In this document: positions 1 through 64,000 of the stretch, one piece after another
How positions within the stretch are numbered: the first letter of the stretch is position 1
How the letters are laid out: each line of letters starts with the position of its first letter
Origin: Trichoplax sp. H2
Taxonomy: Eukaryota
NCBI GenBank assembly: GCA_003344405.1
Contig: NOWV01000103.1
Location: 62,001 to 126,000, forward strand
Length of the DNA: 64,000 nt
Reading direction: 5' to 3'
Translations under genes and position numbers: made by a program
The notes under the pieces: model-generated
What the model was told of the DNA's origin: nothing
Databases searched by the model: none
Seen by the model: only the letters and a program-made list of their open reading frames with translations

Positions 1-58
1 ACATGGTAGACCTGGTATTGGTGCAACTCATTCTTCACGTTTTATTCCTCTAAAGTAA
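1..58 (+). CDS. RPS15: 40S ribosomal protein S15 (uS19), 3' end only; gene starts before the window
   Basis: Bases 2-58 translate to HGRPGIGATHSSRFIPLK*, the conserved eukaryotic RPS15 C-terminus. AATAAA follows at 147-152. Confidence 0.95.
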   Translation, partial: HGRPGIGATHSSRFIPLK

Positions 59-146
59 AAATAGCGGAAGAGATAGATTTGCAAGATATGTGCTATAACT
101 AAGGCTATGATGTTGTAACAATATTCCGTCTTTTCTTGTATAGAAT

Positions 147-152
147 AATAAA
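147..152 (+). terminator. Candidate polyadenylation signal of RPS15
   Basis: AATAAA about 90 nt after the RPS15 stop codon. Confidence 0.55.
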
Positions 153-2034
153 AAGACTCTTTCACAACTTACGCTTAGAAACTGATTCTCTAATTTTAGA
201 TATCATCAAATTATAGATCTTTAAGTAACCTTCTAAGCATCTACGCGATAAAGTACTAGAAATTTATGCAAAATTTTAGTGCCTTGCATTAAGTTAGCTA
301 CTGTACCTGTAACGATCTTAGCCAATGAACCATTCCTACAATATTGCTCTTTGCAATCCAATCGGTTTCAATTTTGATCCTAACTACTCTATTAAAGCAA
401 TGAACATCTCAATTTCATTCCCAACCTTAGTTAAAAGCTTTAAAAAGCAACCATTGATTACCAATTTTGGCTAAAGTGTCCAAGGAAGATATCAAAAAAA
501 TAAGTGGTTAACTAAATTGTGATAGTAATACGTAAGCTTTGTACTAGTAAATGAATATACATTGTGTCGAACATTCATATACTGTATTATAATAATTAAA
601 AGTAAACAGGATAGAATGGACCACTGTATCCCAGCACCAAAACCATTTCTCCAAAGTAATACTACGAATCGATGTTGAAGTACATCTGTGTGTATCGCAT
701 GAAATCTATCAGTTACATAGGAAGGAACTCTTTGAAAATCGACTTTGACAAACTAGCCATGATCTGTATTCTTTTTAATCTTTAATACGCTCTAAAGGAA
801 AGTTTTCAATAACTTGTAACTGCATTGCAAACATTGTGCGCATCACTAGTCGCTGGATAGATCTTAACCTGCTTAACGAAAAATGTAGGAGCGTAATTCC
901 TGCTGAATTTTGAACAAATCTTAACATAGCTACTCCGATACATGAGCGTAAATTCCGTTGAATATTTATGCACTCTCCATTAATGCATCCATTTTAAAGA
1001 TTCTAATCAACACGCAACAGAAATGTATCTTATAAAACCATCTAACTGCAAACTTCGTTGTATTTATTTCATATAAGTTAAACATGATAATTTTTACAAA
1101 TTGTTAAAAAATATGCAATAAATGTATAACTAAAGCATCGAGTTATAGTACATTGATACAAATTATTACATCTTGCAGAAACGTTATTTACATACGAGTT
1201 GATTATCTTCAGATAAATCGCGATATTTTTAAATTTTCGAGTAGAGAGTAATCGATTATATAATTTTAATCGAAATTTTCATATAAGTTAAACAATAGTG
1301 AATGATTTGATTGCGAGAAATAAAGGAAATTCCATCCGCAAAATAAAGTATAAGCTCTAATATCGGGCTGTATCCGTATTATCAAAACATTACATAGCAA
1401 TTGCCATTATTCTTACATCCTTTACTAACTACGTACTTCGGTATTGCAATTTTATGAAAGTAATCTTAATAAGTATGGCTATATATCTTTAAAGTATAAG
1501 TAAACCATTTAGAAATGGTTATTATACCACTAGTCAAAATGAACCATTAGATGTTCAGTATTACATCACCTATTCATTAGTATTTAACAAGGCATGATAA
1601 TTCTATTTGATAAGTACATTACTCTACTACTAACAATACGTGGAAATAACTCTTATAATATTTATGAAATCATTTTTCCATAAAAAATATTATTAAAATA
1701 ATATTTCAAGCTAACATAAAGGAGTATGTGATGAAAATAGAGGACTCAATAATATAATTGGCAGTCCTTGAAATATCTAATTGCAAAAGGTGAGTACAGC
1801 GATGTAATAATTCGTACTATTTATCTGATCATATTACGGTAAGTGTTGTTACACTATAAAAATTTCGCAAAAACAACTTCAGTCAAAAATTTGACTAATA
1901 TAGATCAACATTACAAATTTCAAAACAATCTTGCGATACTTGTACTTCATCGTTGGTAGCAGAAACGCCAATTAGTTGATCGTAAGAAACCTTTAAATAG
2001 CTTAATTTAAAACAATTTTCCGCTACCAACTAGT

Positions 2035-5000
2035 TTAAGTAGATACCGCGGGTTTATTTAAAATGCTATGAGCAGGATGCGATTCTAGTAAGGACTTTTT
2101 AAAGAGCAACTGCCGTAATCGATTCGGATCACTATGATGTTCCGATAAGTAAGATCGATAATGGGGCGTTGGAGAATGTGATCCATAAAGCAATTCATTT
2201 GGACGTCCACTTAAATCAAAGGCCTGGGCACTTCTGGTGCGTAATCTGTGAAAAACAGTTTATTTAATATAAATGACGTTAATCTGAAAAGAATTCATTT
2301 CCACTATAATAACAAGTTATGACATAGCATAAAGTCTATTCTAACTAGTCCTAGATTAAATAATAGTAGCGACACCTGAATTTAGTCATAAATCGACAAA
2401 AGCAATTAATCCAACAGGAATAATTCGTCAGCTACTTGTTGCTCTTACCTCCTATTACTACTGAAATTTATACCACTGTCGGCATGTTCACCATGAATTA
2501 GATTTTTGTAATTGTTATGTAAGTTAAAATGTCCAATTCGACTACTGTCTTTGTTATTTGGATATGGAAGCTAAAAAGCCGAAAAATTACAATTATGACG
2601 CAATCGAAATCATGGGAAATCTACTATTTAAGAAATTATCCTTCTTAAATAGAGTCCGCAGTTATACCTGATCATTCCGATCTAAAAGATTAATGGAATC
2701 ATCTCCATCGGACTTATCAATCTTCGTGGAACTACTGAGTGAAAAATTCGTAATATAAAATTTTAGCAAATTAACTTTATAAATTCACGCTAATCCAGTT
2801 CTGATTACCTGAAATTAGTTTTATAATTTTGAACTTCACTCTTATTCATGCTAGTTAGGGCCAATTTAAGTCGAGCTACATCACGCTCTAGTCCACTAGC
2901 CCTATAGTACAAATACAATATAATGAAATTAACTCTTACGTAAATGCACTACGCTTAATCGAAATCTATATGAAAGCGTCTTGCACAATCATATTCTGAA
3001 CATACCGGTTGCTAATTTCATTATGAACTTCAAATGCTTTATCAAGATTCGTATTAATAGACTGATTAGTATCTTCTACAACATTATCTTCAAGATTATC
3101 TTCGGAGTTATCAAGTCTAAATAAAAGTTTAATTCAATTTTAAAGTATGTAAATTAGTACATGAATATCTGCTTAAACGATTAAGCATGAAAAGAATCTG
3201 CAACGAACCGATTCATATAAGGGGATTCAGACGTATTTGGAGCCATAACTTGTAACTGTTTAATATCAACTAACGTCTTGAGTTCAGTAATTCTTGCCTA
3301 AGATAAGAAGCCAAGATTACTATGGCTAGCTTGACGTTACTTCTTACAGTATAGTATAATTCATTATTTTAAAACATTCCCACAATAGCAGTCAATCATT
3401 TTCAATATCTTCTTACATTTAATCCCTTCGCCTGTTCTTCGAACTTTTCAGCGTGATTCTTATGATGGTCGATTGTGACTTTGGCCTCCTTGAGCTCTTG
3501 CTCCAATTCAACGACTTTATTTTTCTCTTTTTCAAGTAGAGACTCATTATAAGTTAATGAAGTCTGAAGCCGTGCAAGTTCTTTACTCTGATCTATCTAT
3601 AATGCATTAAGAGTAGAGCATTTAATATAGTGAAAACAGTACGATATAGCCTTTCAACGCTTTCTTTACTCTCTTACTTGCAGTTGTTGAAATTTTTCGA
3701 TAGTCAACGATAACTGTTGAGACTTTTGCTGGGAAGCTAAGCATGCCTCTGACTATTAATTATAAAAGTTTCAATTTTTAATGGCAACGGAAAATTATCG
3801 TCAAACAAATTAGACTTTTAAGATGAATCTTATTTAGTCATATAAGGCTATGACTTCTCCTATGCTAGCAACTAGTGGAGTATAATATTTCTTCCAATAA
3901 TGACTACCATTAATAATTATTATTCTGGCTATATTTCTAGTGATTTCAACTTGCCCTTTTTTAAATATCATTTTATCGCAATAAAATACTAGATATCATT
4001 ACTTGTTTAAGCTAGATAGCCGTATGATTCGAAGCGCAAATATGTTACCTCTTCTCTTGCTTTCAAGCGACAGGATTCTACAGTTCTATCCAAGTTAGAA
4101 ACTTCATCCTTCAATCGGTCTCTACTCTCAGTAACGTTTCTAAGCTTATGTTCCAACGTACTCAAACTTTTACGCAGCTGCAATGATTGTAATAATACGT
4201 ATAATCAGTTTAATGGCATAATTACAATACTCTTTTCCTTGTCTGAACGATTAAATAATTACCTCAATCGCCTGTTGCTTATATTCATTTGATTGCGACA
4301 ATAGTTCAGAAATTTGGCGTTCACTGTCAGCTTTAATAACTTTCACGGCATTGAGCGCTGAGGCTCTTTCGGTAGACAAAGCTTCTTCAAGACTTTCATA
4401 TCTTTGCTCTAGTCGCTTAAATTTACCCTTTTAGAATTTGATTACAACGAGTTCTTAAATTCAATAACAATTTCAGGAATTAAATATAAATATAACACCA
4501 AATAAATCTTATTATTACATCTAGTTGTAAATTTGTTGCTTGCAAGGAATTAATTTTCTCATTTAATTTTGAAATCTTATCTTTAGCTGCTTTTAACTCA
4601 TCTTCTAGATCGTAATTGCGATGTTGAAGGTCAGAAGAGATTCTATTTACAAATAATAATAAATTTCAATCGATAATACTACTTCAAATATCTCACAGTA
4701 TCTCAAAAACTTTTAAAAATTACGTGATCTCTTCCTGCAGGGACTCTGATGTTACATCCAATGATTTTTCAGCAGCAGTTAAAAGCTCATCATGCCGAGT
4801 GTGATCCCTTTGCCTTACATTTAAGTGATCTTTTAAGGCCTTGATCTCTTTCCTTAATATTGATTCAGATAATATCATTAGACAAAAAATAACAGCAATA
4901 CTCCTTCAAAAACACCATTATAAGATGACTGAAATTTTGTACCTAGCATCTTTCAGTTGATTTTCGAGTAGGTCACGTTCTTGTTTATGCGAAGATGTAT

Positions 5001-8000
5001 TTGCACTTTCGCGTCTTATGCTATTCAATTCATTCTTTAAATCCGATAATTTTTTCGCCGAAGTAATTCTTTCATCATGAAGTTGCTCATTTTCGGCTCT
5101 CAATTTATACGTTAGCTCTCTTAGAGATGTTATCTGTTCACTGGTACTTTTTATATTTTGCGCTTTCAAGACATTTGCAGAAGTCCTTTCTCTCTCAATC
5201 TCCTCAGCTAACCAAGAATTCTTCTGCGTTGTGAATTAAAGTGATTACATAAATAAAATCACAAAATATATCTCTATTGTTTTTCTTTTCCACTTATAGC
5301 TTAACTTTCAAGCTCAAGCATCAATTAATACCTGTTCAAGATAGACGATTTCATTTTGTGCTTCAGCTAGCTGAGTAGCTAGTAAATTAGCGTTATCTCG
5401 TTGTTGGACATACTTGAATAATAAACAGAACAAATAATTACAATTTGCCATACAGTAAACGGGGACTATACTATCATTAACAGTATTATTGTTAATGTAA
5501 CAATATTTAAAACCTCTTTGACCGGATGTATTAATAATAAAATTGTTCTAACCTGCTCTTTCACCATTGCTTCCCTGGAAGTAAAGGACCTTCTATCAAA
5601 ATCAAGACTTTTCTCCAGCATTGTACTAATTGCCAAACTATCTTCAATGTCGCGCATTGCTATTTTAAGGCGTTTCCTCAAAGAAGAATTTTCTTCTTCT
5701 ATTTCACGTAACCGCGATGTTCGATCATCGATTTCCCTTTCCAGTTTCCTGATACTCGATCTCAGTTTGGCTATTTGAACATCATGTTCCTCTTCTAAAA
5801 ATCTAATTCTCTTTTCCGATGCAGCAGACTTTACCTTTAACATATCAATCACAAGAATTCATTAGTTCCTGCAATATATATAAATAAACAAGAGGATATC
5901 TTACATTGACAATTTGTTCTCGATCTAAATCTTTATTACGTTCCGATCGAGAAGATGAATCTGATCGTGCCTGAACTAAATCATCATCCTTTTGTTTCAA
6001 TCGTCTATTTAGAATCTCGCATTCTTTCGATAACTAGCGAACAACAAATTGTATTTAATATTTTTTACGTAAAAGGATCCGTACTTTCAATCAAACTTCT
6101 CTATGTCATAATAAATTTTATTTATTAACCATCTACTTAGCTAAAATTAACCTCTTCTTTCTCCTCTTTCTCCCTTTGTGCTTGTCGGTGCTCTTTTTCT
6201 GTTAATTCTTTCTCAGATGCTAGTTTTCTCTTCAATCTATCGTTGTCGTCTGAAGATTCTTCATATCTCTCTGAATTAGTAACACATAAAGGTTAACTCT
6301 TGGTAAGCACTCAATTGTTATTTTCATATAACAACGATAAAGTAAACTTCATTTAAAAAAGTAGTATTACGTTTCCATTTTCTCAGTTCTTCTGTTAATT
6401 GTTTAACTTGATCTTCAAACAACTGCTTGACTTCGCTATTGGAGTCAATATTTTGTTCTGTGGAATTCTCAGCTGCTCCTTCACTAATCTGTAACTTCGC
6501 TTGCAATAATTTACTCTCGCTTTCAAGTGACGATATCGTCTCTTTATCCAATTTTATTTTCTCTTCGAGTTTGACTATATCTTCTCGCATTTTTTTACAC
6601 TCCTCCTCGAAATCTGATAGCTCCCGTTGTACCTTATTTAATTCAATCTGCAACTTCCCTTTTTCATTCGCTGTCTTTTCAGATAAATTCTTCCAATGAT
6701 CGACATCGCTTTGAAGAGCGTTAACTTCTGAGTTTAATTGATCCTTGGTACAAGAATTCACTTTGTCTTGCTCTTCATGTGTTTCTAATTCAGCCCGCAA
6801 TATCGTCAGCTGATTTACATAAAAAGAATTTAGTGGCTAAGGCAAAAATTCGAGTTCATAAAACGATTAAAAATAAATAAAATAAACCCGATACCTCAGC
6901 AAGATTATCAGCAGCATTCTTCTGCTCATTTTCAAATGATTTCTTAAGAATTCCCAAATCTCTTTGAAGACTTGCTTCATTATCCTTAAGATTATTCACT
7001 TCACGATTTCTTTCCTGTAGCTCCATTTTTAGTGACTCTATTTCTTTAGATAAATCTTTAGACATTTCTTTCTCTTGTTGTAAGGCTTTTTGCACAAGAT
7101 TTAACTCTTCATCAGAAGTAGACTTTTCTGATTCAGCATCTGTAATAAGAAATATAAATTTGTTCCAAGTCGTAAATCAGTAGTGCTATAAGCTGACTAA
7201 AAGCAAAATGTACAATACTTTAAATTGTAATCCAATATAATTATAGCTATACCGTTCTTATCTCTTTTCAGTGAATCAACTATGCCTTGCAACATTGCTG
7301 AATTATTTTGCTCTCTTTCCAAATCAACTCTCAGCGTAGATATATCAGCGTTTGATCTACCCAGATCTTCGTCTAACCTATCACGCTCACCGGTTATGAA
7401 ACGACAGCGATCGGTTGTTGCTTGTAAATTGTCTTGAAGTTCATCAATCTGAAAAGACAATCAATAATGATATATTTTAGTCCAACGTAACAAGTTGTGT
7501 AAAATTTTCACAATATTTTTTATACTGAATTAATGCTATTACAATTCTTTGTAGTTCTCTTATATCTTTTTCGTCTTCACTTGTTTTCTCTAGCGATCTA
7601 TCCAGCTTAGCTTTCAATTCGCTATTTTGCGTCTGTTCAACAATTATCTTGGATCTCAGTTCTTTTAGCTCTTTTCCAATAGATTCTGTTTCAGCTTCCA
7701 ATTTTTCGTCTTGGCTACTCAATTTTGTTTGTAAAGCTTCAATCATATCTTTACTTGCATTTAACTCATCTATGTAGCAAGATATTATAGAAATAAAACT
7801 TTATAATTACTCTTAAACTGTAAACTATTAGCTTACGTTCTAATCTCCTTAACCATATTAAAGCAAGATATAAGTGGAGCTTTTCATTACCCTTAACTAG
7901 TTCAGATTTTCCTTTATAGGCATCGATTTCTTTTTGCGCATCATCTAATTCCTTTACAAGAACTTCCAATTCCTTAATTTTAACATCTAATTGAGTTTTA

Positions 8001-11000
8001 ACTTCGGCCTTTTCATATTCAAGATTTCGAATCGTATCCAAATTGTTGCTTCCACTACTTAATGCTTCATTTAATTGTCTGCAAAACATTTATTATAGTT
8101 AGACTATATTAAATAACCCTGCGATAAATTTTAATTTACTACGTCAAAATTCATATAACTCAGTCTTGTCACTAATGACACTTACGTTTTGAGAGTAGCA
8201 ACCAGTTCAACGTTACCACTAAGATCTTGCTGTGTATCTTCTAAATCAGCCTTTAATTTCTTATTGTCATCGTTCGATTCCTACATCACAGTAGAAATTA
8301 TAATAGTGCAATACCTTAGTTTATATGTGCAACCATGTATTGTTTACTTATACGAAATATATAATTGATTTATAATACCTGGATAGTGATTATCGCCTCA
8401 CTGAGAGTTGATGCTAAAAAATTAAGATCATCTTCACTGAGACATTTCTCTAAATCTCGCTTTAATTTCTGAATCAAATCTTCATGCGTCATGATTGATT
8501 TATCTACTGATTTTACATATCCTATTAACTGCATTGTGGAAAGATAAGGTATGATTAGCTGTATTTAAAGATAACAAAGTAGCCGATAGCCATCAACATA
8601 ATCAAGACAGCAACTGCTAGTATATAAATAGGTTTTAAATTTATTCACTTAGCTCTCTAACCTTATTTTTAACATTGCCTATAGGTTGCGATCGATTGAC
8701 AGCATCAATTATTCTGCTCTTGAGTTCCTCAAGCTTATTCTTCTCTTTTTCAATTCTTTCTCCTATCTGTTATGTTGCATATTAATTACAATGATACTTT
8801 AGACAGAATCTATGTATATAGGAAATTACTTGTTACTGCTTAATTATCGTACTAATGTAAATCGTTATACACAAATACCGAAAGCGATTCCTTAAGACTA
8901 AAAGGATAACTACAGTAATGAACAATATCCGGATTGAACAAAATCACGGACTGAGACTATATTTCAGTGACAACTCCTACTAAACGTTAAAACGAATAAA
9001 TTGTAGCCTACCGGTAAAAGAACCTTATTTGTTGATGTAAGTGGTGGTAGAGAACCTATACTATCAGTGAATGAGTCAGTAAGTCGTGTCGGTCGATTTT
9101 GTTGTATTGCTGTCGGTACATCAATTGTGAAGCACTGGTTTCCACATTTAGAAGGCTTTCGGATGATACCTCGTCGCCTACCTTGATAGCTTTTAGCGAA
9201 TCTTTCCTATAGATAATAATACAGCACATATCCACACGATGATTAACACACAAGATGTGTATTAGAAAAGCTTACAAATATCTCAAAAATTGTACCCTTG
9301 GACTGGTAGGTGGGCTAATACAATTGATAGGCTTCTTAACCAACTGCAAAGAGCATATGCCCTCTAACTGTTTATGGGCAGTTTGAAGCAATTCTTTTAG
9401 ATGACTTATCTATGAAATCAAGCAAAATCATCAAAATAAATTAGTTTTTATCATAAGTGAGATTTAACTACACATTCAGGTATTATCGACGTAGTTCAAC
9501 GAAGATATAGTAAATAGACATTACAGAAACAGCTACAATAGATACTAATCTTTAATACTATTGAAAAAATTTACGATGTGATTACTGCAACCGATAATAA
9601 CTTCTTTCAATTTTAATACTTGGAATTAAATTTACAAATTTACAGCTGTGGACAATATAACTACAGTACACAAACAATAACGAGAGCATTTTTTAAGCAT
9701 TTAGAACCTTACAACCACTCATGCGAGAACAGATCTTCAAGCATACTGCATGATAGCTACTATATATATATATTCTTAATAACTTTTTATTTTATTGTTA
9801 ATAAACAACTTTATAAGAATATATTCGTAGTACCATTCTTTAATTTAAACTGTCTTAATAAGTTGGTGAAATATCACTCAGAATGTATTCTATTCACAAT
9901 GTATCTCGTTCTTTTCTAACAACGGATCTAATGCGTACTTATGTTACACAACGTCCAAAAAATGTGATAGCAAGAAAGATACGGCAAGACTCATGAAAAT
10001 TATAAGATACTGTAAAAAAAATTACGTAAATAGCGATCTTCATTTACAGTGGTATAAATTTCATCTGAAATGCTTCAGACGAATAAACGTAACTGCAACA
10101 AATCACCTAATAATACTGTATAACATAAATAGGTGTATGCATAAAGTTAATGTGAGGATTGATTATGCAACCAACTGCGATAGAATGTACTATCTAATTA
10201 TAGTAATTACTGTATCATACCATATAGACATAGCAAAACTATATAAGATATAAAAATATAGGTGATTATTTAGTTTCACTAAAGATACTATCATTGCCAT
10301 GATCGATCACGATATGATAATTCTAATATTTCTTTTCAAAAAGAGTAACTGTTTAATAAGTTACTACTAGCTATCAGATATTGTAATCAAAATAATAATC
10401 ATAGTAATCGGGAATTAATCTAATTTGTCGTACTTCATATAATATTTTCAAAGAATTAATACTATTGTATTGTACTGTTTGCTGTTAACTATCATTGTAT
10501 CTTCGTCATTATAAGCTCTATAATATCACGAATTCCTATATTCATTTGGTGCAATGAAATCAAGTAGTCCAACTCTAGCTAATATCTTTTGCACAGCAGA
10601 CTGTAATGCAACGTTAAAGCATGAAAAAAGAGCGCTAGAAATCCAAAAGAAAGTCATCTTCAAGTTTAATATAAAAAAGTCCGCATAATTATAATATCCA
10701 TTGCTACATTATAGTACAAACTTCACTACCGCGCTTCACATGCAAATGAAAACTGTTGTAAGGAGTTCCTTTAAAAGTTAACTAGACCTCCATCTATTAC
10801 TAAAGATATCACAAACATAGTTAAGAAAATGCAATATAGTATCAATATTCCACGATGTAAAGGATAAGCTAACTACATTTATATATAATCGTGTTATTAA
10901 TTATATCGATACCAACCGCAGTGAAATGCCACCAACGTAATCAAAATTTGCTCAATGTAAAGCGTTGTGAGGATTTCGTATAAAGCATTAAATGTATGGT

Positions 11001-14000
11001 ATTAAAAATGCATATGATATACTCAATGATAAACAGAATGAACTGACTGCACATACTGTGCTCTAAAGCAATGCAAACCAGCAGCGTATGATAAAATTAA
11101 CGCACAGTCGGATCGTAGGTCAATAACAAGTCACTATTGTTGTCTGTCTATTTCATATAGAATTGCATTTTAATTTCGATCGACTAGATGACGCTAATAA
11201 ATTTTCATTACGTTTGCGCAAACATCATGGATGGGTTACCTTGACAACAACATGATTGACAACTAGCAATCTAAAGATTAATGTCTACATTGTCTTTTAT
11301 GTATATCAGATATTCCTCTTCGAGATTTGTTTTATTAGTTTTATTATATACTGTATTGTTTGATCTACAAATTGGATGTTCTCGATCATTGTAACTATAA
11401 ATCAATATAAGTGGGACACCTGCAGTCAATAGATCTGTTTACTATAATGGTATTTACAGGACAAGATTTGATACAAAATATAATTTAAAATTGTTTAGCG
11501 GACGCTATTGTTTTTTACCCTTTTACCATTTGTAATTGCCCTAACTGACTTACGATTATAATGAAATATAAGCAACAAACTATACTGTACAACGTGTAGT
11601 CCAAAACATATCCAATAATAGGCGTATATATATATACGTGTAATTACATGTGTATATTTATGAGATCAACATTAAGAAATCTCAGTCAAGATCCAAATTT
11701 AATCTACCCATACCAGACTTGTCTTACTAATTGACAGTCCTTCAACATCATTAGCAGTCTGTATAGAACGATAAAGAATGACTAAGGACTCATTAAATGA
11801 ATATATAAAAACGCATATAAGTCAATAAGGGCTGCTATATGTTATGTAAATACTAATGATGATTTTTTTTAATGATTACCTTGCTTACTAGACATTGTGG
11901 AATTTATTACGTTATTCCTGTATTCTTAATATAATTGCTAATACAAACAATATCAACTAAATAAGCTGACACTACCCAAAAAAGCATTTTAAATAAACTC
12001 TTAATTTAAGATCTTATATATTTTCAACATTTGTAATTAAATTTATAGCATTACACTTATATATTCATTTAATGTAATATAAAAATTTAAAGAAGTGATA
12101 AAAAGTATCTCAATTATAGTCACAAGCAATATAAAACGTATGAAACATTGCTTCAAAATTAGGCGTCACGTTACAATCTGGCAATTCTTTAGTAATACTC
12201 AGATATCATTAATCATTTTCTCACCTCTTAAGAATCTGTACATATGTACATGGTAAATCCTCACACTAATAGTTATCTAGATTCTACTGTATATCTACTA
12301 TGAGGATGTTACTCACTGGAAACGTTGAGCAAAAATAAAAAAATTTAAAAACTCATGAGAGTATCACTAATTTGTCATCCTAAATAGCATAAAGAACGGC
12401 AAATATGTACATAAAATTTACCTCTCCCCGCTGCGAATCGCTATTCCTATTGAATGCTTGTAATTCCTCTTGATATTTAATACTTTCCAAATAGCTTGGC
12501 TGTTTTAATTGATTCTGCAATGAATTTATATCGTGATAGTTACGATCATTCCCTTTCTCATAATTTTTTCGAATATTTTCCAAACGGGATTTAAGTTGCG
12601 CAATTTCTCCTAACAAAACATTATCTGTTAAAACAATAACTTTATAAATCACTATGATAATCATGTGAAGATAACTCCGAGTCAGAACCTGTGACTAAAT
12701 TATCTGTCTTATCGAAGTCTTCCTTTTCATGATGTTGACCATTACATGATTCATCGCTATCGTTTAATCGATTTGGTATTGATTCCTACCGTTATATTGT
12801 ACCAGATATCAGCGCAATTTTTCAAATTTATAACAAGGAGTCAGTAATACAATACGAGTAATAATTACATGGCAATTAATTATTAATAGTAGGGTATGCG
12901 TATATTTTTAGGCCCTTTGATAAAACTTACAGTAGAGTAACAATCGGGCGTAGGGTCTCTATCCGACTTATCAATTGAGTTACAAGTTTGGTTAACTTCA
13001 GATGTTGTTTCTTCAATAACTAATGATGGTAGGTTCTGCATACAGTTACAGTCGTTACAAGGAGTGTCGGCATATCCATAATCTGACATAGCACCTATCG
13101 TCGATGGTTCCTGCTTATTCATTTTGTCTAGATCATTACCAGAAGCAATAATATCATGTGTTGTATAGTTTGAATTTTGATCGTTTTCAACCGAATTTTG
13201 ATTGCTAGAACTTATCGAAGTAGTTAAAGGATCATTATTCATTTCAGCTACACCGTTATCAACAATGGAGGAATTTGCACTTGGCTGACATTGGGTTGAT
13301 GATTCAATTCCGTTGTTGATAGCTATAGTTGATTGATGGCTACTTTGTTGAGGAACACATTTTACATCAGATGTATTTACAGGGTCGCATGGTGATGATC
13401 CTACGTTGGATGATTCAAGTTCATTTGCTCCAGATAAACTTAACAGTGGCTGTTGACCACCTTGTAGGGAATCTCGTCGACCTTTTAATATTTTACTTAA
13501 ACGGCGTTTAGAAATTTCGTAAAATGTATTATCATCTTTTTTAACATCTTCATTTGTTTTCTTTTTTCTTCTTTTATGATTAACAGATAATAGACCTTCG
13601 GCTACGGTTAGACTGCGCCGTCTACGACGAGCAGCCAAATCTGGATGTAATTCATTTTTACTCGGCTTTGGAGTGAAATTATGTAAATCAGGTGGAAAAT
13701 CTTCACAATGCTCATCTGAGACGATAATAGTAACTCCATTTAATATTGGAAATTTCTTTTCTGCTTGATCATTATTTTTATTACTCTGGTCAGTTAATAA
13801 ACTTTCATGATGATCTTGTCGATAATCTGATAATGAAGAAGAGTCCTTCTCACTTTCACTACTATTGCTGGTAGATTTGCACTTGGATTTGACTGTATTA
13901 TTTTTTTCTCGATGTTTAGTAATATAGGATGATAAATCCGTTAACGAAATGGAGTTTCTCTGGCTTAATCGTAAAGAAGAAGTACTTCCATTTGTAACTT

Positions 14001-14214
14001 CACTATCATTATTATTACGATTATATCTTTCTTTGATCTTCATTAACCTTGCCTGAAATTCAGTATCTGGCATTAACGAGCGAGGATCGAAGCCTTGTAG
14101 CTTATAGCAAATTGCTTCGCGTATAACTTCTTTATCCTGCCGAGGATCGTCAGTCAGATAATATTTAGTGGGACAATCAATTAATGAACTGGTAGTTGGA
14201 TCATCACCTCCCAT
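2035..14214 (-). CDS. Large multi-exon coiled-coil protein with a disordered Ser/Asn-rich N-terminus; family not identified
   Basis: ATG at 14214 (MGGDDP) opens a ~1.28 kb exon. Phase-compatible splices were checked for CYST|ESIP..VT|DNVL..RGE|ISHLKELL across the ~3 kb intron. Many short E/K/L/Q-rich heptad exons follow (ORFs 4918-8089). The last exon reads LRTRSAQ...NKPAVST* with the stop at 2035-2037. Not every internal junction was verified. Confidence 0.75.
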
Positions 14215-15807
14215 ATCTAATCAACATAAAGACATCATAATTATTCATTCAATTAGCATTTTTGAAGTCATGATGAAAAAAAAAAAAAATTATATAATTA
14301 TAATGAGCCCAATAGCAGCCCACTTATCCATTGATACATTCTATTACATCGAAAAGTACGAAAATCAAGCTCGGGCGTCTAATGGAATTAATGATGGTAG
14401 AATTAAACTAATTATAACATTGTGTTATTAACAGTATCTTCAATCTGATCAGAATAAAGTTAATACAAGCAAGATGCTTACTTGAAAAACAATAGGCTGT
14501 CAAAGAATTATTGATTATAAATACATGTATGCCAAATCGAAATGAATGCCAACTTATTGTATTACTTGTTATTATCAAACGAAGAATGTCATTTCGATCA
14601 TCAATCTTTTTTTAGGTTTCTATAAAAAGAAAATTCGACAATGGTAGGCAAAGTTTAACAGTGTTTTAACATTTGAGATTGTTCATCAAAAGGATTTAGA
14701 ATATTTCTCTACACCATAGGAACGGGCTAGACTCTCTTGATAGTATACACATAGTACGCCGTAGTGATGATAGGCGCCAGGTTGGTGAAAAAAATAAAAA
14801 GGTTAATTCAAGGGATCACTATAAATCCGATGTTACCATTGCACAAACATGTCGATAATGTAAAGGCACCAATAGATGCATACCATAAGCTTTGTATTAT
14901 GGAATAATAGCAAAACCGATCAAAAATCAACCTAAGAAGCTGTTCCAAAATAAATACTTCAAGTCTACCGACATAACTTAAGCATTGTAGGTCCCATGTG
15001 CAATCCGTCAATTTAACTGTCTCATCAGTGACTCATAAATGACTCATAGCGTTATAACTCATAAGCGAGTAGTCAAAAGAATATATATGTTACTGTCCCC
15101 GATTTGGATCAACATAATCAATATAAAAGCAACAAATTTAAAAATGTGTAAATTGACACATGTTTTAATTAGATAGGTTAATGAACTACATGAATAATTA
15201 AACTTGACCAGTATACAGTACTGCTCAGTTGGGTTTTTAAGACGTTTCCACGCCGCACATAGACAACTAGTTGTCATAGCTTCAATGAGATTCAATTGCT
15301 ATATGCGTACGTACAATATAAGTATAAACGATAAACGATAGCGGAATAATTCATGAATAATTATATACGATCAAGGTTATTACTCCAACATGCTATGTGC
15401 GTATTTAAAAAGGAAACGTTGACCTATTTCACTACGTTCTGAGTGGAATTACTTGGATCTGATCGATCGTAGACCCTAACAAACCTACTCGTCTATGAAT
15501 GTGATATAGAATTGATACAGCCTAGTTCAATTAATAAGACAATCGATGATTTTCTTGATCAGCTACTTGAAATTTCAATGTCATGTTTGTAAGTTAACCA
15601 TGTCCGTTATAAAATACGCTATAAATACGAGTACATTTATGCTGGTGTGTTCATATACAGCATGAGAAGGATATACAGTAGTAGGCAAGAGTAGTATTGA
15701 ACAAACTCGACCTATGATAGCACGCATCCAGTTGAAACTGTATCACTTATGATCATAAGTTGATGACAACCACTTCTCATCTCTATCATGACTACACAAT
15801 TCTTACC

Positions 15808-17200
15808 TTGGGATCAATAAGCGAAAAGATCCTAGTCAGTCATTTGAAAGCCAACTTGGATGTTTTATAATTTCACTGATAATTCGGTATAGTAATCAAT
15901 TAGAAGCTTTTCTCACTGAGCCAATCGATGATTCATTTACTAGCAACCCTGCGGTGAAAAAGAAGATATGAATAAACAAAAATAGGACGATATGTTGATG
16001 TTCATGTGGTCGCTATTTGAAAAACATCAATCAATATACTAAATAAGTTGGCAATCATTTCTAATTGATATATCGTTTTATCATCGATAGCATAATCAAG
16101 TTGGATGAATAGTCATATTAGCGTGAATGAAGAACAATCCGATTGAATACGTGGTCAAAATCAACTGCAAAATAATGGTTGAAAATATCCTGTATTGAGT
16201 AGAGTACAACACCATCAAAGATGTCGTACATGAATAAAATACATGTATTTCATTAAAAAAGTCGTGTTAAAACCAATAGAAGAATCTATCTTGAATCTGA
16301 CTACAACAGCATGAGAAATATCAAGAAGTAGAATGATATAGTAGAAGTGTAGAACTATCAGAGTTCTTCTTCAAAATGGACAGCTAAAAAAAATGATAAA
16401 AAACGTTCCCCTTCACGTTAAGTTCAACTGCATGGGTGATGTCAAGCAGGAATCTCAAATTAAACAAATAATTGTCTATCATTTGATAGTGTCCAATCCA
16501 AATAGGAAATTGTATTTGAATACAACTGTGACAAGGGCTAAAATGTAGAAAGACGACAACCTATTGGATAGTATTTTCAGGCAGTAGAATTAGCAGTAAT
16601 TAGCGAATAGAAAAAAAATTTCAACACTACCTACGATAACAAGTTTTGTAGTACACTATTACAGTTACTATAGGCAACTGAATGACGATTGTTGCCATCT
16701 CTCGCTCGATGATTTCATTCTATCAAGTCAAATGGATTTAGGATAAAAACTAATAGAGTCGTAATCAACTGTCATTGTGGCAATGGAAAAAGTCATAAGA
16801 TAATTGGCTAATTACCCTAGGCAATTTCACCATTATTTGACAATCTTGTAATTCTGATGGATAAAGCAGAACGATATACCTCTACCATTTGTCATCGTCA
16901 TGGCAATGGTGTGAAGAAGATGTTCAAAAATGTCCGTGCAAAACAATCTTTCTACGGTGCGTCTTTACTCTATCATGTCATGATGAATGCTTTGATCAAG
17001 AACAGTGTCATTCAACGTAGAGTATAGTCGATCTTTTTCATGCAGTAGTCGATTAAAATTATAAATTTATAGCAGAGCTATCCATGATTACCTCACTGGT
17101 GGCATGGAATGTTGAACAACTTTGCAATCGAGTTGGACATTGAGTGGAAAGATTTTCCTCTTTGACTATGCAATTTTTTTATACTGGATACTATGAACAT
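15808..17200 (-). other. Probable non-coding 5' UTR exons of the coiled-coil gene (~17091-17200 and 15808-15948)
   Basis: Donors GAG|gtaatc near 17090 and AAG|gtaag near 15807, an acceptor cag near 15949, and an acceptor ttag 2 nt before the ATG at 14214. The middle exon is stop-rich. Confidence 0.45.
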
Positions 17201-17257
17201 TTCCAACGACGACGCAACAGGCGTCAGTCACAGCGGATGACACTCGGCATTAACAGG

Positions 17258-18320
17258 AGTACTACGCATACAGTACTGTCGACAGTAGTACTAACTACGG
17301 CAATTGGATTGTAGCGCAATTGCAACCAGTCAATGAAAGTCACAGACTACCAGCGAGTGTCATAGTGTAAACAGGTGAAGCTGCATTGACTACAGTACAC
17401 TAAAACAGCTCAACCGTACTGTACGTCAGTAAATCAACAGTCAACTCAATACAAGTCAAACACCATCAAAGAACCGTGTACTGTACCCTCAGGGACTAGA
17501 GTCCCTTCAATGGAATGAAAGCACAGCCCCAACCCGATCCAATGGTTGATTTTCGAGCCTAAAATGAGTCTAATCGCTGCGATTCCAACACTGTATGACT
17601 ACAACAATTTCTTAACCCTAATCCCGAATCGGGGGGTTCAAGTCCAGTTTCAGCTTGACTTTTAAGGACACTGCTAGGGGATTGCTAAAAATAAAGAGGA
17701 AAGAGAGGCGACACAGGAGCGCCCATCTCACGACACAAAAATGTCAAGCCTTCTAACGTGGATCAATCTTGTACAGAGAGAGAGAGAGAGACAGTTGTAG
17801 TACCGTACGGCAGTGCTCCATACAATGCTATAGCTACATTCGACATGAATCACTTTCTTTTTAAAAGGCACCTTTTATAATATTTTTAGTGCGGTAAAAT
17901 CCATGGTAGAGTTATAGTTCTGGACAAAACATCCACTACTGCACGCTGTACGTTGTTATAGTACTGTGGAAGTACAGTAATAATAAAACACTAAAACCAA
18001 CCATACGGAATGCGTGATCACCAAAAAGTTCTAGCATAACAACGAGTATTGATTTTTCAGTCAATTTTGTACAGTATTGTACTATTAAGCGTACTGCGAT
18101 CATTTTTGACCCAGTTCTACCAACCATCATAAAGGGTAGTCTTACACAGTATTGATAATAATATGACGAATTTTCTCTATCGCTGACTTGCTGTATGAAA
18201 AACATAAAATACAGTACTGTAAATCAAGTGCGAAAAATTTCAACTGTTGTTTAAGATAGTCTCCTTCACTCATGTTTTGTATTTTACACTGATCGTATAC
18301 TAACGTACTGTACAGTACAT
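17258..18320. promoter_or_regulatory. TACAG/CTGTA-enriched putative promoter region of the coiled-coil gene
   Basis: Many dispersed tacagt/actgta motifs upstream of the inferred first exon, plus an (AG)n tract at ~17775-17791. Confidence 0.4.
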
Positions 18321-18894
18321 CTACTACTATTCTGGTCAGCTACGAATTGAGCGAAACACATATCTAGCGCAAAACTCGTAAATACAGCGTGTTGCAATTG
18401 CATTTCAAATTTCAAAACAGCGAGACGCTCGCTTCATAACCCTGCATTTAATATATCTCGTTGATATTCAAATACCAATTATTACCGCACCGTTGAACAT
18501 TAAATAGCTCTTTCACTAATTATACCATATTTATATTGCGCAACATTGGCACTACCTACTACTAAATCCCAAGTTAAAAGGACCTCCAGTATCCACTTAG
18601 CGCGTTAATGAATGAAGATAGTATATTCTCACACGGATAAATATAGATTATATTTGAATCACTTATACTTAAAGAAATAAATACAATCAATCACTATTTA
18701 CGACCATTTTGGAATATATTTTATTTATTTGCAAGCATTACAAGATTCATTTTGAAACTCATACATTTTGCATATAGTGTACAGTATTGTACCTAATTCT
18801 CATATAAGGATTACTGACAGCAGTGAAATATCTATCATGTGTCATCTATTTCAAAGTAAGTAAAAAATTAATTACGTAGCCTCAGTACTTTAGG

Positions 18895-23716
<4,822 letters not shown>

Positions 23717-23777
23717 GGTGACAGATTTTCAGCAGATCTACTTTCGGACAAAATCCTCGCCTTCGTTGGAATGGTTG

Positions 23778-23863
23778 CCTGATGAAAGAGGAAGAACGAG
23801 ATCGTCGCAGCCAAATTTGTACAGAAATAGCAGCCAATCATGGGATGGCGCTCTTTGACGTCA
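23778..23863 (-). promoter_or_regulatory. EEF2 core promoter: pyrimidine tract (TCT/5'TOP-like), CCAAT box and CRE palindrome
   Basis: Minus strand CTCGTTCTTCCTCTTTC lies ~70-85 nt upstream of the ATG. CAGCCAATCA is at 23831-23840 and TGACGTCA at 23856-23863. eEF2 mRNAs are known TOP mRNAs. Confidence 0.6.
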
Positions 23864-23978
23864 TATCTCATTTTCAATTATATCCAACCCCTTGTGGTAT
23901 CACACTAAGCGCAGTGTGCATGCCAAAAGGCATTCTTTAAAAGCAGTTCACAGTCCTTACAGAAAGTCACGCAGGCTG

Positions 23979-24238
23979 TGTACTGTACAGTACAGTACAG
24001 TACAGTACAGTACATTGTATGCCCAGTACAGTATGTACTGTACTTTACTACAGTATACAGTACTGTACTGTACAGTACATGCTCCATATTTTACACGCTT
24101 TTACGGAATGAACGAATTACGCAGGCGCATTCCGCGAAAAGCTGAAGTGCGCATCCGCGTTCCGTTCCATTCCGTAGTTTACTCCGTACCTAGTACAGTA
24201 CTTTGACTTGACTGTACACTATCTACCACTGTACTGTA
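23979..24238. repeat. (TACAG)n / CTGTA low-complexity array upstream of EEF2
   Basis: Tandem tacagtacagtacagtacagtacag at ~23986-24013 plus many further copies in both orientations. Confidence 0.85.
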
Positions 24239-27200
24239 GAATGATTGAATTGTTGAAAAGCTGTTTAGCCTGAAACCCATAGCGTTGCTATAAATGATAT
24301 CTTTCAATTTTTAAGAAATGTACTTTAAATTGGACTCAAATTGCACGCAGATACATCGGTAAAACCTTTAGCAATTGGCTCTTGATATTTTGATCACTTT
24401 TCATTGCAGTATTGAATAATTTTGTTTCTTTGAAATTTCGAATACAAACTATCAGTCACTGCTGCATGTACGGTCGGTCGAACCATTTTACACTATACAG
24501 TACACTAGTCAGTTAAAATGGCCAGCAAAATAGCAGCCATCCCAATTCTACAGGATAATGTAGTGCTATACTGTATGTAATGTACCTATTGGGTAATGAG
24601 CTAGCCGAGGAATAAAGACGTTAGAGTACATAATAAAGAGTGAACTAATTATAAGTATTAGAGAAATAGTCTTACTTTATTTGAAGGAGTACTGGCCATC
24701 ATAAGAACAGTGCAAGCTGGTTAATTACAGATAGATAACCTTAGCTTCAAGAGGTACCCCGATGTACAGTATATTTACAATATTTATTAATGGGTTTTTT
24801 ATTGACGATTGTACCTCGCGGCACGTAACCCTTACAGAGAAGAAGAATAGCTAAATATCTGTCTTCCCTTACACGCGATTCTTGCCTTAAATAATGGCCT
24901 GCTTGTCGCTACCGATCTACTTAGGCCTAACATAGGCCGTATACCTTTAGTCTTAACTTATTATACTGACAACTCAACCAGTACTGTGATAGGTAGAAAC
25001 AGCGCCTACAATAATATACAGTTATCTCACATCGCAATGCCGTATTACGTATATCGCTAGTAATAGAAGATCTATAACTATATCTAAACTACCGTCAGTA
25101 CCGTATCCTACATTCGTTTATTTAGTTATTTATTTATTTACAGAAAGAAAGGGCTTGAGCTACAGTATAATGGCAGTCACTGACTAATTCAAAAGGCATA
25201 CAGTAGGTACAAAGCAATACTTGACACTGCTCTTAACCTTAATACCCGTTGATCACTAGGAGCAAAAAAAGTAAAAATCACTTTAATGATAGCAATCTGG
25301 TACTAAATTCATGCGCTAATGACCAGTGTATCATAATGTTAATAATACTGTGCACATTTATAATCGGGAGGTTTAAAATTTTTCCCGATCGAAACAATTA
25401 AACCGTCAGCAATACGGTAGCTATGAATGCTAGCATTGATAATTGTTGTGTGTAGCGCAAATTATGTAATCGAAGACAGATACAGTCAGTAGATAGGACA
25501 AGATCCTTGAAAAAAATAAAATATAACAAAATATTGTTTATGAGCACTCAAGAAGGAGATGCTAATTCAAAGCTCAATTACGTCCATACTATACCAGTCC
25601 TGTGCTAATATATCACGCAAAGTAACTACGTCACTATTACTATTAAAACAAATTAAAATGTTAGTTAAACAAATTTATAGGTTTATTATAATTATTAGCT
25701 AATGCTAAAAAAAGATAAAAACTAAAATAGTATTAAAAGCGAAAGATTTAACATCATAGATGTACAGAAAGTATATAATATCATAGCCAATATGTCATAA
25801 ATATACGAGTATGTTACGGCCATCCTTAAGATCGATTTTGTCCTAATGAGACTAAACAACCAAAAATTTATGAAGCGCACAGTGGTATTAAATAGCCTCA
25901 TATTGTATTTGTATGATTACTAACATATAGTATAATAACCATCGTATGAGTGGTAAAAGTATTTCTGTTCAGTTATGTTAGCAACAATAACAACTTGGAC
26001 ATGATCTAGTTAATACCGTATATTTTTTATTACTTTAGCATTAATTAGAAATTGAACTCAAATTTAAAATTACCAGATAAACGTACTGTATATGCTGGTA
26101 GAAAACGAACTAAGTGTCCCATCGTCAGCTTCTCTTATCCTAGAATATAACATCGTCAAATCAAAAATTTAAAAAATTTCTGCAAAATCCCTGAAATGTA
26201 ACACTTTTAATTTTAACAATTACAATACTGCCTTCGCTTATTTACATATACGAGCACGTGCATATCCTCTCTCTCTCTTTCTCCTCACTGTCTCTATCGT
26301 CATATGGCTACTCACCTATATTGCACTAATGCCAATCTTTACCTTCTATTATTAATAAATTCCGTCTGTTTCAATCCTACGCCTAAAAAATACAGTCACT
26401 GTGACATATTAAAATCATTTCAATAAGTGAAATACCCGCTTGATTATTTACTGATTTTAAGCCAAGATAAAGATTAGTCCTTTTTCTCGCTATCAAGTAA
26501 TAACTTCGAGTACAGTAACTCATTCACAATCTATACTGATAACGTAAATAATTGAAATTTTATGCACAACCCTTCAATTTATTGTACAGATGGATGTAAT
26601 GTACCGTATTGCGGGTGCAACGATTATGGTGGAGTCAATAAAGAGAAAGAGAGCAGATAAACTCTATTGATAGGAGTCGCTTTTATACGCATATACTGTA
26701 TACAAAGAAGCAAATGCAGTCAATCAATTCAACCTTGGCATATTTCCTTGCAAGTTCAGCGAATTTCGTTTCGAAATTTATGCAATTCCCATGTAGTTGT
26801 TAACAGTGTTATATCTCTGGCTAGTACTGTAGAACCCTTGCGAATAGTAATACAGTGACGGACACAAGCTTAAGAGATTAATTAATTAAGAACTGCTTTA
26901 TTACGTTAGCTTAGCCTATTTATTGACTCTCATATATGCATCGCCTTCGCATTTCTTACGCTACTCATCGCTATTATCATATCACCTTATGTCTGCGTAT
27001 GAAAGATACGCTAATACGAGCTACAATGTCGTACTATACATAGCACGAAGTATAGCTTAGGGCCCCTAGCGTTGTGTACCACTATTTTTCAATTTTTTAT
27101 TTATTGAAAAACTACGGCTTTCATATATGCATCGTTTACCATTCTAACCATATGTAGGATTGCACAACTGCAGATAAATTACTACACTACGCATATTAAT

Positions 27201-27466
27201 AACCATACTTCTAACAAAGAATCGAATTACGAAATGTAAATGAGCACGAGTAATCAAATCCATACTTATACAATAGAAACTAGGCACAAGCATAGATTGA
27301 AGAATAACATATGTATCACACCATAAATTATCAATGACCATAAATGTACTACAACATGTAAAAATTGCAAGTTAGTAAAATGCCATATCGAACTGATATC
27401 GAGCAATCGCAGGATCACTTAAAGTAAATAAAATTAATGAATTGCTAGTAACTTAAGTACTTTAAG

Positions 27467-30400
27467 TTATAGTTTGTCCAAATACATATCCAAAGCGGGT
27501 ACACCTTCAGTTAATCCCTTACTCTTTCTTGTTGAAGCTACAATTACGCCAGATTTGGATGTTGCATCCAATGGATCATCAGGCATTATCTGCCAATGAT
27601 CGAATACGCACTGTAGAAAAGCCTTGCCTTGAGTTGCTGATGAAAGATCGGCCTTAAAACCTGAATAAAACATCACGCTACTATTTAGTAAAATATTTTA
27701 AATAAACTTGCCAATTTTATACACTACGCAGTTACTTTATCTTCATCATATCATTGTTATCATCTCACCAAATGATTCATTGACAGGTAGGTAAGCCTTG
27801 ACTACAACCATCGGAGTATTAGAAATTATATTTTCTTCCAATATTTTACCACGACGCTTATTTAAAGTTAAACTGACTCCACCAGTAGCATCTTGCGGAC
27901 ACTACATGATAGTACAAATAAACGATTCATTACGAGGCATCCCAATTAGCATATACGTTTCAGTAAGATTGAAATTATACCTGAATCTCTATCAAGTAGA
28001 CAGGCTCCATAATACGAGGTTTAGCAGTTAATACACAAGCATGTAAACAACGTCGAGTCGTTGGAATAATCTCACCACCAACACGGTGAGCAGCATCAGC
28101 ATGCAATGTAACATCATTGATGTTAAAACGTACAGCACGAACATTTTCTCCACACAAAACGCCCTTCGAGAAATTTTGTGATTATCATTGATATTAGGAA
28201 TTGATTATTGGTCATATTACAACAGCAGAACTACAAAGTATGCGTATACCGTTTTCGTAGCCAATTGGAAACCAGCAACAACACTATCTTTAATTTCATT
28301 TAAGTATTGTACACCTTTTGACGTATCAATAAGAAAATTGGCTCCTTTAGCTTCAGGACCAAAACACCAAATCTTACGTGCTTCTCCGGCATCGTATTTG
28401 TACGTATCGGCTAGATATCTAAAGATACATAATCTATGTCAACATTTTTCAACCATAGTTATATAGCAGAGAGTCATATATCATAATAACTACCTAGCCC
28501 TAACTTTGAAGTCTTGTTCTGGAGTAACTTTACGCTATAAAAATAGAATAAGTAATACATACATCACTCAAGATAAATGTAGAGAATTGAATTTACGTCT
28601 CGTATCCGCGTCTATACGATTACATATTAAAAAAATTAGCGAAAACAACCACCATAGATTAATATAACTGCTAAATTACATTCTCAACATCCTCAGCCAA
28701 TCCTTCAGGGAAAGGTTGCGCTGTCATAAAGAGACGATTGTGTTTGTTGGGAGATTTAGATAAACACGTCTGACTTGATTTGCTGCTAACTGTTTCCTTA
28801 TACGATACTGTTATAGCAGATTTCTATAAAGGCATAAATTACACCAGCTTTGGCAATGCAGTCGTAATCAATCATAAAAATTAAATGGTAATTTTATACC
28901 TTGATCGGAATGCCAGCATAGTCCTTCTCCAGCTCTTTCAAGCTAGTATCTAAATGCGATTCTCCACTACCAGTGACAACATGAGCGCCGTTTTCTTCAA
29001 TAATGCACTAAAAAAGTAACCAGAATAAAATCACGATCATAGTATCATGATACAGAATATATTATTTTAACCAGAGTAACTTATAATGGTGCCCTACAGG
29101 ATAAAAATAGAAACTACCTGAATCGTAGGATCGGATTTTGCAAGAAGTTTAAGTCCTTCTACAAGTTTTGGCAAATTAGAGGGGTCCTTTGGTTCGACAC
29201 CGATCCGTACAACAGCCGACTTAGAAAACTTTATCATCTACGATCATAATCATATTTAAATTTATTTATGTGATATTCTTTTATCCAATTATGCAATATT
29301 AATCTAAATCAGTTAACCTTCAGATTATGAGCTTTATCGTACGTAGTGATCGTTCCAGTTCCCATTAAAAACTGATCAACTCCAACAAGACCAGCAATGT
29401 TACCACATGGTACATTCTTAATTGATGCAATACAACGACCCATCACCAAAACAGTTCTAAATATATCGAAAACGTTGACTAGTCAATATTACTTGAGTAA
29501 AATAAATTCTCATGATTTCTACATGATTATATTCAATATTACTTTTGAATTTCTATTTGATGTAAATCATCTTTTTTTCCAGGTACAAAATTAGGACCCA
29601 TGATTAGAACCTTTTGTCCAGTACCGACTGTGCCTGAAAAGACTCGACCAAAGGCATAGAACTGTTTTCCATCGCTTTTAGGTACCAACTTTGAAATATA
29701 CATACATAAATGTCCCTGTAAATGAACGTAATCCAATTTTATTAGTTGGTAAACATACCGGTATGCCATCAAGTTACTATTGTATCTAACCTTTGGATTG
29801 CAATTTTTTATATCAAGAGCAATAGGATCATCATGAGGACCTGTATATAATATTTCCATGCGGTATTTTTGTGCAGTAACAGGTGAAGGCACATGAATAC
29901 TTGCCATCTTTAACAAAGTGTCCCCAGCAGGCAGCCATTTCTTCATGATTATATCCAATAATGCTTTTCCTTCCTTTTTCTAGTTTTATTAAAAAACGTA
30001 AAAATATATTGTACCCCGAAAACTATACTTTACGATGCGACACTATATGTAGGCCTACTTTTTCTTCAGATGACAACTTAATTTGAAGCTTTTTCAGCAA
30101 CTTTTCATATACATTTTTTTGAGATTTCATTACATTCTTGAAAATCTAAAACCCCAATTTGAGAAGATCTGATATATAAAATGCAGTAACAGTTACAATT
30201 AACTTATATAATCATATACCATTTGGATAGGATCAAGTGCAAATTGGTTAAATCCTCTAACATAACCACTGCCGCCGGTTTTATTCCATTTACGCTCCTT
30301 TGGACTATAATATTGATCACCCCATAATCGAACCATAAGTTTCTGAGGCTCAATCTTAAATTTAGCAGCGTATATTTCAGCAAATTCTTTCAAGCTGAAA

Positions 30401-32308
30401 GCCCAACCTTGTGAGCTAGAGCCAAAGGCAATAGTGCCTTTTGTTGCATCAACCTTTATAAGATACAAAAATAAATTCTACAGATGATCAAGTCAACAAA
30501 TAACCAAGAAAATTACCACTAACCTGAATATTTCCCATCGGTCCATCATCATCATTATAAGTAGCGATAATTACATTTGTGCTCTCAACAATACGGCAAA
30601 ACGTCTGATACAAATTTTCATTATCTAACTCTAATTTCAATAAAGCTTCGTCCATGTTATCCATAAACAAGAGAGGCTTTACACGCTGACTGATAGCTTG
30701 ACGTAAAACAGTTTCAGTTTGTACACTTACACCTGAATTAAAATAGGTAGCCTTGAGTCATTAATCGATTTTTCCACGACATTTCAACAAAATTAATCCT
30801 CATTATCATAATTAAAATAATTTCAACTTTTCAAATCCGCTAAAGAAGAGTATTTTAATTTAAATTCATCATCGCATTATAATAACGTATTAAAAATCAA
30901 TAAACTAACCCTTAATGCAGTCGATAACTACCAAAGCACTATCTGTAGCACGAAGCGCTGCTTCAATTCCCGATGAATAGTCAAGATTTGTAGGCATATC
31001 AATCAAATTGAAAAGAAAATTATTTCCATCATTTTCTTGACCGGAAAGATATGCCATATCTGGGTCAGATAATGTATAATGAAGTGATTTAGCCCTATTT
31101 ATCGGATAACAAAAATTTAGAATCTAAATAGTTTGCACGATTTTAGAAGTATCTGTCTAAGCTTAGTGTAATAAAGTAGGATTACAACAGAACCATACTA
31201 ATAACTCGATCGGATAGTTAAAATTCACAAATTGAATCTAGGTCTATCCAAATTATCCGGTACCACACGGTGTAAAAACTGTATATTGTAATAAACGAAT
31301 TTTATTAAATCTCTCCATTAAGATTATCCGTCGTTTTTTAAGGATAATACAATACTACTTACGAATTGTGCTGAATAATACGCGCATATAGGAATGCATC
31401 ATTGCAGTCTAAGCCACGTATGTTAAAACAGGATAGTAAAATTTTTACAATTAATTAAATAAACTTTAAAGTAATTTCAGACAACGGTAGGTGTGGCACT
31501 GCAGTACGCAGTAAAATTCGTTCTGTTACTGTCGAATCACACTGAACTATACTTATCGTACATAAATGTTAATCAATAAAACTAGAACAGGCAATATTAT
31601 AGAATATTTTTTAAGAGCACAATCATATTCAGAGGAAAATTCGCAGAATTTAGGATATATGTAGTACTGTATAAATGGTGCACTAGCAGAATAGTAACAA
31701 AATTCTGACGGATTGCAAACCCTACTTACATCGCCTTTTTAGGGCTTTCTTGGTTATCTTTAGTATCAACACCAACACTAGCCTTGCTCATAAGCAAATC
31801 TACTACAGACGACTTTCCCTCTTCGGTCTTTGCTATAACCGACATATTTCGAATGTTGTGCTTTTTGTCCATCACCGAACGCACCTAATATGATTTAAAA
31901 ATCTAGTTAACTTTACATTGAACTACGAAAAAAAAATTTCAATTCATTCAATCACGGTCAGAATTAATAGCAAGAAATACAGTTTTATCTACCTGATCGA
32001 GTGTATAGTTCCCCTATGATGTTTTTAAACCATGAATAAAAAGAATGAAGATTAAATTGTTAGATACAGATAAAAAACAGGTAGTAATTAATTTTACCTT
32101 AATCGGAAATTTTTTTATCCTATTAAAATTTGACTACAGTACATCGGACTACGCCCAGATACTCATATATCGAAAAAGTCTACGGACATGGATATACTAA
32201 TTAACGTTTTAAAAAAGTCTTAAAAATTCCAATTTTACTAAAATAATTTATATTTGATTAACAATTTTAATCTTCTACACCATAATGGAAAGGTTGGTGA
32301 CTAACCAT
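27467..32308 (-). CDS. Divergent tandem eEF2 paralog: intact 18-exon ORF with degenerate GTPase motifs (candidate pseudo-GTPase)
   Basis: Same intron positions and phases as EEF2. Reads [66 protein letters not shown]...[23 protein letters not shown]...[11 protein letters not shown]...GSSSQGW...[12 protein letters not shown]...[15 protein letters not shown]...LDMYLDKL*. I translated all exons and found no stop or frameshift. Confidence 0.92.
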
Positions 32309-34247
32309 GGCAATCTATTTTATAAAGTATGAAATCTTAATCGAAATTCTCGTCTTCGTTGGAATAGCTGCTTAACAAATAAAGAAGACGTCCTTTAGCA
32401 TCCGTTAATGATTTGGTTCAAGCTTAGAAGGCTATAGTTTACGACGCCACAGGTGCTGAGGGTACCATGAATGGTAACAATAATTATATATATAATAGAT
32501 TAGTTAAGTAGACATACAGTAATTCGCCTCAGGCCAGGTCTCAGGTTGGGTGATTATTTTGTAAAAGTCTTCGTTCTTAACAGTGTATAGTCAATTGTAT
32601 CAGAAAGAAAGAGGCCTTGTAAACAGTCTACGATAGATTCTGTGCAATTCACAGCAAGAAGTGCTTGGTCTCTTTCCAAATTTTTTCTTTAGACTTGTTT
32701 ATTTAATAAGCAAGCCTCACAGGCCCAGTCAATATATAATTGATATTAAGCGAGCTTTATTTATCAAGAATGAATTTTTCAGCATCTTGTCTACTACTAC
32801 AATATCTAGTAGTAGACTATTACAGCACAGCAGTGTGATAGTCAATTGCTTTGAAGAACAATGACTGAATGATTGTAATTAGTAATTTACTATTATGTCC
32901 GAAAAGTAGAGAACTATCTTCGAAGTCCACTGCATTAAGGGGTTGGATAGGCAATGGTATCTATTTTCCGTAAAGACTCTTTAAGAAAAGAACCCCGCCC
33001 CAAAAACTAACTACAGTACCTTTCATATTGTAGTTCATGCGCAAATGTCGCTATTCAGTAAACATTAATAACTACTTGGCGACAAAACTGTAATGGCACT
33101 ACTGAAAGGATTTAAAATATTAATTGACGCTGAGAATAAATACTAAAAGTAAGGGTGTTTTAATATCAATTTATATCATTGGTTTGCTTACATATATATT
33201 ACATATATAGTAATAATCGATAATTAAGTTTAATAATATTATTATAATAAACATTCTAGGTTGATAGACTTTAGCAGTTGTTGAAAATACAACTGTACCC
33301 TACGAGGGATCAACCGCATCACTAAAAAGCAGCGCACTTAAAATATCCTTCATGCTTATATTACCAAAAAGCAAAAATGATTATCTGCTCATATAGCGTT
33401 TAATCACGAAAAAATATGTATAGTTAAATTTGATGATTACATTTTATGAACAACAGCAAGATTGTAAGTTGTACCACAAAATATCACAAAATAAAATATT
33501 AATGAATTCAAAATCGAACGCCGCAAGATTCGAATGCATGCACAACCATATATGTAATCTTATCATCACATAGATGGTAGTATTCTAGCTAGTTGTACAA
33601 GATTTTTAGCTAGATAGTAAGCATTGATTTCGCTATCGATTAAAATATACGAAAATCACAAATTAATGAAGCCTATAGTAAGTACTCCGTGTACAAAAAA
33701 ATTCTTATATATATGGTTAATAAGATATAGTAAATATAATATCAGTGGTAAGAGCATTTCTGTTAAATTAGCAATAATAATAACTTTGGGTGTTAAAGAA
33801 ACAAGACAATATTGATAACTCATAAAAACTTGGCATAACATACGCCGCAATGAGGATTCCGACATTATTTACATCCTTGCAGACGTTGCGCATTACATTA
33901 ATAATTACGCAAGTTTATCTTATTTTAATCCTGTACAGCAGTTTAAAATAATTTTAAGAGACATTTCTTAACGAAATTTAAGGGATTACGTTTACTCGCA
34001 ATTAGTGCGTTAAAGACGCAAAATCACCATTTCAAGCATTCTTTCAAAACAATTTATAGTCAGCTCGACTTAAACCTGCTTCGTAAATAACAAAAATACC
34101 TTTGGTAATACTTCTGAAGTATTTGCAGAACTTGGTTAGAGTACAATGCCTCGCATCTGTATAAGTATCAATCGGTATAATTAAAGCTAAATATTATTTT
34201 TTATTTAGATATAATAAATTAATAATTCATTCAACTACTTACAGAGA

Positions 34248-37200
34248 TTATAGGCGACGATTATTATACCCTGAATTCGGCCGTGACATTGGATTGTAAC
34301 CTTCATAATAACTAGAAAGGATAGCAAATCATTAATTTACTGCTTCGCGTAAATTTATTTATTGCTGTCGTTATAATAAAGAATAAAACAATATTTTATG
34401 CAATTACAAAAAATTATGAATGAATAAAGCATTAACCATAACGATTATAGAAATATCATTAAAATAAGGCTTACGGTTGTCCTTGATATCTCGACGGGCC
34501 ACCATTACCGTTCATTATTGGCTTTTCTCGTCCTTGAGGAACCCTCTTTTGTAAAGACCTACAGCATAGGAGAAATAGAATTTCTTAAGTACGTACAATA
34601 AGCATTACCTATGGCAATACAGTGGCAATTTTCTATTTAATATCAATCTTCCCAGTAATTACAAATTTTACGGCCACGCTCTTTAATCATATATCAATGC
34701 ATAGAAGTCTATATAGTATCGAAATTTGCCTCAGCAAATGATTAAATGCTATCCACTAGATATTTTTTTAGGTATTCTAATTGAACTTACACTGCCCTCG
34801 GGGGAGGAACTGGCTGACTACCAGGTGTACTAGGCGTTGTATTGCCCCTCATCGGAGATGCCGGTGGTCTGGTGTACCTTGAGAGTTTATAGATATTTTT
34901 ATTTGTCAGCGAAGCAAACGATAGCCATTTTCAAATGTGTCACCCAATATTTAAGAGTTAGGAATAAAGCAGTTATTAACAAAAGGAGATCTAGTAATGA
35001 CATACCTATGCTCTTGTCTCATATTATAATTTCCGTCGTTATCAGACCGCCTGTTAACATGCCTCGATCGATCAGGAACATATCGATCATGCGATCTTAC
35101 AGTACCATTTCCATGTTCCGAGGGATAACGGTTGCTATGACCATTAACAGCAGACCAATCTTGCGTTTGCGGATATCGCCTCGGAGGAGATGGTGGAAAT
35201 CCACGAGATCGCGATTCCGGCATGCCTCGAGATTTTTCATCATACGAATCATTAATACCTCCATCTACTCTAGAGGAATCTTTTTCTTCTGTTCGTCGCC
35301 CGTCATTGTTACCTTGTTGATCATTTTCAGGGCCTTTATCGATCCAGATTTCATTTTCTTTATCGATATGTACTGGAGTTTTATTCTTACTACGATCGCG
35401 CCCATAACTACCGCGTCTATCACGGCCACGATTACCACGCCGGCGTGAACTACGAGAACCTCTAGAATGACCTGAAGCCACACTTCGTGTATCTCCATCA
35501 CCTTCTCGACCGGATAATAAGGATGCTCTATCTGTAGCAATCCTATGAGGTCTACAAGTTGTAAATTAATATTAATCCTTTAATTTACAAAAAAAAGTAA
35601 GCGGCGATACATCGCCTATCGTAATGAAATATCAGTTATTGTAGTGCTTACTCCTGACTATCTTCGCTAGGCTGATGTTGCATTTCATTTTGTTTACGTT
35701 TAACTTCATTCCACTGAGGTCTTGAATCAATCATTTTTGGAACTTTTAGTTCACTTGATTGCGATCTTAATATAGTAGTAGATAATTGGATGATAAATAT
35801 ACTAGCTCATGGAAGGATAGAGAGTTACGTCTCAGTATGTAAACTAGACTGCTAAAATATAAAAATATTTTTACCGTAAACATTAAATAAGACGAATTGT
35901 ATAATTTACCGCTTTCTAATCCGACGATGTCGATTAGTTGCTTCTGTATCGCTGCTATATCTACCATTCGACCTACGGCTATATATTGGTTAGATTTTAT
36001 CTGTTTTTTTAATACTTGCTATTTAATATACTGCATATGTACCAAGCTCATTTTACATCGCACTACTTCACTATAAAATATTGTTATGCTGTAAAATATA
36101 CCTTGAACGGCGACGCCTTCTCATGACTTCATCATCAGACATCCGGCTATGATAACTACGATTATTTGGCAGCGAATGTGATATTTTAATTGACAGAATA
36201 CCTTACTCTCATTTCTAAGATTAGTCAAACTGTTCAAGGAAGTACCGAAATTATATTTATTAGTTATTACAGTATATCTTACCTCCTTCTTGTGTCCGAT
36301 TCGCTACCGCTATCAACATAAATGTGCCTTCGCCTCCTAGTACGTGGTGATCGACGACTACTACTACCTGAAGCCTGAGAAGCACTGGAAGGCCGCCTGC
36401 ATCACAAAGTAGAAAGTATACTTTAAAAGTTAAATAGCGAAGTGATATCGGCCCTAACAATATACATCATTCTAAATATATGAAACAACTACTCTGTATT
36501 TTAATTTAATCTTATGCACAAACTCTAACTATTTTCGCAACAATTTTAGATATACTGTGCACCAGTTTAGGTAAGTATAAGCTAGGGGTATTTGTATAAT
36601 AAGCAGCAATCTCTACGTCACATACCGTCCACGAGATCCTTGAATACGTGAATTATCCACAGAAGGTGCAATAGAACTAGCTCTTGAATGTCTACCAAAC
36701 AATGAGTCGTCTACAAAAAAGATACTATTTTTATAGATAATCTGATGATTATAAAACAATACCGTTTAAAAAATAGCGTTAAAAATTCAACCTGTGCTAG
36801 CTCGCCTAGGAAATCTTTTACTCGGGAGTCTACATTAAATATTCAATTTTAATATCACAACAGAAACTTATCTAACATTCTATAACATATTTTTATAATA
36901 TTTTTATACAGTCTTCGTACCTAACTACTTTAGAAAATTCATATTGCTGTTCAGCAATTTTTCGATAATTTTCTTTTTCTGTAGAAGTACTGTAAAGGGA
37001 ATAATTTAATTAGTTTAAAACTATCGGCTGCGGCTTAAATATTAATGTAATAAGTAATGTATCAAACCTATGTTTCTGATTTGGAGTACAATTTGATAAC
37101 CAGAAATATGCACCAGCTGGTGTTTTTGCGGCTTTTTGCGCTCTGTAATAGTTCAAATTTCATGTGTCATCAAAATTTTAATCGGCGTCCTTCGCACGTA

Positions 37201-40200
37201 AATCTTTCTACGTTTATTCTTATAGTATAATATATCGAATTCCATACCTAAAGAATGCATGATTGTCAATACATCTTTTCCAAAACTGTTTACATGCTGT
37301 CGCTGAGGGCAATTCAAACTCATATATATTCTCATTGTCCTATAGAATAAGAGAAGTGGATACAACATATCAGCCAACTTGATAAACATAGGCCTTAAGA
37401 TACAAACTCAGTTGGCTTTATTAATAAGTTAGGATAACAGATTCTTACGCACATCTTTGCCAGTGACGGCTAATGAAAATGAGTTATTCTTAAAGTTGAG
37501 TTTCGATATACCTGGCCTATAAGTATGGTAAAAATTTAAATAATATGAGGAATAAATTTAACTCACTTAAAATTAAATAGGAATTTGGCTAAAGCTTAAA
37601 AAATTACCAAATAAAGGTCCCAGCTACAGTATCATTCTTAATTACAATAATGCCTGTAGGTTTTAGGCCGAGATAGAAATCAATCCCTCGTTCTCCCTAT
37701 TAATAAGCGTAGATGAAACACTATTAAGCAATCTCTCTACCGATTGCTAAAGACAGTGAATTATAACCTTAACGGGGTATTTATCGGTTCCAAACATAGG
37801 TAACCACTTTGCAAAGTCTAAATACGCCATTTCCGCTGCCGGAGGAACTAAACCCCTGCAAATGATATTCAACACATCACGTGAATAACTAAAAAATCCA
37901 GAATATATCTTATAAGCTACGTATAACACTTACGATACGGTCTTGTGATACTCCATGACCTGATCTTCAAGTTCTTCAGACTATAACGAAATAGTACGGG
38001 TTATCAAGTAATTATACATATATATTGTAATAATGAAATACAGATCTACTAACCTGTTTTGGTACAAAACGAAATTCAGAAACATATCCATCAGTGTGGA
38101 CTTGAGGATTGTAATCTCCAAGCTCAGCTACAACATGCATCGATAAAGTGATACAGCAGTAAAAACTTATTACTTGTACTAATGCAAATGTTAGTGTAAA
38201 GCTGAAAGGAGTAATCATAAAAGTTTATACTAAATTTACAGTTAATATGATACGAACGGCAGTCTATACATGTACAAAATAATTTACTGACCTTGCAATA
38301 CATACGCTCCTAATTGTGCTACATCAGCGAAATTACATGGAAGCCTAAACAATCAAAAAGCATTCATCATTAATACTATTTCACCTTGTTCGTTATATGA
38401 TATTTACTTTAAAGTATGAATATTCAACGTACCGTCCTGTTTGGGCGTCATTTTTTACTTGTTGGAAAAATAAATATCTGCAAATGTGTACATAATTAAA
38501 TAGCTTATTTTTATGTTGTAATTTCATAAAAACTGATCAATACTAACTCTACTATTACGTCATTTTTTTTATTCGAATAAAGAACATTTGGTTTACCTAG
38601 TTAATTCCTGCTCAAGTGAACAAGGATCGGCTGCGTAGAATTTTATCATAAAATGTACAGTATACGGAGGTGAAGCTGTAAACAAATAGCATTAATAACT
38701 ATAATTTTCTGGTAAGCATACTTTTAATGTATGGTGTCTGAACAAGTTTTATACTCAATCTTATTATAGAAATAGAAATAAGTTATTATTATTCCACTAT
38801 CTAGCAACTTTAATAGCTAACCTTTAACTTGAGACGTTAAACGCTTGTTCATATCAAGCCATGTCTAAAGAAATTAAATATATGGTAGGAGTAAATTAAT
38901 AAATTGTAGTTACTTTACCTACAGGTAGAATGGTACCGAAGATATGTATGGTTATTCGTTAGAGATAATATAATCATTCAATTTTTAAAATCAAGTAGGT
39001 ATAAAATTTCGTTAAAGGGAGCTAATACGCATTCAGTAGACATTATTAACACCATCTAAACTCACCGAAGATTCATATTCATCCTTGTATTTAAGACTAA
39101 AATATTCCCTTTCTTTTAATTTAATTGTATCAGCAACGAAATCAAAGATTGCTTGGCACTTGGTATTTTTCTATTAATTTTAACAATCATATCCATTAGA
39201 AAACAATTAAAATCTTATTTTTGATACATGTACGCAATTATGTCCACTTTAACACCGATAGCTGCTGAGATTATATTCGTTAATTTCAGAAATTAATGAT
39301 AAGCTTTACGATAGATTGAATGTCAAGTAACTATATCCTAAATTTGTATTATAACCTTTTTCAGCACGGTAGATTAAGTGATATCACTAGTAATCTCTAA
39401 AAGCTTTTGAAGTCATCATGTGCAAAAAATTACAATTCAAAATGTTTTACGAATACGGTCCGACACTAGATTTAAGAACATCTCAGATTAGCATCTTTTA
39501 TATGTCTAGCTAGAAATAAGAAATTATAGTTTCGGAATAAAAATGTACGCTAAACATTGTCGATGTAATGCTCGCATATTATATCACCTGTTGACACTAC
39601 CAAAGGTACGTTCATAATATCATATCAATAAAGGATATTCAAAATTTTGAAAGTTTTGGCAAAATAAATGTACATACTGTATTGTATACTTTCTCACAAT
39701 CACTGATGTGCCACTGTGTATGCTGTTGTATATGTCATGAGGCCATAAGTTATACGTATGTTTATGATGTATTTTGACAAAATCAGTGCGCCGATGTTCG
39801 ATTGCGATGTCATATAAGCTGGCATCCTTCAGTCTATTTCGAGATCACTGCAACAATACTGTATCTTACACTGTGCTGTTTTATACGACAGTAAAATACT
39901 CCGTTAGTAACATAGCGTAAAAGTTCAAGTCTAGTTGCGAAAACTTTCATCTTCCTTTAGTGAAAACGAGTATGGTCATGCAGTTAAACATTGAAAAATT
40001 AATATTATTGATGAAATCCGCAATTTTATTCATAACCATTATGATAGATCGTTGAATCAATAACTACTTACGGTTGACTTAGAAAGATCGGCAGGGATTA
40101 TATGACAGAAGGGAAATAAGGAAGATACTACAAAAGGAAAATACCCCCTAGTGTATTGTTATACATCATGGATATTTTAAAAACGTGCAATGCCTCAATG

Positions 40201-43200
40201 ATAAATGGAGCTTTATAAAAAATGGATTATACGACACTGAAGGTCTACTACGTAGTCAGAAATTGTTTGATAAATAGATTGCTACAGGTAGACGACTTTT
40301 AGCGTGTATTGAGTGTAGAATTTAATTAGCTAATTATTGCAGTCATTACGAGTATAAATAGTGATCGAGTTGGCTGAGTAGGTGAAGGGATGCAACTTTC
40401 TTATACTATCGTAGGAAAGATTTTCAAGGATGATCTTGCTGAGTGAGTACATTTACTTGGATGCGTCGGGTATGACGTAGACAAGATGTCTAATGACATC
40501 TAATATTTATCTAAAGATATGGTACCATTTTGATAAGCACAGGACTGTCCCATATGCAATCAATCAAGCTATATAGCGGCTAAAAGCAGTTGGCTAAAAT
40601 TTCGACTCGTTAATCATTCTTACTCAAATTCAATATAAATATGAGTACATTCAATTTTTGAAACGTCTACTTCTGTTAATGCAGGAGAAAAGGATGATAT
40701 GGTATTGTATAATTTTTTCATCCTATTGTAAAAGGTACCTAGAAAAAAATTTTAATCTCTCGTACCGACATGATGCTGAAAAGTTACAGTAATTTATCAA
40801 TGTTATTTTGTCTATCCAAATTAAATTTCAATAAAGAAAACAATGTCATAATTAATAGCAGGGCATATTTATGTAACGGAAGATCCAACTGTATCAACAT
40901 TCGTTAAGCTAAATGTGGAAATCTGCAATGTTGGTAATCTAATCTCAAGGATTGAATAGTAATTCAATTAGAGAGATGGAATTTTTATTCTTAAAGCGTA
41001 TGGAATAGGATACGCATATAATTAACTTCATTGGAGTGCTGGTCTATACATATCAACAATAACAATACAGACATACGCGAAAATTTGGACTTTAAAATGC
41101 GTATCCTTATATGGTGTGACCATGATGGGGTGCGCAGATGTTAAATACAGTTTCAATATACTGTAATGTATTTAATTTCAATCAAGAAATCTTGATCCTT
41201 TTTATTGGCTGAGTATGTAATCAAAATCGTTCCTGAAAATGATCGTATGCACGTTTTGTTTTACCTTCGACTTGTGCAAGTTATACGCTATACAGGTGAT
41301 TTACAATTAAGTGCAATCCAGACAATAAAAAAAATGAAAAACGGTGACTCTATAATATTTATTACCGTACATTGGAATAACACTTACGTAGACGAAATGA
41401 TGATGTACAGTATATCATTAATTTAATCCAATTTACGCTGTTGTATAAGTATACTGTACACTATCACCGACGAGCTACTACTCTACTTTACATCGATTTT
41501 ACTGCAATGAACTTTTGAATAACAATCGTCCATTTTATCCATTGGCCCATAACATTTTTAGACATCATTTAAAAGCGGCGACAATGATCATGAAAAAACA
41601 AACAAACAGCGTACGTAGTCGAAAATTACAAAATGACTGTTGTAGCCGTCTCTGAGCCGTAATCGCTTGTCTTTTTGGGGAGGGGGGAAGGGAGCAGTAG
41701 ATAGTGTTATTCCTAATTAAAACTACAGACTACTGTACAGTGTACAGGCATTGAATAAAGTATAGCACTATACGTAGTCATAGAAGACGATAAAGGTTTT
41801 TAAATCCTCTTTTTTATCGTCTAAAAGGAAATGTACGCGTATTTACAAAAGGAAATGACCGGCGTGATTGATGATCAATCATTACAACCCTTATCTCATC
41901 GCTTGATTAGTATATCAATAAAAACAACAGTTTTATTATCAGAGTCTTTTTTCTTATCGTATTGAAACAAACTCAAAAGCAATGATAACGATCATGTAAT
42001 TTTCACTACGTAGGAAAAGTGTGGCGATTGTCAGACCGGAGTGGAATAGTGTTATAGATGTCTTTCTTTCTGTCTATAAAAGTGCCTACAACTAGGATGA
42101 TAAAATAGCATCAAATTTGTCCGCTATCACTCTCTTACTTTATTTTCAAACTATACCAATGTTGGAAATTAGAGTACCGTAGACGTCTTTGGGAAGAGAT
42201 GAAGGCGATACAATATTTTTCAAATGTGTACAGTAATGTTGTTCACAAAATCAATTACTTGGTAAGATGTTGCATCTGATCAAGGATAGAAGTCAAGTAT
42301 CGTATTCTAACTTCTAGTTAGGTATAGAATGAAGAAAATCAGCGTTAGACAACTTAATCAACGTTGCAAACTACGACCAATTATCACATGCCAATGAGCG
42401 TGAATTATTCCATAAAACATGTTCAAATTGGTTAAAAAAAAAAAAGAACTGCCTGTGGTAATATGATCAAATGAAATAAAAATGATTCATAGGCAAGTTA
42501 TGATGACGACGGTCTAGGCGTTGTTGGGTACATTTATTTATTTTTTTGAATGATTTTTTGAATGATAATTATGATGCAGTTTAGATCGAAATTAGAGTCG
42601 ATTGCTAACGTTTAACTTTATTGCTACCCGATGTATATGGGTTAGTCATGTCATTAAGTAGAGTCATTTTACTGTAATTATTGTATAGTAAGAAGTATGG
42701 CCGTGGTGAGTCATACTCTTGATTCTAAATTGAAATTATTCGTCGAAAGCCCAACGGGGGGGGATTACTACGCTGAGATTGAAAAGTGATGAGAAGTAGA
42801 AAGTGTTTGGCTGTAATTTTTGAACTGCACAGCAATGGAATTGGCCAAGTGGAAGCCTAAATAACTTGAAACGTAGTAGAGTACATCCATTGCAGCTGCT
42901 TGTACCACTACTGGACGAGACAGTGATTGGAAATGGTTACTACGCGTCTAGCCATGTCTGATGTGATCAATGTGTGTTGGTGTGTCTCAACATTATGACT
43001 ATCATTTTGGGGGTATTTTGTAATGGCTATAGGAGTTAATTTGAGCACGATAAAGCTCGAACGATTTGCATCGTACTGATGATTGTAATGTAGGAGAGTA
43101 AAGTAATTGGATTGACTATTGAAATGGTTGTACCTCTTTATTTATTTATTATTGTGTACAAAAATAGTCCGTTGGACATTGATAGACGACGGTAGACCAC

Positions 43201-43294
43201 TTACGCTAAATTCATGAGTAATATCCGTTGCATCGAGCATTATTATTCTAACGTTGACAGTACGTTTGCCACCACCGAGGCAAAAAAAGCCCAT
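34248..43294 (-). CDS. EPB41L4A: Band 4.1-like FERM domain protein, EPB41L4A/NBL4-like, with an Arg/Ser/Pro-rich tail
   Basis: N-terminus MGFFCLGGGKRTVNVRIIMLD resembles EPB41L4A MGCFC. FERM exons include REYFSLKY, WLDMNKRL, PPYTVHFMIKFYAADP, YLFFQQVKND, LGAYVLQAELGDY, GYVSEFRFVPKQ and CKQFWKRCIDNHAFFR. Intron 1 is ~4 kb. Inferred end is SGYNNRRL* at 34248. The subfamily call is less certain than the FERM call. Confidence 0.85.
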
Positions 43295-43504
43295 TTTCCT
43301 CATCAAGCAAGACAGGAGAGCCAAATAGAAGGATACCAACGAGTAGAACCGACAATTGTTCCTGATATCAACACAGTATGTCAGACAATCATTAATTTGC
43401 AGCTTGCAAGCAAATCGTGGCGTACTAGATTGGAAGAGAAAAATGGATTAGATTACTGAACAAATGACAATGTTATCTATCATGGCTAATTGTTTTCGAC
43501 AGTT

Positions 43505-43990
43505 TACAGTAATCATACTGTACAGTACGCAGACCGGGGCTGTCTGATCGATCGACCCTCGGCCAGTGTTGTCTATTGTTTGCTGTCAAATGGTGTCCAG
43601 TACAGTACACACTACCGTCCCCTAGTTTACATACTGTACAGGACAATAGCGTCAAGCTTGTATTTTGAATGACCAACCGTAAACGCTTGACTGTGTGAAA
43701 AATTCTTTCTTTCACTACTGTACGCCCCCCGGTCCAGGGGTGTATGGCCAAGGTTGAGTGACGGTCACTCACTCTGGACTGTAGCGTACTTTTCTTTGTC
43801 TGCAGCACACAGTACAATGTACTGGAAACACTGGAAATACTGTACTGTACCGTACAGTACAGTGGACAGTGGACAATACAGTACTGTGTACTGTAAACTC
43901 AGTACTGTACACTGTACCGTCTTTGCCTAACCTTAGAACGGCATACGGTTAGTATTAGACCTGAGTTCGGTTCGGTCCGGTTCAATACCG
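43505..43990. promoter_or_regulatory. TACAG/CTGTA-rich putative promoter of the FERM gene
   Basis: Dense tacagt/actgta copies (for example 43838-43918) 200-620 nt upstream of the ATG, followed by a GTTCG/GTCCG mini-repeat at ~43965-43983. Confidence 0.55.
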
Positions 43991-44991
43991 TTATGATCTA
44001 TATATAACTGAGTATCATCGGTCTGGTCGTCTTCAGCACTGGTTACCATACTGGCTGTCATGATTTTCAATACATGATCCATCGCCTCAAGGCCTGCCCT
44101 CGCTCCGCCTCTTCGGTTACATTCTGTACCAGTCTTAACCAGTGCCAGACCATCGTCTTCATCCATACTGCACAGTCGACAGACTGACCAGCAGACGGAT
44201 GCAATCTGCAACACACGCGCACTCGGGCCTCTGTCGCCGACAAACTACCAACGACAGTATGGCCTGACAGACAAGCAGCGACATCGACTACAGCAATCAA
44301 TTTGACGACGAAAAGGACAAGCAAATCACGGCTAAACTCTCATTCAACATTACTGTAGGAAGTAAAAGCTTTGATCAACTCATAAACGTACACTCGTTAT
44401 AATGATGATCAACAGCCCTGCCAATATTCCACCACTTCCTATTGATCGACTATAAAAATCGCACAATTGCTTCCACTTGGTGAAATACTACTATACAGTA
44501 CAGTAGATTTGCAGCCAGTCAAAACATGAAAATAAATAGGACACACACTTGTAGGTAATGTCGAGGAAGAAATGGATGGCCCGGCCGTTTATTTTTCCAA
44601 AGTAGAATGAACGCTGAAAATGTTGAAAAATCTTCTGTCAATGACGTGTTGGCTACAAGTATCAACGGTGTATAATAAGAGCGCTAAATCAATTCATCGC
44701 AATGAATAAGTAATTAGCAGTCCAACAGCTCGTTCTAATTTATGACTCATAACCGCCATTCTATGGCACTATCAGGCCTTTTTCAATTCATTATTCCGAT
44801 ACATAGGATTGAATGAATTCCACTACAGGATCTGAATTAAAAGTAAATAATGAATACTGATAATGATAAACCACACCATGGATTCAAGACTAAACCCCAA
44901 TTCTATTATATAGCCAAGATAAAGTACCGTCAGAAAGGCAGTACAATAGACAGAATGCGATTTGACGGATAATACATCGACAATACCATGC

Positions 44992-45263
44992 AATAATAAT
45001 GATATAAAGTAGTAACGACGATGTATTGGTGCACCATTTTTGGACACTTATTAAATGCTGTACAACCTACTTTATCACAGTCTTAATCAAACAACTTTAT
45101 TGACTATTGAAGACAATTTTATGATAATATAATAATAATGATATAAAGTAGTAACGACGATGTATTGGTGCACCATTTTTGGACACTTATTAAATGCTGT
45201 ACATCCTACTTTATCACAGTCTTAATCAAGCAAATTCTATTGACTATTTAAAACAATTTTATG
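44992..45263. repeat. Two-copy direct tandem duplication, period ~139 bp, high identity
   Basis: aataataatgatataaagtagtaacgacgatgtattggtgcacc...caattttatg occurs at 44992-45123 and 45131-45263 with only a few substitutions, all in the 3' half. Confidence 0.95.
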
Positions 45264-46140
45264 TCATGCAATAAAATGGAGAAGTGTATCATTTTAATCA
45301 ATAGCATAATACAGGTGCTACACTATTCCAGTATATTATTTCAACCACTACCTTTGATGTATCGGCTTATAAACTGAAAGTATAGACGACATCTAGGGAT
45401 CTACTAACCGTTTAGATTATGAATTTAGCTAGCTATCGTATATTCTACTGCTGATACAATAAACTACCTGATAAATAATTTACTAACAGTCAGTTAAAAG
45501 TGTTACCATTGGCTTCAACGATATACGCGTATGCGTACAGTCGTTAACAACCATTTAACGTACTAACCCTTTTAAACAATAATTTTTTACAAGAAGTTCA
45601 AACTAAGGCTTGTCGACATTAATCTCAATTAGGCATATCCAGATTTACTGTCAATTACTTATCACTTGAAGGACTATGCCATGATAGAGGCTGATTCAGT
45701 ACAGTTAACACGATTATCTCGGACGAGTATTATTGTAAGGTATGGCCGTCCCTTTCACTTTTACTAGTCAATGGCCACCTACAACTGCATTGTCAATCTA
45801 TAATATCACCAGCGACAGACACCATATCTACCGTAATTTGCTATTAGAAATTGTATAGAGTTTCATGATGTCTCCTAGTATTACTCGTGCAATATCATTT
45901 CATAGTTACTAAGAATGACTACAGTATAATGAAACTACTTAATGAATTCTGTATCTCTATCGAAAGAAATATTCGTAAAAACTATCTCCGTCTTGTTTAA
46001 AAAATTCTTGAATAGCTACACGAAAAAGTTAAATAGTTTATATACATATCACGCTTAATTTACAGAAGGTACCGTACTTATGTTAAATCGACAATTTAAT
46101 TCAATTGGAATTTGATTCCCATATTATGTTACTTACATTG

Positions 46141-46340
46141 TTTCCTATCTCTAAATATCAACTTACAACCAAATCACTAAATACCTTTCTTACCCAAAAA
46201 TTATTGATCAGCAATTTATACTAGAAATCAATAACTTATATAATTCTCTATCTATCTCAAAATATCAGCTTACAATATCGCTAGAAGCCTTTCTCACTAG
46301 ATAAATATTGATTAGCAATGATACTAGCAATCAACAACAA
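46141..46340. repeat. Older degenerate two-copy tandem duplication, ~105 bp
   Basis: ctatctctaaatatcaacttacaa...tattgatcagcaatttatactagaaatcaataac versus ctatctcaaaatatcagcttacaa...tattgattagcaatgatactagcaatcaacaac. Confidence 0.75.
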
Positions 46341-49300
46341 TAAATACGTCCCAGAAAGCGAACTGTAATTATGCAATACAGGGTAGTGCAGTACCCAGAT
46401 CACGATGATCTATCTGCTCAAGTAGAGTGTAAATAGTTATTACCTGTAGTGAACAATCAACAAATCATAATGTTAAGGCATAAAAGGCTGTCATAATTTT
46501 AATGTGGTGATTATTTTTAACGCTAATAATAGTGTTTTGATTACGTTGCAAATTAAGAAGAATTTTTAAAATTGATAATGCTTATTATAATTGTTAAAGC
46601 TCCGTAGCTCCTTCCCTGATAGTTTCTTATAGTATAGCATTTATAGGGAGGATTATAGCATATCCCAGTAATTGATTGTACCTTTAAAAATCTTATTTTA
46701 ACCTAATTTTAGTGAGTCAGTAAATCTAGGGGATCATGTAGAACTGTTCTGTTAACCGCTACTTTCATCTAGCCCGAGGAAATATTGTAATCAATAGAAA
46801 CTTAACGCGCTATATTGTTGCTATGAACCAATAAAGTTGTTTTTGATCGAAATGAATTAAAACTAAATTTTACGGGATATAATGCAATTACTGCAATGAA
46901 TAAAAGCTGAGATATTATTAGATTTATGAATGTAAAGTTAAATTGTATAACTCAGGCAATAAATGACTATAATAAGAACTTATTCTTTCTCTATTGTTGC
47001 AACCTGAAGTACTTTTTATGTCTAGTCTATATAATCAGAACAGAATCAACTAATGTCGGTACGACATGATTTATAAGCTGTTATTTCTACGACGCTCATC
47101 TCAACTTAAAACTACAAAATCAATCACAAGACAAACTGAATAAGACATTTTAACAGCGCCGAAAATGTATGAGTACTAGAATTAAATTAGCTTGTTAAAA
47201 TTCGACCAGGTAAAGTGATAGAAGATGATACAGTTAATTTAAGAAATTAAGTTAAACGATATGCGATAGCTGAAACAGCCTTGGATGTATGTACCCGAAT
47301 ATTTTTTTAGGCACCTTCGTAAATTTTCTTCTACTGAAAGCTTTTACACAGTGTATTATAGACAAACTTTGTCAAATAGCCTGAAATTCTACTTTCAGTC
47401 GTAATAGTCTCTTGATACCTACTTTAAATGAGCCATTCGATGATATTCTCCAACTAAAATTATAATATAAAAGCATAATTTGGGATTTATAGATCGAGCA
47501 GATTATGTGTATTAGCTAGTCAAGTATATCAATCAAATTTAGATTTAAGTTGGGCGGGGGGGGGGGGATTCACAGTAAAAGATACGTGAAATCTCTCAAA
47601 AATATAAGTTAACCCTTCAAGATATAGAAATACGAACAAACAATAGTATCTAGCAATACTAGTGGAGAATTGAAAGTTTTAATCGTCTTTCGGAAATTCT
47701 TCAGAAGGAAGAATACTAAAGGTTTTCATGTTCTCTTGATATCGTGCTACCCACCCCCCTCTGGTTCCCACATTACGGGATAATCCATAAGCAATGGAAA
47801 AAAAATTGATCAAGATATTTATATAAACTATAACTATACACTAGCACAGTCGATATTCCTACTGAGTTAGAATCTAATCCCATAATGAGATTCAATCAAT
47901 ATCTTAATACTAAACTAACTAGTAAATATAAACTTGCTACAAGTACTACAGCAATCCTATAAGTCATTTAGTTGACATCAATTATTACGTACCAGACCAA
48001 ATCTGCACAAAACTTCGGCGGCGAGATAATGCTTTATTTCTTCCGTAGAATTATTTATTATGACTATTTCGTCGGTAAATTGTTCTTTAATAGACAGCAG
48101 TTAAGAATTTATTCTATAATCTTGTTAGCTCATCTTAAAAAATTAAAGGCTAGGATCGTTTACAGAATGTTACTCCCTATGAAATTGACTAACTATAATT
48201 ACTAATTATCAATAAAAAATACCCCGTTAATAAATTCTATCACCGATATAGGTTTTATTAAGAATGAATTTACTGTATTAAGGTTAAAACGTCAAAATTA
48301 AGTATACAAATTCTATAATGACGCTACTGTAATGCTTGTAATAAATTACTAGAGTAAGCTTTTCATTGTTATTCATTTATTTTATTAATTAAATATTTAA
48401 CAGTTGTGCAACCTCTCTGTATTTTCTACTGTGCTGCAACAATAACTTCAATTAGTGGATCCGTTTGTAATAACATTGTGTATACTGCTACTACGTCAAA
48501 ACTTTGACATAATATTGAAATGGTCTAAAAGTAAAATGTAAATTAAGTATGTTAACAAATAGCATTAATCCACTAACGCTGCCTAGAGCTAGTCTTATAG
48601 TACTAAATTACTAATTTACGGAACAAATAAGAACGCGCTTGCAGATGTGAACAGGTAAAAAGACTGAGCATTACCTATACACTAAAAAACTCCTTGTATA
48701 TCGATAGACTACAGTAACATTATTTATTGATGAAATCTAAACTGATTCTGGATGAATTAGTTTAACGGTGCCATCTGCTCCTTTTTGCACGCCTTGGCGC
48801 CATGAACGGTGACCAAGTAATCATCATACAATTAAAGTAATTGACTGAATTGTTACTGTTTATTATAGTCATAAAGACCATCCAGACATCATTCAATTAG
48901 TTCCCCTTCCCTTAACATAATCCCAAAAAGGTAAAACCGTCAAATTTTGTTATATACAGAATACTAAATGCTAATATTGGTGTTAGAAGTGTGTCTTTTA
49001 AGATTAGGAATTGTCGTCGATTGTCGATTTATTCTAGGCTAATAAGGTTTAAAGTTAATCATCCTGAAAGTCAGTTGCTAAATAAAAATGAAGTGCCTAC
49101 ATTTTAAATCCATGTATTCTCATGAAGAATGCAACCGTAGCCAAGTCTATTTAAACAATTACTAATAATCAATAGCCGCAAAATGATAAATATTAAATAA
49201 TATTCAAGTTCATTAATAATTAACATTGGGCAGACATAGAATTGTTTCGAAAACAATTAACCAATGCACTCTAGGTTAGCAAGTAATCCATTAATATGAC

Positions 49301-52300
49301 ATGTATGAATCAGAATTTACAATTTAAATTTTAGACTTTAGAACTAGTTTTCATCCGCTACTGCTACCAGTTATCTAATACAATACGAGGGTATTCAAGT
49401 TGAATAACAACTATTTTGTAAGTTAATAAGTTGATCAACTGGATATTCCTACTCCTTAAGCTATCGATATAGCATGGTCCCTGGATGCTTACATATGATG
49501 ATAATGAGGAGCTGCATTCCATAGTGCAGTATTCATAAGTACAGCTCATCTAGAAAAAATGCCATGAATTCATTAACGAAGTCTATTTGCATAGCAAATA
49601 ATCAATAACAAGCACTAAGACGTCATCGTACTGTAACTCGTATAGTAGTGGCTAAACACTAGTGCTTCAAATTAACTCGATAATTTCACACTATAAATGT
49701 ATCTATGTAATATAAAGCTGCTACAAAATATCGAACTATACTGCAATTGTAAATCCATTCAGCAAGAAAACATTCATGCCCTGCATTACTTGTCCATCAA
49801 TTTATTAAATTAAGCTGATTCCTAATCTAACAGCAAAAAATAATAAGGAGTAATGACGGTGCGGCAACCATGTCAATGGCTGAATATAGTCAATAAATAT
49901 ATCATTACATATTAAGGCATATGGTACACGATCGTGAAACTTCTATTCTGCCATCCTTTATTTTGAAAGGATATCTCACCTAGTATCTAATAAGCTATGA
50001 TAGTAGCAACATATTGCCAATTATAGGACTCCGTTGAAGACAAATGCAATACATATTGTAGTTTACAAATATTTCAAAACGATTTTCAATGCTATGAAAT
50101 ACGGATTTAATTGCTTTTTGATTACGATAATTTAATAGGTTGCTTAATGTATTCTTTGCTAACTGCTATTAGTTAACAAATATGCTACTATTACGGTAGC
50201 CACTAACTGCGCATATCAATTGAAATAGTGCAGAATGTTAAGTAAGTATATTATAAAATCTTGTTGTTTTGTTAAAACATGTTGGTATACTCGTAGTCTT
50301 GACAGTACCGTAACTTAAACATGTTACGTAGGATATGTGCACTTAGGTCATAATGTTAAATCAAAATAACTATTTTCCTGACTATAAGAATTTATTGGGC
50401 TATTTTATTATTGTTTACTAGCATCATAAATTTACTGTAAAAACTTTACAAGATGATAGCATTGCTTAAAGAAAGTAAATATTCTATTAATACTATACAA
50501 GGCCAGAAGTTATAATAGAAGGTATTAATGAGGATATACTACTTGCATATAGGACGGCAGCAGGGGGGCGATATTTTTCGTTGATCATTTCAAGAGCTCA
50601 CGTAAATAATAATATCTAGTTTAAACTAGTTTGATTAAAAAGAGAGTAGTTAGAGATGGAATCTCGTTTCATTTTATTAGCAAAGAAGTGCCATTTTATA
50701 AAATAGTAGAAAGTTGTAAGAAAGATACCTGAGATAGTAAGAGCTTTGATGATATATTCGTCACGAAGTTTTCAGAAATAAATATCAATCATCAGTTATT
50801 TAGAATATGAGAAGCTTAAGGAATAATAAGCTCTGTGTTATTATAAGCAAATTACAACATCTTAAGTAATTAGGCATCTTAGGCAACTGCTATTTGAAAA
50901 TCATCAAATAATAGCGGTATAATAAACATTTTGTTCGAAAATGTATAAATGTAAACTTAATTTTAAGTTGATTATAAATTATTAATTAATAATGATAAAT
51001 AATAATCGTCTCATTAGCGAATATAGGCTTACTATCTGCTAATTCATATCACAGTTTGAATATTGAAATTTTATATGCCAATATGACAGACGGTAATATT
51101 TGAACTTCGTAGATTTATTTTTGTTGCATTGACTATCCAAGATAGTAATTTCATGTGAACGTGTTGAGGTAGCGTACTGTACGGTATATTTTAAGATAAG
51201 GATAAACTATTATCCAAAACCTACCATCCTGTTAATGAATATAGGATCAGTATACTAGCTATTTACACCACCGCCTCAATATTGAACCTCTCTTGTGTAT
51301 AGGCAAACCAGCAGTGTCTGAATCTTGCAAATTTCCACCTTTTCCAGCGTCAATTGCTTGAAATAGTAATGCATACTGTAGGGATGCTGTATCAAATTGA
51401 TATCACTTACCCATTAAGAATAACATCGTATTTTGTAAGTCATGACTTTTCCTTGGGGCTACTAATAAGTAAGTGTGTGTTTGAGAGTTTTCTAAGTTTT
51501 TTAAATATTTATTGCTAAATATGCCTTTCCTGATATTTCATTAGTTGTGAATTCAAAACACTGATAATTAATCTACTTGATCATGGGGAGGCGCAGACGC
51601 CTGCCCAACTTTCACAAGTACAGTATATACGCATATATGGATAATATGAAAATTAAAAGTTTTCTATGACTCTCATCGCCTACCTAAGCATAAATGTACC
51701 ATAACTAGCTTATAATTTCAAGATTACGAAAATATGCACCGCAATATGCAACGCTAAAATAGAGAAGTACAACTTCACGCCAATAAATTTCAAATTATCC
51801 AACAGAAAACAAAGATGCGGGATTATATTTTCTTATGAAATATGAATCTGAGATATAGCTTGCTGCGAATCAAATCGAACCATAACGACACTACTCCGTG
51901 CGTGGATAAGCTTTTGATACTAAAGATTTATAAGTTACTTTTTAGAACTACAGTGAAAGTGTTAAAAGTAAACAGAGATTCGTTAAAATGAATAAAATTC
52001 CAATGTGATTTGTTAATTTTTATCAGTCCAATCCTTACTCAACTTGATTTGAGGCTGGACTGCGAGTATTAGTGATACACTAACAAGAATTGAAAGGCTT
52101 TTTGGCCTAATTTGCCATGCAGTGTTACAATGCTTTCTTCAATATCACGATTTGTCATGTTTAATTAATTATATTACATAAGTTTGAACAAATACATTCT
52201 GTACGTCGTAATTCAATCTACTATCTACTATTGGAGTAATCTTGCCAAAATGTCTCGCAATTAAAGAATGTTGTTAACAACGCATAACTTTTATTTTCAA

Positions 52301-52734
52301 ATTTTATGAAAATACAATACCCATATTGCTATAAATGTATTTACGATACGGTTGACAGGTGGAATAATTTTAAAGATATTTACATTGCTGCCTAACTGGT
52401 ACCTGATTAAGCGAACGGGTCGCTGTAAATTCAGAATGTCAAAACATACATTACATCCAGAATTCACCTTTTCTTACTATTAACGATTACTTATTTTTAC
52501 ACCAGTTCTAGTCCATTTGATAATAAATGCTTTAACATTAATTACTGCTATTTAAAATAATGTGATCACAATTTTTAAGATATGCACTTATACAAATCGT
52601 GTAAAAGTATCTAACACTCGTATATTTCGATGTAAAATAGCATAACAAGAAATCATGCAAACTATGCATAACGAATGATTCTTTAACAAACGCTGATGTT
52701 ATAATAATATCTGACTTTAAAATAATTGTTTATC

Positions 52735-52755
52735 ATATATATATATATATATATG
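52735..52755. repeat. (TA)n microsatellite in the probable 3' UTR of the Mint gene
   Basis: atatatatatatatatatat run. Confidence 0.8.
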
Positions 52756-53219
52756 TTATATGTACGAGTATGTATGTGCGTATGCATATATAATATATCA
52801 TCATTGTACAATATAAAGCAATTGATTAAATTTTAGAACAGAGTAGTTATGACGTTCAACGTAAACAACTACAAACAATAATGAAGAATTCTAATACAAT
52901 TCCAGAAAACATACTCTTGGAACGGCCATTATATTGCTATATTAATCAGCTATCCAATAACCCGCAATCATTCTTAAAGATACAAGATAGTGATGTATAT
53001 CGCTAACTGGCTTAAAAATATCATAAAACTGTAATGAACATTAACACAAAGCAAAGCGAAAGATTTGCAAATCAAATTATAACAATAGAAATTCACCATT
53101 AAGTTATTACAATTTACAAAATTTCACTTGCTTATTTGATGCATCGCATACTTCTGCATTTCAATAATACAATATTAGATACAATCTTCAATTCTTGACA
53201 TAATAAATGAAATTTCAAT

Positions 53220-56200
53220 TTAGATGTATTCTGGCGTTTCTTGGTCTGTCATCAGTTTATACATACTAGCAGGCATGGTTCTCAAACGTAACTAAAAAAA
53301 AATTATTATTTTAATGTAAGTATTGCCAATTGTGAAGTTACATAAAATTAAAGAGAAAGCTGTACAGAGGTAAATACTGACATCTCCGGTGGATATCGTT
53401 AGGAGTTCGACAACTTGGTCATGCGTAGCCTTTACAATATTATGTCTATCGATATCTAAAATATAATGGCCAACACGTACACCACCTCGTTCGGCAATAC
53501 CTCCACGAATAACACTGCAAATCTACAAGTAAAAAATATATTCGTAATAGGTTTAAAAGGATAGCTACATTTAGTAAGTCAATCAATAAAGCTAAACATT
53601 CATACCAAACCATCTTGCACACTAAATCCCCATACATATTTCGTATCTGGTCTTCTTAGTACTATTTCTGTTACCGGTGACATGGATACAATTTCTAAAG
53701 TCACTTCTGTTGCCTGGCAGCTTTCCTACAATTTGATCCATATCGGATATTTTCAATAATGGGTTAACATTTTCATAACTTTATTCAGATTGACGTCGAT
53801 TACTGTACCTTAATAATAGCTTTGCACTTATCGATTGGTAAGGCGACAAGGCTAATACCATTCACAAACATTAAGTGGTCGCCAACGTTTAACTGACCAC
53901 CTAAGGCAGCGGGGCCGAATTTATTGATATGAGCAATCACGGGGGCTGGTATTAATGATCCCCAGCCGGAAGGTATTATCATTATTCCTAGATTTTCATT
54001 TCGCTTTTTTCGTACTACAACCTATAATTCACATCCAAAATAAAATTAAAAAAATTAACAACTACTGTTATTTGTACGGTAGAAATTTTACTTGTCCCAA
54101 TAAAGGTAAAACTATTTGACTGATTACAATTCCTAACTACATGTACTTGCTTGCCATTATAGTAAAAATAGCAATTCAATGATTGTACCTTTTTCTTGCA
54201 ATTAATATCTGACAGTCGACCAAGTTCCTCTACTGAGGTTCGTTGACAACTTAAGACATTCTCGTATTCAACTTTTTCTAATTCTTCCTGACTCCAGCCC
54301 TTCTCTTTAACAAATTCTTCATAAGCAATGTCAAAGGCCTGTCCAATAGATTTGGCGATTGACCGTGCCTTCAATAGGATCAAAATTGATTTATTTTTTA
54401 ATATCCTGAGTAAAACTCAAAATAAATAACCATATCTACAAAAATTTAAGAACGAACAAACTAAACATACATATTGAGAACTAAAAACGTGGCTGACTAC
54501 TTGAGAACCCTTCGGATCTTCGTCAAAATCAGAAGTGGAAACTTCAATCATGGCTTTTCCACTCTTTTCTTTCACAAAGTCCTCTTCTTTCCGCTTGTGA
54601 CGTCTGGTCATCAATACCACAATATTTCCAATATCGGCGATGTACGAAACGTTATGCAAGAGAGTTTCAACGAGCAATTTCTACATTTTGGTGAATATCA
54701 ATAGGGCATTTAAGTAACAATAGATTGCATGGCTAAATTAACGAAATTTTTTACCATAATACTGACAACGACTATAAAATAGAATTCAAATTTCATCAAA
54801 CAGAGAAAATTTTTACCTTATCTGATGACTGTAAAACGATTATGCTACGGACAGATATAACAATTTCGACATCCATACAACTCTGAAAGTCCGAAGACGT
54901 TACCTATGTAAATGTCATAAAGGAAAATGAACCAGAAATTTATAGATGAGAGATCATAATCACTCAACGACAAATACAATACTACTTAAGTATTACTACC
55001 TTTATCCTCTCAATAGCTTCTTTGGCTAAATTTATTCGAGTCTTTGCTGACCATTCCACATCGTTGACTAGACGTGTTGTCCCTAGATACTGGGTATACA
55101 AATTCCAAAACATGATAAGAACTATAAAATATTTACACAGTTCTTTCAATGAGTTAGCGTCTGATATGTTGACGATAAAGACTTTACTTAAACCTACTAT
55201 CACGTCCCTCGAGACATTTATTTATTTGAAAAGCTCATACTTGGTCACTCCACATGCTTAGCTATAAAAATTATTTGTGCGATCTTACTAAATGTACTTA
55301 CATCAGCATCGTATACGACTCCTCTAGTTAAATCAGCAGGATGATGCCTACCAGTGTCACGACCTATGTTCAACCCAAGCATATTGAAGTTTTTTTTAGG
55401 AGGAACATGTAACTTTTTTCTATTTACAACTGTTACATTTTAATACGTGCATATAGCAACAACAAGAACAGTAATGAAGTAAGAAGTACTACATTCTACA
55501 ATGAAGACTTTGCATCTAGCAAACCTTTTAATTCGTCTTGTTTCAACGGCTCGATCTTCTACCAGTAAAAAAAATACAAATACCTTTACGATTAGAGTAA
55601 TAAAATATAATTTAATCTAACTAAAAACTAACATCACTAAGGACGCCATAGGGATCTGAATTTTGTGCGTCATACGACGCTTCCTCTCTTTCTGCCACAG
55701 TTCTATCTAATTGTTCTTTTGGTGGTTGTTCACTATCTGCTGACCTAACTTTCGTTCCAGTTTCTGATTTTACTCTACGAATACCAGGTCTACTGGTGTT
55801 GAGATCTTTTGTCGAACTTGAAGACTTTGGAAGTCTTCGTCTACGCCAAATACTGTCGGGGTCATCAGGTTCCTGATCTAGGTCCTCCATTGATTCTGGT
55901 TAATAAAATTTCCAAGACGTATATTTTTATTTTTATGTGTATTTGAGCTTTGGTAATGATTCAAGTAATAACTAATAGAGATCAATGACATTACCTTCAT
56001 TGGAGTTGGTTTCTACTTTTGATGATGTAACTCCGTCCTTTTTCATTTGTAGTTTCATCAATTCTATTTTACTTAATCCTTTTGTGTTATTATTAGGTCT
56101 TGAAGAAACTAAGCTTTCTTTGTTATCATGGTTAGGATTATCGTTATGTTCTTCATCTGCGCAAGGCTGTTCGGAACCATCAAATTCGCCACTATCCCAC

Positions 56201-59200
56201 TCTAATCCACTATCCATCACTCTTTCATTACTTGAATGATTTAACATCTGTGTGGCTAACTTTGGATGATTTTCTGCTGTTTTCTGATTTAATACAGAAG
56301 AAGGTAGTTCAGCGATTGGCTCTACGCTAACGTCAAGTGATGATTCCGCTGGAGGTTGTGTTGTAATAACTTTAGCTGGTTGCTTTCCTTTTTTATTCGC
56401 TTTAGGGTTGTCCTATTTTAAAAACATGGCACACTGCACTTGAGAAATACAATACTGTAGTGACAATCTACCACAACGGCCAATCATACCTTTCCTGTGC
56501 TTTCATTTCTTTTCTTTTCATTTAATAGCCGCAACTCCTTTTCTTTAAGGTCTGCAGCTTTTTGCTTGATTAGTTGCGATTCTGCATCTAAACACTCTTT
56601 CCTTATCTTTGTACTATCACGTAACTTTAACGATGAATTAAAGTAGGTAATTGCCAAACTAAGTTGATTCAATTTTTTATACGAGTAGCCCAGGCGAGAA
56701 TATGTACGAGCTATTAACTTTGTATCAGCATCTTGTTTCGATCCCAACTCTAAGGCATATTCGGCATCTTTGATACTTCTTTTATATTCCTCCAAATTGT
56801 AGTAAGTGGCTGAAAGGTGAAGCATTGCAAGCGTGAATTACATTTTTAGAAAAGAACTAGTGTATGTACAATATAAGATAATCTCCTTTCTTATAACAAA
56901 TTGTACAATGCTAATAAATCATACCCTTACCTGCTCTGTTAATATAAAAGATAATATTAGAAGGAACAAGCTTAATTGCTTTATTATAGTGCTCTAAAGC
57001 TTCATCGAAATCATTTTTTCTAAAAGCGATATTTCCTTTTTCCTTTTCTTCCGCAGCTAAAGTAGCATTATCTATAATAGGTATATCAACTAATAAAAGA
57101 CAAGGCATCATCATATCAGATGAAAGCAACTGCATAAGACTCAAAAATATAAAGTTACACTAGATTAAAATGAAGGATAACTAGGTTTTTATACACAAAC
57201 AGAATAAATCATATAAATAATATGCAGTTGCTAGATATATAAACGCACGGTTTAAGGTGGAATTATTTTACTCAGCAAACTTACAGTACCATCTACAGAG
57301 ATATGATCTTTATAGTAATTTAGATTATGAAATGATGTAATCTTGAAAGGGAAATACTATATACTGTACCATGCTCGTCAATTTTTGGTGTGTGGTTGAT
57401 ATCATTCTCACTGTTCTCTTCCTTTATTGCATCTGACGTCTCTTTTTCTGCTAGTGAATTACTACTTTCCATTACAGTAGGACTTTTCGATTCCAATATT
57501 TCATTGTCTAAAAAGTATTACAAACATTTAATCAGCACAGCAACGAGACAACTGTATACCATACTATTAATTAATAACTGATCTAGTTGGAAGCGTTACA
57601 TTCGTTCAATTTCTGTAACGATTTGAATTAACGATTCCTAGAAGTTTCGAAATTTTGACCATTATAGTAAGAGTAAAAATCTAATTTCTTAACGCTGCGA
57701 ATTGTATGGATACAGGAATAGTTGCATTTATACAAAAGTTTAAAAGCTTGAGCTGTCGCTTATCATGCGAATTATTAATATTAATACAGTCTGAGATATA
57801 TTAACGTTGGCACAAAATACTACACATTTGTCAATTCTATGCTTAGATTGCAGAGGAAAACAATAAAGGTGATTATTTGGCGTTACGTGTAATGTAATAT
57901 ACTGCATCTAAATCAAGTTTAAATAAATAATTCATCATTGTAACAGTTCACTAAAGTCTAATATTATCCCATGAGATGGTCTTCACAGCGTAAACTGATT
58001 TCAATAGATTTCAGTTCATTAGCAAATTTTGGTAAATAAAATTATGATTAACAATACCTACTGTGCAGAAACTATATAAATGTAATATTATATTTATTAT
58101 ATCATCGTATAATTAGTTGAAAAACTGTCATAAGAGTAAGTTCTTGGATAAAAAAAATGTGTATGCTTTAACTATAAGCCAGTAAGATACAAATATACGG
58201 AGAAGGGACTATACGCGTATTTTATCATTTAAAACTATCATTTCTTGAACTACTAACAGTGATTCTACAAATCACTTTGAAATTTTTAACCACTGCGACA
58301 CTATCTACAGTTAAAATATGTCCAGTAAAGGCAGTAGTAGAACATGTGCAGACGCACTTTAGTTATACAAGTACATCGCAAACGTGGTCACATATAGTAT
58401 TAGGTCCTTCCCATTTATGATGCAGAACTAATCGCCGCTACCCTATTGCACTTCATACTAAAAGATGATATCCATAAATATTGTAAATAGTTTATCAAGC
58501 AAAACTGAAGGTAAAATCTTTGTTGTTGTACAAATAATTTTCTTTAGAGTTAAAGAATATAAATAAAAAGGAAACTGTAACGGAATATAGAATTTACAAT
58601 GTCCATAACGAATATTTGATACATTTCTTATAAAGCAGATTACTAGAGATATTATACGCGTATAGTCTAAGAAATGAGGTACAGTCTATGTTTAATAGAA
58701 CTAATTAATCATTCCATGTATATAGAAAGCACTATTTAAAGGAGTAACAATTGTGGTATTGTCAATAGTTCGCTATGTATGTGTATGAAAATGATTATGC
58801 TGTCATTGCCATATAGGTAAGAGAAAAAGCTGTATGATTATTGCCATGCTGTATCAGGTAGGATGATACTTTATCTACTCGATATTGTAGAATTAATTGT
58901 ACTGTATATGTTATATATATATATATCGAATTTTCTCACCTTGCAGAAGACCGTTAACTTGATTAGAATCCAGAATTTCACTTTGATTGTTTTCCACATC
59001 TGCAGTTCCGTTGGTATGACTAACAACTTTAGTATCAATCGCATCATAGTGGACAAGTGGAATTTGATCCTGAGATAATTCTTCTCCTTGACTACTATCA
59101 ACATAGACCAAATCATATGGAACAATAGGAGGAGATGTAAGGCTATTTTCTTGGCCTTTTACGCGAGTTTCAACAACTAAAACACCCAGTAGAGTAAGTA

Positions 59201-61139
59201 GTGCAGTTAGTCGATATAATAATAATCAGAATCATTCTTTTTGAATCCCATTTTAATAATTAAGAAATGAAAGAAAATACACAAAAGATATGAATTAGAT
59301 CATTCCTGGTGCTTTCTTGGCACGAATCGCACGATAGAGCAATAAAGTGTAGCTACGTTGACGTTATATTTACTCAGTCACGAGATCGCAATAAACCAGT
59401 ACTACCAAAGACATCTGTCTATGTTGACATCACAGCCAAGGGGATATTGATGAGGAAGAGAGAAAATCTTCAACTTAGCATGTATTATCCAGATTGGATT
59501 GGATTGGAAGACATGGATAGTACTTAGCTATTAGTACAGTATATTAACGATAAGTTTTAATCTTTGATAGATACATGGTAAACAATCGAAGAATTGAATG
59601 TTAGGGATTAAAGGCCGAAAAAGGATAGCAACTATACAGTACAGTACTATGGCTGACCGTACCATAGCAAATAACTGTTTAATGCAGCACATTGATATCT
59701 TAATGATGGAATTAGTAAGTGGATAATAGTATAGAGTAATGGAATACAGTATCATCTACTGCGAGTGTAGAAAAAAAAAACCATTGTATAATCTTATTTT
59801 CAATAGTGAAGCCTTGTGAATTATTTGTTTCATCGATTGCTCCCCTTTGGCCATTCTTTAGCAGATGGAATGAATACATGGCTATCATGGTAGAAATCAC
59901 AAGACAATGTGAATTATCTAGCCAAGAATACAAATTAGTGTATACCGTATGTAGTCGAAATTTGATTTATTTATTACTGGTATAATTAATTTATTGCTAG
60001 CAAGTCCTTCAGTAACTGGTCGATCACCCCTCGCAAAATAAATTCTCGATTACAATTAGAATGTTGGATGTAATCGAAGTATACTAGTCTTCTCTCTACA
60101 CATATAAACGTAAAAACATGCATTGCTCAGCAGCGTCGAGATTGACCTATTATTTCTTCATAGAAGATGATGAAAATAGTATCAACGATTTCAATAATAT
60201 ACTAATCACACTGCCCAAATGTGCTATAATATCCATTGGATTCCAGTCGAACTGAATAAGCCACATGAGTACCAACCATAAAAGAAAAATTCGATGATAT
60301 AGCGTTACAATCGAGAGGATACTTGTCTTCCATACGTCTTATTATGGTGAAATAGAAAGTATGGAAATGGTCGTCTTGCGCCATTCAAAAGTTGCCCCAT
60401 ACGTACGGTACAGTACCCCAAGGGCTAAAGACGATTCTACAGTATCATGCGATAACTACCGATGAGAACATCATGTACTGTGGACGAGAGCACAGATCCA
60501 TTTGGATGTCATGACAAAATGGATCAACGAGGTAAAATGTGAAAACTAGGGGCCATTATTAGGATCTATGTTGATCCAGTCTACTTAGGTAGTTTGACAG
60601 TGTATCGTGTACTCAAGCTATTTTATCCCTTATTGATTAATTGAATTGAAGGAAAAAAGAGCAGTGGTGATAAAATGACTGAGATGAAATGGAACAAGAC
60701 CACACTCGATGTAATAGAGATAAAGTAGAAAAGCAATCCGATGATGGATCAAGGCTTGGTTAACATTAAACTGATTACCTGTACCACTTTCATCCACTGT
60801 ATAACTAACCAACGCAATACTATCTGGATCGCCAGTATCATCATCATTTTTGGGTTCATGATCCACTGGGCTAGGAGGAAGATCGTGATTGGATTGTTGA
60901 TTTTCGTCCAGATCATCACCCTTTTCACTGAGATTCAATTCAACTTGGCATGATTGCTCTTCAACACTCTCTTGTGCCTTATTGTCGTCATGGAGTGAAT
61001 TTTCATGAATACCATCCTGTTCTTCAACGATATCATCACCAGTTAGACTAGCACTACCTAAGGCAATATCTTCTTCAGAGACAGCGATGCTATCCAAGCT
61101 GGAATATCTTTCGCTGCTAGTGCTATTGATATCCGCCAT
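53220..61139 (-). CDS. APBA: X11/Mint/LIN-10 family adaptor (acidic N-terminus, TPR insert, PTB, PDZ, PDZ), about 17 exons
   Basis: PTB: DLTRGVVYDAD|YLGTT and LHNVSYIADIGNIVVLM...IAKSIGQAFDIAYEEF. PDZ1: LGIMIIPSGWGSLIP...GQLNVGDHLMFVNGISLV. PDZ2: WGFSVQDG...RGGIAERGGVRVGH. Tail TMPASMYKLMTDQETPEYI* matches the Mint PxYI tail. Splice phases are consistent from the ATG at 61139 through to the PTB domain. Confidence 0.9.
56490..57089 (-). other. Three-repeat TPR domain resembling Hop/STIP1 TPR2A, encoded by two exons of the Mint gene
   Basis: EKEKGNIAFRKNDFDEALEHYNKA...YINRA|ATYYNLEEY...LIARTYSRLGYSY...AITYFNSSL aligns by eye with Hop TPR2A [24 protein letters not shown]...ITNQAAVYF...IAKAYARIGNSY...AIHFYNKSL. 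Confidence 0.85.
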
Positions 61140-61299
61140 AGTCTTCTATCGATTGGCTTGGTGAAATTTTTCCAAGACGTCCAACACGTCTACTTCAATG
61201 GAAGCCAGTCAGAGTGGCCGAGCTTGTCATCACTCACTAGTAGTGTCACTACACATGGTAACCGTGGTCCTTTACTACGTACTGGCCACGCAGTCATAC

Positions 61300-62290
61300 T
61301 GTACGTTATGACAGTGTACAGTGCAGTCAGAGATTTGTACAGGTATCAAGATACTGTAGAGTAGTAGGGTTCTGTACCAGTGTCTACTGTACACTGTACA
61401 CTGTAGAGTACAGTCCTGGACCACTACAAGACCGGAACGCGACCGGTCGTCTCTAGTGGTACATGAGTGTACACTGTACTGTACAGTACGGTTCTGTACT
61501 GGTGTCTACAGTAGTGTGTACACTGTACAGTACTGTAGAGTCATGGACCACTACAGTACTGTACAAGACCGGAACGTGATCGGTCGTACTGTACTGTACA
61601 GTGATTGATTGATTACTCCAGCAATTTCACCCACTTTTAACTGGAGATAACCAGCGGACAAAAGGCTCTTTTGTCTTCCACTGGTCATACAGTACGTACT
61701 GTACAGTACAGTACAGTACAGCAACACCAGCAGTAACAGACTGGCAACTTTTGGATCGTGTCGCATACCCAATTTTATGACCATGTTGATGAACAAGGAC
61801 TAGTCTCTGATATTGGCCGCAATGCCGCTCACCACATCTACCCTCCAACAGATGCAACTTACAGGACAGTAGGTGCCTACCGGTCTATGCAGTATACAGT
61901 ACTGTAGATTAGATTCAAAAATAAATCAAAAATGCTACACAGATACTGTACAAAGTGGAGCGGATCGACACGTACACTGTACAGTATACTGAGTGCAGTC
62001 TTGCTCAAAAATGATGTCATTCCGACTGCTCACCAAGTGGTGTGTAGCCGGTCTTACAGTGTACAGTGTACAGTACGCTATACTGTAGCGCATCACCAAA
62101 GAAAAATCCTGATTGTGCGCAATGATGCTGTCCAACCATCCTTCCCACGCAGACTCAGTACTGGCCTACCTCAACCGGCTCTACTGTCTTTGATTCAAAC
62201 TAAGCAAACATGAACAAACTTGTTTATGTTTTACTCTTCTCTAGTATTGTACTGCACGTTTCTACTGTACCGATACACAGTACAGTACAC
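61300..62290. promoter_or_regulatory. Bidirectional promoter region between Mint and the SBNO-like gene, very TACAG/CTGTA-rich
   Basis: Head-to-head ATGs at 61139 (-) and 62458 (+), with dozens of tacag/ctgta copies in between. Confidence 0.7.
61364..61587. repeat. Imperfect two-copy direct repeat of ~90-100 bp within the bidirectional promoter
   Basis: ggttctgtac..gtgtctac...tggaccactaca...agaccggaacg.ga.cggtcgt occurs at ~61364-61450 and ~61486-61587. Confidence 0.75.
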
Positions 62291-62457
62291 ACTATAGGTG
62301 AAAATCAAACGTTGATCTGGACCGTAAATCAATCATGCCCTGGCCCACGAAATGTTTGCTAATAGCTTGTTGGCGCCAAAGTTAACTTTAAAAATAAAGT
62401 TAAATTATTAATTAATTGCAGTTGTACCCTGGTAAAAAATCAACTACTTGCCTACTT

Positions 62458-64000
62458 ATGGCTCATCATGATGAAGAGATCAATCGAATTGCCGATGAAG
62501 ATTATGGCCAAGAGAAAAATAGAGAAGTTTTCTTGCCCTATCGATGCCACTCCTTAGGTGATATTACTAACTACAAAAGTCATCCGGGAAATGTTGTCGA
62601 AGCTGCGTCTTTAGCTGCTCAAATCCTGCCGCCTACTAACTATCCGCTAAAAGATGCCTTACCACCACATTTAATACTTGATTGTAAATTAAGTGATTTG
62701 CAATTAGAAGGTATCTTACATGCATGCCAACGCCATCAGATGATCTTGCCGAAGGGTGCTAGAGCTGGATTCTATCTTGGAGATGCTGCTGGAGTAGGCA
62801 AAGGAAGACAAATTGCTGGTATCATTATTAATAATTATGTCCGTGGCCGACGAAAACATTTATGGTTTAGCACATCTCACGATTTAAGGATAGATGCTGA
62901 AAGAGATTTAAAAGATATAAATTGCTTTATTAAGGTCATTGATGGTTGTCAAGAGTTAGATCGTGAGACCAGAGTTGCAGGCATGTCTCCACAAGTCAAA
63001 GATGGCATTCTATTTAATACTTATGCTACGTTGATATCATCAGGTCAACGTGGTTTCAATCCAACCCATACACGAGGTAGTCGAATACAACAAATTCTGG
63101 ATTGGTGTGGCGATAATTTTAATGGTTGCTTAATCTTTGATGAGTGCCATAAAGCAAAACAATTTATACCCGGCAATGAAGCTGCCAGTACCAAAGCTGC
63201 AGTTGCTGCAATTGCCTTACAAAGGCAATTGCCTAAGGCTCGCGTTGTCTATTGCAGCGCTACCGGTGTCACTAATGTTAAGAATATGGCATTTATGGAA
63301 AGACTTGGACTATGGGGTGATAATACAGCCTTTAAAAATGTTGAAAATTTTATCCAAGCCATGACCACACGTGGTCTAGGCGCATCAGAAATGTTAGCCA
63401 TGGAAATGAAAGCTGCAGGAATGTATGTTTCAAGAGGTCTAAGCTTTGAATCTGCTGAATTTCACACTGTTGAAATTAATTTAACCGATGAACAAATTAG
63501 AGTGTATAATTTATCTGCTCGAGTCTGGCAACAATTAGCTGAAGCAATTAAAAAAGCAATCAGCCACACTAAAAGTTCCGCAAGTCGTATATGGACTGTT
63601 TATTGGAGTTGCCATCAACGATTTTTTAAACAACTTTGTATGTCTTTAAAAGTACCAGCCATTGTACGGGAAGCCAAAGCTGCTCTGGATGAAGGATATT
63701 GTGTTGTTATCGGTTTGCAAACCACTGGAGAAGCTAGCTTAGACAATGAAATTACTCGCCAAGGGAACAACACACATGGCTATATCTCCACTGCGAAGGA
63801 AATTTTAGTACGGTTTATTTTACAACATTTTCCAATCGAAGAGAAAACATCCAAAGGCACTAAAATTAATGCATGGTGTAAAAATGCTGCCGATGCCTTA
63901 CTACAATTCATCGATAATATTAATTTACCGAATTGCTCCTTAGATGAGTTAATTCAACAATTGGGTGGTACTAATTGTGTCGCTGAAATGACTGGACGCC
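62458..64000 (+). CDS. SBNO: Strawberry notch-like SF2 helicase-family protein, 3' truncated by the window
   Basis: Reading frame of over 510 codons open to the window end, not in the ORF track because it has no stop. Motifs: HPGNVVEAASLA, LSDLQLEG, GFYLGDAAGVGKGRQIAG (Walker A), LIFDECHKAK (Walker B), RVVYCSATG, YWSCHQRFFKQL, CVVIGLQTTGE, LDELIQQLGG..VAEMTGR. An in-frame acceptor at 62421 could add upstream exons. Confidence 0.92.
   Translation, partial: MAHHDEEINRIADEDYGQEKNREVFLPYRCHSLGDITNYKSHPGNVVEAASLAAQILPPTNYPLKDALPPHLILDCKLSDLQLEGILHACQRHQMILPKGARAGFYLGDAAGVGKGRQIAGIIINNYVRGRRKHLWFSTSHDLRIDAERDLKDINCFIKVIDGCQELDRETRVAGMSPQVKDGILFNTYATLISSGQRGFNPTHTRGSRIQQILDWCGDNFNGCLIFDECHKAKQFIPGNEAASTKAAVAAIALQRQLPKARVVYCSATGVTNVKNMAFMERLGLWGDNTAFKNVENFIQAMTTRGLGASEMLAMEMKAAGMYVSRGLSFESAEFHTVEINLTDEQIRVYNLSARVWQQLAEAIKKAISHTKSSASRIWTVYWSCHQRFFKQLCMSLKVPAIVREAKAALDEGYCVVIGLQTTGEASLDNEITRQGNNTHGYISTAKEILVRFILQHFPIEEKTSKGTKINAWCKNAADALLQFIDNINLPNCSLDELIQQLGGTNCVAEMTGR

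Follow-up and report, generated by a model that had tools for sequence, protein, structure and literature searches.

The window, i.e. the whole stretch of 64,000 nucleotides from Trichoplax sp. H2 that we analyzed, carries 2 tandem eEF2 genes, a canonical one and a degenerate copy (Table 1). The gene model of the copy is identical in every letter to database protein P0001, which GenBank labels "Elongation factor 2 [Trichoplax sp. H2]" without further qualification, and it shares 67% identity (558/827) with the neighboring canonical protein, itself 99.9% identical to T. adhaerens TRIADDRAFT_37398. All 17 introns of each gene run from GT to AG, neither model contains an internal stop codon, and the 2 genes have the positions and phases of 17/17 introns in common. 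Sixteen of the 18 exons are equal in length, while exon 3 is 39 nt shorter in the copy (155 vs 194 nt) and exon 4 is 3 nt longer (185 vs 182 nt). An earlier note on this DNA had claimed 18 exons with intact splice sites, an open frame, and these in-frame indels, all of which the models confirm with exact coordinates. At the DNA level, similarity extends over 27421-32077 (minus strand) of the copy locus and 18853-23443 of the canonical locus, and the flanks outside the gene are unalignable.

Table 1. Features of the eEF2 locus. Positions are those of the window, residues those of the copy; X4, X5, and X7 are RNA-type runs.
Feature	Positions	Strand	Basis
Degenerate eEF2 copy, CDS span (828 aa, 18 exons)	27467-32308	-	coordinate-built gene model
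Canonical eEF2 neighbor (840 aa, 18 exons)	18895-23716	-	coordinate-built gene model
Copy, start codon ATG	32308-32306	-	gene model
Copy, exons 1-6	32308-32306, 32013-31993, 31884-31730, 31094-30910, 30732-30524, 30453-30220	-	gene model
Copy, exons 7-12	30145-30059, 29979-29791, 29715-29543, 29456-29318, 29237-29118, 29007-28900	-	gene model
Copy, exons 13-18	28823-28680, 28534-28494, 28418-28250, 28163-27981, 27901-27769, 27660-27467	-	gene model
Copy, last base of stop codon	27467	-	gene model
Copy, 3' UTR	27136-27466	-	RNA contig cover, reaching 27146 (X4), 27128 (X5), 27136 (X7)
Degraded P-loop (G1), residues 26-34, AKTEEGKSS vs canonical AHVDHGKST	31807-31833	-	motif alignment
Switch I/G2 remnant, residues 45-62, across intron 3	31088-31776	-	gene model, motif alignment
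Degraded G3/switch II start, residues 92-96, DMPTN vs DSPGH	30986-31000	-	motif alignment
Degraded G4, residues 146-149, DNMD vs NKMD	30650-30661	-	motif alignment
Degraded G5, residues 202-208, GSSSQGW vs GSGLHGW	30403-30423	-	motif alignment
Domain IV tip loop, residues 563-571, SKSPNKHNR, identical to canonical	28734-28760	-	motif alignment
Diphthamide loop, residues 680-693, [14 protein letters not shown]	28062-28103	-	motif alignment

The copy belongs to the eEF2 subfamily. Its best PDB phmmer score is to eEF2 (1133 bits, vs 526 for Snu114 and 311 for EFL1), and precomputed Pfam domains on P0001 comprise PF00009 GTP_EFTU, PF03144 D2, PF14492 EFG_III, PF03764 EFG_IV, and PF00679 EFG_C. It has the same five-domain architecture (G plus insert, II, III, IV, and V) as canonical eEF2 and aligns with it from end to end (the neighbor and structures 4v6w_Az and 1n0u_A), with differences in the G motifs, in switch I, and at the main kinase-site threonine. 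Snu114 and EFL1/Ria1 share the superfamily and the domain order at far lower similarity, and the copy carries neither an N-terminal extension nor a large insertion. Snu114 was rejected as an identity on the score, the length of 828 aa, and the missing N-terminal acidic extension (residue 4 of the copy pairs with residue 114 of human Snu114); EFL1/Ria1, which is about 1100 aa long and contains a large insertion, matched along a partial stretch only. The earlier note had set both aside, in agreement with these scores and with the 17 introns shared with the neighbor. According to the available excerpt of PMC4342817, Snu114 and EFL1 are older than the last eukaryotic ancestor.

FastTree places the copy in a 34-tip clade with a support of 0.087 and not beside the Trichoplax canonical gene, a placement that is unreliable because of this support and a long branch, probably a source of distortion. 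The protein branch of the copy is about 4 times as long as that of the canonical gene (0.50 vs 0.13). In a weak test of shared derived residues, 3 of 16 sites are shared with the Trichoplax canonical gene, 7 are ancestral, and 6 are neither. An AlphaFold2 model of the copy, built from a 32-row alignment, is poor (mean pLDDT 63, pTM 0.47) and is the basis of no claim here. Three protein searches returned no orthologue outside Trichoplax, with best identities of 68%, 70% (among the 120 matches listed, below which short fragments may rank), and 63%, and neither did a metagenome scan, in which 66% was the highest identity across the 80 loci retained. The collections searched may lack placozoans other than Trichoplax, and short fragments may rank below the loci retained.

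eEF2 ranks among the most conserved proteins known. Among 118 other eEF2 proteins (117 canonical and 1 oddball, P0102), the canonical G1, G2, G3, and G5 strings are found in 117 and NKMD in all 118. By contrast, the copy has non-canonical strings ([18 protein letters not shown] and GSSSQGW) plus a truncated switch I, so the claim that every GTPase motif is degraded holds against the 117 canonical proteins. Within G1, the His, Val, Asp, and His are substituted and the G-K-S core is retained. The switch I/G2 segment lacks 13 residues relative to the canonical one, with the RCITIKST block replaced or deleted, and the main eEF2-kinase threonine is not conserved. In G3, the Gly has become Thr and the catalytic His has become Asn, while in G4 the NK of NKxD reads DN with the Asp retained. 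The G3 His is catalytic and NKxD confers guanine specificity, and such residues are required for hydrolysis and specificity in translational GTPases. A pseudo-GTPase is a GTPase fold with lost catalytic motifs, and at the level of sequence the copy answers to this description, i.e. its G domain is alignable throughout and its pocket motifs are lost.

That the copy is still an active though unusual GTPase and translocase, as a specialised eEF2 isoform, is in our judgment very improbable. The P-loop core, the G4 Asp, the entire architecture, and both domain IV tip loops (HxDxxHRGGGQ and SPNKHNR) are present, and persistence of the core and the Asp may leave some nucleotide binding possible. Against this stand the changes of the catalytic His, of the DxxG Gly, and of the NK of NKxD, together with the shortened switch I; the canonical G1-G5 set is missing, and all 117 canonical eEF2s are unchanged at G1, G3, and G4.

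Domain IV presents a different picture. One tip loop is identical to the canonical sequence, and in the other the diphthamide-loop motif HxDxxHRGGGQ reads [11 protein letters not shown], with both His and the Arg kept, including His685, the counterpart of the diphthamide site. The motif departs from the canonical one at 3 of its 11 positions, among them V687, which is Gly in runs X4 and X8. Taking as invariant the residues that 99% or more of the canonical proteins share, 36/61 are changed in the pocket motifs vs 73/388 elsewhere (Fisher p = 3e-10), a concentration of changes in the nucleotide pocket that chance does not explain. By region, the changed invariants number 8/84 in domain IV, 5/46 in the G insert, 12/74 in domain II, 7/45 in domain V, and 21/58 in domain III, and 109/449 of all universally invariant residues (a quarter) are altered. 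Variable columns are altered far more often than invariant columns outside the pocket (175/391 vs 72/389, p = 2e-15). As judged from these alignments, the constraint on the copy matches the eEF2 pattern everywhere but in the nucleotide pocket.

The earlier note had counted a missing spliced transcript against its reading. Spliced contigs spanning exons 3-18 of the copy are present in 3 RNA-type runs from 3 studies. In X4, a declared RNA library, a 2748-nt contig maps to 27146-27658, 30220-30450, and 30521-30730. Between the first 2 pieces it has 1488 letters, 2 more than the combined length of exons 7-17, which shows that introns 6-17 have been removed. X7 yields a 2776-nt contig of the copy and X5 yields contigs of 1980 and 846 nt, with a 10-letter overhang in X5 that matches exon 2 at 9/10 letters vs the intron at 4/10. 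RNA contigs give no cover over 31966-32400 (exons 1-2) and exon 1 is unseen, a hole in contigs that in itself proves nothing. Contig word-depth is 27-92 for the copy vs 1073-7464 for the canonical gene (roughly 1-3%), depth being a poor measure of expression. A further run, X8, is DNA-like, with introns and spacer covered at depth 1-27, and was used for variants only.

Another possibility is a new role off the translating ribosome, either as a regulator or decoy for eEF2 partners or for agents that target the diphthamide loop, or in another RNP as with Snu114. The partners named here are the diphthamide machinery, eEF2 kinase, and folding chaperones, for whose binding the eEF2 shape would have been retained. 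Survival of the diphthamide His and of most of the loop around it would suit such a role, as would the precedent that Snu114 and Ria1/EFL1 set within the family (available portions of PMC6143161 and PMC4342817) and the fast evolution of the copy, which is compatible with new function. However, the best-preserved parts are those used on the ribosome, e.g. the identical tip loop and domain IV as a whole; a stoichiometric decoy would be weak at the contig depth seen, poor a measure as that is; and the copy has no added domain or extension of the kind found in Snu114 or EFL1. We thus regard a role off the ribosome as unlikely.

Evidence for retention of the copy comes from its reading frame. Simulations with 350-450 neutral substitutions predict 16-19 stop codons and give a probability of no stop of about 1e-7 to 5e-9, and 0 are observed. 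The CDS shows no stop or frameshift, both in the window and across the contigs of 4 runs, and variants among these runs include no indel or nonsense change. Changes in length affect 16/17 introns vs 2/18 exons, the latter in multiples of 3 only. Intron alignments with permissive gap costs reach 72% identity vs 66% for shuffled introns; they were left out of dating, and intron length changes alone were used. Sliding-window dS runs from 0.24 to 0.98 with no window near zero, and on this ground we discarded recent gene conversion as the cause of the open frame.

Average constraint on the copy is weak. Pairwise dN/dS between copy and canonical gene is 0.38, and the omega of the copy lineage is about 0.76 (95% bootstrap 0.60-0.95) if each gene is given half of dS and the degenerate copy receives all of dN. 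With 40% of dS given to the copy the interval includes 1, and less favorable splits bring omega up to 0.95-1.16. Variants of the copy among the 4 runs comprise 8 nonsynonymous and 7 synonymous changes, a synonymous excess that is a weak test (binomial p 0.03-0.16 by model) and only suggests present-day constraint; compared with 0 nonsynonymous and 4 synonymous variants in the canonical gene, p = 0.10. Within the reach of these sequence analyses, none of the outcomes that the earlier note had named as refuting was observed, and disabling mutations are absent from the 4 runs.

A redundant, near-neutral duplicate heading for loss, with a duplicated promoter still active and an open frame that reflects residual or past selection, would account for this omega and these variant counts, as well as for the low contig depth, the quarter of universally invariant residues altered, and the occurrence of the copy in Trichoplax only in the searches done. 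We nevertheless find such a fate improbable. The missing stops, the exon indels in multiples of 3 beside introns that nearly all changed in length, and the 34/34 intact splice dinucleotides speak against it, and the unequal rates of change in invariant and variable columns argue against full neutrality, which predicts equal rates. The simulation further implies that, for the probability of no stop to stay >0.05, neutral evolution could cover no more than roughly the final sixth of the divergence. The copy is transcribed and spliced, has been under selection against stops and frameshifts, and is unevenly constrained. The earlier note had favored a retained non-catalytic protein over neutral decay; retention stands on the absence of stops and the pattern of constraint, and the non-catalytic part is a prediction from the motifs.

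The reading we prefer, at a little below even odds (roughly 0.45), is that the copy is a tandem eEF2 duplicate of the placozoan lineage, its frame kept open by selection, whose pocket has been dismantled and which would serve as a GTP-independent occupant of the ribosomal factor site. GTPase loss, ribosome binding, and role are all inferred here. The ribosome-facing parts are preserved, namely domains II and V, the insert of the G domain, and the 2 tip loops of domain IV with the diphthamide His. Most likely the copy would still dock in the factor-binding site and place domain IV in the A site, while the GTP-driven translocation cycle would be beyond its ability. It would then either plug or protect idle ribosomes or subunits, or compete with eEF2. 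A role free of hydrolysis is plausible because hibernating 80S and 60S particles carry canonical eEF2-GDP as their main factor, as stated in the available part of PMC13541302. The copy is also probably outside eEF2-kinase control, because the Thr56/58 segment is deleted or replaced; T. adhaerens has eEF2K, and phosphorylation of Thr56/58 reduces ribosome affinity (available excerpt of PMC2827801).

Comparable proteins exist in other lineages. The oddball of the comparison set, Sycon ciliatum P0102 (EukProt EP00117_Sycon_ciliatum_P000853), resembles the Trichoplax copy: its P-loop is degraded (AQADDGKST), 11 residues are missing from the same stretch of switch I, and Asn stands in place of the catalytic His (DSPDN). 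In both proteins, 25 invariant positions are altered. Unlike the copy, it keeps NKMD, and its changed invariants fall in the pocket (22/60) and the rest of the G domain (14/80) with only 4 others, so that it is otherwise nearly canonical and the cleaner case of the two. At 63% identity to the copy and 79-81% to canonical eEF2s, it is therefore an independent case. More broadly, the catalytic His is missing in 24/100 eEF2-family cluster representatives with motifs aligned, and 13 of these 24 keep the diphthamide His-Arg. Proteins of the family from Paramecium, Tieghemostelium lacteum, and Dactylellina haptotyla, of about 800-860 aa, lack the catalytic His as the copy does. Such divergent protist and fungal copies share only 31-47% identity with the Trichoplax copy, with separate origins and variable motif states, and the literature searched holds no functional study of them. 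A divergent eEF2 copy in Naegleria gruberi has reportedly been described by Atkinson in 2015.

The sponge, ciliate, dictyostelid, and fungal counterparts suggest a recurrent and undescribed evolutionary outcome instead of a one-off. A more speculative extension, which we hold to be doubtful, is that eEF2 has repeatedly spawned GTP-independent ribosome occupants that have shed both the GTPase engine and eEF2-kinase control and keep the A-site probe. If so, these proteins would hold idle ribosomes and 60S subunits parked or shielded, or would slow elongation in certain cells or states. The Trichoplax gene would then be the first animal example that adjoins its parent gene and has transcripts in hand, and the copies from Sycon, Naegleria, Paramecium, the dictyostelid, and the fungus would belong, by convergence, to a class of eEF2-derived pseudo-GTPases that has gone unrecognised; in the literature searched, we found no paper on the Trichoplax copy or on such a class. 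An expressed copy that lacks the G-motif residues and keeps the decoding-centre probe would amount to a natural separation-of-function mutant. As such, it could offer a direct handle on what eEF2 is able to do on the ribosome without GTP hydrolysis, a question made current by the hibernation finding (PMC13541302, in the part available).

Archaeal aEF-2p is, like the copy, a lineage-restricted EF-2 duplicate judged unable to translocate (Narrowe et al. 2018; available text of PMC6143161). According to the same text, its G1-G5 motifs are intact and its domain IV loops are lost, whereas the Trichoplax copy does the reverse, and assignment of the copy to an aEF-2p type of paralogue was rejected on this opposite motif pattern.

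The window, AT-rich eukaryotic DNA, carries two eEF2 genes in tandem on its minus strand, i.e. a canonical gene and a degenerate paralog (the copy). Gene models built from coordinates begin with GT and end with AG at 17/17 introns in each gene, with no internal stop in either frame. Intron positions and phases are identical between the two, and 16 of 18 exons are equal in length, exon 3 of the copy being 39 nt shorter and exon 4 3 nt longer. The coordinates, exon count, and indel sizes in the earlier note prove exact throughout, and its observation of an intact eEF2 paralog with degraded motifs is confirmed. DNA similarity between the loci is confined to the gene (18853-23443 vs 27421-32077), and the flanks do not align in this two-locus comparison. 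Just 5' of each ATG-only first exon (23761-23800 and 32340-32400, minus strand), both copies have a conserved block that follows a pyrimidine-rich run; the duplication seems to have taken along the 5' leader or promoter region.

Features located in the window
Feature	Position	Strand	Description
Canonical eEF2 gene	23716-18895	-	18 exons, CDS 2523 nt, 840 aa (model from coordinates)
The copy	32308-27467	-	18 exons, CDS 2487 nt, 828 aa (model from coordinates)
Tandem repeat	44987-45278		139-nt unit, 2.1 copies, 90% matches
Open frame	62416-63999	+	528 aa, runs off window end; P-loop-like GxxGxGKG stretch
Open frame	12883-14220	-	445 aa, Ser/Asn-rich
Open frame	34951-35565	-	204 aa, Arg/Ser/Asp-rich

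Exon 4 of the copy as sole query returned a single protein, P0001 (NCBI name "Elongation factor 2 [Trichoplax sp. H2]"), which is identical to our gene model; an annotation of the gene thus exists, although it describes just an ordinary eEF2. The copy has the usual five Pfam domains of eEF2 and scores 1133 bits against PDB sequences of eEF2, compared with 526 for Snu114 and 311 for EFL1. Together with the introns shared with its neighbor, this upholds the earlier exclusion of EFL1 and Snu114. Identity is 67% to the canonical neighbor (558/827 aligned residues) and 63-68% to animal eEF2s of full length; in nine of the latter that were compared with the canonical protein of Trichoplax, identity to it is 78-85%. 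The canonical model is 99.9% identical to TRIADDRAFT_37398 of T. adhaerens (P0032). That model lacks the first 12 residues of the canonical one and is also 828 aa long, a coincidence that could lead to confusion with the copy in listings.

We aligned the copy with 117 canonical eEF2s (116 database hits of 815-870 aa plus the canonical neighbor) and a Sycon ciliatum eEF2-like protein, P0102 (n = 119). All 117 canonical proteins read [26 protein letters not shown] and GSGLHGW. The copy instead has AKTEEGKSS, DMPTN, DNMD, and GSSSQGW, and its switch I is shorter and unrelated, which bears out the degraded GTPase motifs first described from the sequence. Specifically, only G-K-S is retained in the P-loop, the catalytic His is replaced by Asn, and NK of NKxD has become DN; that the copy is still an active, if odd, GTPase is very improbable. 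The eEF2-kinase threonine segment is deleted or replaced as well; PMC2827801 names the sites Thr56/58 and places eEF2K in T. adhaerens. By contrast with these losses, the domain IV loop SKSPNKHNR is identical to canonical, and the diphthamide-loop histidines are kept ([11 protein letters not shown] vs canonical [11 protein letters not shown]). At codon 687 in that loop (HRVGGE; 28081, minus strand), Val is replaced by Gly in 2 sequencing runs, X4 and X8, as in canonical eEF2, so the loop of the copy varies among strains or labels.

Of 449 alignment columns in which ≥99% of canonical eEF2s carry the same residue, 109 are changed in the copy. Within the nucleotide pocket (G1, switch I, G3/switch II, G4, and G5), 36/61 invariants are changed, mostly radically or by deletion, vs 73/388 outside it (odds ratio 6.2, P = 3e-10). 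Domain III bears the most change beyond the pocket (21/58), followed by the rest of the G domain (20/81), and the best-kept parts are domain IV (8/84), the G-domain insert (5/46), domain II (12/74), and domain V (7/45). This distribution suggests that constraint was lifted from the engine along with the parts to which it is coupled, and that it persists on the ribosome-facing scaffold and A-site probe. A non-ribosomal or decoy role is unlikely alongside such a pattern.

Pairwise comparison of the copy with the canonical gene (NG86) gives dS 0.54, dN 0.205, and omega 0.38, with 64/241 four-fold sites differing. By comparison with other phyla, the canonical protein has a derived residue at 16 positions; the copy has that residue at 3 of them, the ancestral one at 7, and a different one at 6. 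The canonical protein has hardly changed since duplication, and nearly all dN is thus assigned to the copy. An even division of dS between the genes puts omega on the copy's lineage at 0.76 (bootstrap 0.60-0.95). Slower synonymous change in the highly expressed parent would lower this value, and the interval extends to 1 when just 40% of dS is allotted to the copy. Constraint is weak on average, which fits a duplicate drifting towards loss, a reading that we rate as unlikely. Plain neutral decay, however, is rejected by 3 observations. Random substitution of the parental CDS with 350-450 changes produces 16-19 stops (P of none 1e-7 to 5e-9), and the copy has 0; 16 of 17 introns changed length, compared with exon indels of only -39 and +3; and change is uneven, affecting 72/389 invariant non-pocket columns vs 175/391 variable ones (P = 2e-15). 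These results support a retained candidate pseudo-GTPase over neutral decay, as the earlier note had favored. Recent gene conversion as the cause of the open frame was ruled out, since dS per 60-codon window ranges from 0.24 to 0.98, with none near zero. Among 4 runs, the CDS of the copy varies at 15 sites (8 nonsynonymous and 7 synonymous; no stop, no indel) and the canonical CDS at 4, all synonymous; the synonymous excess over neutral expectation in the copy (P 0.03-0.16) is only suggestive of present-day constraint.

Part of the 5-kb locus was found in 20 sequencing-run rows, many with 0.32-0.35 of locus words, about the expectation for spliced exons. We compared contigs of 4 runs with positions 18800-32400. 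In X4, a declared RNA library, one 2748-nt contig lies on 27146-27658, 30220-30450, and 30521-30730. The 1488 letters between its first 2 pieces equal the summed exons 7-17 (1486) plus 2, and the upstream 306 letters fit exon 4 and part of exon 3, which indicates an mRNA with all introns removed between exon 3 and the 3' UTR. X7 has a similar 2776-nt contig and X5 has 2 of that kind (1980 and 846 nt), neither run covering intron or spacer, although the RNA label is only guessed for both. A 10-letter X5 overhang at 31886 fits exon 2 at 9/10 letters vs 4/10 for the intron; exon 1 was not seen in the contigs of X4, X5, or X7. X8 behaves like DNA. The RNA check proposed earlier thus yields spliced transcript contigs in 3 runs. 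Contig word-depth of the copy is 46 (X4), 92 (X7), and 27-32 (X5), against canonical contig or joint depths of 1073-7464 (X4; one variant row 11858), 3354-5481 (X7), and 1483-1668 (X5), i.e. ~1-3%, although word-depth reflects expression poorly. Intron 8 of the copy (29716-29790, minus strand; 75 nt) is in frame and stop-free, so frame 29979-29542 is open straight across exons 8 and 9. Its retention would add 25 residues with the frame unbroken; by contig arithmetic it is removed in X4.

The copy is fast-evolving, low in RNA contigs, and so far found only in Trichoplax. Its most likely mechanism, to which we give a probability of roughly 0.45, would be GTP-independent occupation of the ribosomal factor site. 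According to PMC13541302, 60S subunits and >95% of hibernating 80S ribosomes carry eEF2-GDP, which shows that an eEF2 fold can occupy the ribosome without a hydrolysis cycle. In our literature searches, no publication dealt with the Trichoplax copy or with eEF2 pseudo-GTPases. Atkinson (2015; PMC4342817) gives Snu114 and Ria1 as the eEF2 duplicates of ancient origin and mentions "several versions" of eEF2, highly divergent, in Naegleria. Archaeal aEF-2p, as described by Narrowe et al. (2018; PMC6143161), keeps G1-G5 and has lost the domain IV loops, a mirror image of the copy.

Parallel cases recur elsewhere and add interest to the copy. P0102 (829 aa) is the sole other degenerate protein among the 118 aligned with it, and has an AQADDGKST P-loop, DSPDN in place of DSPGH, and a gap of 11 residues in the switch I segment that is also shortened in the copy. 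Changed invariants number 22/60 in its pocket vs only 18/389 elsewhere, with only 4 outside the G domain. Because P0102 is closer to canonical eEF2s (79-81% identity) than to the copy (63%), it is an independent, and cleaner, dead-center eEF2. A full scan of 1.84 billion cluster representatives returned at least 150 eEF2-family proteins (P0241-P0390). In 100 of the 150 listed, alignment was possible at G1, G3, and G4 as well as at the diphthamide loop; among these, 67 are canonical and 24 are without the catalytic His, 13 of the latter retaining the diphthamide His-Arg. Organism names were attached to 5 of 10 proteins looked up: Sycon ciliatum, Dactylellina haptotyla, Tieghemostelium lacteum, Paramecium tetraurelia, and P. 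octaurelia. Those of Paramecium, T. lacteum, and D. haptotyla are the named examples among the cluster representatives without the catalytic His.

Elsewhere in the window, GTAC-like units make up a low-complexity, self-complementary stretch (23973-24084) in the spacer that follows the canonical gene; it appears as an inverted self-match and was flagged as a repeat in the run-contig comparison; intron 3 of the canonical gene has a similar stretch. The plus-strand open frame is probably part of a large helicase-type gene, and the 2 minus-strand frames are probably exons of neighboring genes.

What the first reader, a model, noticed from the sequence alone, without database searches (positions are those of the whole stretch)
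56490..57089. Mint/X11 adaptor carries an in-frame Hop/STIP1 TPR2A-like domain
Seen: two exons encoding three TPRs splice in frame (phase 1 in, phase 0 out) between acidic N-terminal exons and the exons leading to PTB-PDZ-PDZ, so the pair cannot be skipped alone without a frameshift. Carboxylate-clamp positions are kept: K and N in EKEKGN, N in YINRA, and R...R in IARTYSR (Hop K301/R305). Known: characterised Mint/LIN-10 proteins have no TPR domain, and Hop TPR2A binds the Hsp90 MEEVD tail. Inference: a lineage-specific exon capture that could couple Hsp90/Hsp70, or another acidic C-terminus, to a vesicle-trafficking scaffold.
Basis: partly seen in the sequence, partly recalled or inferred. 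Interest (0 to 1): 0.75.

Follow-up and report, generated by a model that had tools for sequence, protein, structure and literature searches.

The report
Placozoan Mint scaffold with Hop-like TPR
The Trichoplax version of the vesicle-trafficking adaptor Mint/LIN-10 really does carry a chaperone-docking type TPR domain inside the same messenger RNA, but this architecture is already annotated and has been noted in print, so only its close likeness to the Hsp90-binding domain of Hop is new detail.

Summary
On the minus strand, exons 57089-56931 and 56809-56490 (GT-AG, phase 1 in, phase 0 out, 479 nt) encode a three-repeat TPR domain inside a 17-exon, 1034-aa gene. Its product matches 'Protein lin-10 [Trichoplax sp. 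H2]' (RDD40395.1) letter for letter.

RNA contigs from three runs of one study splice TPR exon B to the next exon. One 3261-nt contig fits the exon model to the base, from exon 1 to the 3' UTR. The 2008 T. adhaerens model of a stand-alone TPR gene is therefore wrong.

The domain matches Hop/STI1 TPR2A better than TPR1, TPR2B or any other solved natural TPR family. The dicarboxylate clamp is kept as K261, N265, N296, R333 and R337.

The novelty is small. [quoted passage not shown] It does not mention Hop, STIP1 or the clamp. Binding of Hsp90/Hsp70 EEVD tails is a reasonable inference (about 0.5) and is untested.

The parts
60779..61139 (-). Exon 1 (ATG at 61139; aa 1-120, acidic, fast-evolving)
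   Evidence: This is the only ATG that gives an open 1034-aa frame. The joint 59176>60779 is seen in RNA runs.
58940..59176 (-). Exon 2 (aa 122-199, acidic)
   Evidence: Joints 57507>58940 and 59176>60779 are GT..AG.
57370..57507 (-). Exon 3 (138 nt, aa 201-245; ends in phase 1)
   Evidence: Donor CATG|GTACAG. The joint 57507>58940 has 'side 138'.
56931..57089 (-). Exon 4 = TPR exon A (159 nt, aa 247-298: TPR motif 1 and start of motif 2; clamp K261, N265, N296)
   Evidence: Splice sites. Pfam TPR_1 at 3.7e-9. It aligns to human STIP1 220-266. Contig depth and length arithmetic place it in the same RNA contig.
56490..56809 (-). Exon 5 = TPR exon B (320 nt, aa 300-405: TPR motifs 2-3, capping helix and charged helical extension; clamp R333, R337)
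   Evidence: Splice sites. It aligns to STIP1 269-369. RNA contig pieces cover 56489-56809, joined to 56411.
55995..56412 (-). Exon 6 (aa 406-544, no family match; linker)
   Evidence: The joint 56411>56489 is in X4, X8 and X12. Only a sub-threshold Pfam DEPP match at E 0.017 was found.
55633..55895 (-). Exon 7 (aa 546-632, linker)
   Evidence: RNA contig pieces cover 55633-55895.
55525..55558 (-). Exon 8 (34-nt micro-exon)
   Evidence: GT-AG sites and an open frame. It is needed for the 877-nt contig length between 53724 and 55633.
55302..55363 (-). Exon 9 (62 nt, start of PTB)
   Evidence: GT-AG sites and an open frame, plus the contig length arithmetic.
55000..55089 (-). Exon 10 (PTB)
   Evidence: The PID match spans aa 661-814.
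54817..54903 (-). Exon 11 (PTB)
   Evidence: Joint 54680>54817; exon model.
54471..54680 (-). Exon 12 (PTB)
   Evidence: Joints. It is 100% identical to TRIADDRAFT_23199.
54189..54368 (-). Exon 13 (end of PTB)
   Evidence: Joints. PID match.
53809..54021 (-). Exon 14 (PDZ-1)
   Evidence: Pfam PDZ at 2.1e-8. Joints.
53606..53725 (-). Exon 15 (end of PDZ-1 / start of PDZ-2)
   Evidence: Joints.
53382..53522 (-). Exon 16 (PDZ-2)
   Evidence: Pfam PDZ at 2.6e-8. Joints.
53220..53291 (-). Exon 17 coding part (ends ..PEYI, stop at 53222-53220). The 3' UTR runs on to at least 52500.
   Evidence: The X4 and X8 RNA contigs cover 52500-53291.

Best explanation
This is the single Mint/X11/LIN-10 gene of Trichoplax. 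It has 17 exons and encodes 1034 aa. Exons 4 and 5 encode a Hop/STI1 TPR2A-type domain of three TPR motifs and a capping helix (aa ~250-385). The domain sits between an acidic, fast-evolving N-terminus and a long linker that leads to PTB-PDZ-PDZ.

Shown: the TPR exons are spliced into the same mRNA as the PTB and PDZ exons. The domain is most like STI1 TPR2A. Its dicarboxylate clamp is intact.

Inferred: the module descends from an STI1 TPR2A-like domain that entered the Mint gene in the placozoan lineage. It works as a C-terminal peptide socket that docks an acidic ...D-COOH tail. The most likely ligands are the EEVD tails of cytosolic Hsp90 or Hsp70. This would bring a chaperone to the cargo held by the PTB and PDZ domains. 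Two residues of the pocket for the Hsp90 methionine differ (Y236>F, E271>N), so the preference upstream of EEVD may not be that of Hop.
For: Gene and transcript:
- All 16 introns are GT-AG, and the frame is open from ATG 61139 to the stop at 53222.
- The product has 0 differences in 1034 aa from RDD40395.1.
- The nine printed minus-strand gene joints are each present in all three RNA runs X4, X8 and X12 and in 0 contigs of the DNA-like run X1. They include TPR exon B to exon 6. All nine resolve to GT..AG.
- X12 contig 9 (3261 nt) has 877 nt between 53724 and 55633, which equals 1+213+180+210+87+90+62+34. It has 562 nt beyond 56809, which equals 159+138+237+28. These are exactly the modelled exons, including TPR exon A.
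- A T. adhaerens transcriptome record used in PMC11405698 also ends at I1034.

Domain identity:
- Against human STIP1, the domain scores 34.1 bits on TPR1, 78.7 on TPR2A (ungapped, 131 residues) and 49.0 on TPR2B.
- In two full-length STI1 representatives the scores are TPR1 36.9 and 38.5, TPR2A 78.0 and 88.8, and TPR2B 25.9 and 23.2 bits.
- Isolated TPR2A constructs score 81-92 bits, against 65.5 bits for the next natural family, SPAG1.
- In the tree, the domain falls on the TPR2A side of a branch with 92/90 support.
- The AF2 model has pLDDT 90.5 and seven helices. The six best Foldseek PDB hits are all Hop/STI1 TPR2A, at rmsd 1.3-1.9 A for the five single-domain matches and 5.2 A for the two-domain TPR2AB entry 3uq3_A.

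Clamp:
- K229, N233, N264 and R305 are identical, and K301 is R here. R stands at that column in 3 of 5 STI1 representatives. Y248 and A267 are kept.

Constraint:
- Among the strain differences listed, 3 of 3 in the TPR exons and 5 of 5 in PTB-PDZ are synonymous. 8 of 8 in aa 1-245 change the residue.
Against: - No binding was tested and no ligand was identified.
- Three ligand-contact positions differ from human Hop: Y236>F, E271>N and N308>Y. N308 also varies among STI1 representatives.
- The two joints that flank exon A were not among the 15 joints printed (69 more were not shown). Their presence rests on contig length and depth arithmetic.
- All three RNA runs come from one study and are assembled contigs, not reads.
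- One low-depth unspliced contig (X4 record 14, depth 8.6) covers the intron upstream of exon A.
- The AF2 alignment consisted of STI1 relatives, so the model leans towards them.
- The tree held only STI1 domains and one unnamed TPR-WW protein, with no other clamp-TPR families.
- The variant count is small: 40 of 68 differences were listed.
- Origin from the placozoan STIP1 gene, and the intron-position test, could not be examined because no genome is held.
Confidence: 0.55

Rival explanations
1. The TPR domain is a working C-terminal peptide socket, but its ligand is not a chaperone. It binds the acidic tail of a membrane or trafficking protein. This would add a third kind of tail-reading module to the two PDZ domains of the scaffold.
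For: The clamp is intact, but both residues of the Hop pocket for the Hsp90 methionine are changed (Y236>F, E271>N), and so is N308>Y. The authors of PMC11405698 raise the general idea that TPR domains, like PDZ domains, read C-terminal ligands. The branch of the Mint TPR is longer (0.9) than those of the STI1 TPR2A domains (0.26-0.66).
Against: The EEVD tails of Hsp70 and Hsp90 are the ligands of the solved clamp-TPR peptide complexes among the top matches: Hop, RPAP3 and Sgt2. No alternative ligand is known or was found here.
Confidence: 0.27
2. The TPR domain no longer binds peptides. It serves as a structural spacer, a dimerisation element through its long terminal helix, or an intramolecular regulator of the Mint scaffold.
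For: The capping helix runs on as one long helix to residue ~164 of the 167-aa model, with pLDDT falling at the end. The N-terminus of Mint is highly variable across animals.
Against: All five clamp positions are kept within the range seen in true STI1 domains, and Y248 and A267 are kept too. 3 of 3 listed strain differences in the TPR exons are synonymous. A relative's fragment is 46 of 56 identical over the last TPR helix and capping helix.
Confidence: 0.13
3. The two TPR exons are a separate small gene nested in a Mint intron, as modelled in 2008 (TRIADDRAFT_23350, 167 aa).
For: In-frame ATGs precede the exon A acceptor, and a stop follows one codon after the exon B donor if it is read through. 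The 2008 annotation made this model. One low-depth unspliced contig spans the intron upstream of exon A.
Against: RNA contigs in three runs splice exon B to exon 6. One contig runs from exon 1 to the 3' UTR with a length equal to the full exon model. The H2 annotation and a T. adhaerens transcriptome record both give 1034 aa. The phases fit on both sides.
Confidence: 0.03

Closest known systems
Placozoan Mint as annotated (RDD40395.1, 'Protein lin-10 [Trichoplax sp. H2]') and as described in PMC11405698 (Sci Rep 2024; passages read)
   Same: It is the same protein, letter for letter. [quoted passage not shown] It remarks that some TPR domains read C-terminal ligands, citing the Hop structure paper.
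   Different: The paper's main text does not contain the words Hop or STIP1 (0 occurrences each). It does not assign the domain to TPR2A, does not examine clamp residues, and tests only the PDZ region. Its supplements were not read.
Bilaterian Mint1-3 / X11 / LIN-10 (APBA1-3)
   Same: The PTB-PDZ-PDZ core is shared: E 2.3e-83 to APBA2 over 306 of 309 residues. The C-terminal tail ends in ..YI.
   Different: No TPR domain is reported in any other phylum examined in PMC11405698. According to that paper, the Munc18- and CASK-binding motifs of the bilaterian N-terminus were not detected in non-bilaterian Mints.
Hop/STI1 TPR2A domain (e.g. 1elr, 2nc9, 4gcn, 7kw7_E)
   Same: It has three TPR motifs and a capping helix. 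The alignment over 131 residues is ungapped and includes the longer loop before the third motif, which consensus TPRs lack. Identity is 37-41%. The clamp is kept. Foldseek TM-score (normalised to the target) is 0.85-0.93.
   Different: It is a lone domain in a scaffold protein. There is no TPR1, TPR2B or DP domain. The methionine-pocket residues are changed. Hsp90 binding is untested.
Other proteins that graft one clamp-type TPR domain onto another module (PP5, SGT, RPAP3/SPAG1 and STUB1 from the PDB hit lists; Swa2/auxilin from PMC5480384)
   Same: The design logic is the same: a single EEVD-reading TPR domain recruits Hsp70 or Hsp90 to an enzyme or adaptor. These families appear as weaker matches.
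   Different: Each scores below TPR2A: SPAG1 65.5, RPAP3 53.9, Sgt2 52.0 and PP5 45.3 bits, against 81-92. None is joined to PTB and PDZ domains.

Membership tests
Mint/X11/LIN-10 (APBA) adaptors | [quoted passage not shown] | tested here: met
   PID at aa 661-814 (67.4 bits), PDZ at 855-936, and PDZ_6 at 965-1006 on the 1034-aa protein.
Mint/X11/LIN-10 (APBA) adaptors | Closest solved relatives are APBA proteins over the whole PTB-PDZ-PDZ region | tested here: met
   3suz_A (APBA2) at E 2.3e-83 over query 4-309. The 11 best hits are all APBA1-3/X11, and syntenin follows at 4e-9.
Mint/X11/LIN-10 (APBA) adaptors | C-terminal PDZ-1-binding auto-inhibitory tail | tested here: met
   The protein ends ..PEYI. 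PMC11405698 reports deep conservation of this tail. This is a sequence-level check only.
Mint/X11/LIN-10 (APBA) adaptors | N-terminal Munc18- and CASK-interaction motifs (Mint1-type) | not tested
   I did not search for them. PMC11405698 states that its alignments failed to find them in non-bilaterian Mints. They are not universal in the family.
Hop/STI1 TPR2A-type dicarboxylate-clamp TPR domain | Three TPR motifs plus a seventh capping helix | tested here: met
   Pfam TPR matches span aa 262-362. The AF2 model has seven helices at pLDDT 90.5.
Hop/STI1 TPR2A-type dicarboxylate-clamp TPR domain | Five clamp residues (human K229, N233, N264, K301, R305; list taken from a passage of bioRxiv 10.64898/2026.06.05.730378) | tested here: met
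   The residues here are K261, N265, N296, R333 and R337. Four are identical. The fifth is K>R, and R occurs at that column in 3 of 5 STI1 representatives.
Hop/STI1 TPR2A-type dicarboxylate-clamp TPR domain | Better match to TPR2A than to TPR1, TPR2B or other clamp-TPR families | tested here: met
   78.7 bits against 34.1 and 49.0 within human STIP1, and 81-92 bits against 65.5 for SPAG1. See also domain scores, the tree and the top six Foldseek hits.
Hop/STI1 TPR2A-type dicarboxylate-clamp TPR domain | Residues of the pocket for the Hsp90 methionine (Y236, E271, per PMC5480384) | tested here: not met
   They are F268 and N303 here. All five STI1 representatives keep Y and E.
Hop/STI1 TPR2A-type dicarboxylate-clamp TPR domain | Binds the MEEVD/EEVD C-terminal peptide | not testable with these tools
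Hop/STI1 co-chaperone (whole protein) | TPR1-DP1-TPR2A-TPR2B-DP2 architecture | tested here: not met
   There is only one TPR domain and no STI1-HOP_DP match on the 1034-aa protein. It is not a Hop orthologue.

The most novel reading that the evidence does not exclude
Placozoan Mint is a chaperone-docking scaffold. Its Hop TPR2A-derived module holds the EEVD tail of Hsp90 or Hsp70, and so brings a chaperone directly to the membrane cargo bound by the PTB and PDZ domains in secretory (peptidergic) cells. This would stand in for the Munc18/CASK-binding N-terminus of bilaterian Mints. It would be a direct, lineage-specific link between the Hsp70/Hsp90 machinery and an exocytosis scaffold in an animal without synapses.
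Probability: 0.3. Interest if true: 0.6.

Novelty: already known. Interest (0 to 1): 0.33.

Why it matters
Mint proteins organise vesicle exocytosis and cargo trafficking, and their N-termini differ greatly between animal phyla. If the placozoan N-terminus carries a working Hsp90/Hsp70 docking domain, domain shuffling has rewired an ancient pre-synaptic scaffold in an early-branching animal. That would give a simple, testable hypothesis for a domain that the literature has only listed. For annotation, the result shows that three 2008 T. adhaerens gene models (TRIADDRAFT_54671, _23350 and _23199) are pieces of one gene.

Tried and rejected
- A word-index search for longer proteins holding TPR exon B found nothing among 245 candidates. 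This turned out to be uninformative. The full-length H2 protein is hidden as a member of a cluster whose representative is the 309-aa fragment.
- The same index returned only the window's own protein for a highly conserved PTB exon, 1 hit among 14 candidates. It is therefore a poor test of how widespread the architecture is.
- The full HMMER scan with exon B was dominated by multi-repeat TPR proteins: 511 hits at E<=0.001, of which 150 were listed. I scanned only 10 of those 150 in Pfam, choosing the ones with long or single-stretch matches. 0 of 10 had PID or PDZ, and 4 of 10 had the STI1 DP domain.
- The ESM Atlas look-up of the whole protein gave no usable hit.
- No whole genome is held for the window. 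The placozoan STIP1 gene, its intron positions and other TPR2A-like genes could therefore not be examined.
- Earlier notes of this scan: none for this genome.
- A fragment from a relative (P0155, 89 aa) aligns only to the end of exon B, 46 of 56 identical. Its remaining 33 residues do not align to exon 6, so it says nothing about splicing in that relative.
- Cluster look-ups of six STI1-like representatives gave no organism names, so the source lineage of the domain could not be narrowed.
- Parts of the stretch without RNA contig cover (introns, 57510-58845, 59180-59513) were not used as evidence.
Full report
**What is in the sequence**

The finding lies on the minus strand. Two exons, 57089..56931 (159 nt) and 56809..56490 (320 nt), have canonical AG acceptors and GT donors. 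The upstream exon (57507..57370) ends after the first base of a codon. Exon A starts with the remaining two bases and itself ends in phase 1. Exon B ends on a codon boundary, and the next exon (from 56412) starts in phase 0. Each exon translation hits Pfam TPR families above their curated cut-offs: TPR_1 at 36.5 and 34.9 bits, against a cut-off of 27.8.

**The whole gene**

I used the splice joints seen in RNA and GT-AG sites for four small exons not printed there. This gives a 17-exon model that is open from ATG 61139 to a stop at 53222-53220 and encodes 1034 aa.

- A search with one PTB exon returned TRIADDRAFT_23199 of Trichoplax adhaerens at 100% identity.
- Its cluster also holds a 1034-aa 'Protein lin-10 [Trichoplax sp. 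H2]', RDD40395.1. My model differs from it at 0 of 1034 positions.
- The 2008 T. adhaerens annotation cut the same gene into three models. These are a 225-aa N-terminal piece, a 167-aa piece that is exactly the two TPR exons (model aa 246-405), and the 309-aa PTB-PDZ-PDZ piece.
- On the full protein, Pfam finds TPR repeats (aa 262-362), PID (661-814) and two PDZ domains (855-936, 965-1006).
- The C-terminal 309 aa match human APBA2 at E 2.3e-83.
- The protein ends ..PEYI.
- Residues 1-245 are 24% Asp+Glu.

**One gene or two?**

In-frame ATGs lie just upstream of the exon A acceptor, and a stop follows one codon after the exon B donor if it is read through. A nested mini-gene was therefore a formal possibility, and it is what the 2008 model assumed. 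I laid three runs on record as RNA (X4, X8, X12; one study) and one run that behaves as DNA (X1) on 52500-62500.

- X1 covers introns and exons evenly and shows none of the gene's joints.
- Nine gene joints were printed, and each is present in all three RNA runs. All nine resolve to GT..AG introns on the minus strand. One of them joins TPR exon B to exon 6 (56411>56489).
- The joints on either side of exon A were not among the 15 printed (69 more were not shown). The numbers still leave no room for doubt:
  - X12 contig 9 (3261 nt, depth 52.6) has 56809 at its position 2699. The remaining 562 nt equal 159+138+237+28, that is exon A, exon 3, exon 2 and the 28-nt 'side' of the joint into exon 1.
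  - The depth in bin 56842-57175 is 25.0, which equals 52.6 x 159/334.
  - The 877 nt between 53724 and 55633 equal the modelled exons to the base.
- PMC11405698 cloned its T. adhaerens Mint fragment as 'K760 to I1034' of a transcriptome record. That again implies a 1034-aa product (passage read).
- A single low-depth unspliced contig (X4, depth 8.6) spans the intron upstream of exon A. I read it as pre-mRNA or DNA carry-over.

Caveat: these are assembled contigs from one study, not long reads.

**What kind of TPR domain**

- Exon B alone finds only STI-1/Hop TPR2A chains as its eight best solved matches.
- The best natural match of exon A is human STIP1 220-266.
- The whole domain (stored protein P0152) scores 34.1 bits on TPR1, 78.7 on TPR2A and 49.0 on TPR2B of human STIP1. 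The TPR2A alignment is ungapped over 131 residues (219-349). It includes the longer loop before the third motif, which consensus TPR proteins align to with a 7-residue gap.
- Isolated TPR2A constructs score 81-92 bits. The next natural families score less: SPAG1 65.5, RPAP3 53.9, Sgt2 52.0, TOM70 46.6 and PP5 45.3.
- In two full-length STI1 representatives from the 1.84-billion-protein scan, TPR2A again wins: 78.0 and 88.8 bits, against 36.9 and 38.5 for TPR1 and 25.9 and 23.2 for TPR2B.
- In a 13-row maximum-likelihood tree of these domains, the Mint TPR sits on the TPR2A side of a branch with 92/90 support. Its place inside that side is unresolved and its branch is long, at 0.9. The tree held no other clamp-TPR families.
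- An AlphaFold2 model (pLDDT 90.5) has seven helices. The last one runs on through the charged stretch at the end of exon B.
- The six best Foldseek PDB matches are all Hop/STI1 TPR2A. The five single-domain matches have TM-scores (normalised to the target) of 0.85-0.93 (0.38 for the full-length Hop chain 7kw7_E) and rmsd 1.3-1.9 A. The two-domain TPR2AB entry 3uq3_A has 0.48 and 5.2 A. The input alignment was made of STI1 relatives, so this is not fully independent.

**The ligand-binding residues**

The clamp of human TPR2A is K229, N233, N264, K301 and R305 (passage of bioRxiv 10.64898/2026.06.05.730378). Further contacts are Y248, A267, Q298, N308, Y236 and E271 (passages and table of PMC5480384).

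| Human Hop TPR2A | Mint TPR | Five STI1 representatives |
|---|---|---|
| K229 | K261 | kept |
| N233 | N265 | kept |
| N264 | N296 | kept |
| K301 | R333 | R in 3 of 5 |
| R305 | R337 | kept |
| Y248 | Y280 | kept |
| A267 | A299 | kept |
| Q298 | L330 | L or I in 5 of 5 |
| Y236 | F268 | Y in 5 of 5 |
| E271 | N303 | E in 5 of 5 |
| N308 | Y340 | variable |

These come from the ungapped alignment and the column table. The socket for a free acidic C-terminus is therefore intact and within the natural range of true STI1 domains. The small pocket that holds the Hsp90 methionine is altered.

**Constraint**

Of the strain differences printed (40 of 68), 3 of 3 in the TPR exons and 5 of 5 in the PTB-PDZ exons are synonymous. 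The linker exon 6 has 2 synonymous and 1 replacement. All 8 in aa 1-245 change the residue. The numbers are small, but the TPR domain behaves like the conserved core and not like the fast-evolving N-terminus. A fragment from a related organism is 46 of 56 identical over the last TPR helix and capping helix.

**How it most likely works**

Shown: one mRNA, one protein, and a folded TPR2A-type domain with an intact clamp, placed between an acidic disordered N-terminus and a long linker to PTB-PDZ-PDZ.

Inferred: the domain docks a protein that ends in an acidic ...D-COOH tail. In eukaryotic cytosol the abundant ligands of such clamps are the EEVD tails of Hsp90 and Hsp70 (established knowledge of Hop, PP5, SGT, CHIP and RPAP3). 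My best reading, at about 0.55, is therefore that placozoan Mint recruits one of these chaperones to PTB- and PDZ-bound cargo.

- A non-chaperone acidic tail is the main rival (0.27). It is favoured by the changed methionine pocket.
- A non-binding structural or regulatory role is less likely (0.13).
- The separate-gene reading is nearly excluded (0.03).

Descent from an STI1 TPR2A domain is well supported.

**Comparison with what is known, and novelty**

The architecture is not new.

- RDD40395.1 (2018 annotation) is the full protein.
[quoted passage not shown] It notes that some TPR domains recognise C-terminal ligands, citing the Hop TPR structure paper (passages read, supplements not read).
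- That paper's main text contains neither 'Hop' nor 'STIP1'.
- A search for placozoa, tetratricopeptide, Mint and Hsp90 returned 61 papers holding at least three of the four terms. Among the 10 best-ranked listed, it was the only one on this subject.
- Within the searched library, the assignment to TPR2A, the residue-level clamp analysis and the Hsp90/Hsp70 hypothesis are not in print. They are refinements of a known observation.
- Outside placozoans I found no TPR+PID+PDZ protein: 0 of 52 hits and 0 of 10 scanned of 150 listed. These searches are weak for animal proteomes.

**Verdict**

The function is untested. The finding is already in the public record, so I rate it as already known, with modest residual interest.

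Noticed in passing
window 52900-61139 (minus strand): The 2008 T. adhaerens annotation splits this one gene into three models: TRIADDRAFT_54671 (225 aa), TRIADDRAFT_23350 (167 aa, the TPR exons alone) and TRIADDRAFT_23199 (309 aa, partial). The H2 annotation has it whole.
   Followed up: yes
window 61380-62090: The intergenic stretch between Mint and its neighbour is packed with direct and inverted copies of a GTACTGTACAGTAC-like motif, including a (TACAG)7 run at 61688-61721. In the DNA-like run X1 its contig depth is about 3000 against about 85 elsewhere. The RNA runs show many contigs that join it to unrelated flanks. It looks like a high-copy dispersed repeat.
   Followed up: partly
window 62416-63999 (plus strand): A 528-aa open frame that runs off the window end encodes a Strawberry-notch-type helicase N-terminus (Pfam AAA_34 at E 2.9e-123, then the start of Helicase_C_4). 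It lies head to head with Mint, about 1.3 kb from its start codon.
   Followed up: partly
window 57370-61139 (exons 1-3, aa 1-245): All 8 listed strain differences in the acidic N-terminal exons change the residue. All 8 in the TPR and PTB-PDZ exons are silent. The N-terminus seems to evolve nearly freely, even among close strains.
   Followed up: partly
protein P0013 (423 aa, unnamed ENA contig): This representative protein has two TPR2A-like domains (75.4 and 63.5 bits to the Mint TPR) followed by a WW domain. It groups on the TPR2A side of the tree. This is another case of a Hop TPR2A-type module outside Hop, in an unknown organism.
   Followed up: no
window 55525-55558 and 55302-55363: Two very small exons (34 and 62 nt) precede the PTB domain. 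Neither was printed as a joint. Both are required for the RNA contig length to fit, and both are in the H2 protein.
   Followed up: yes
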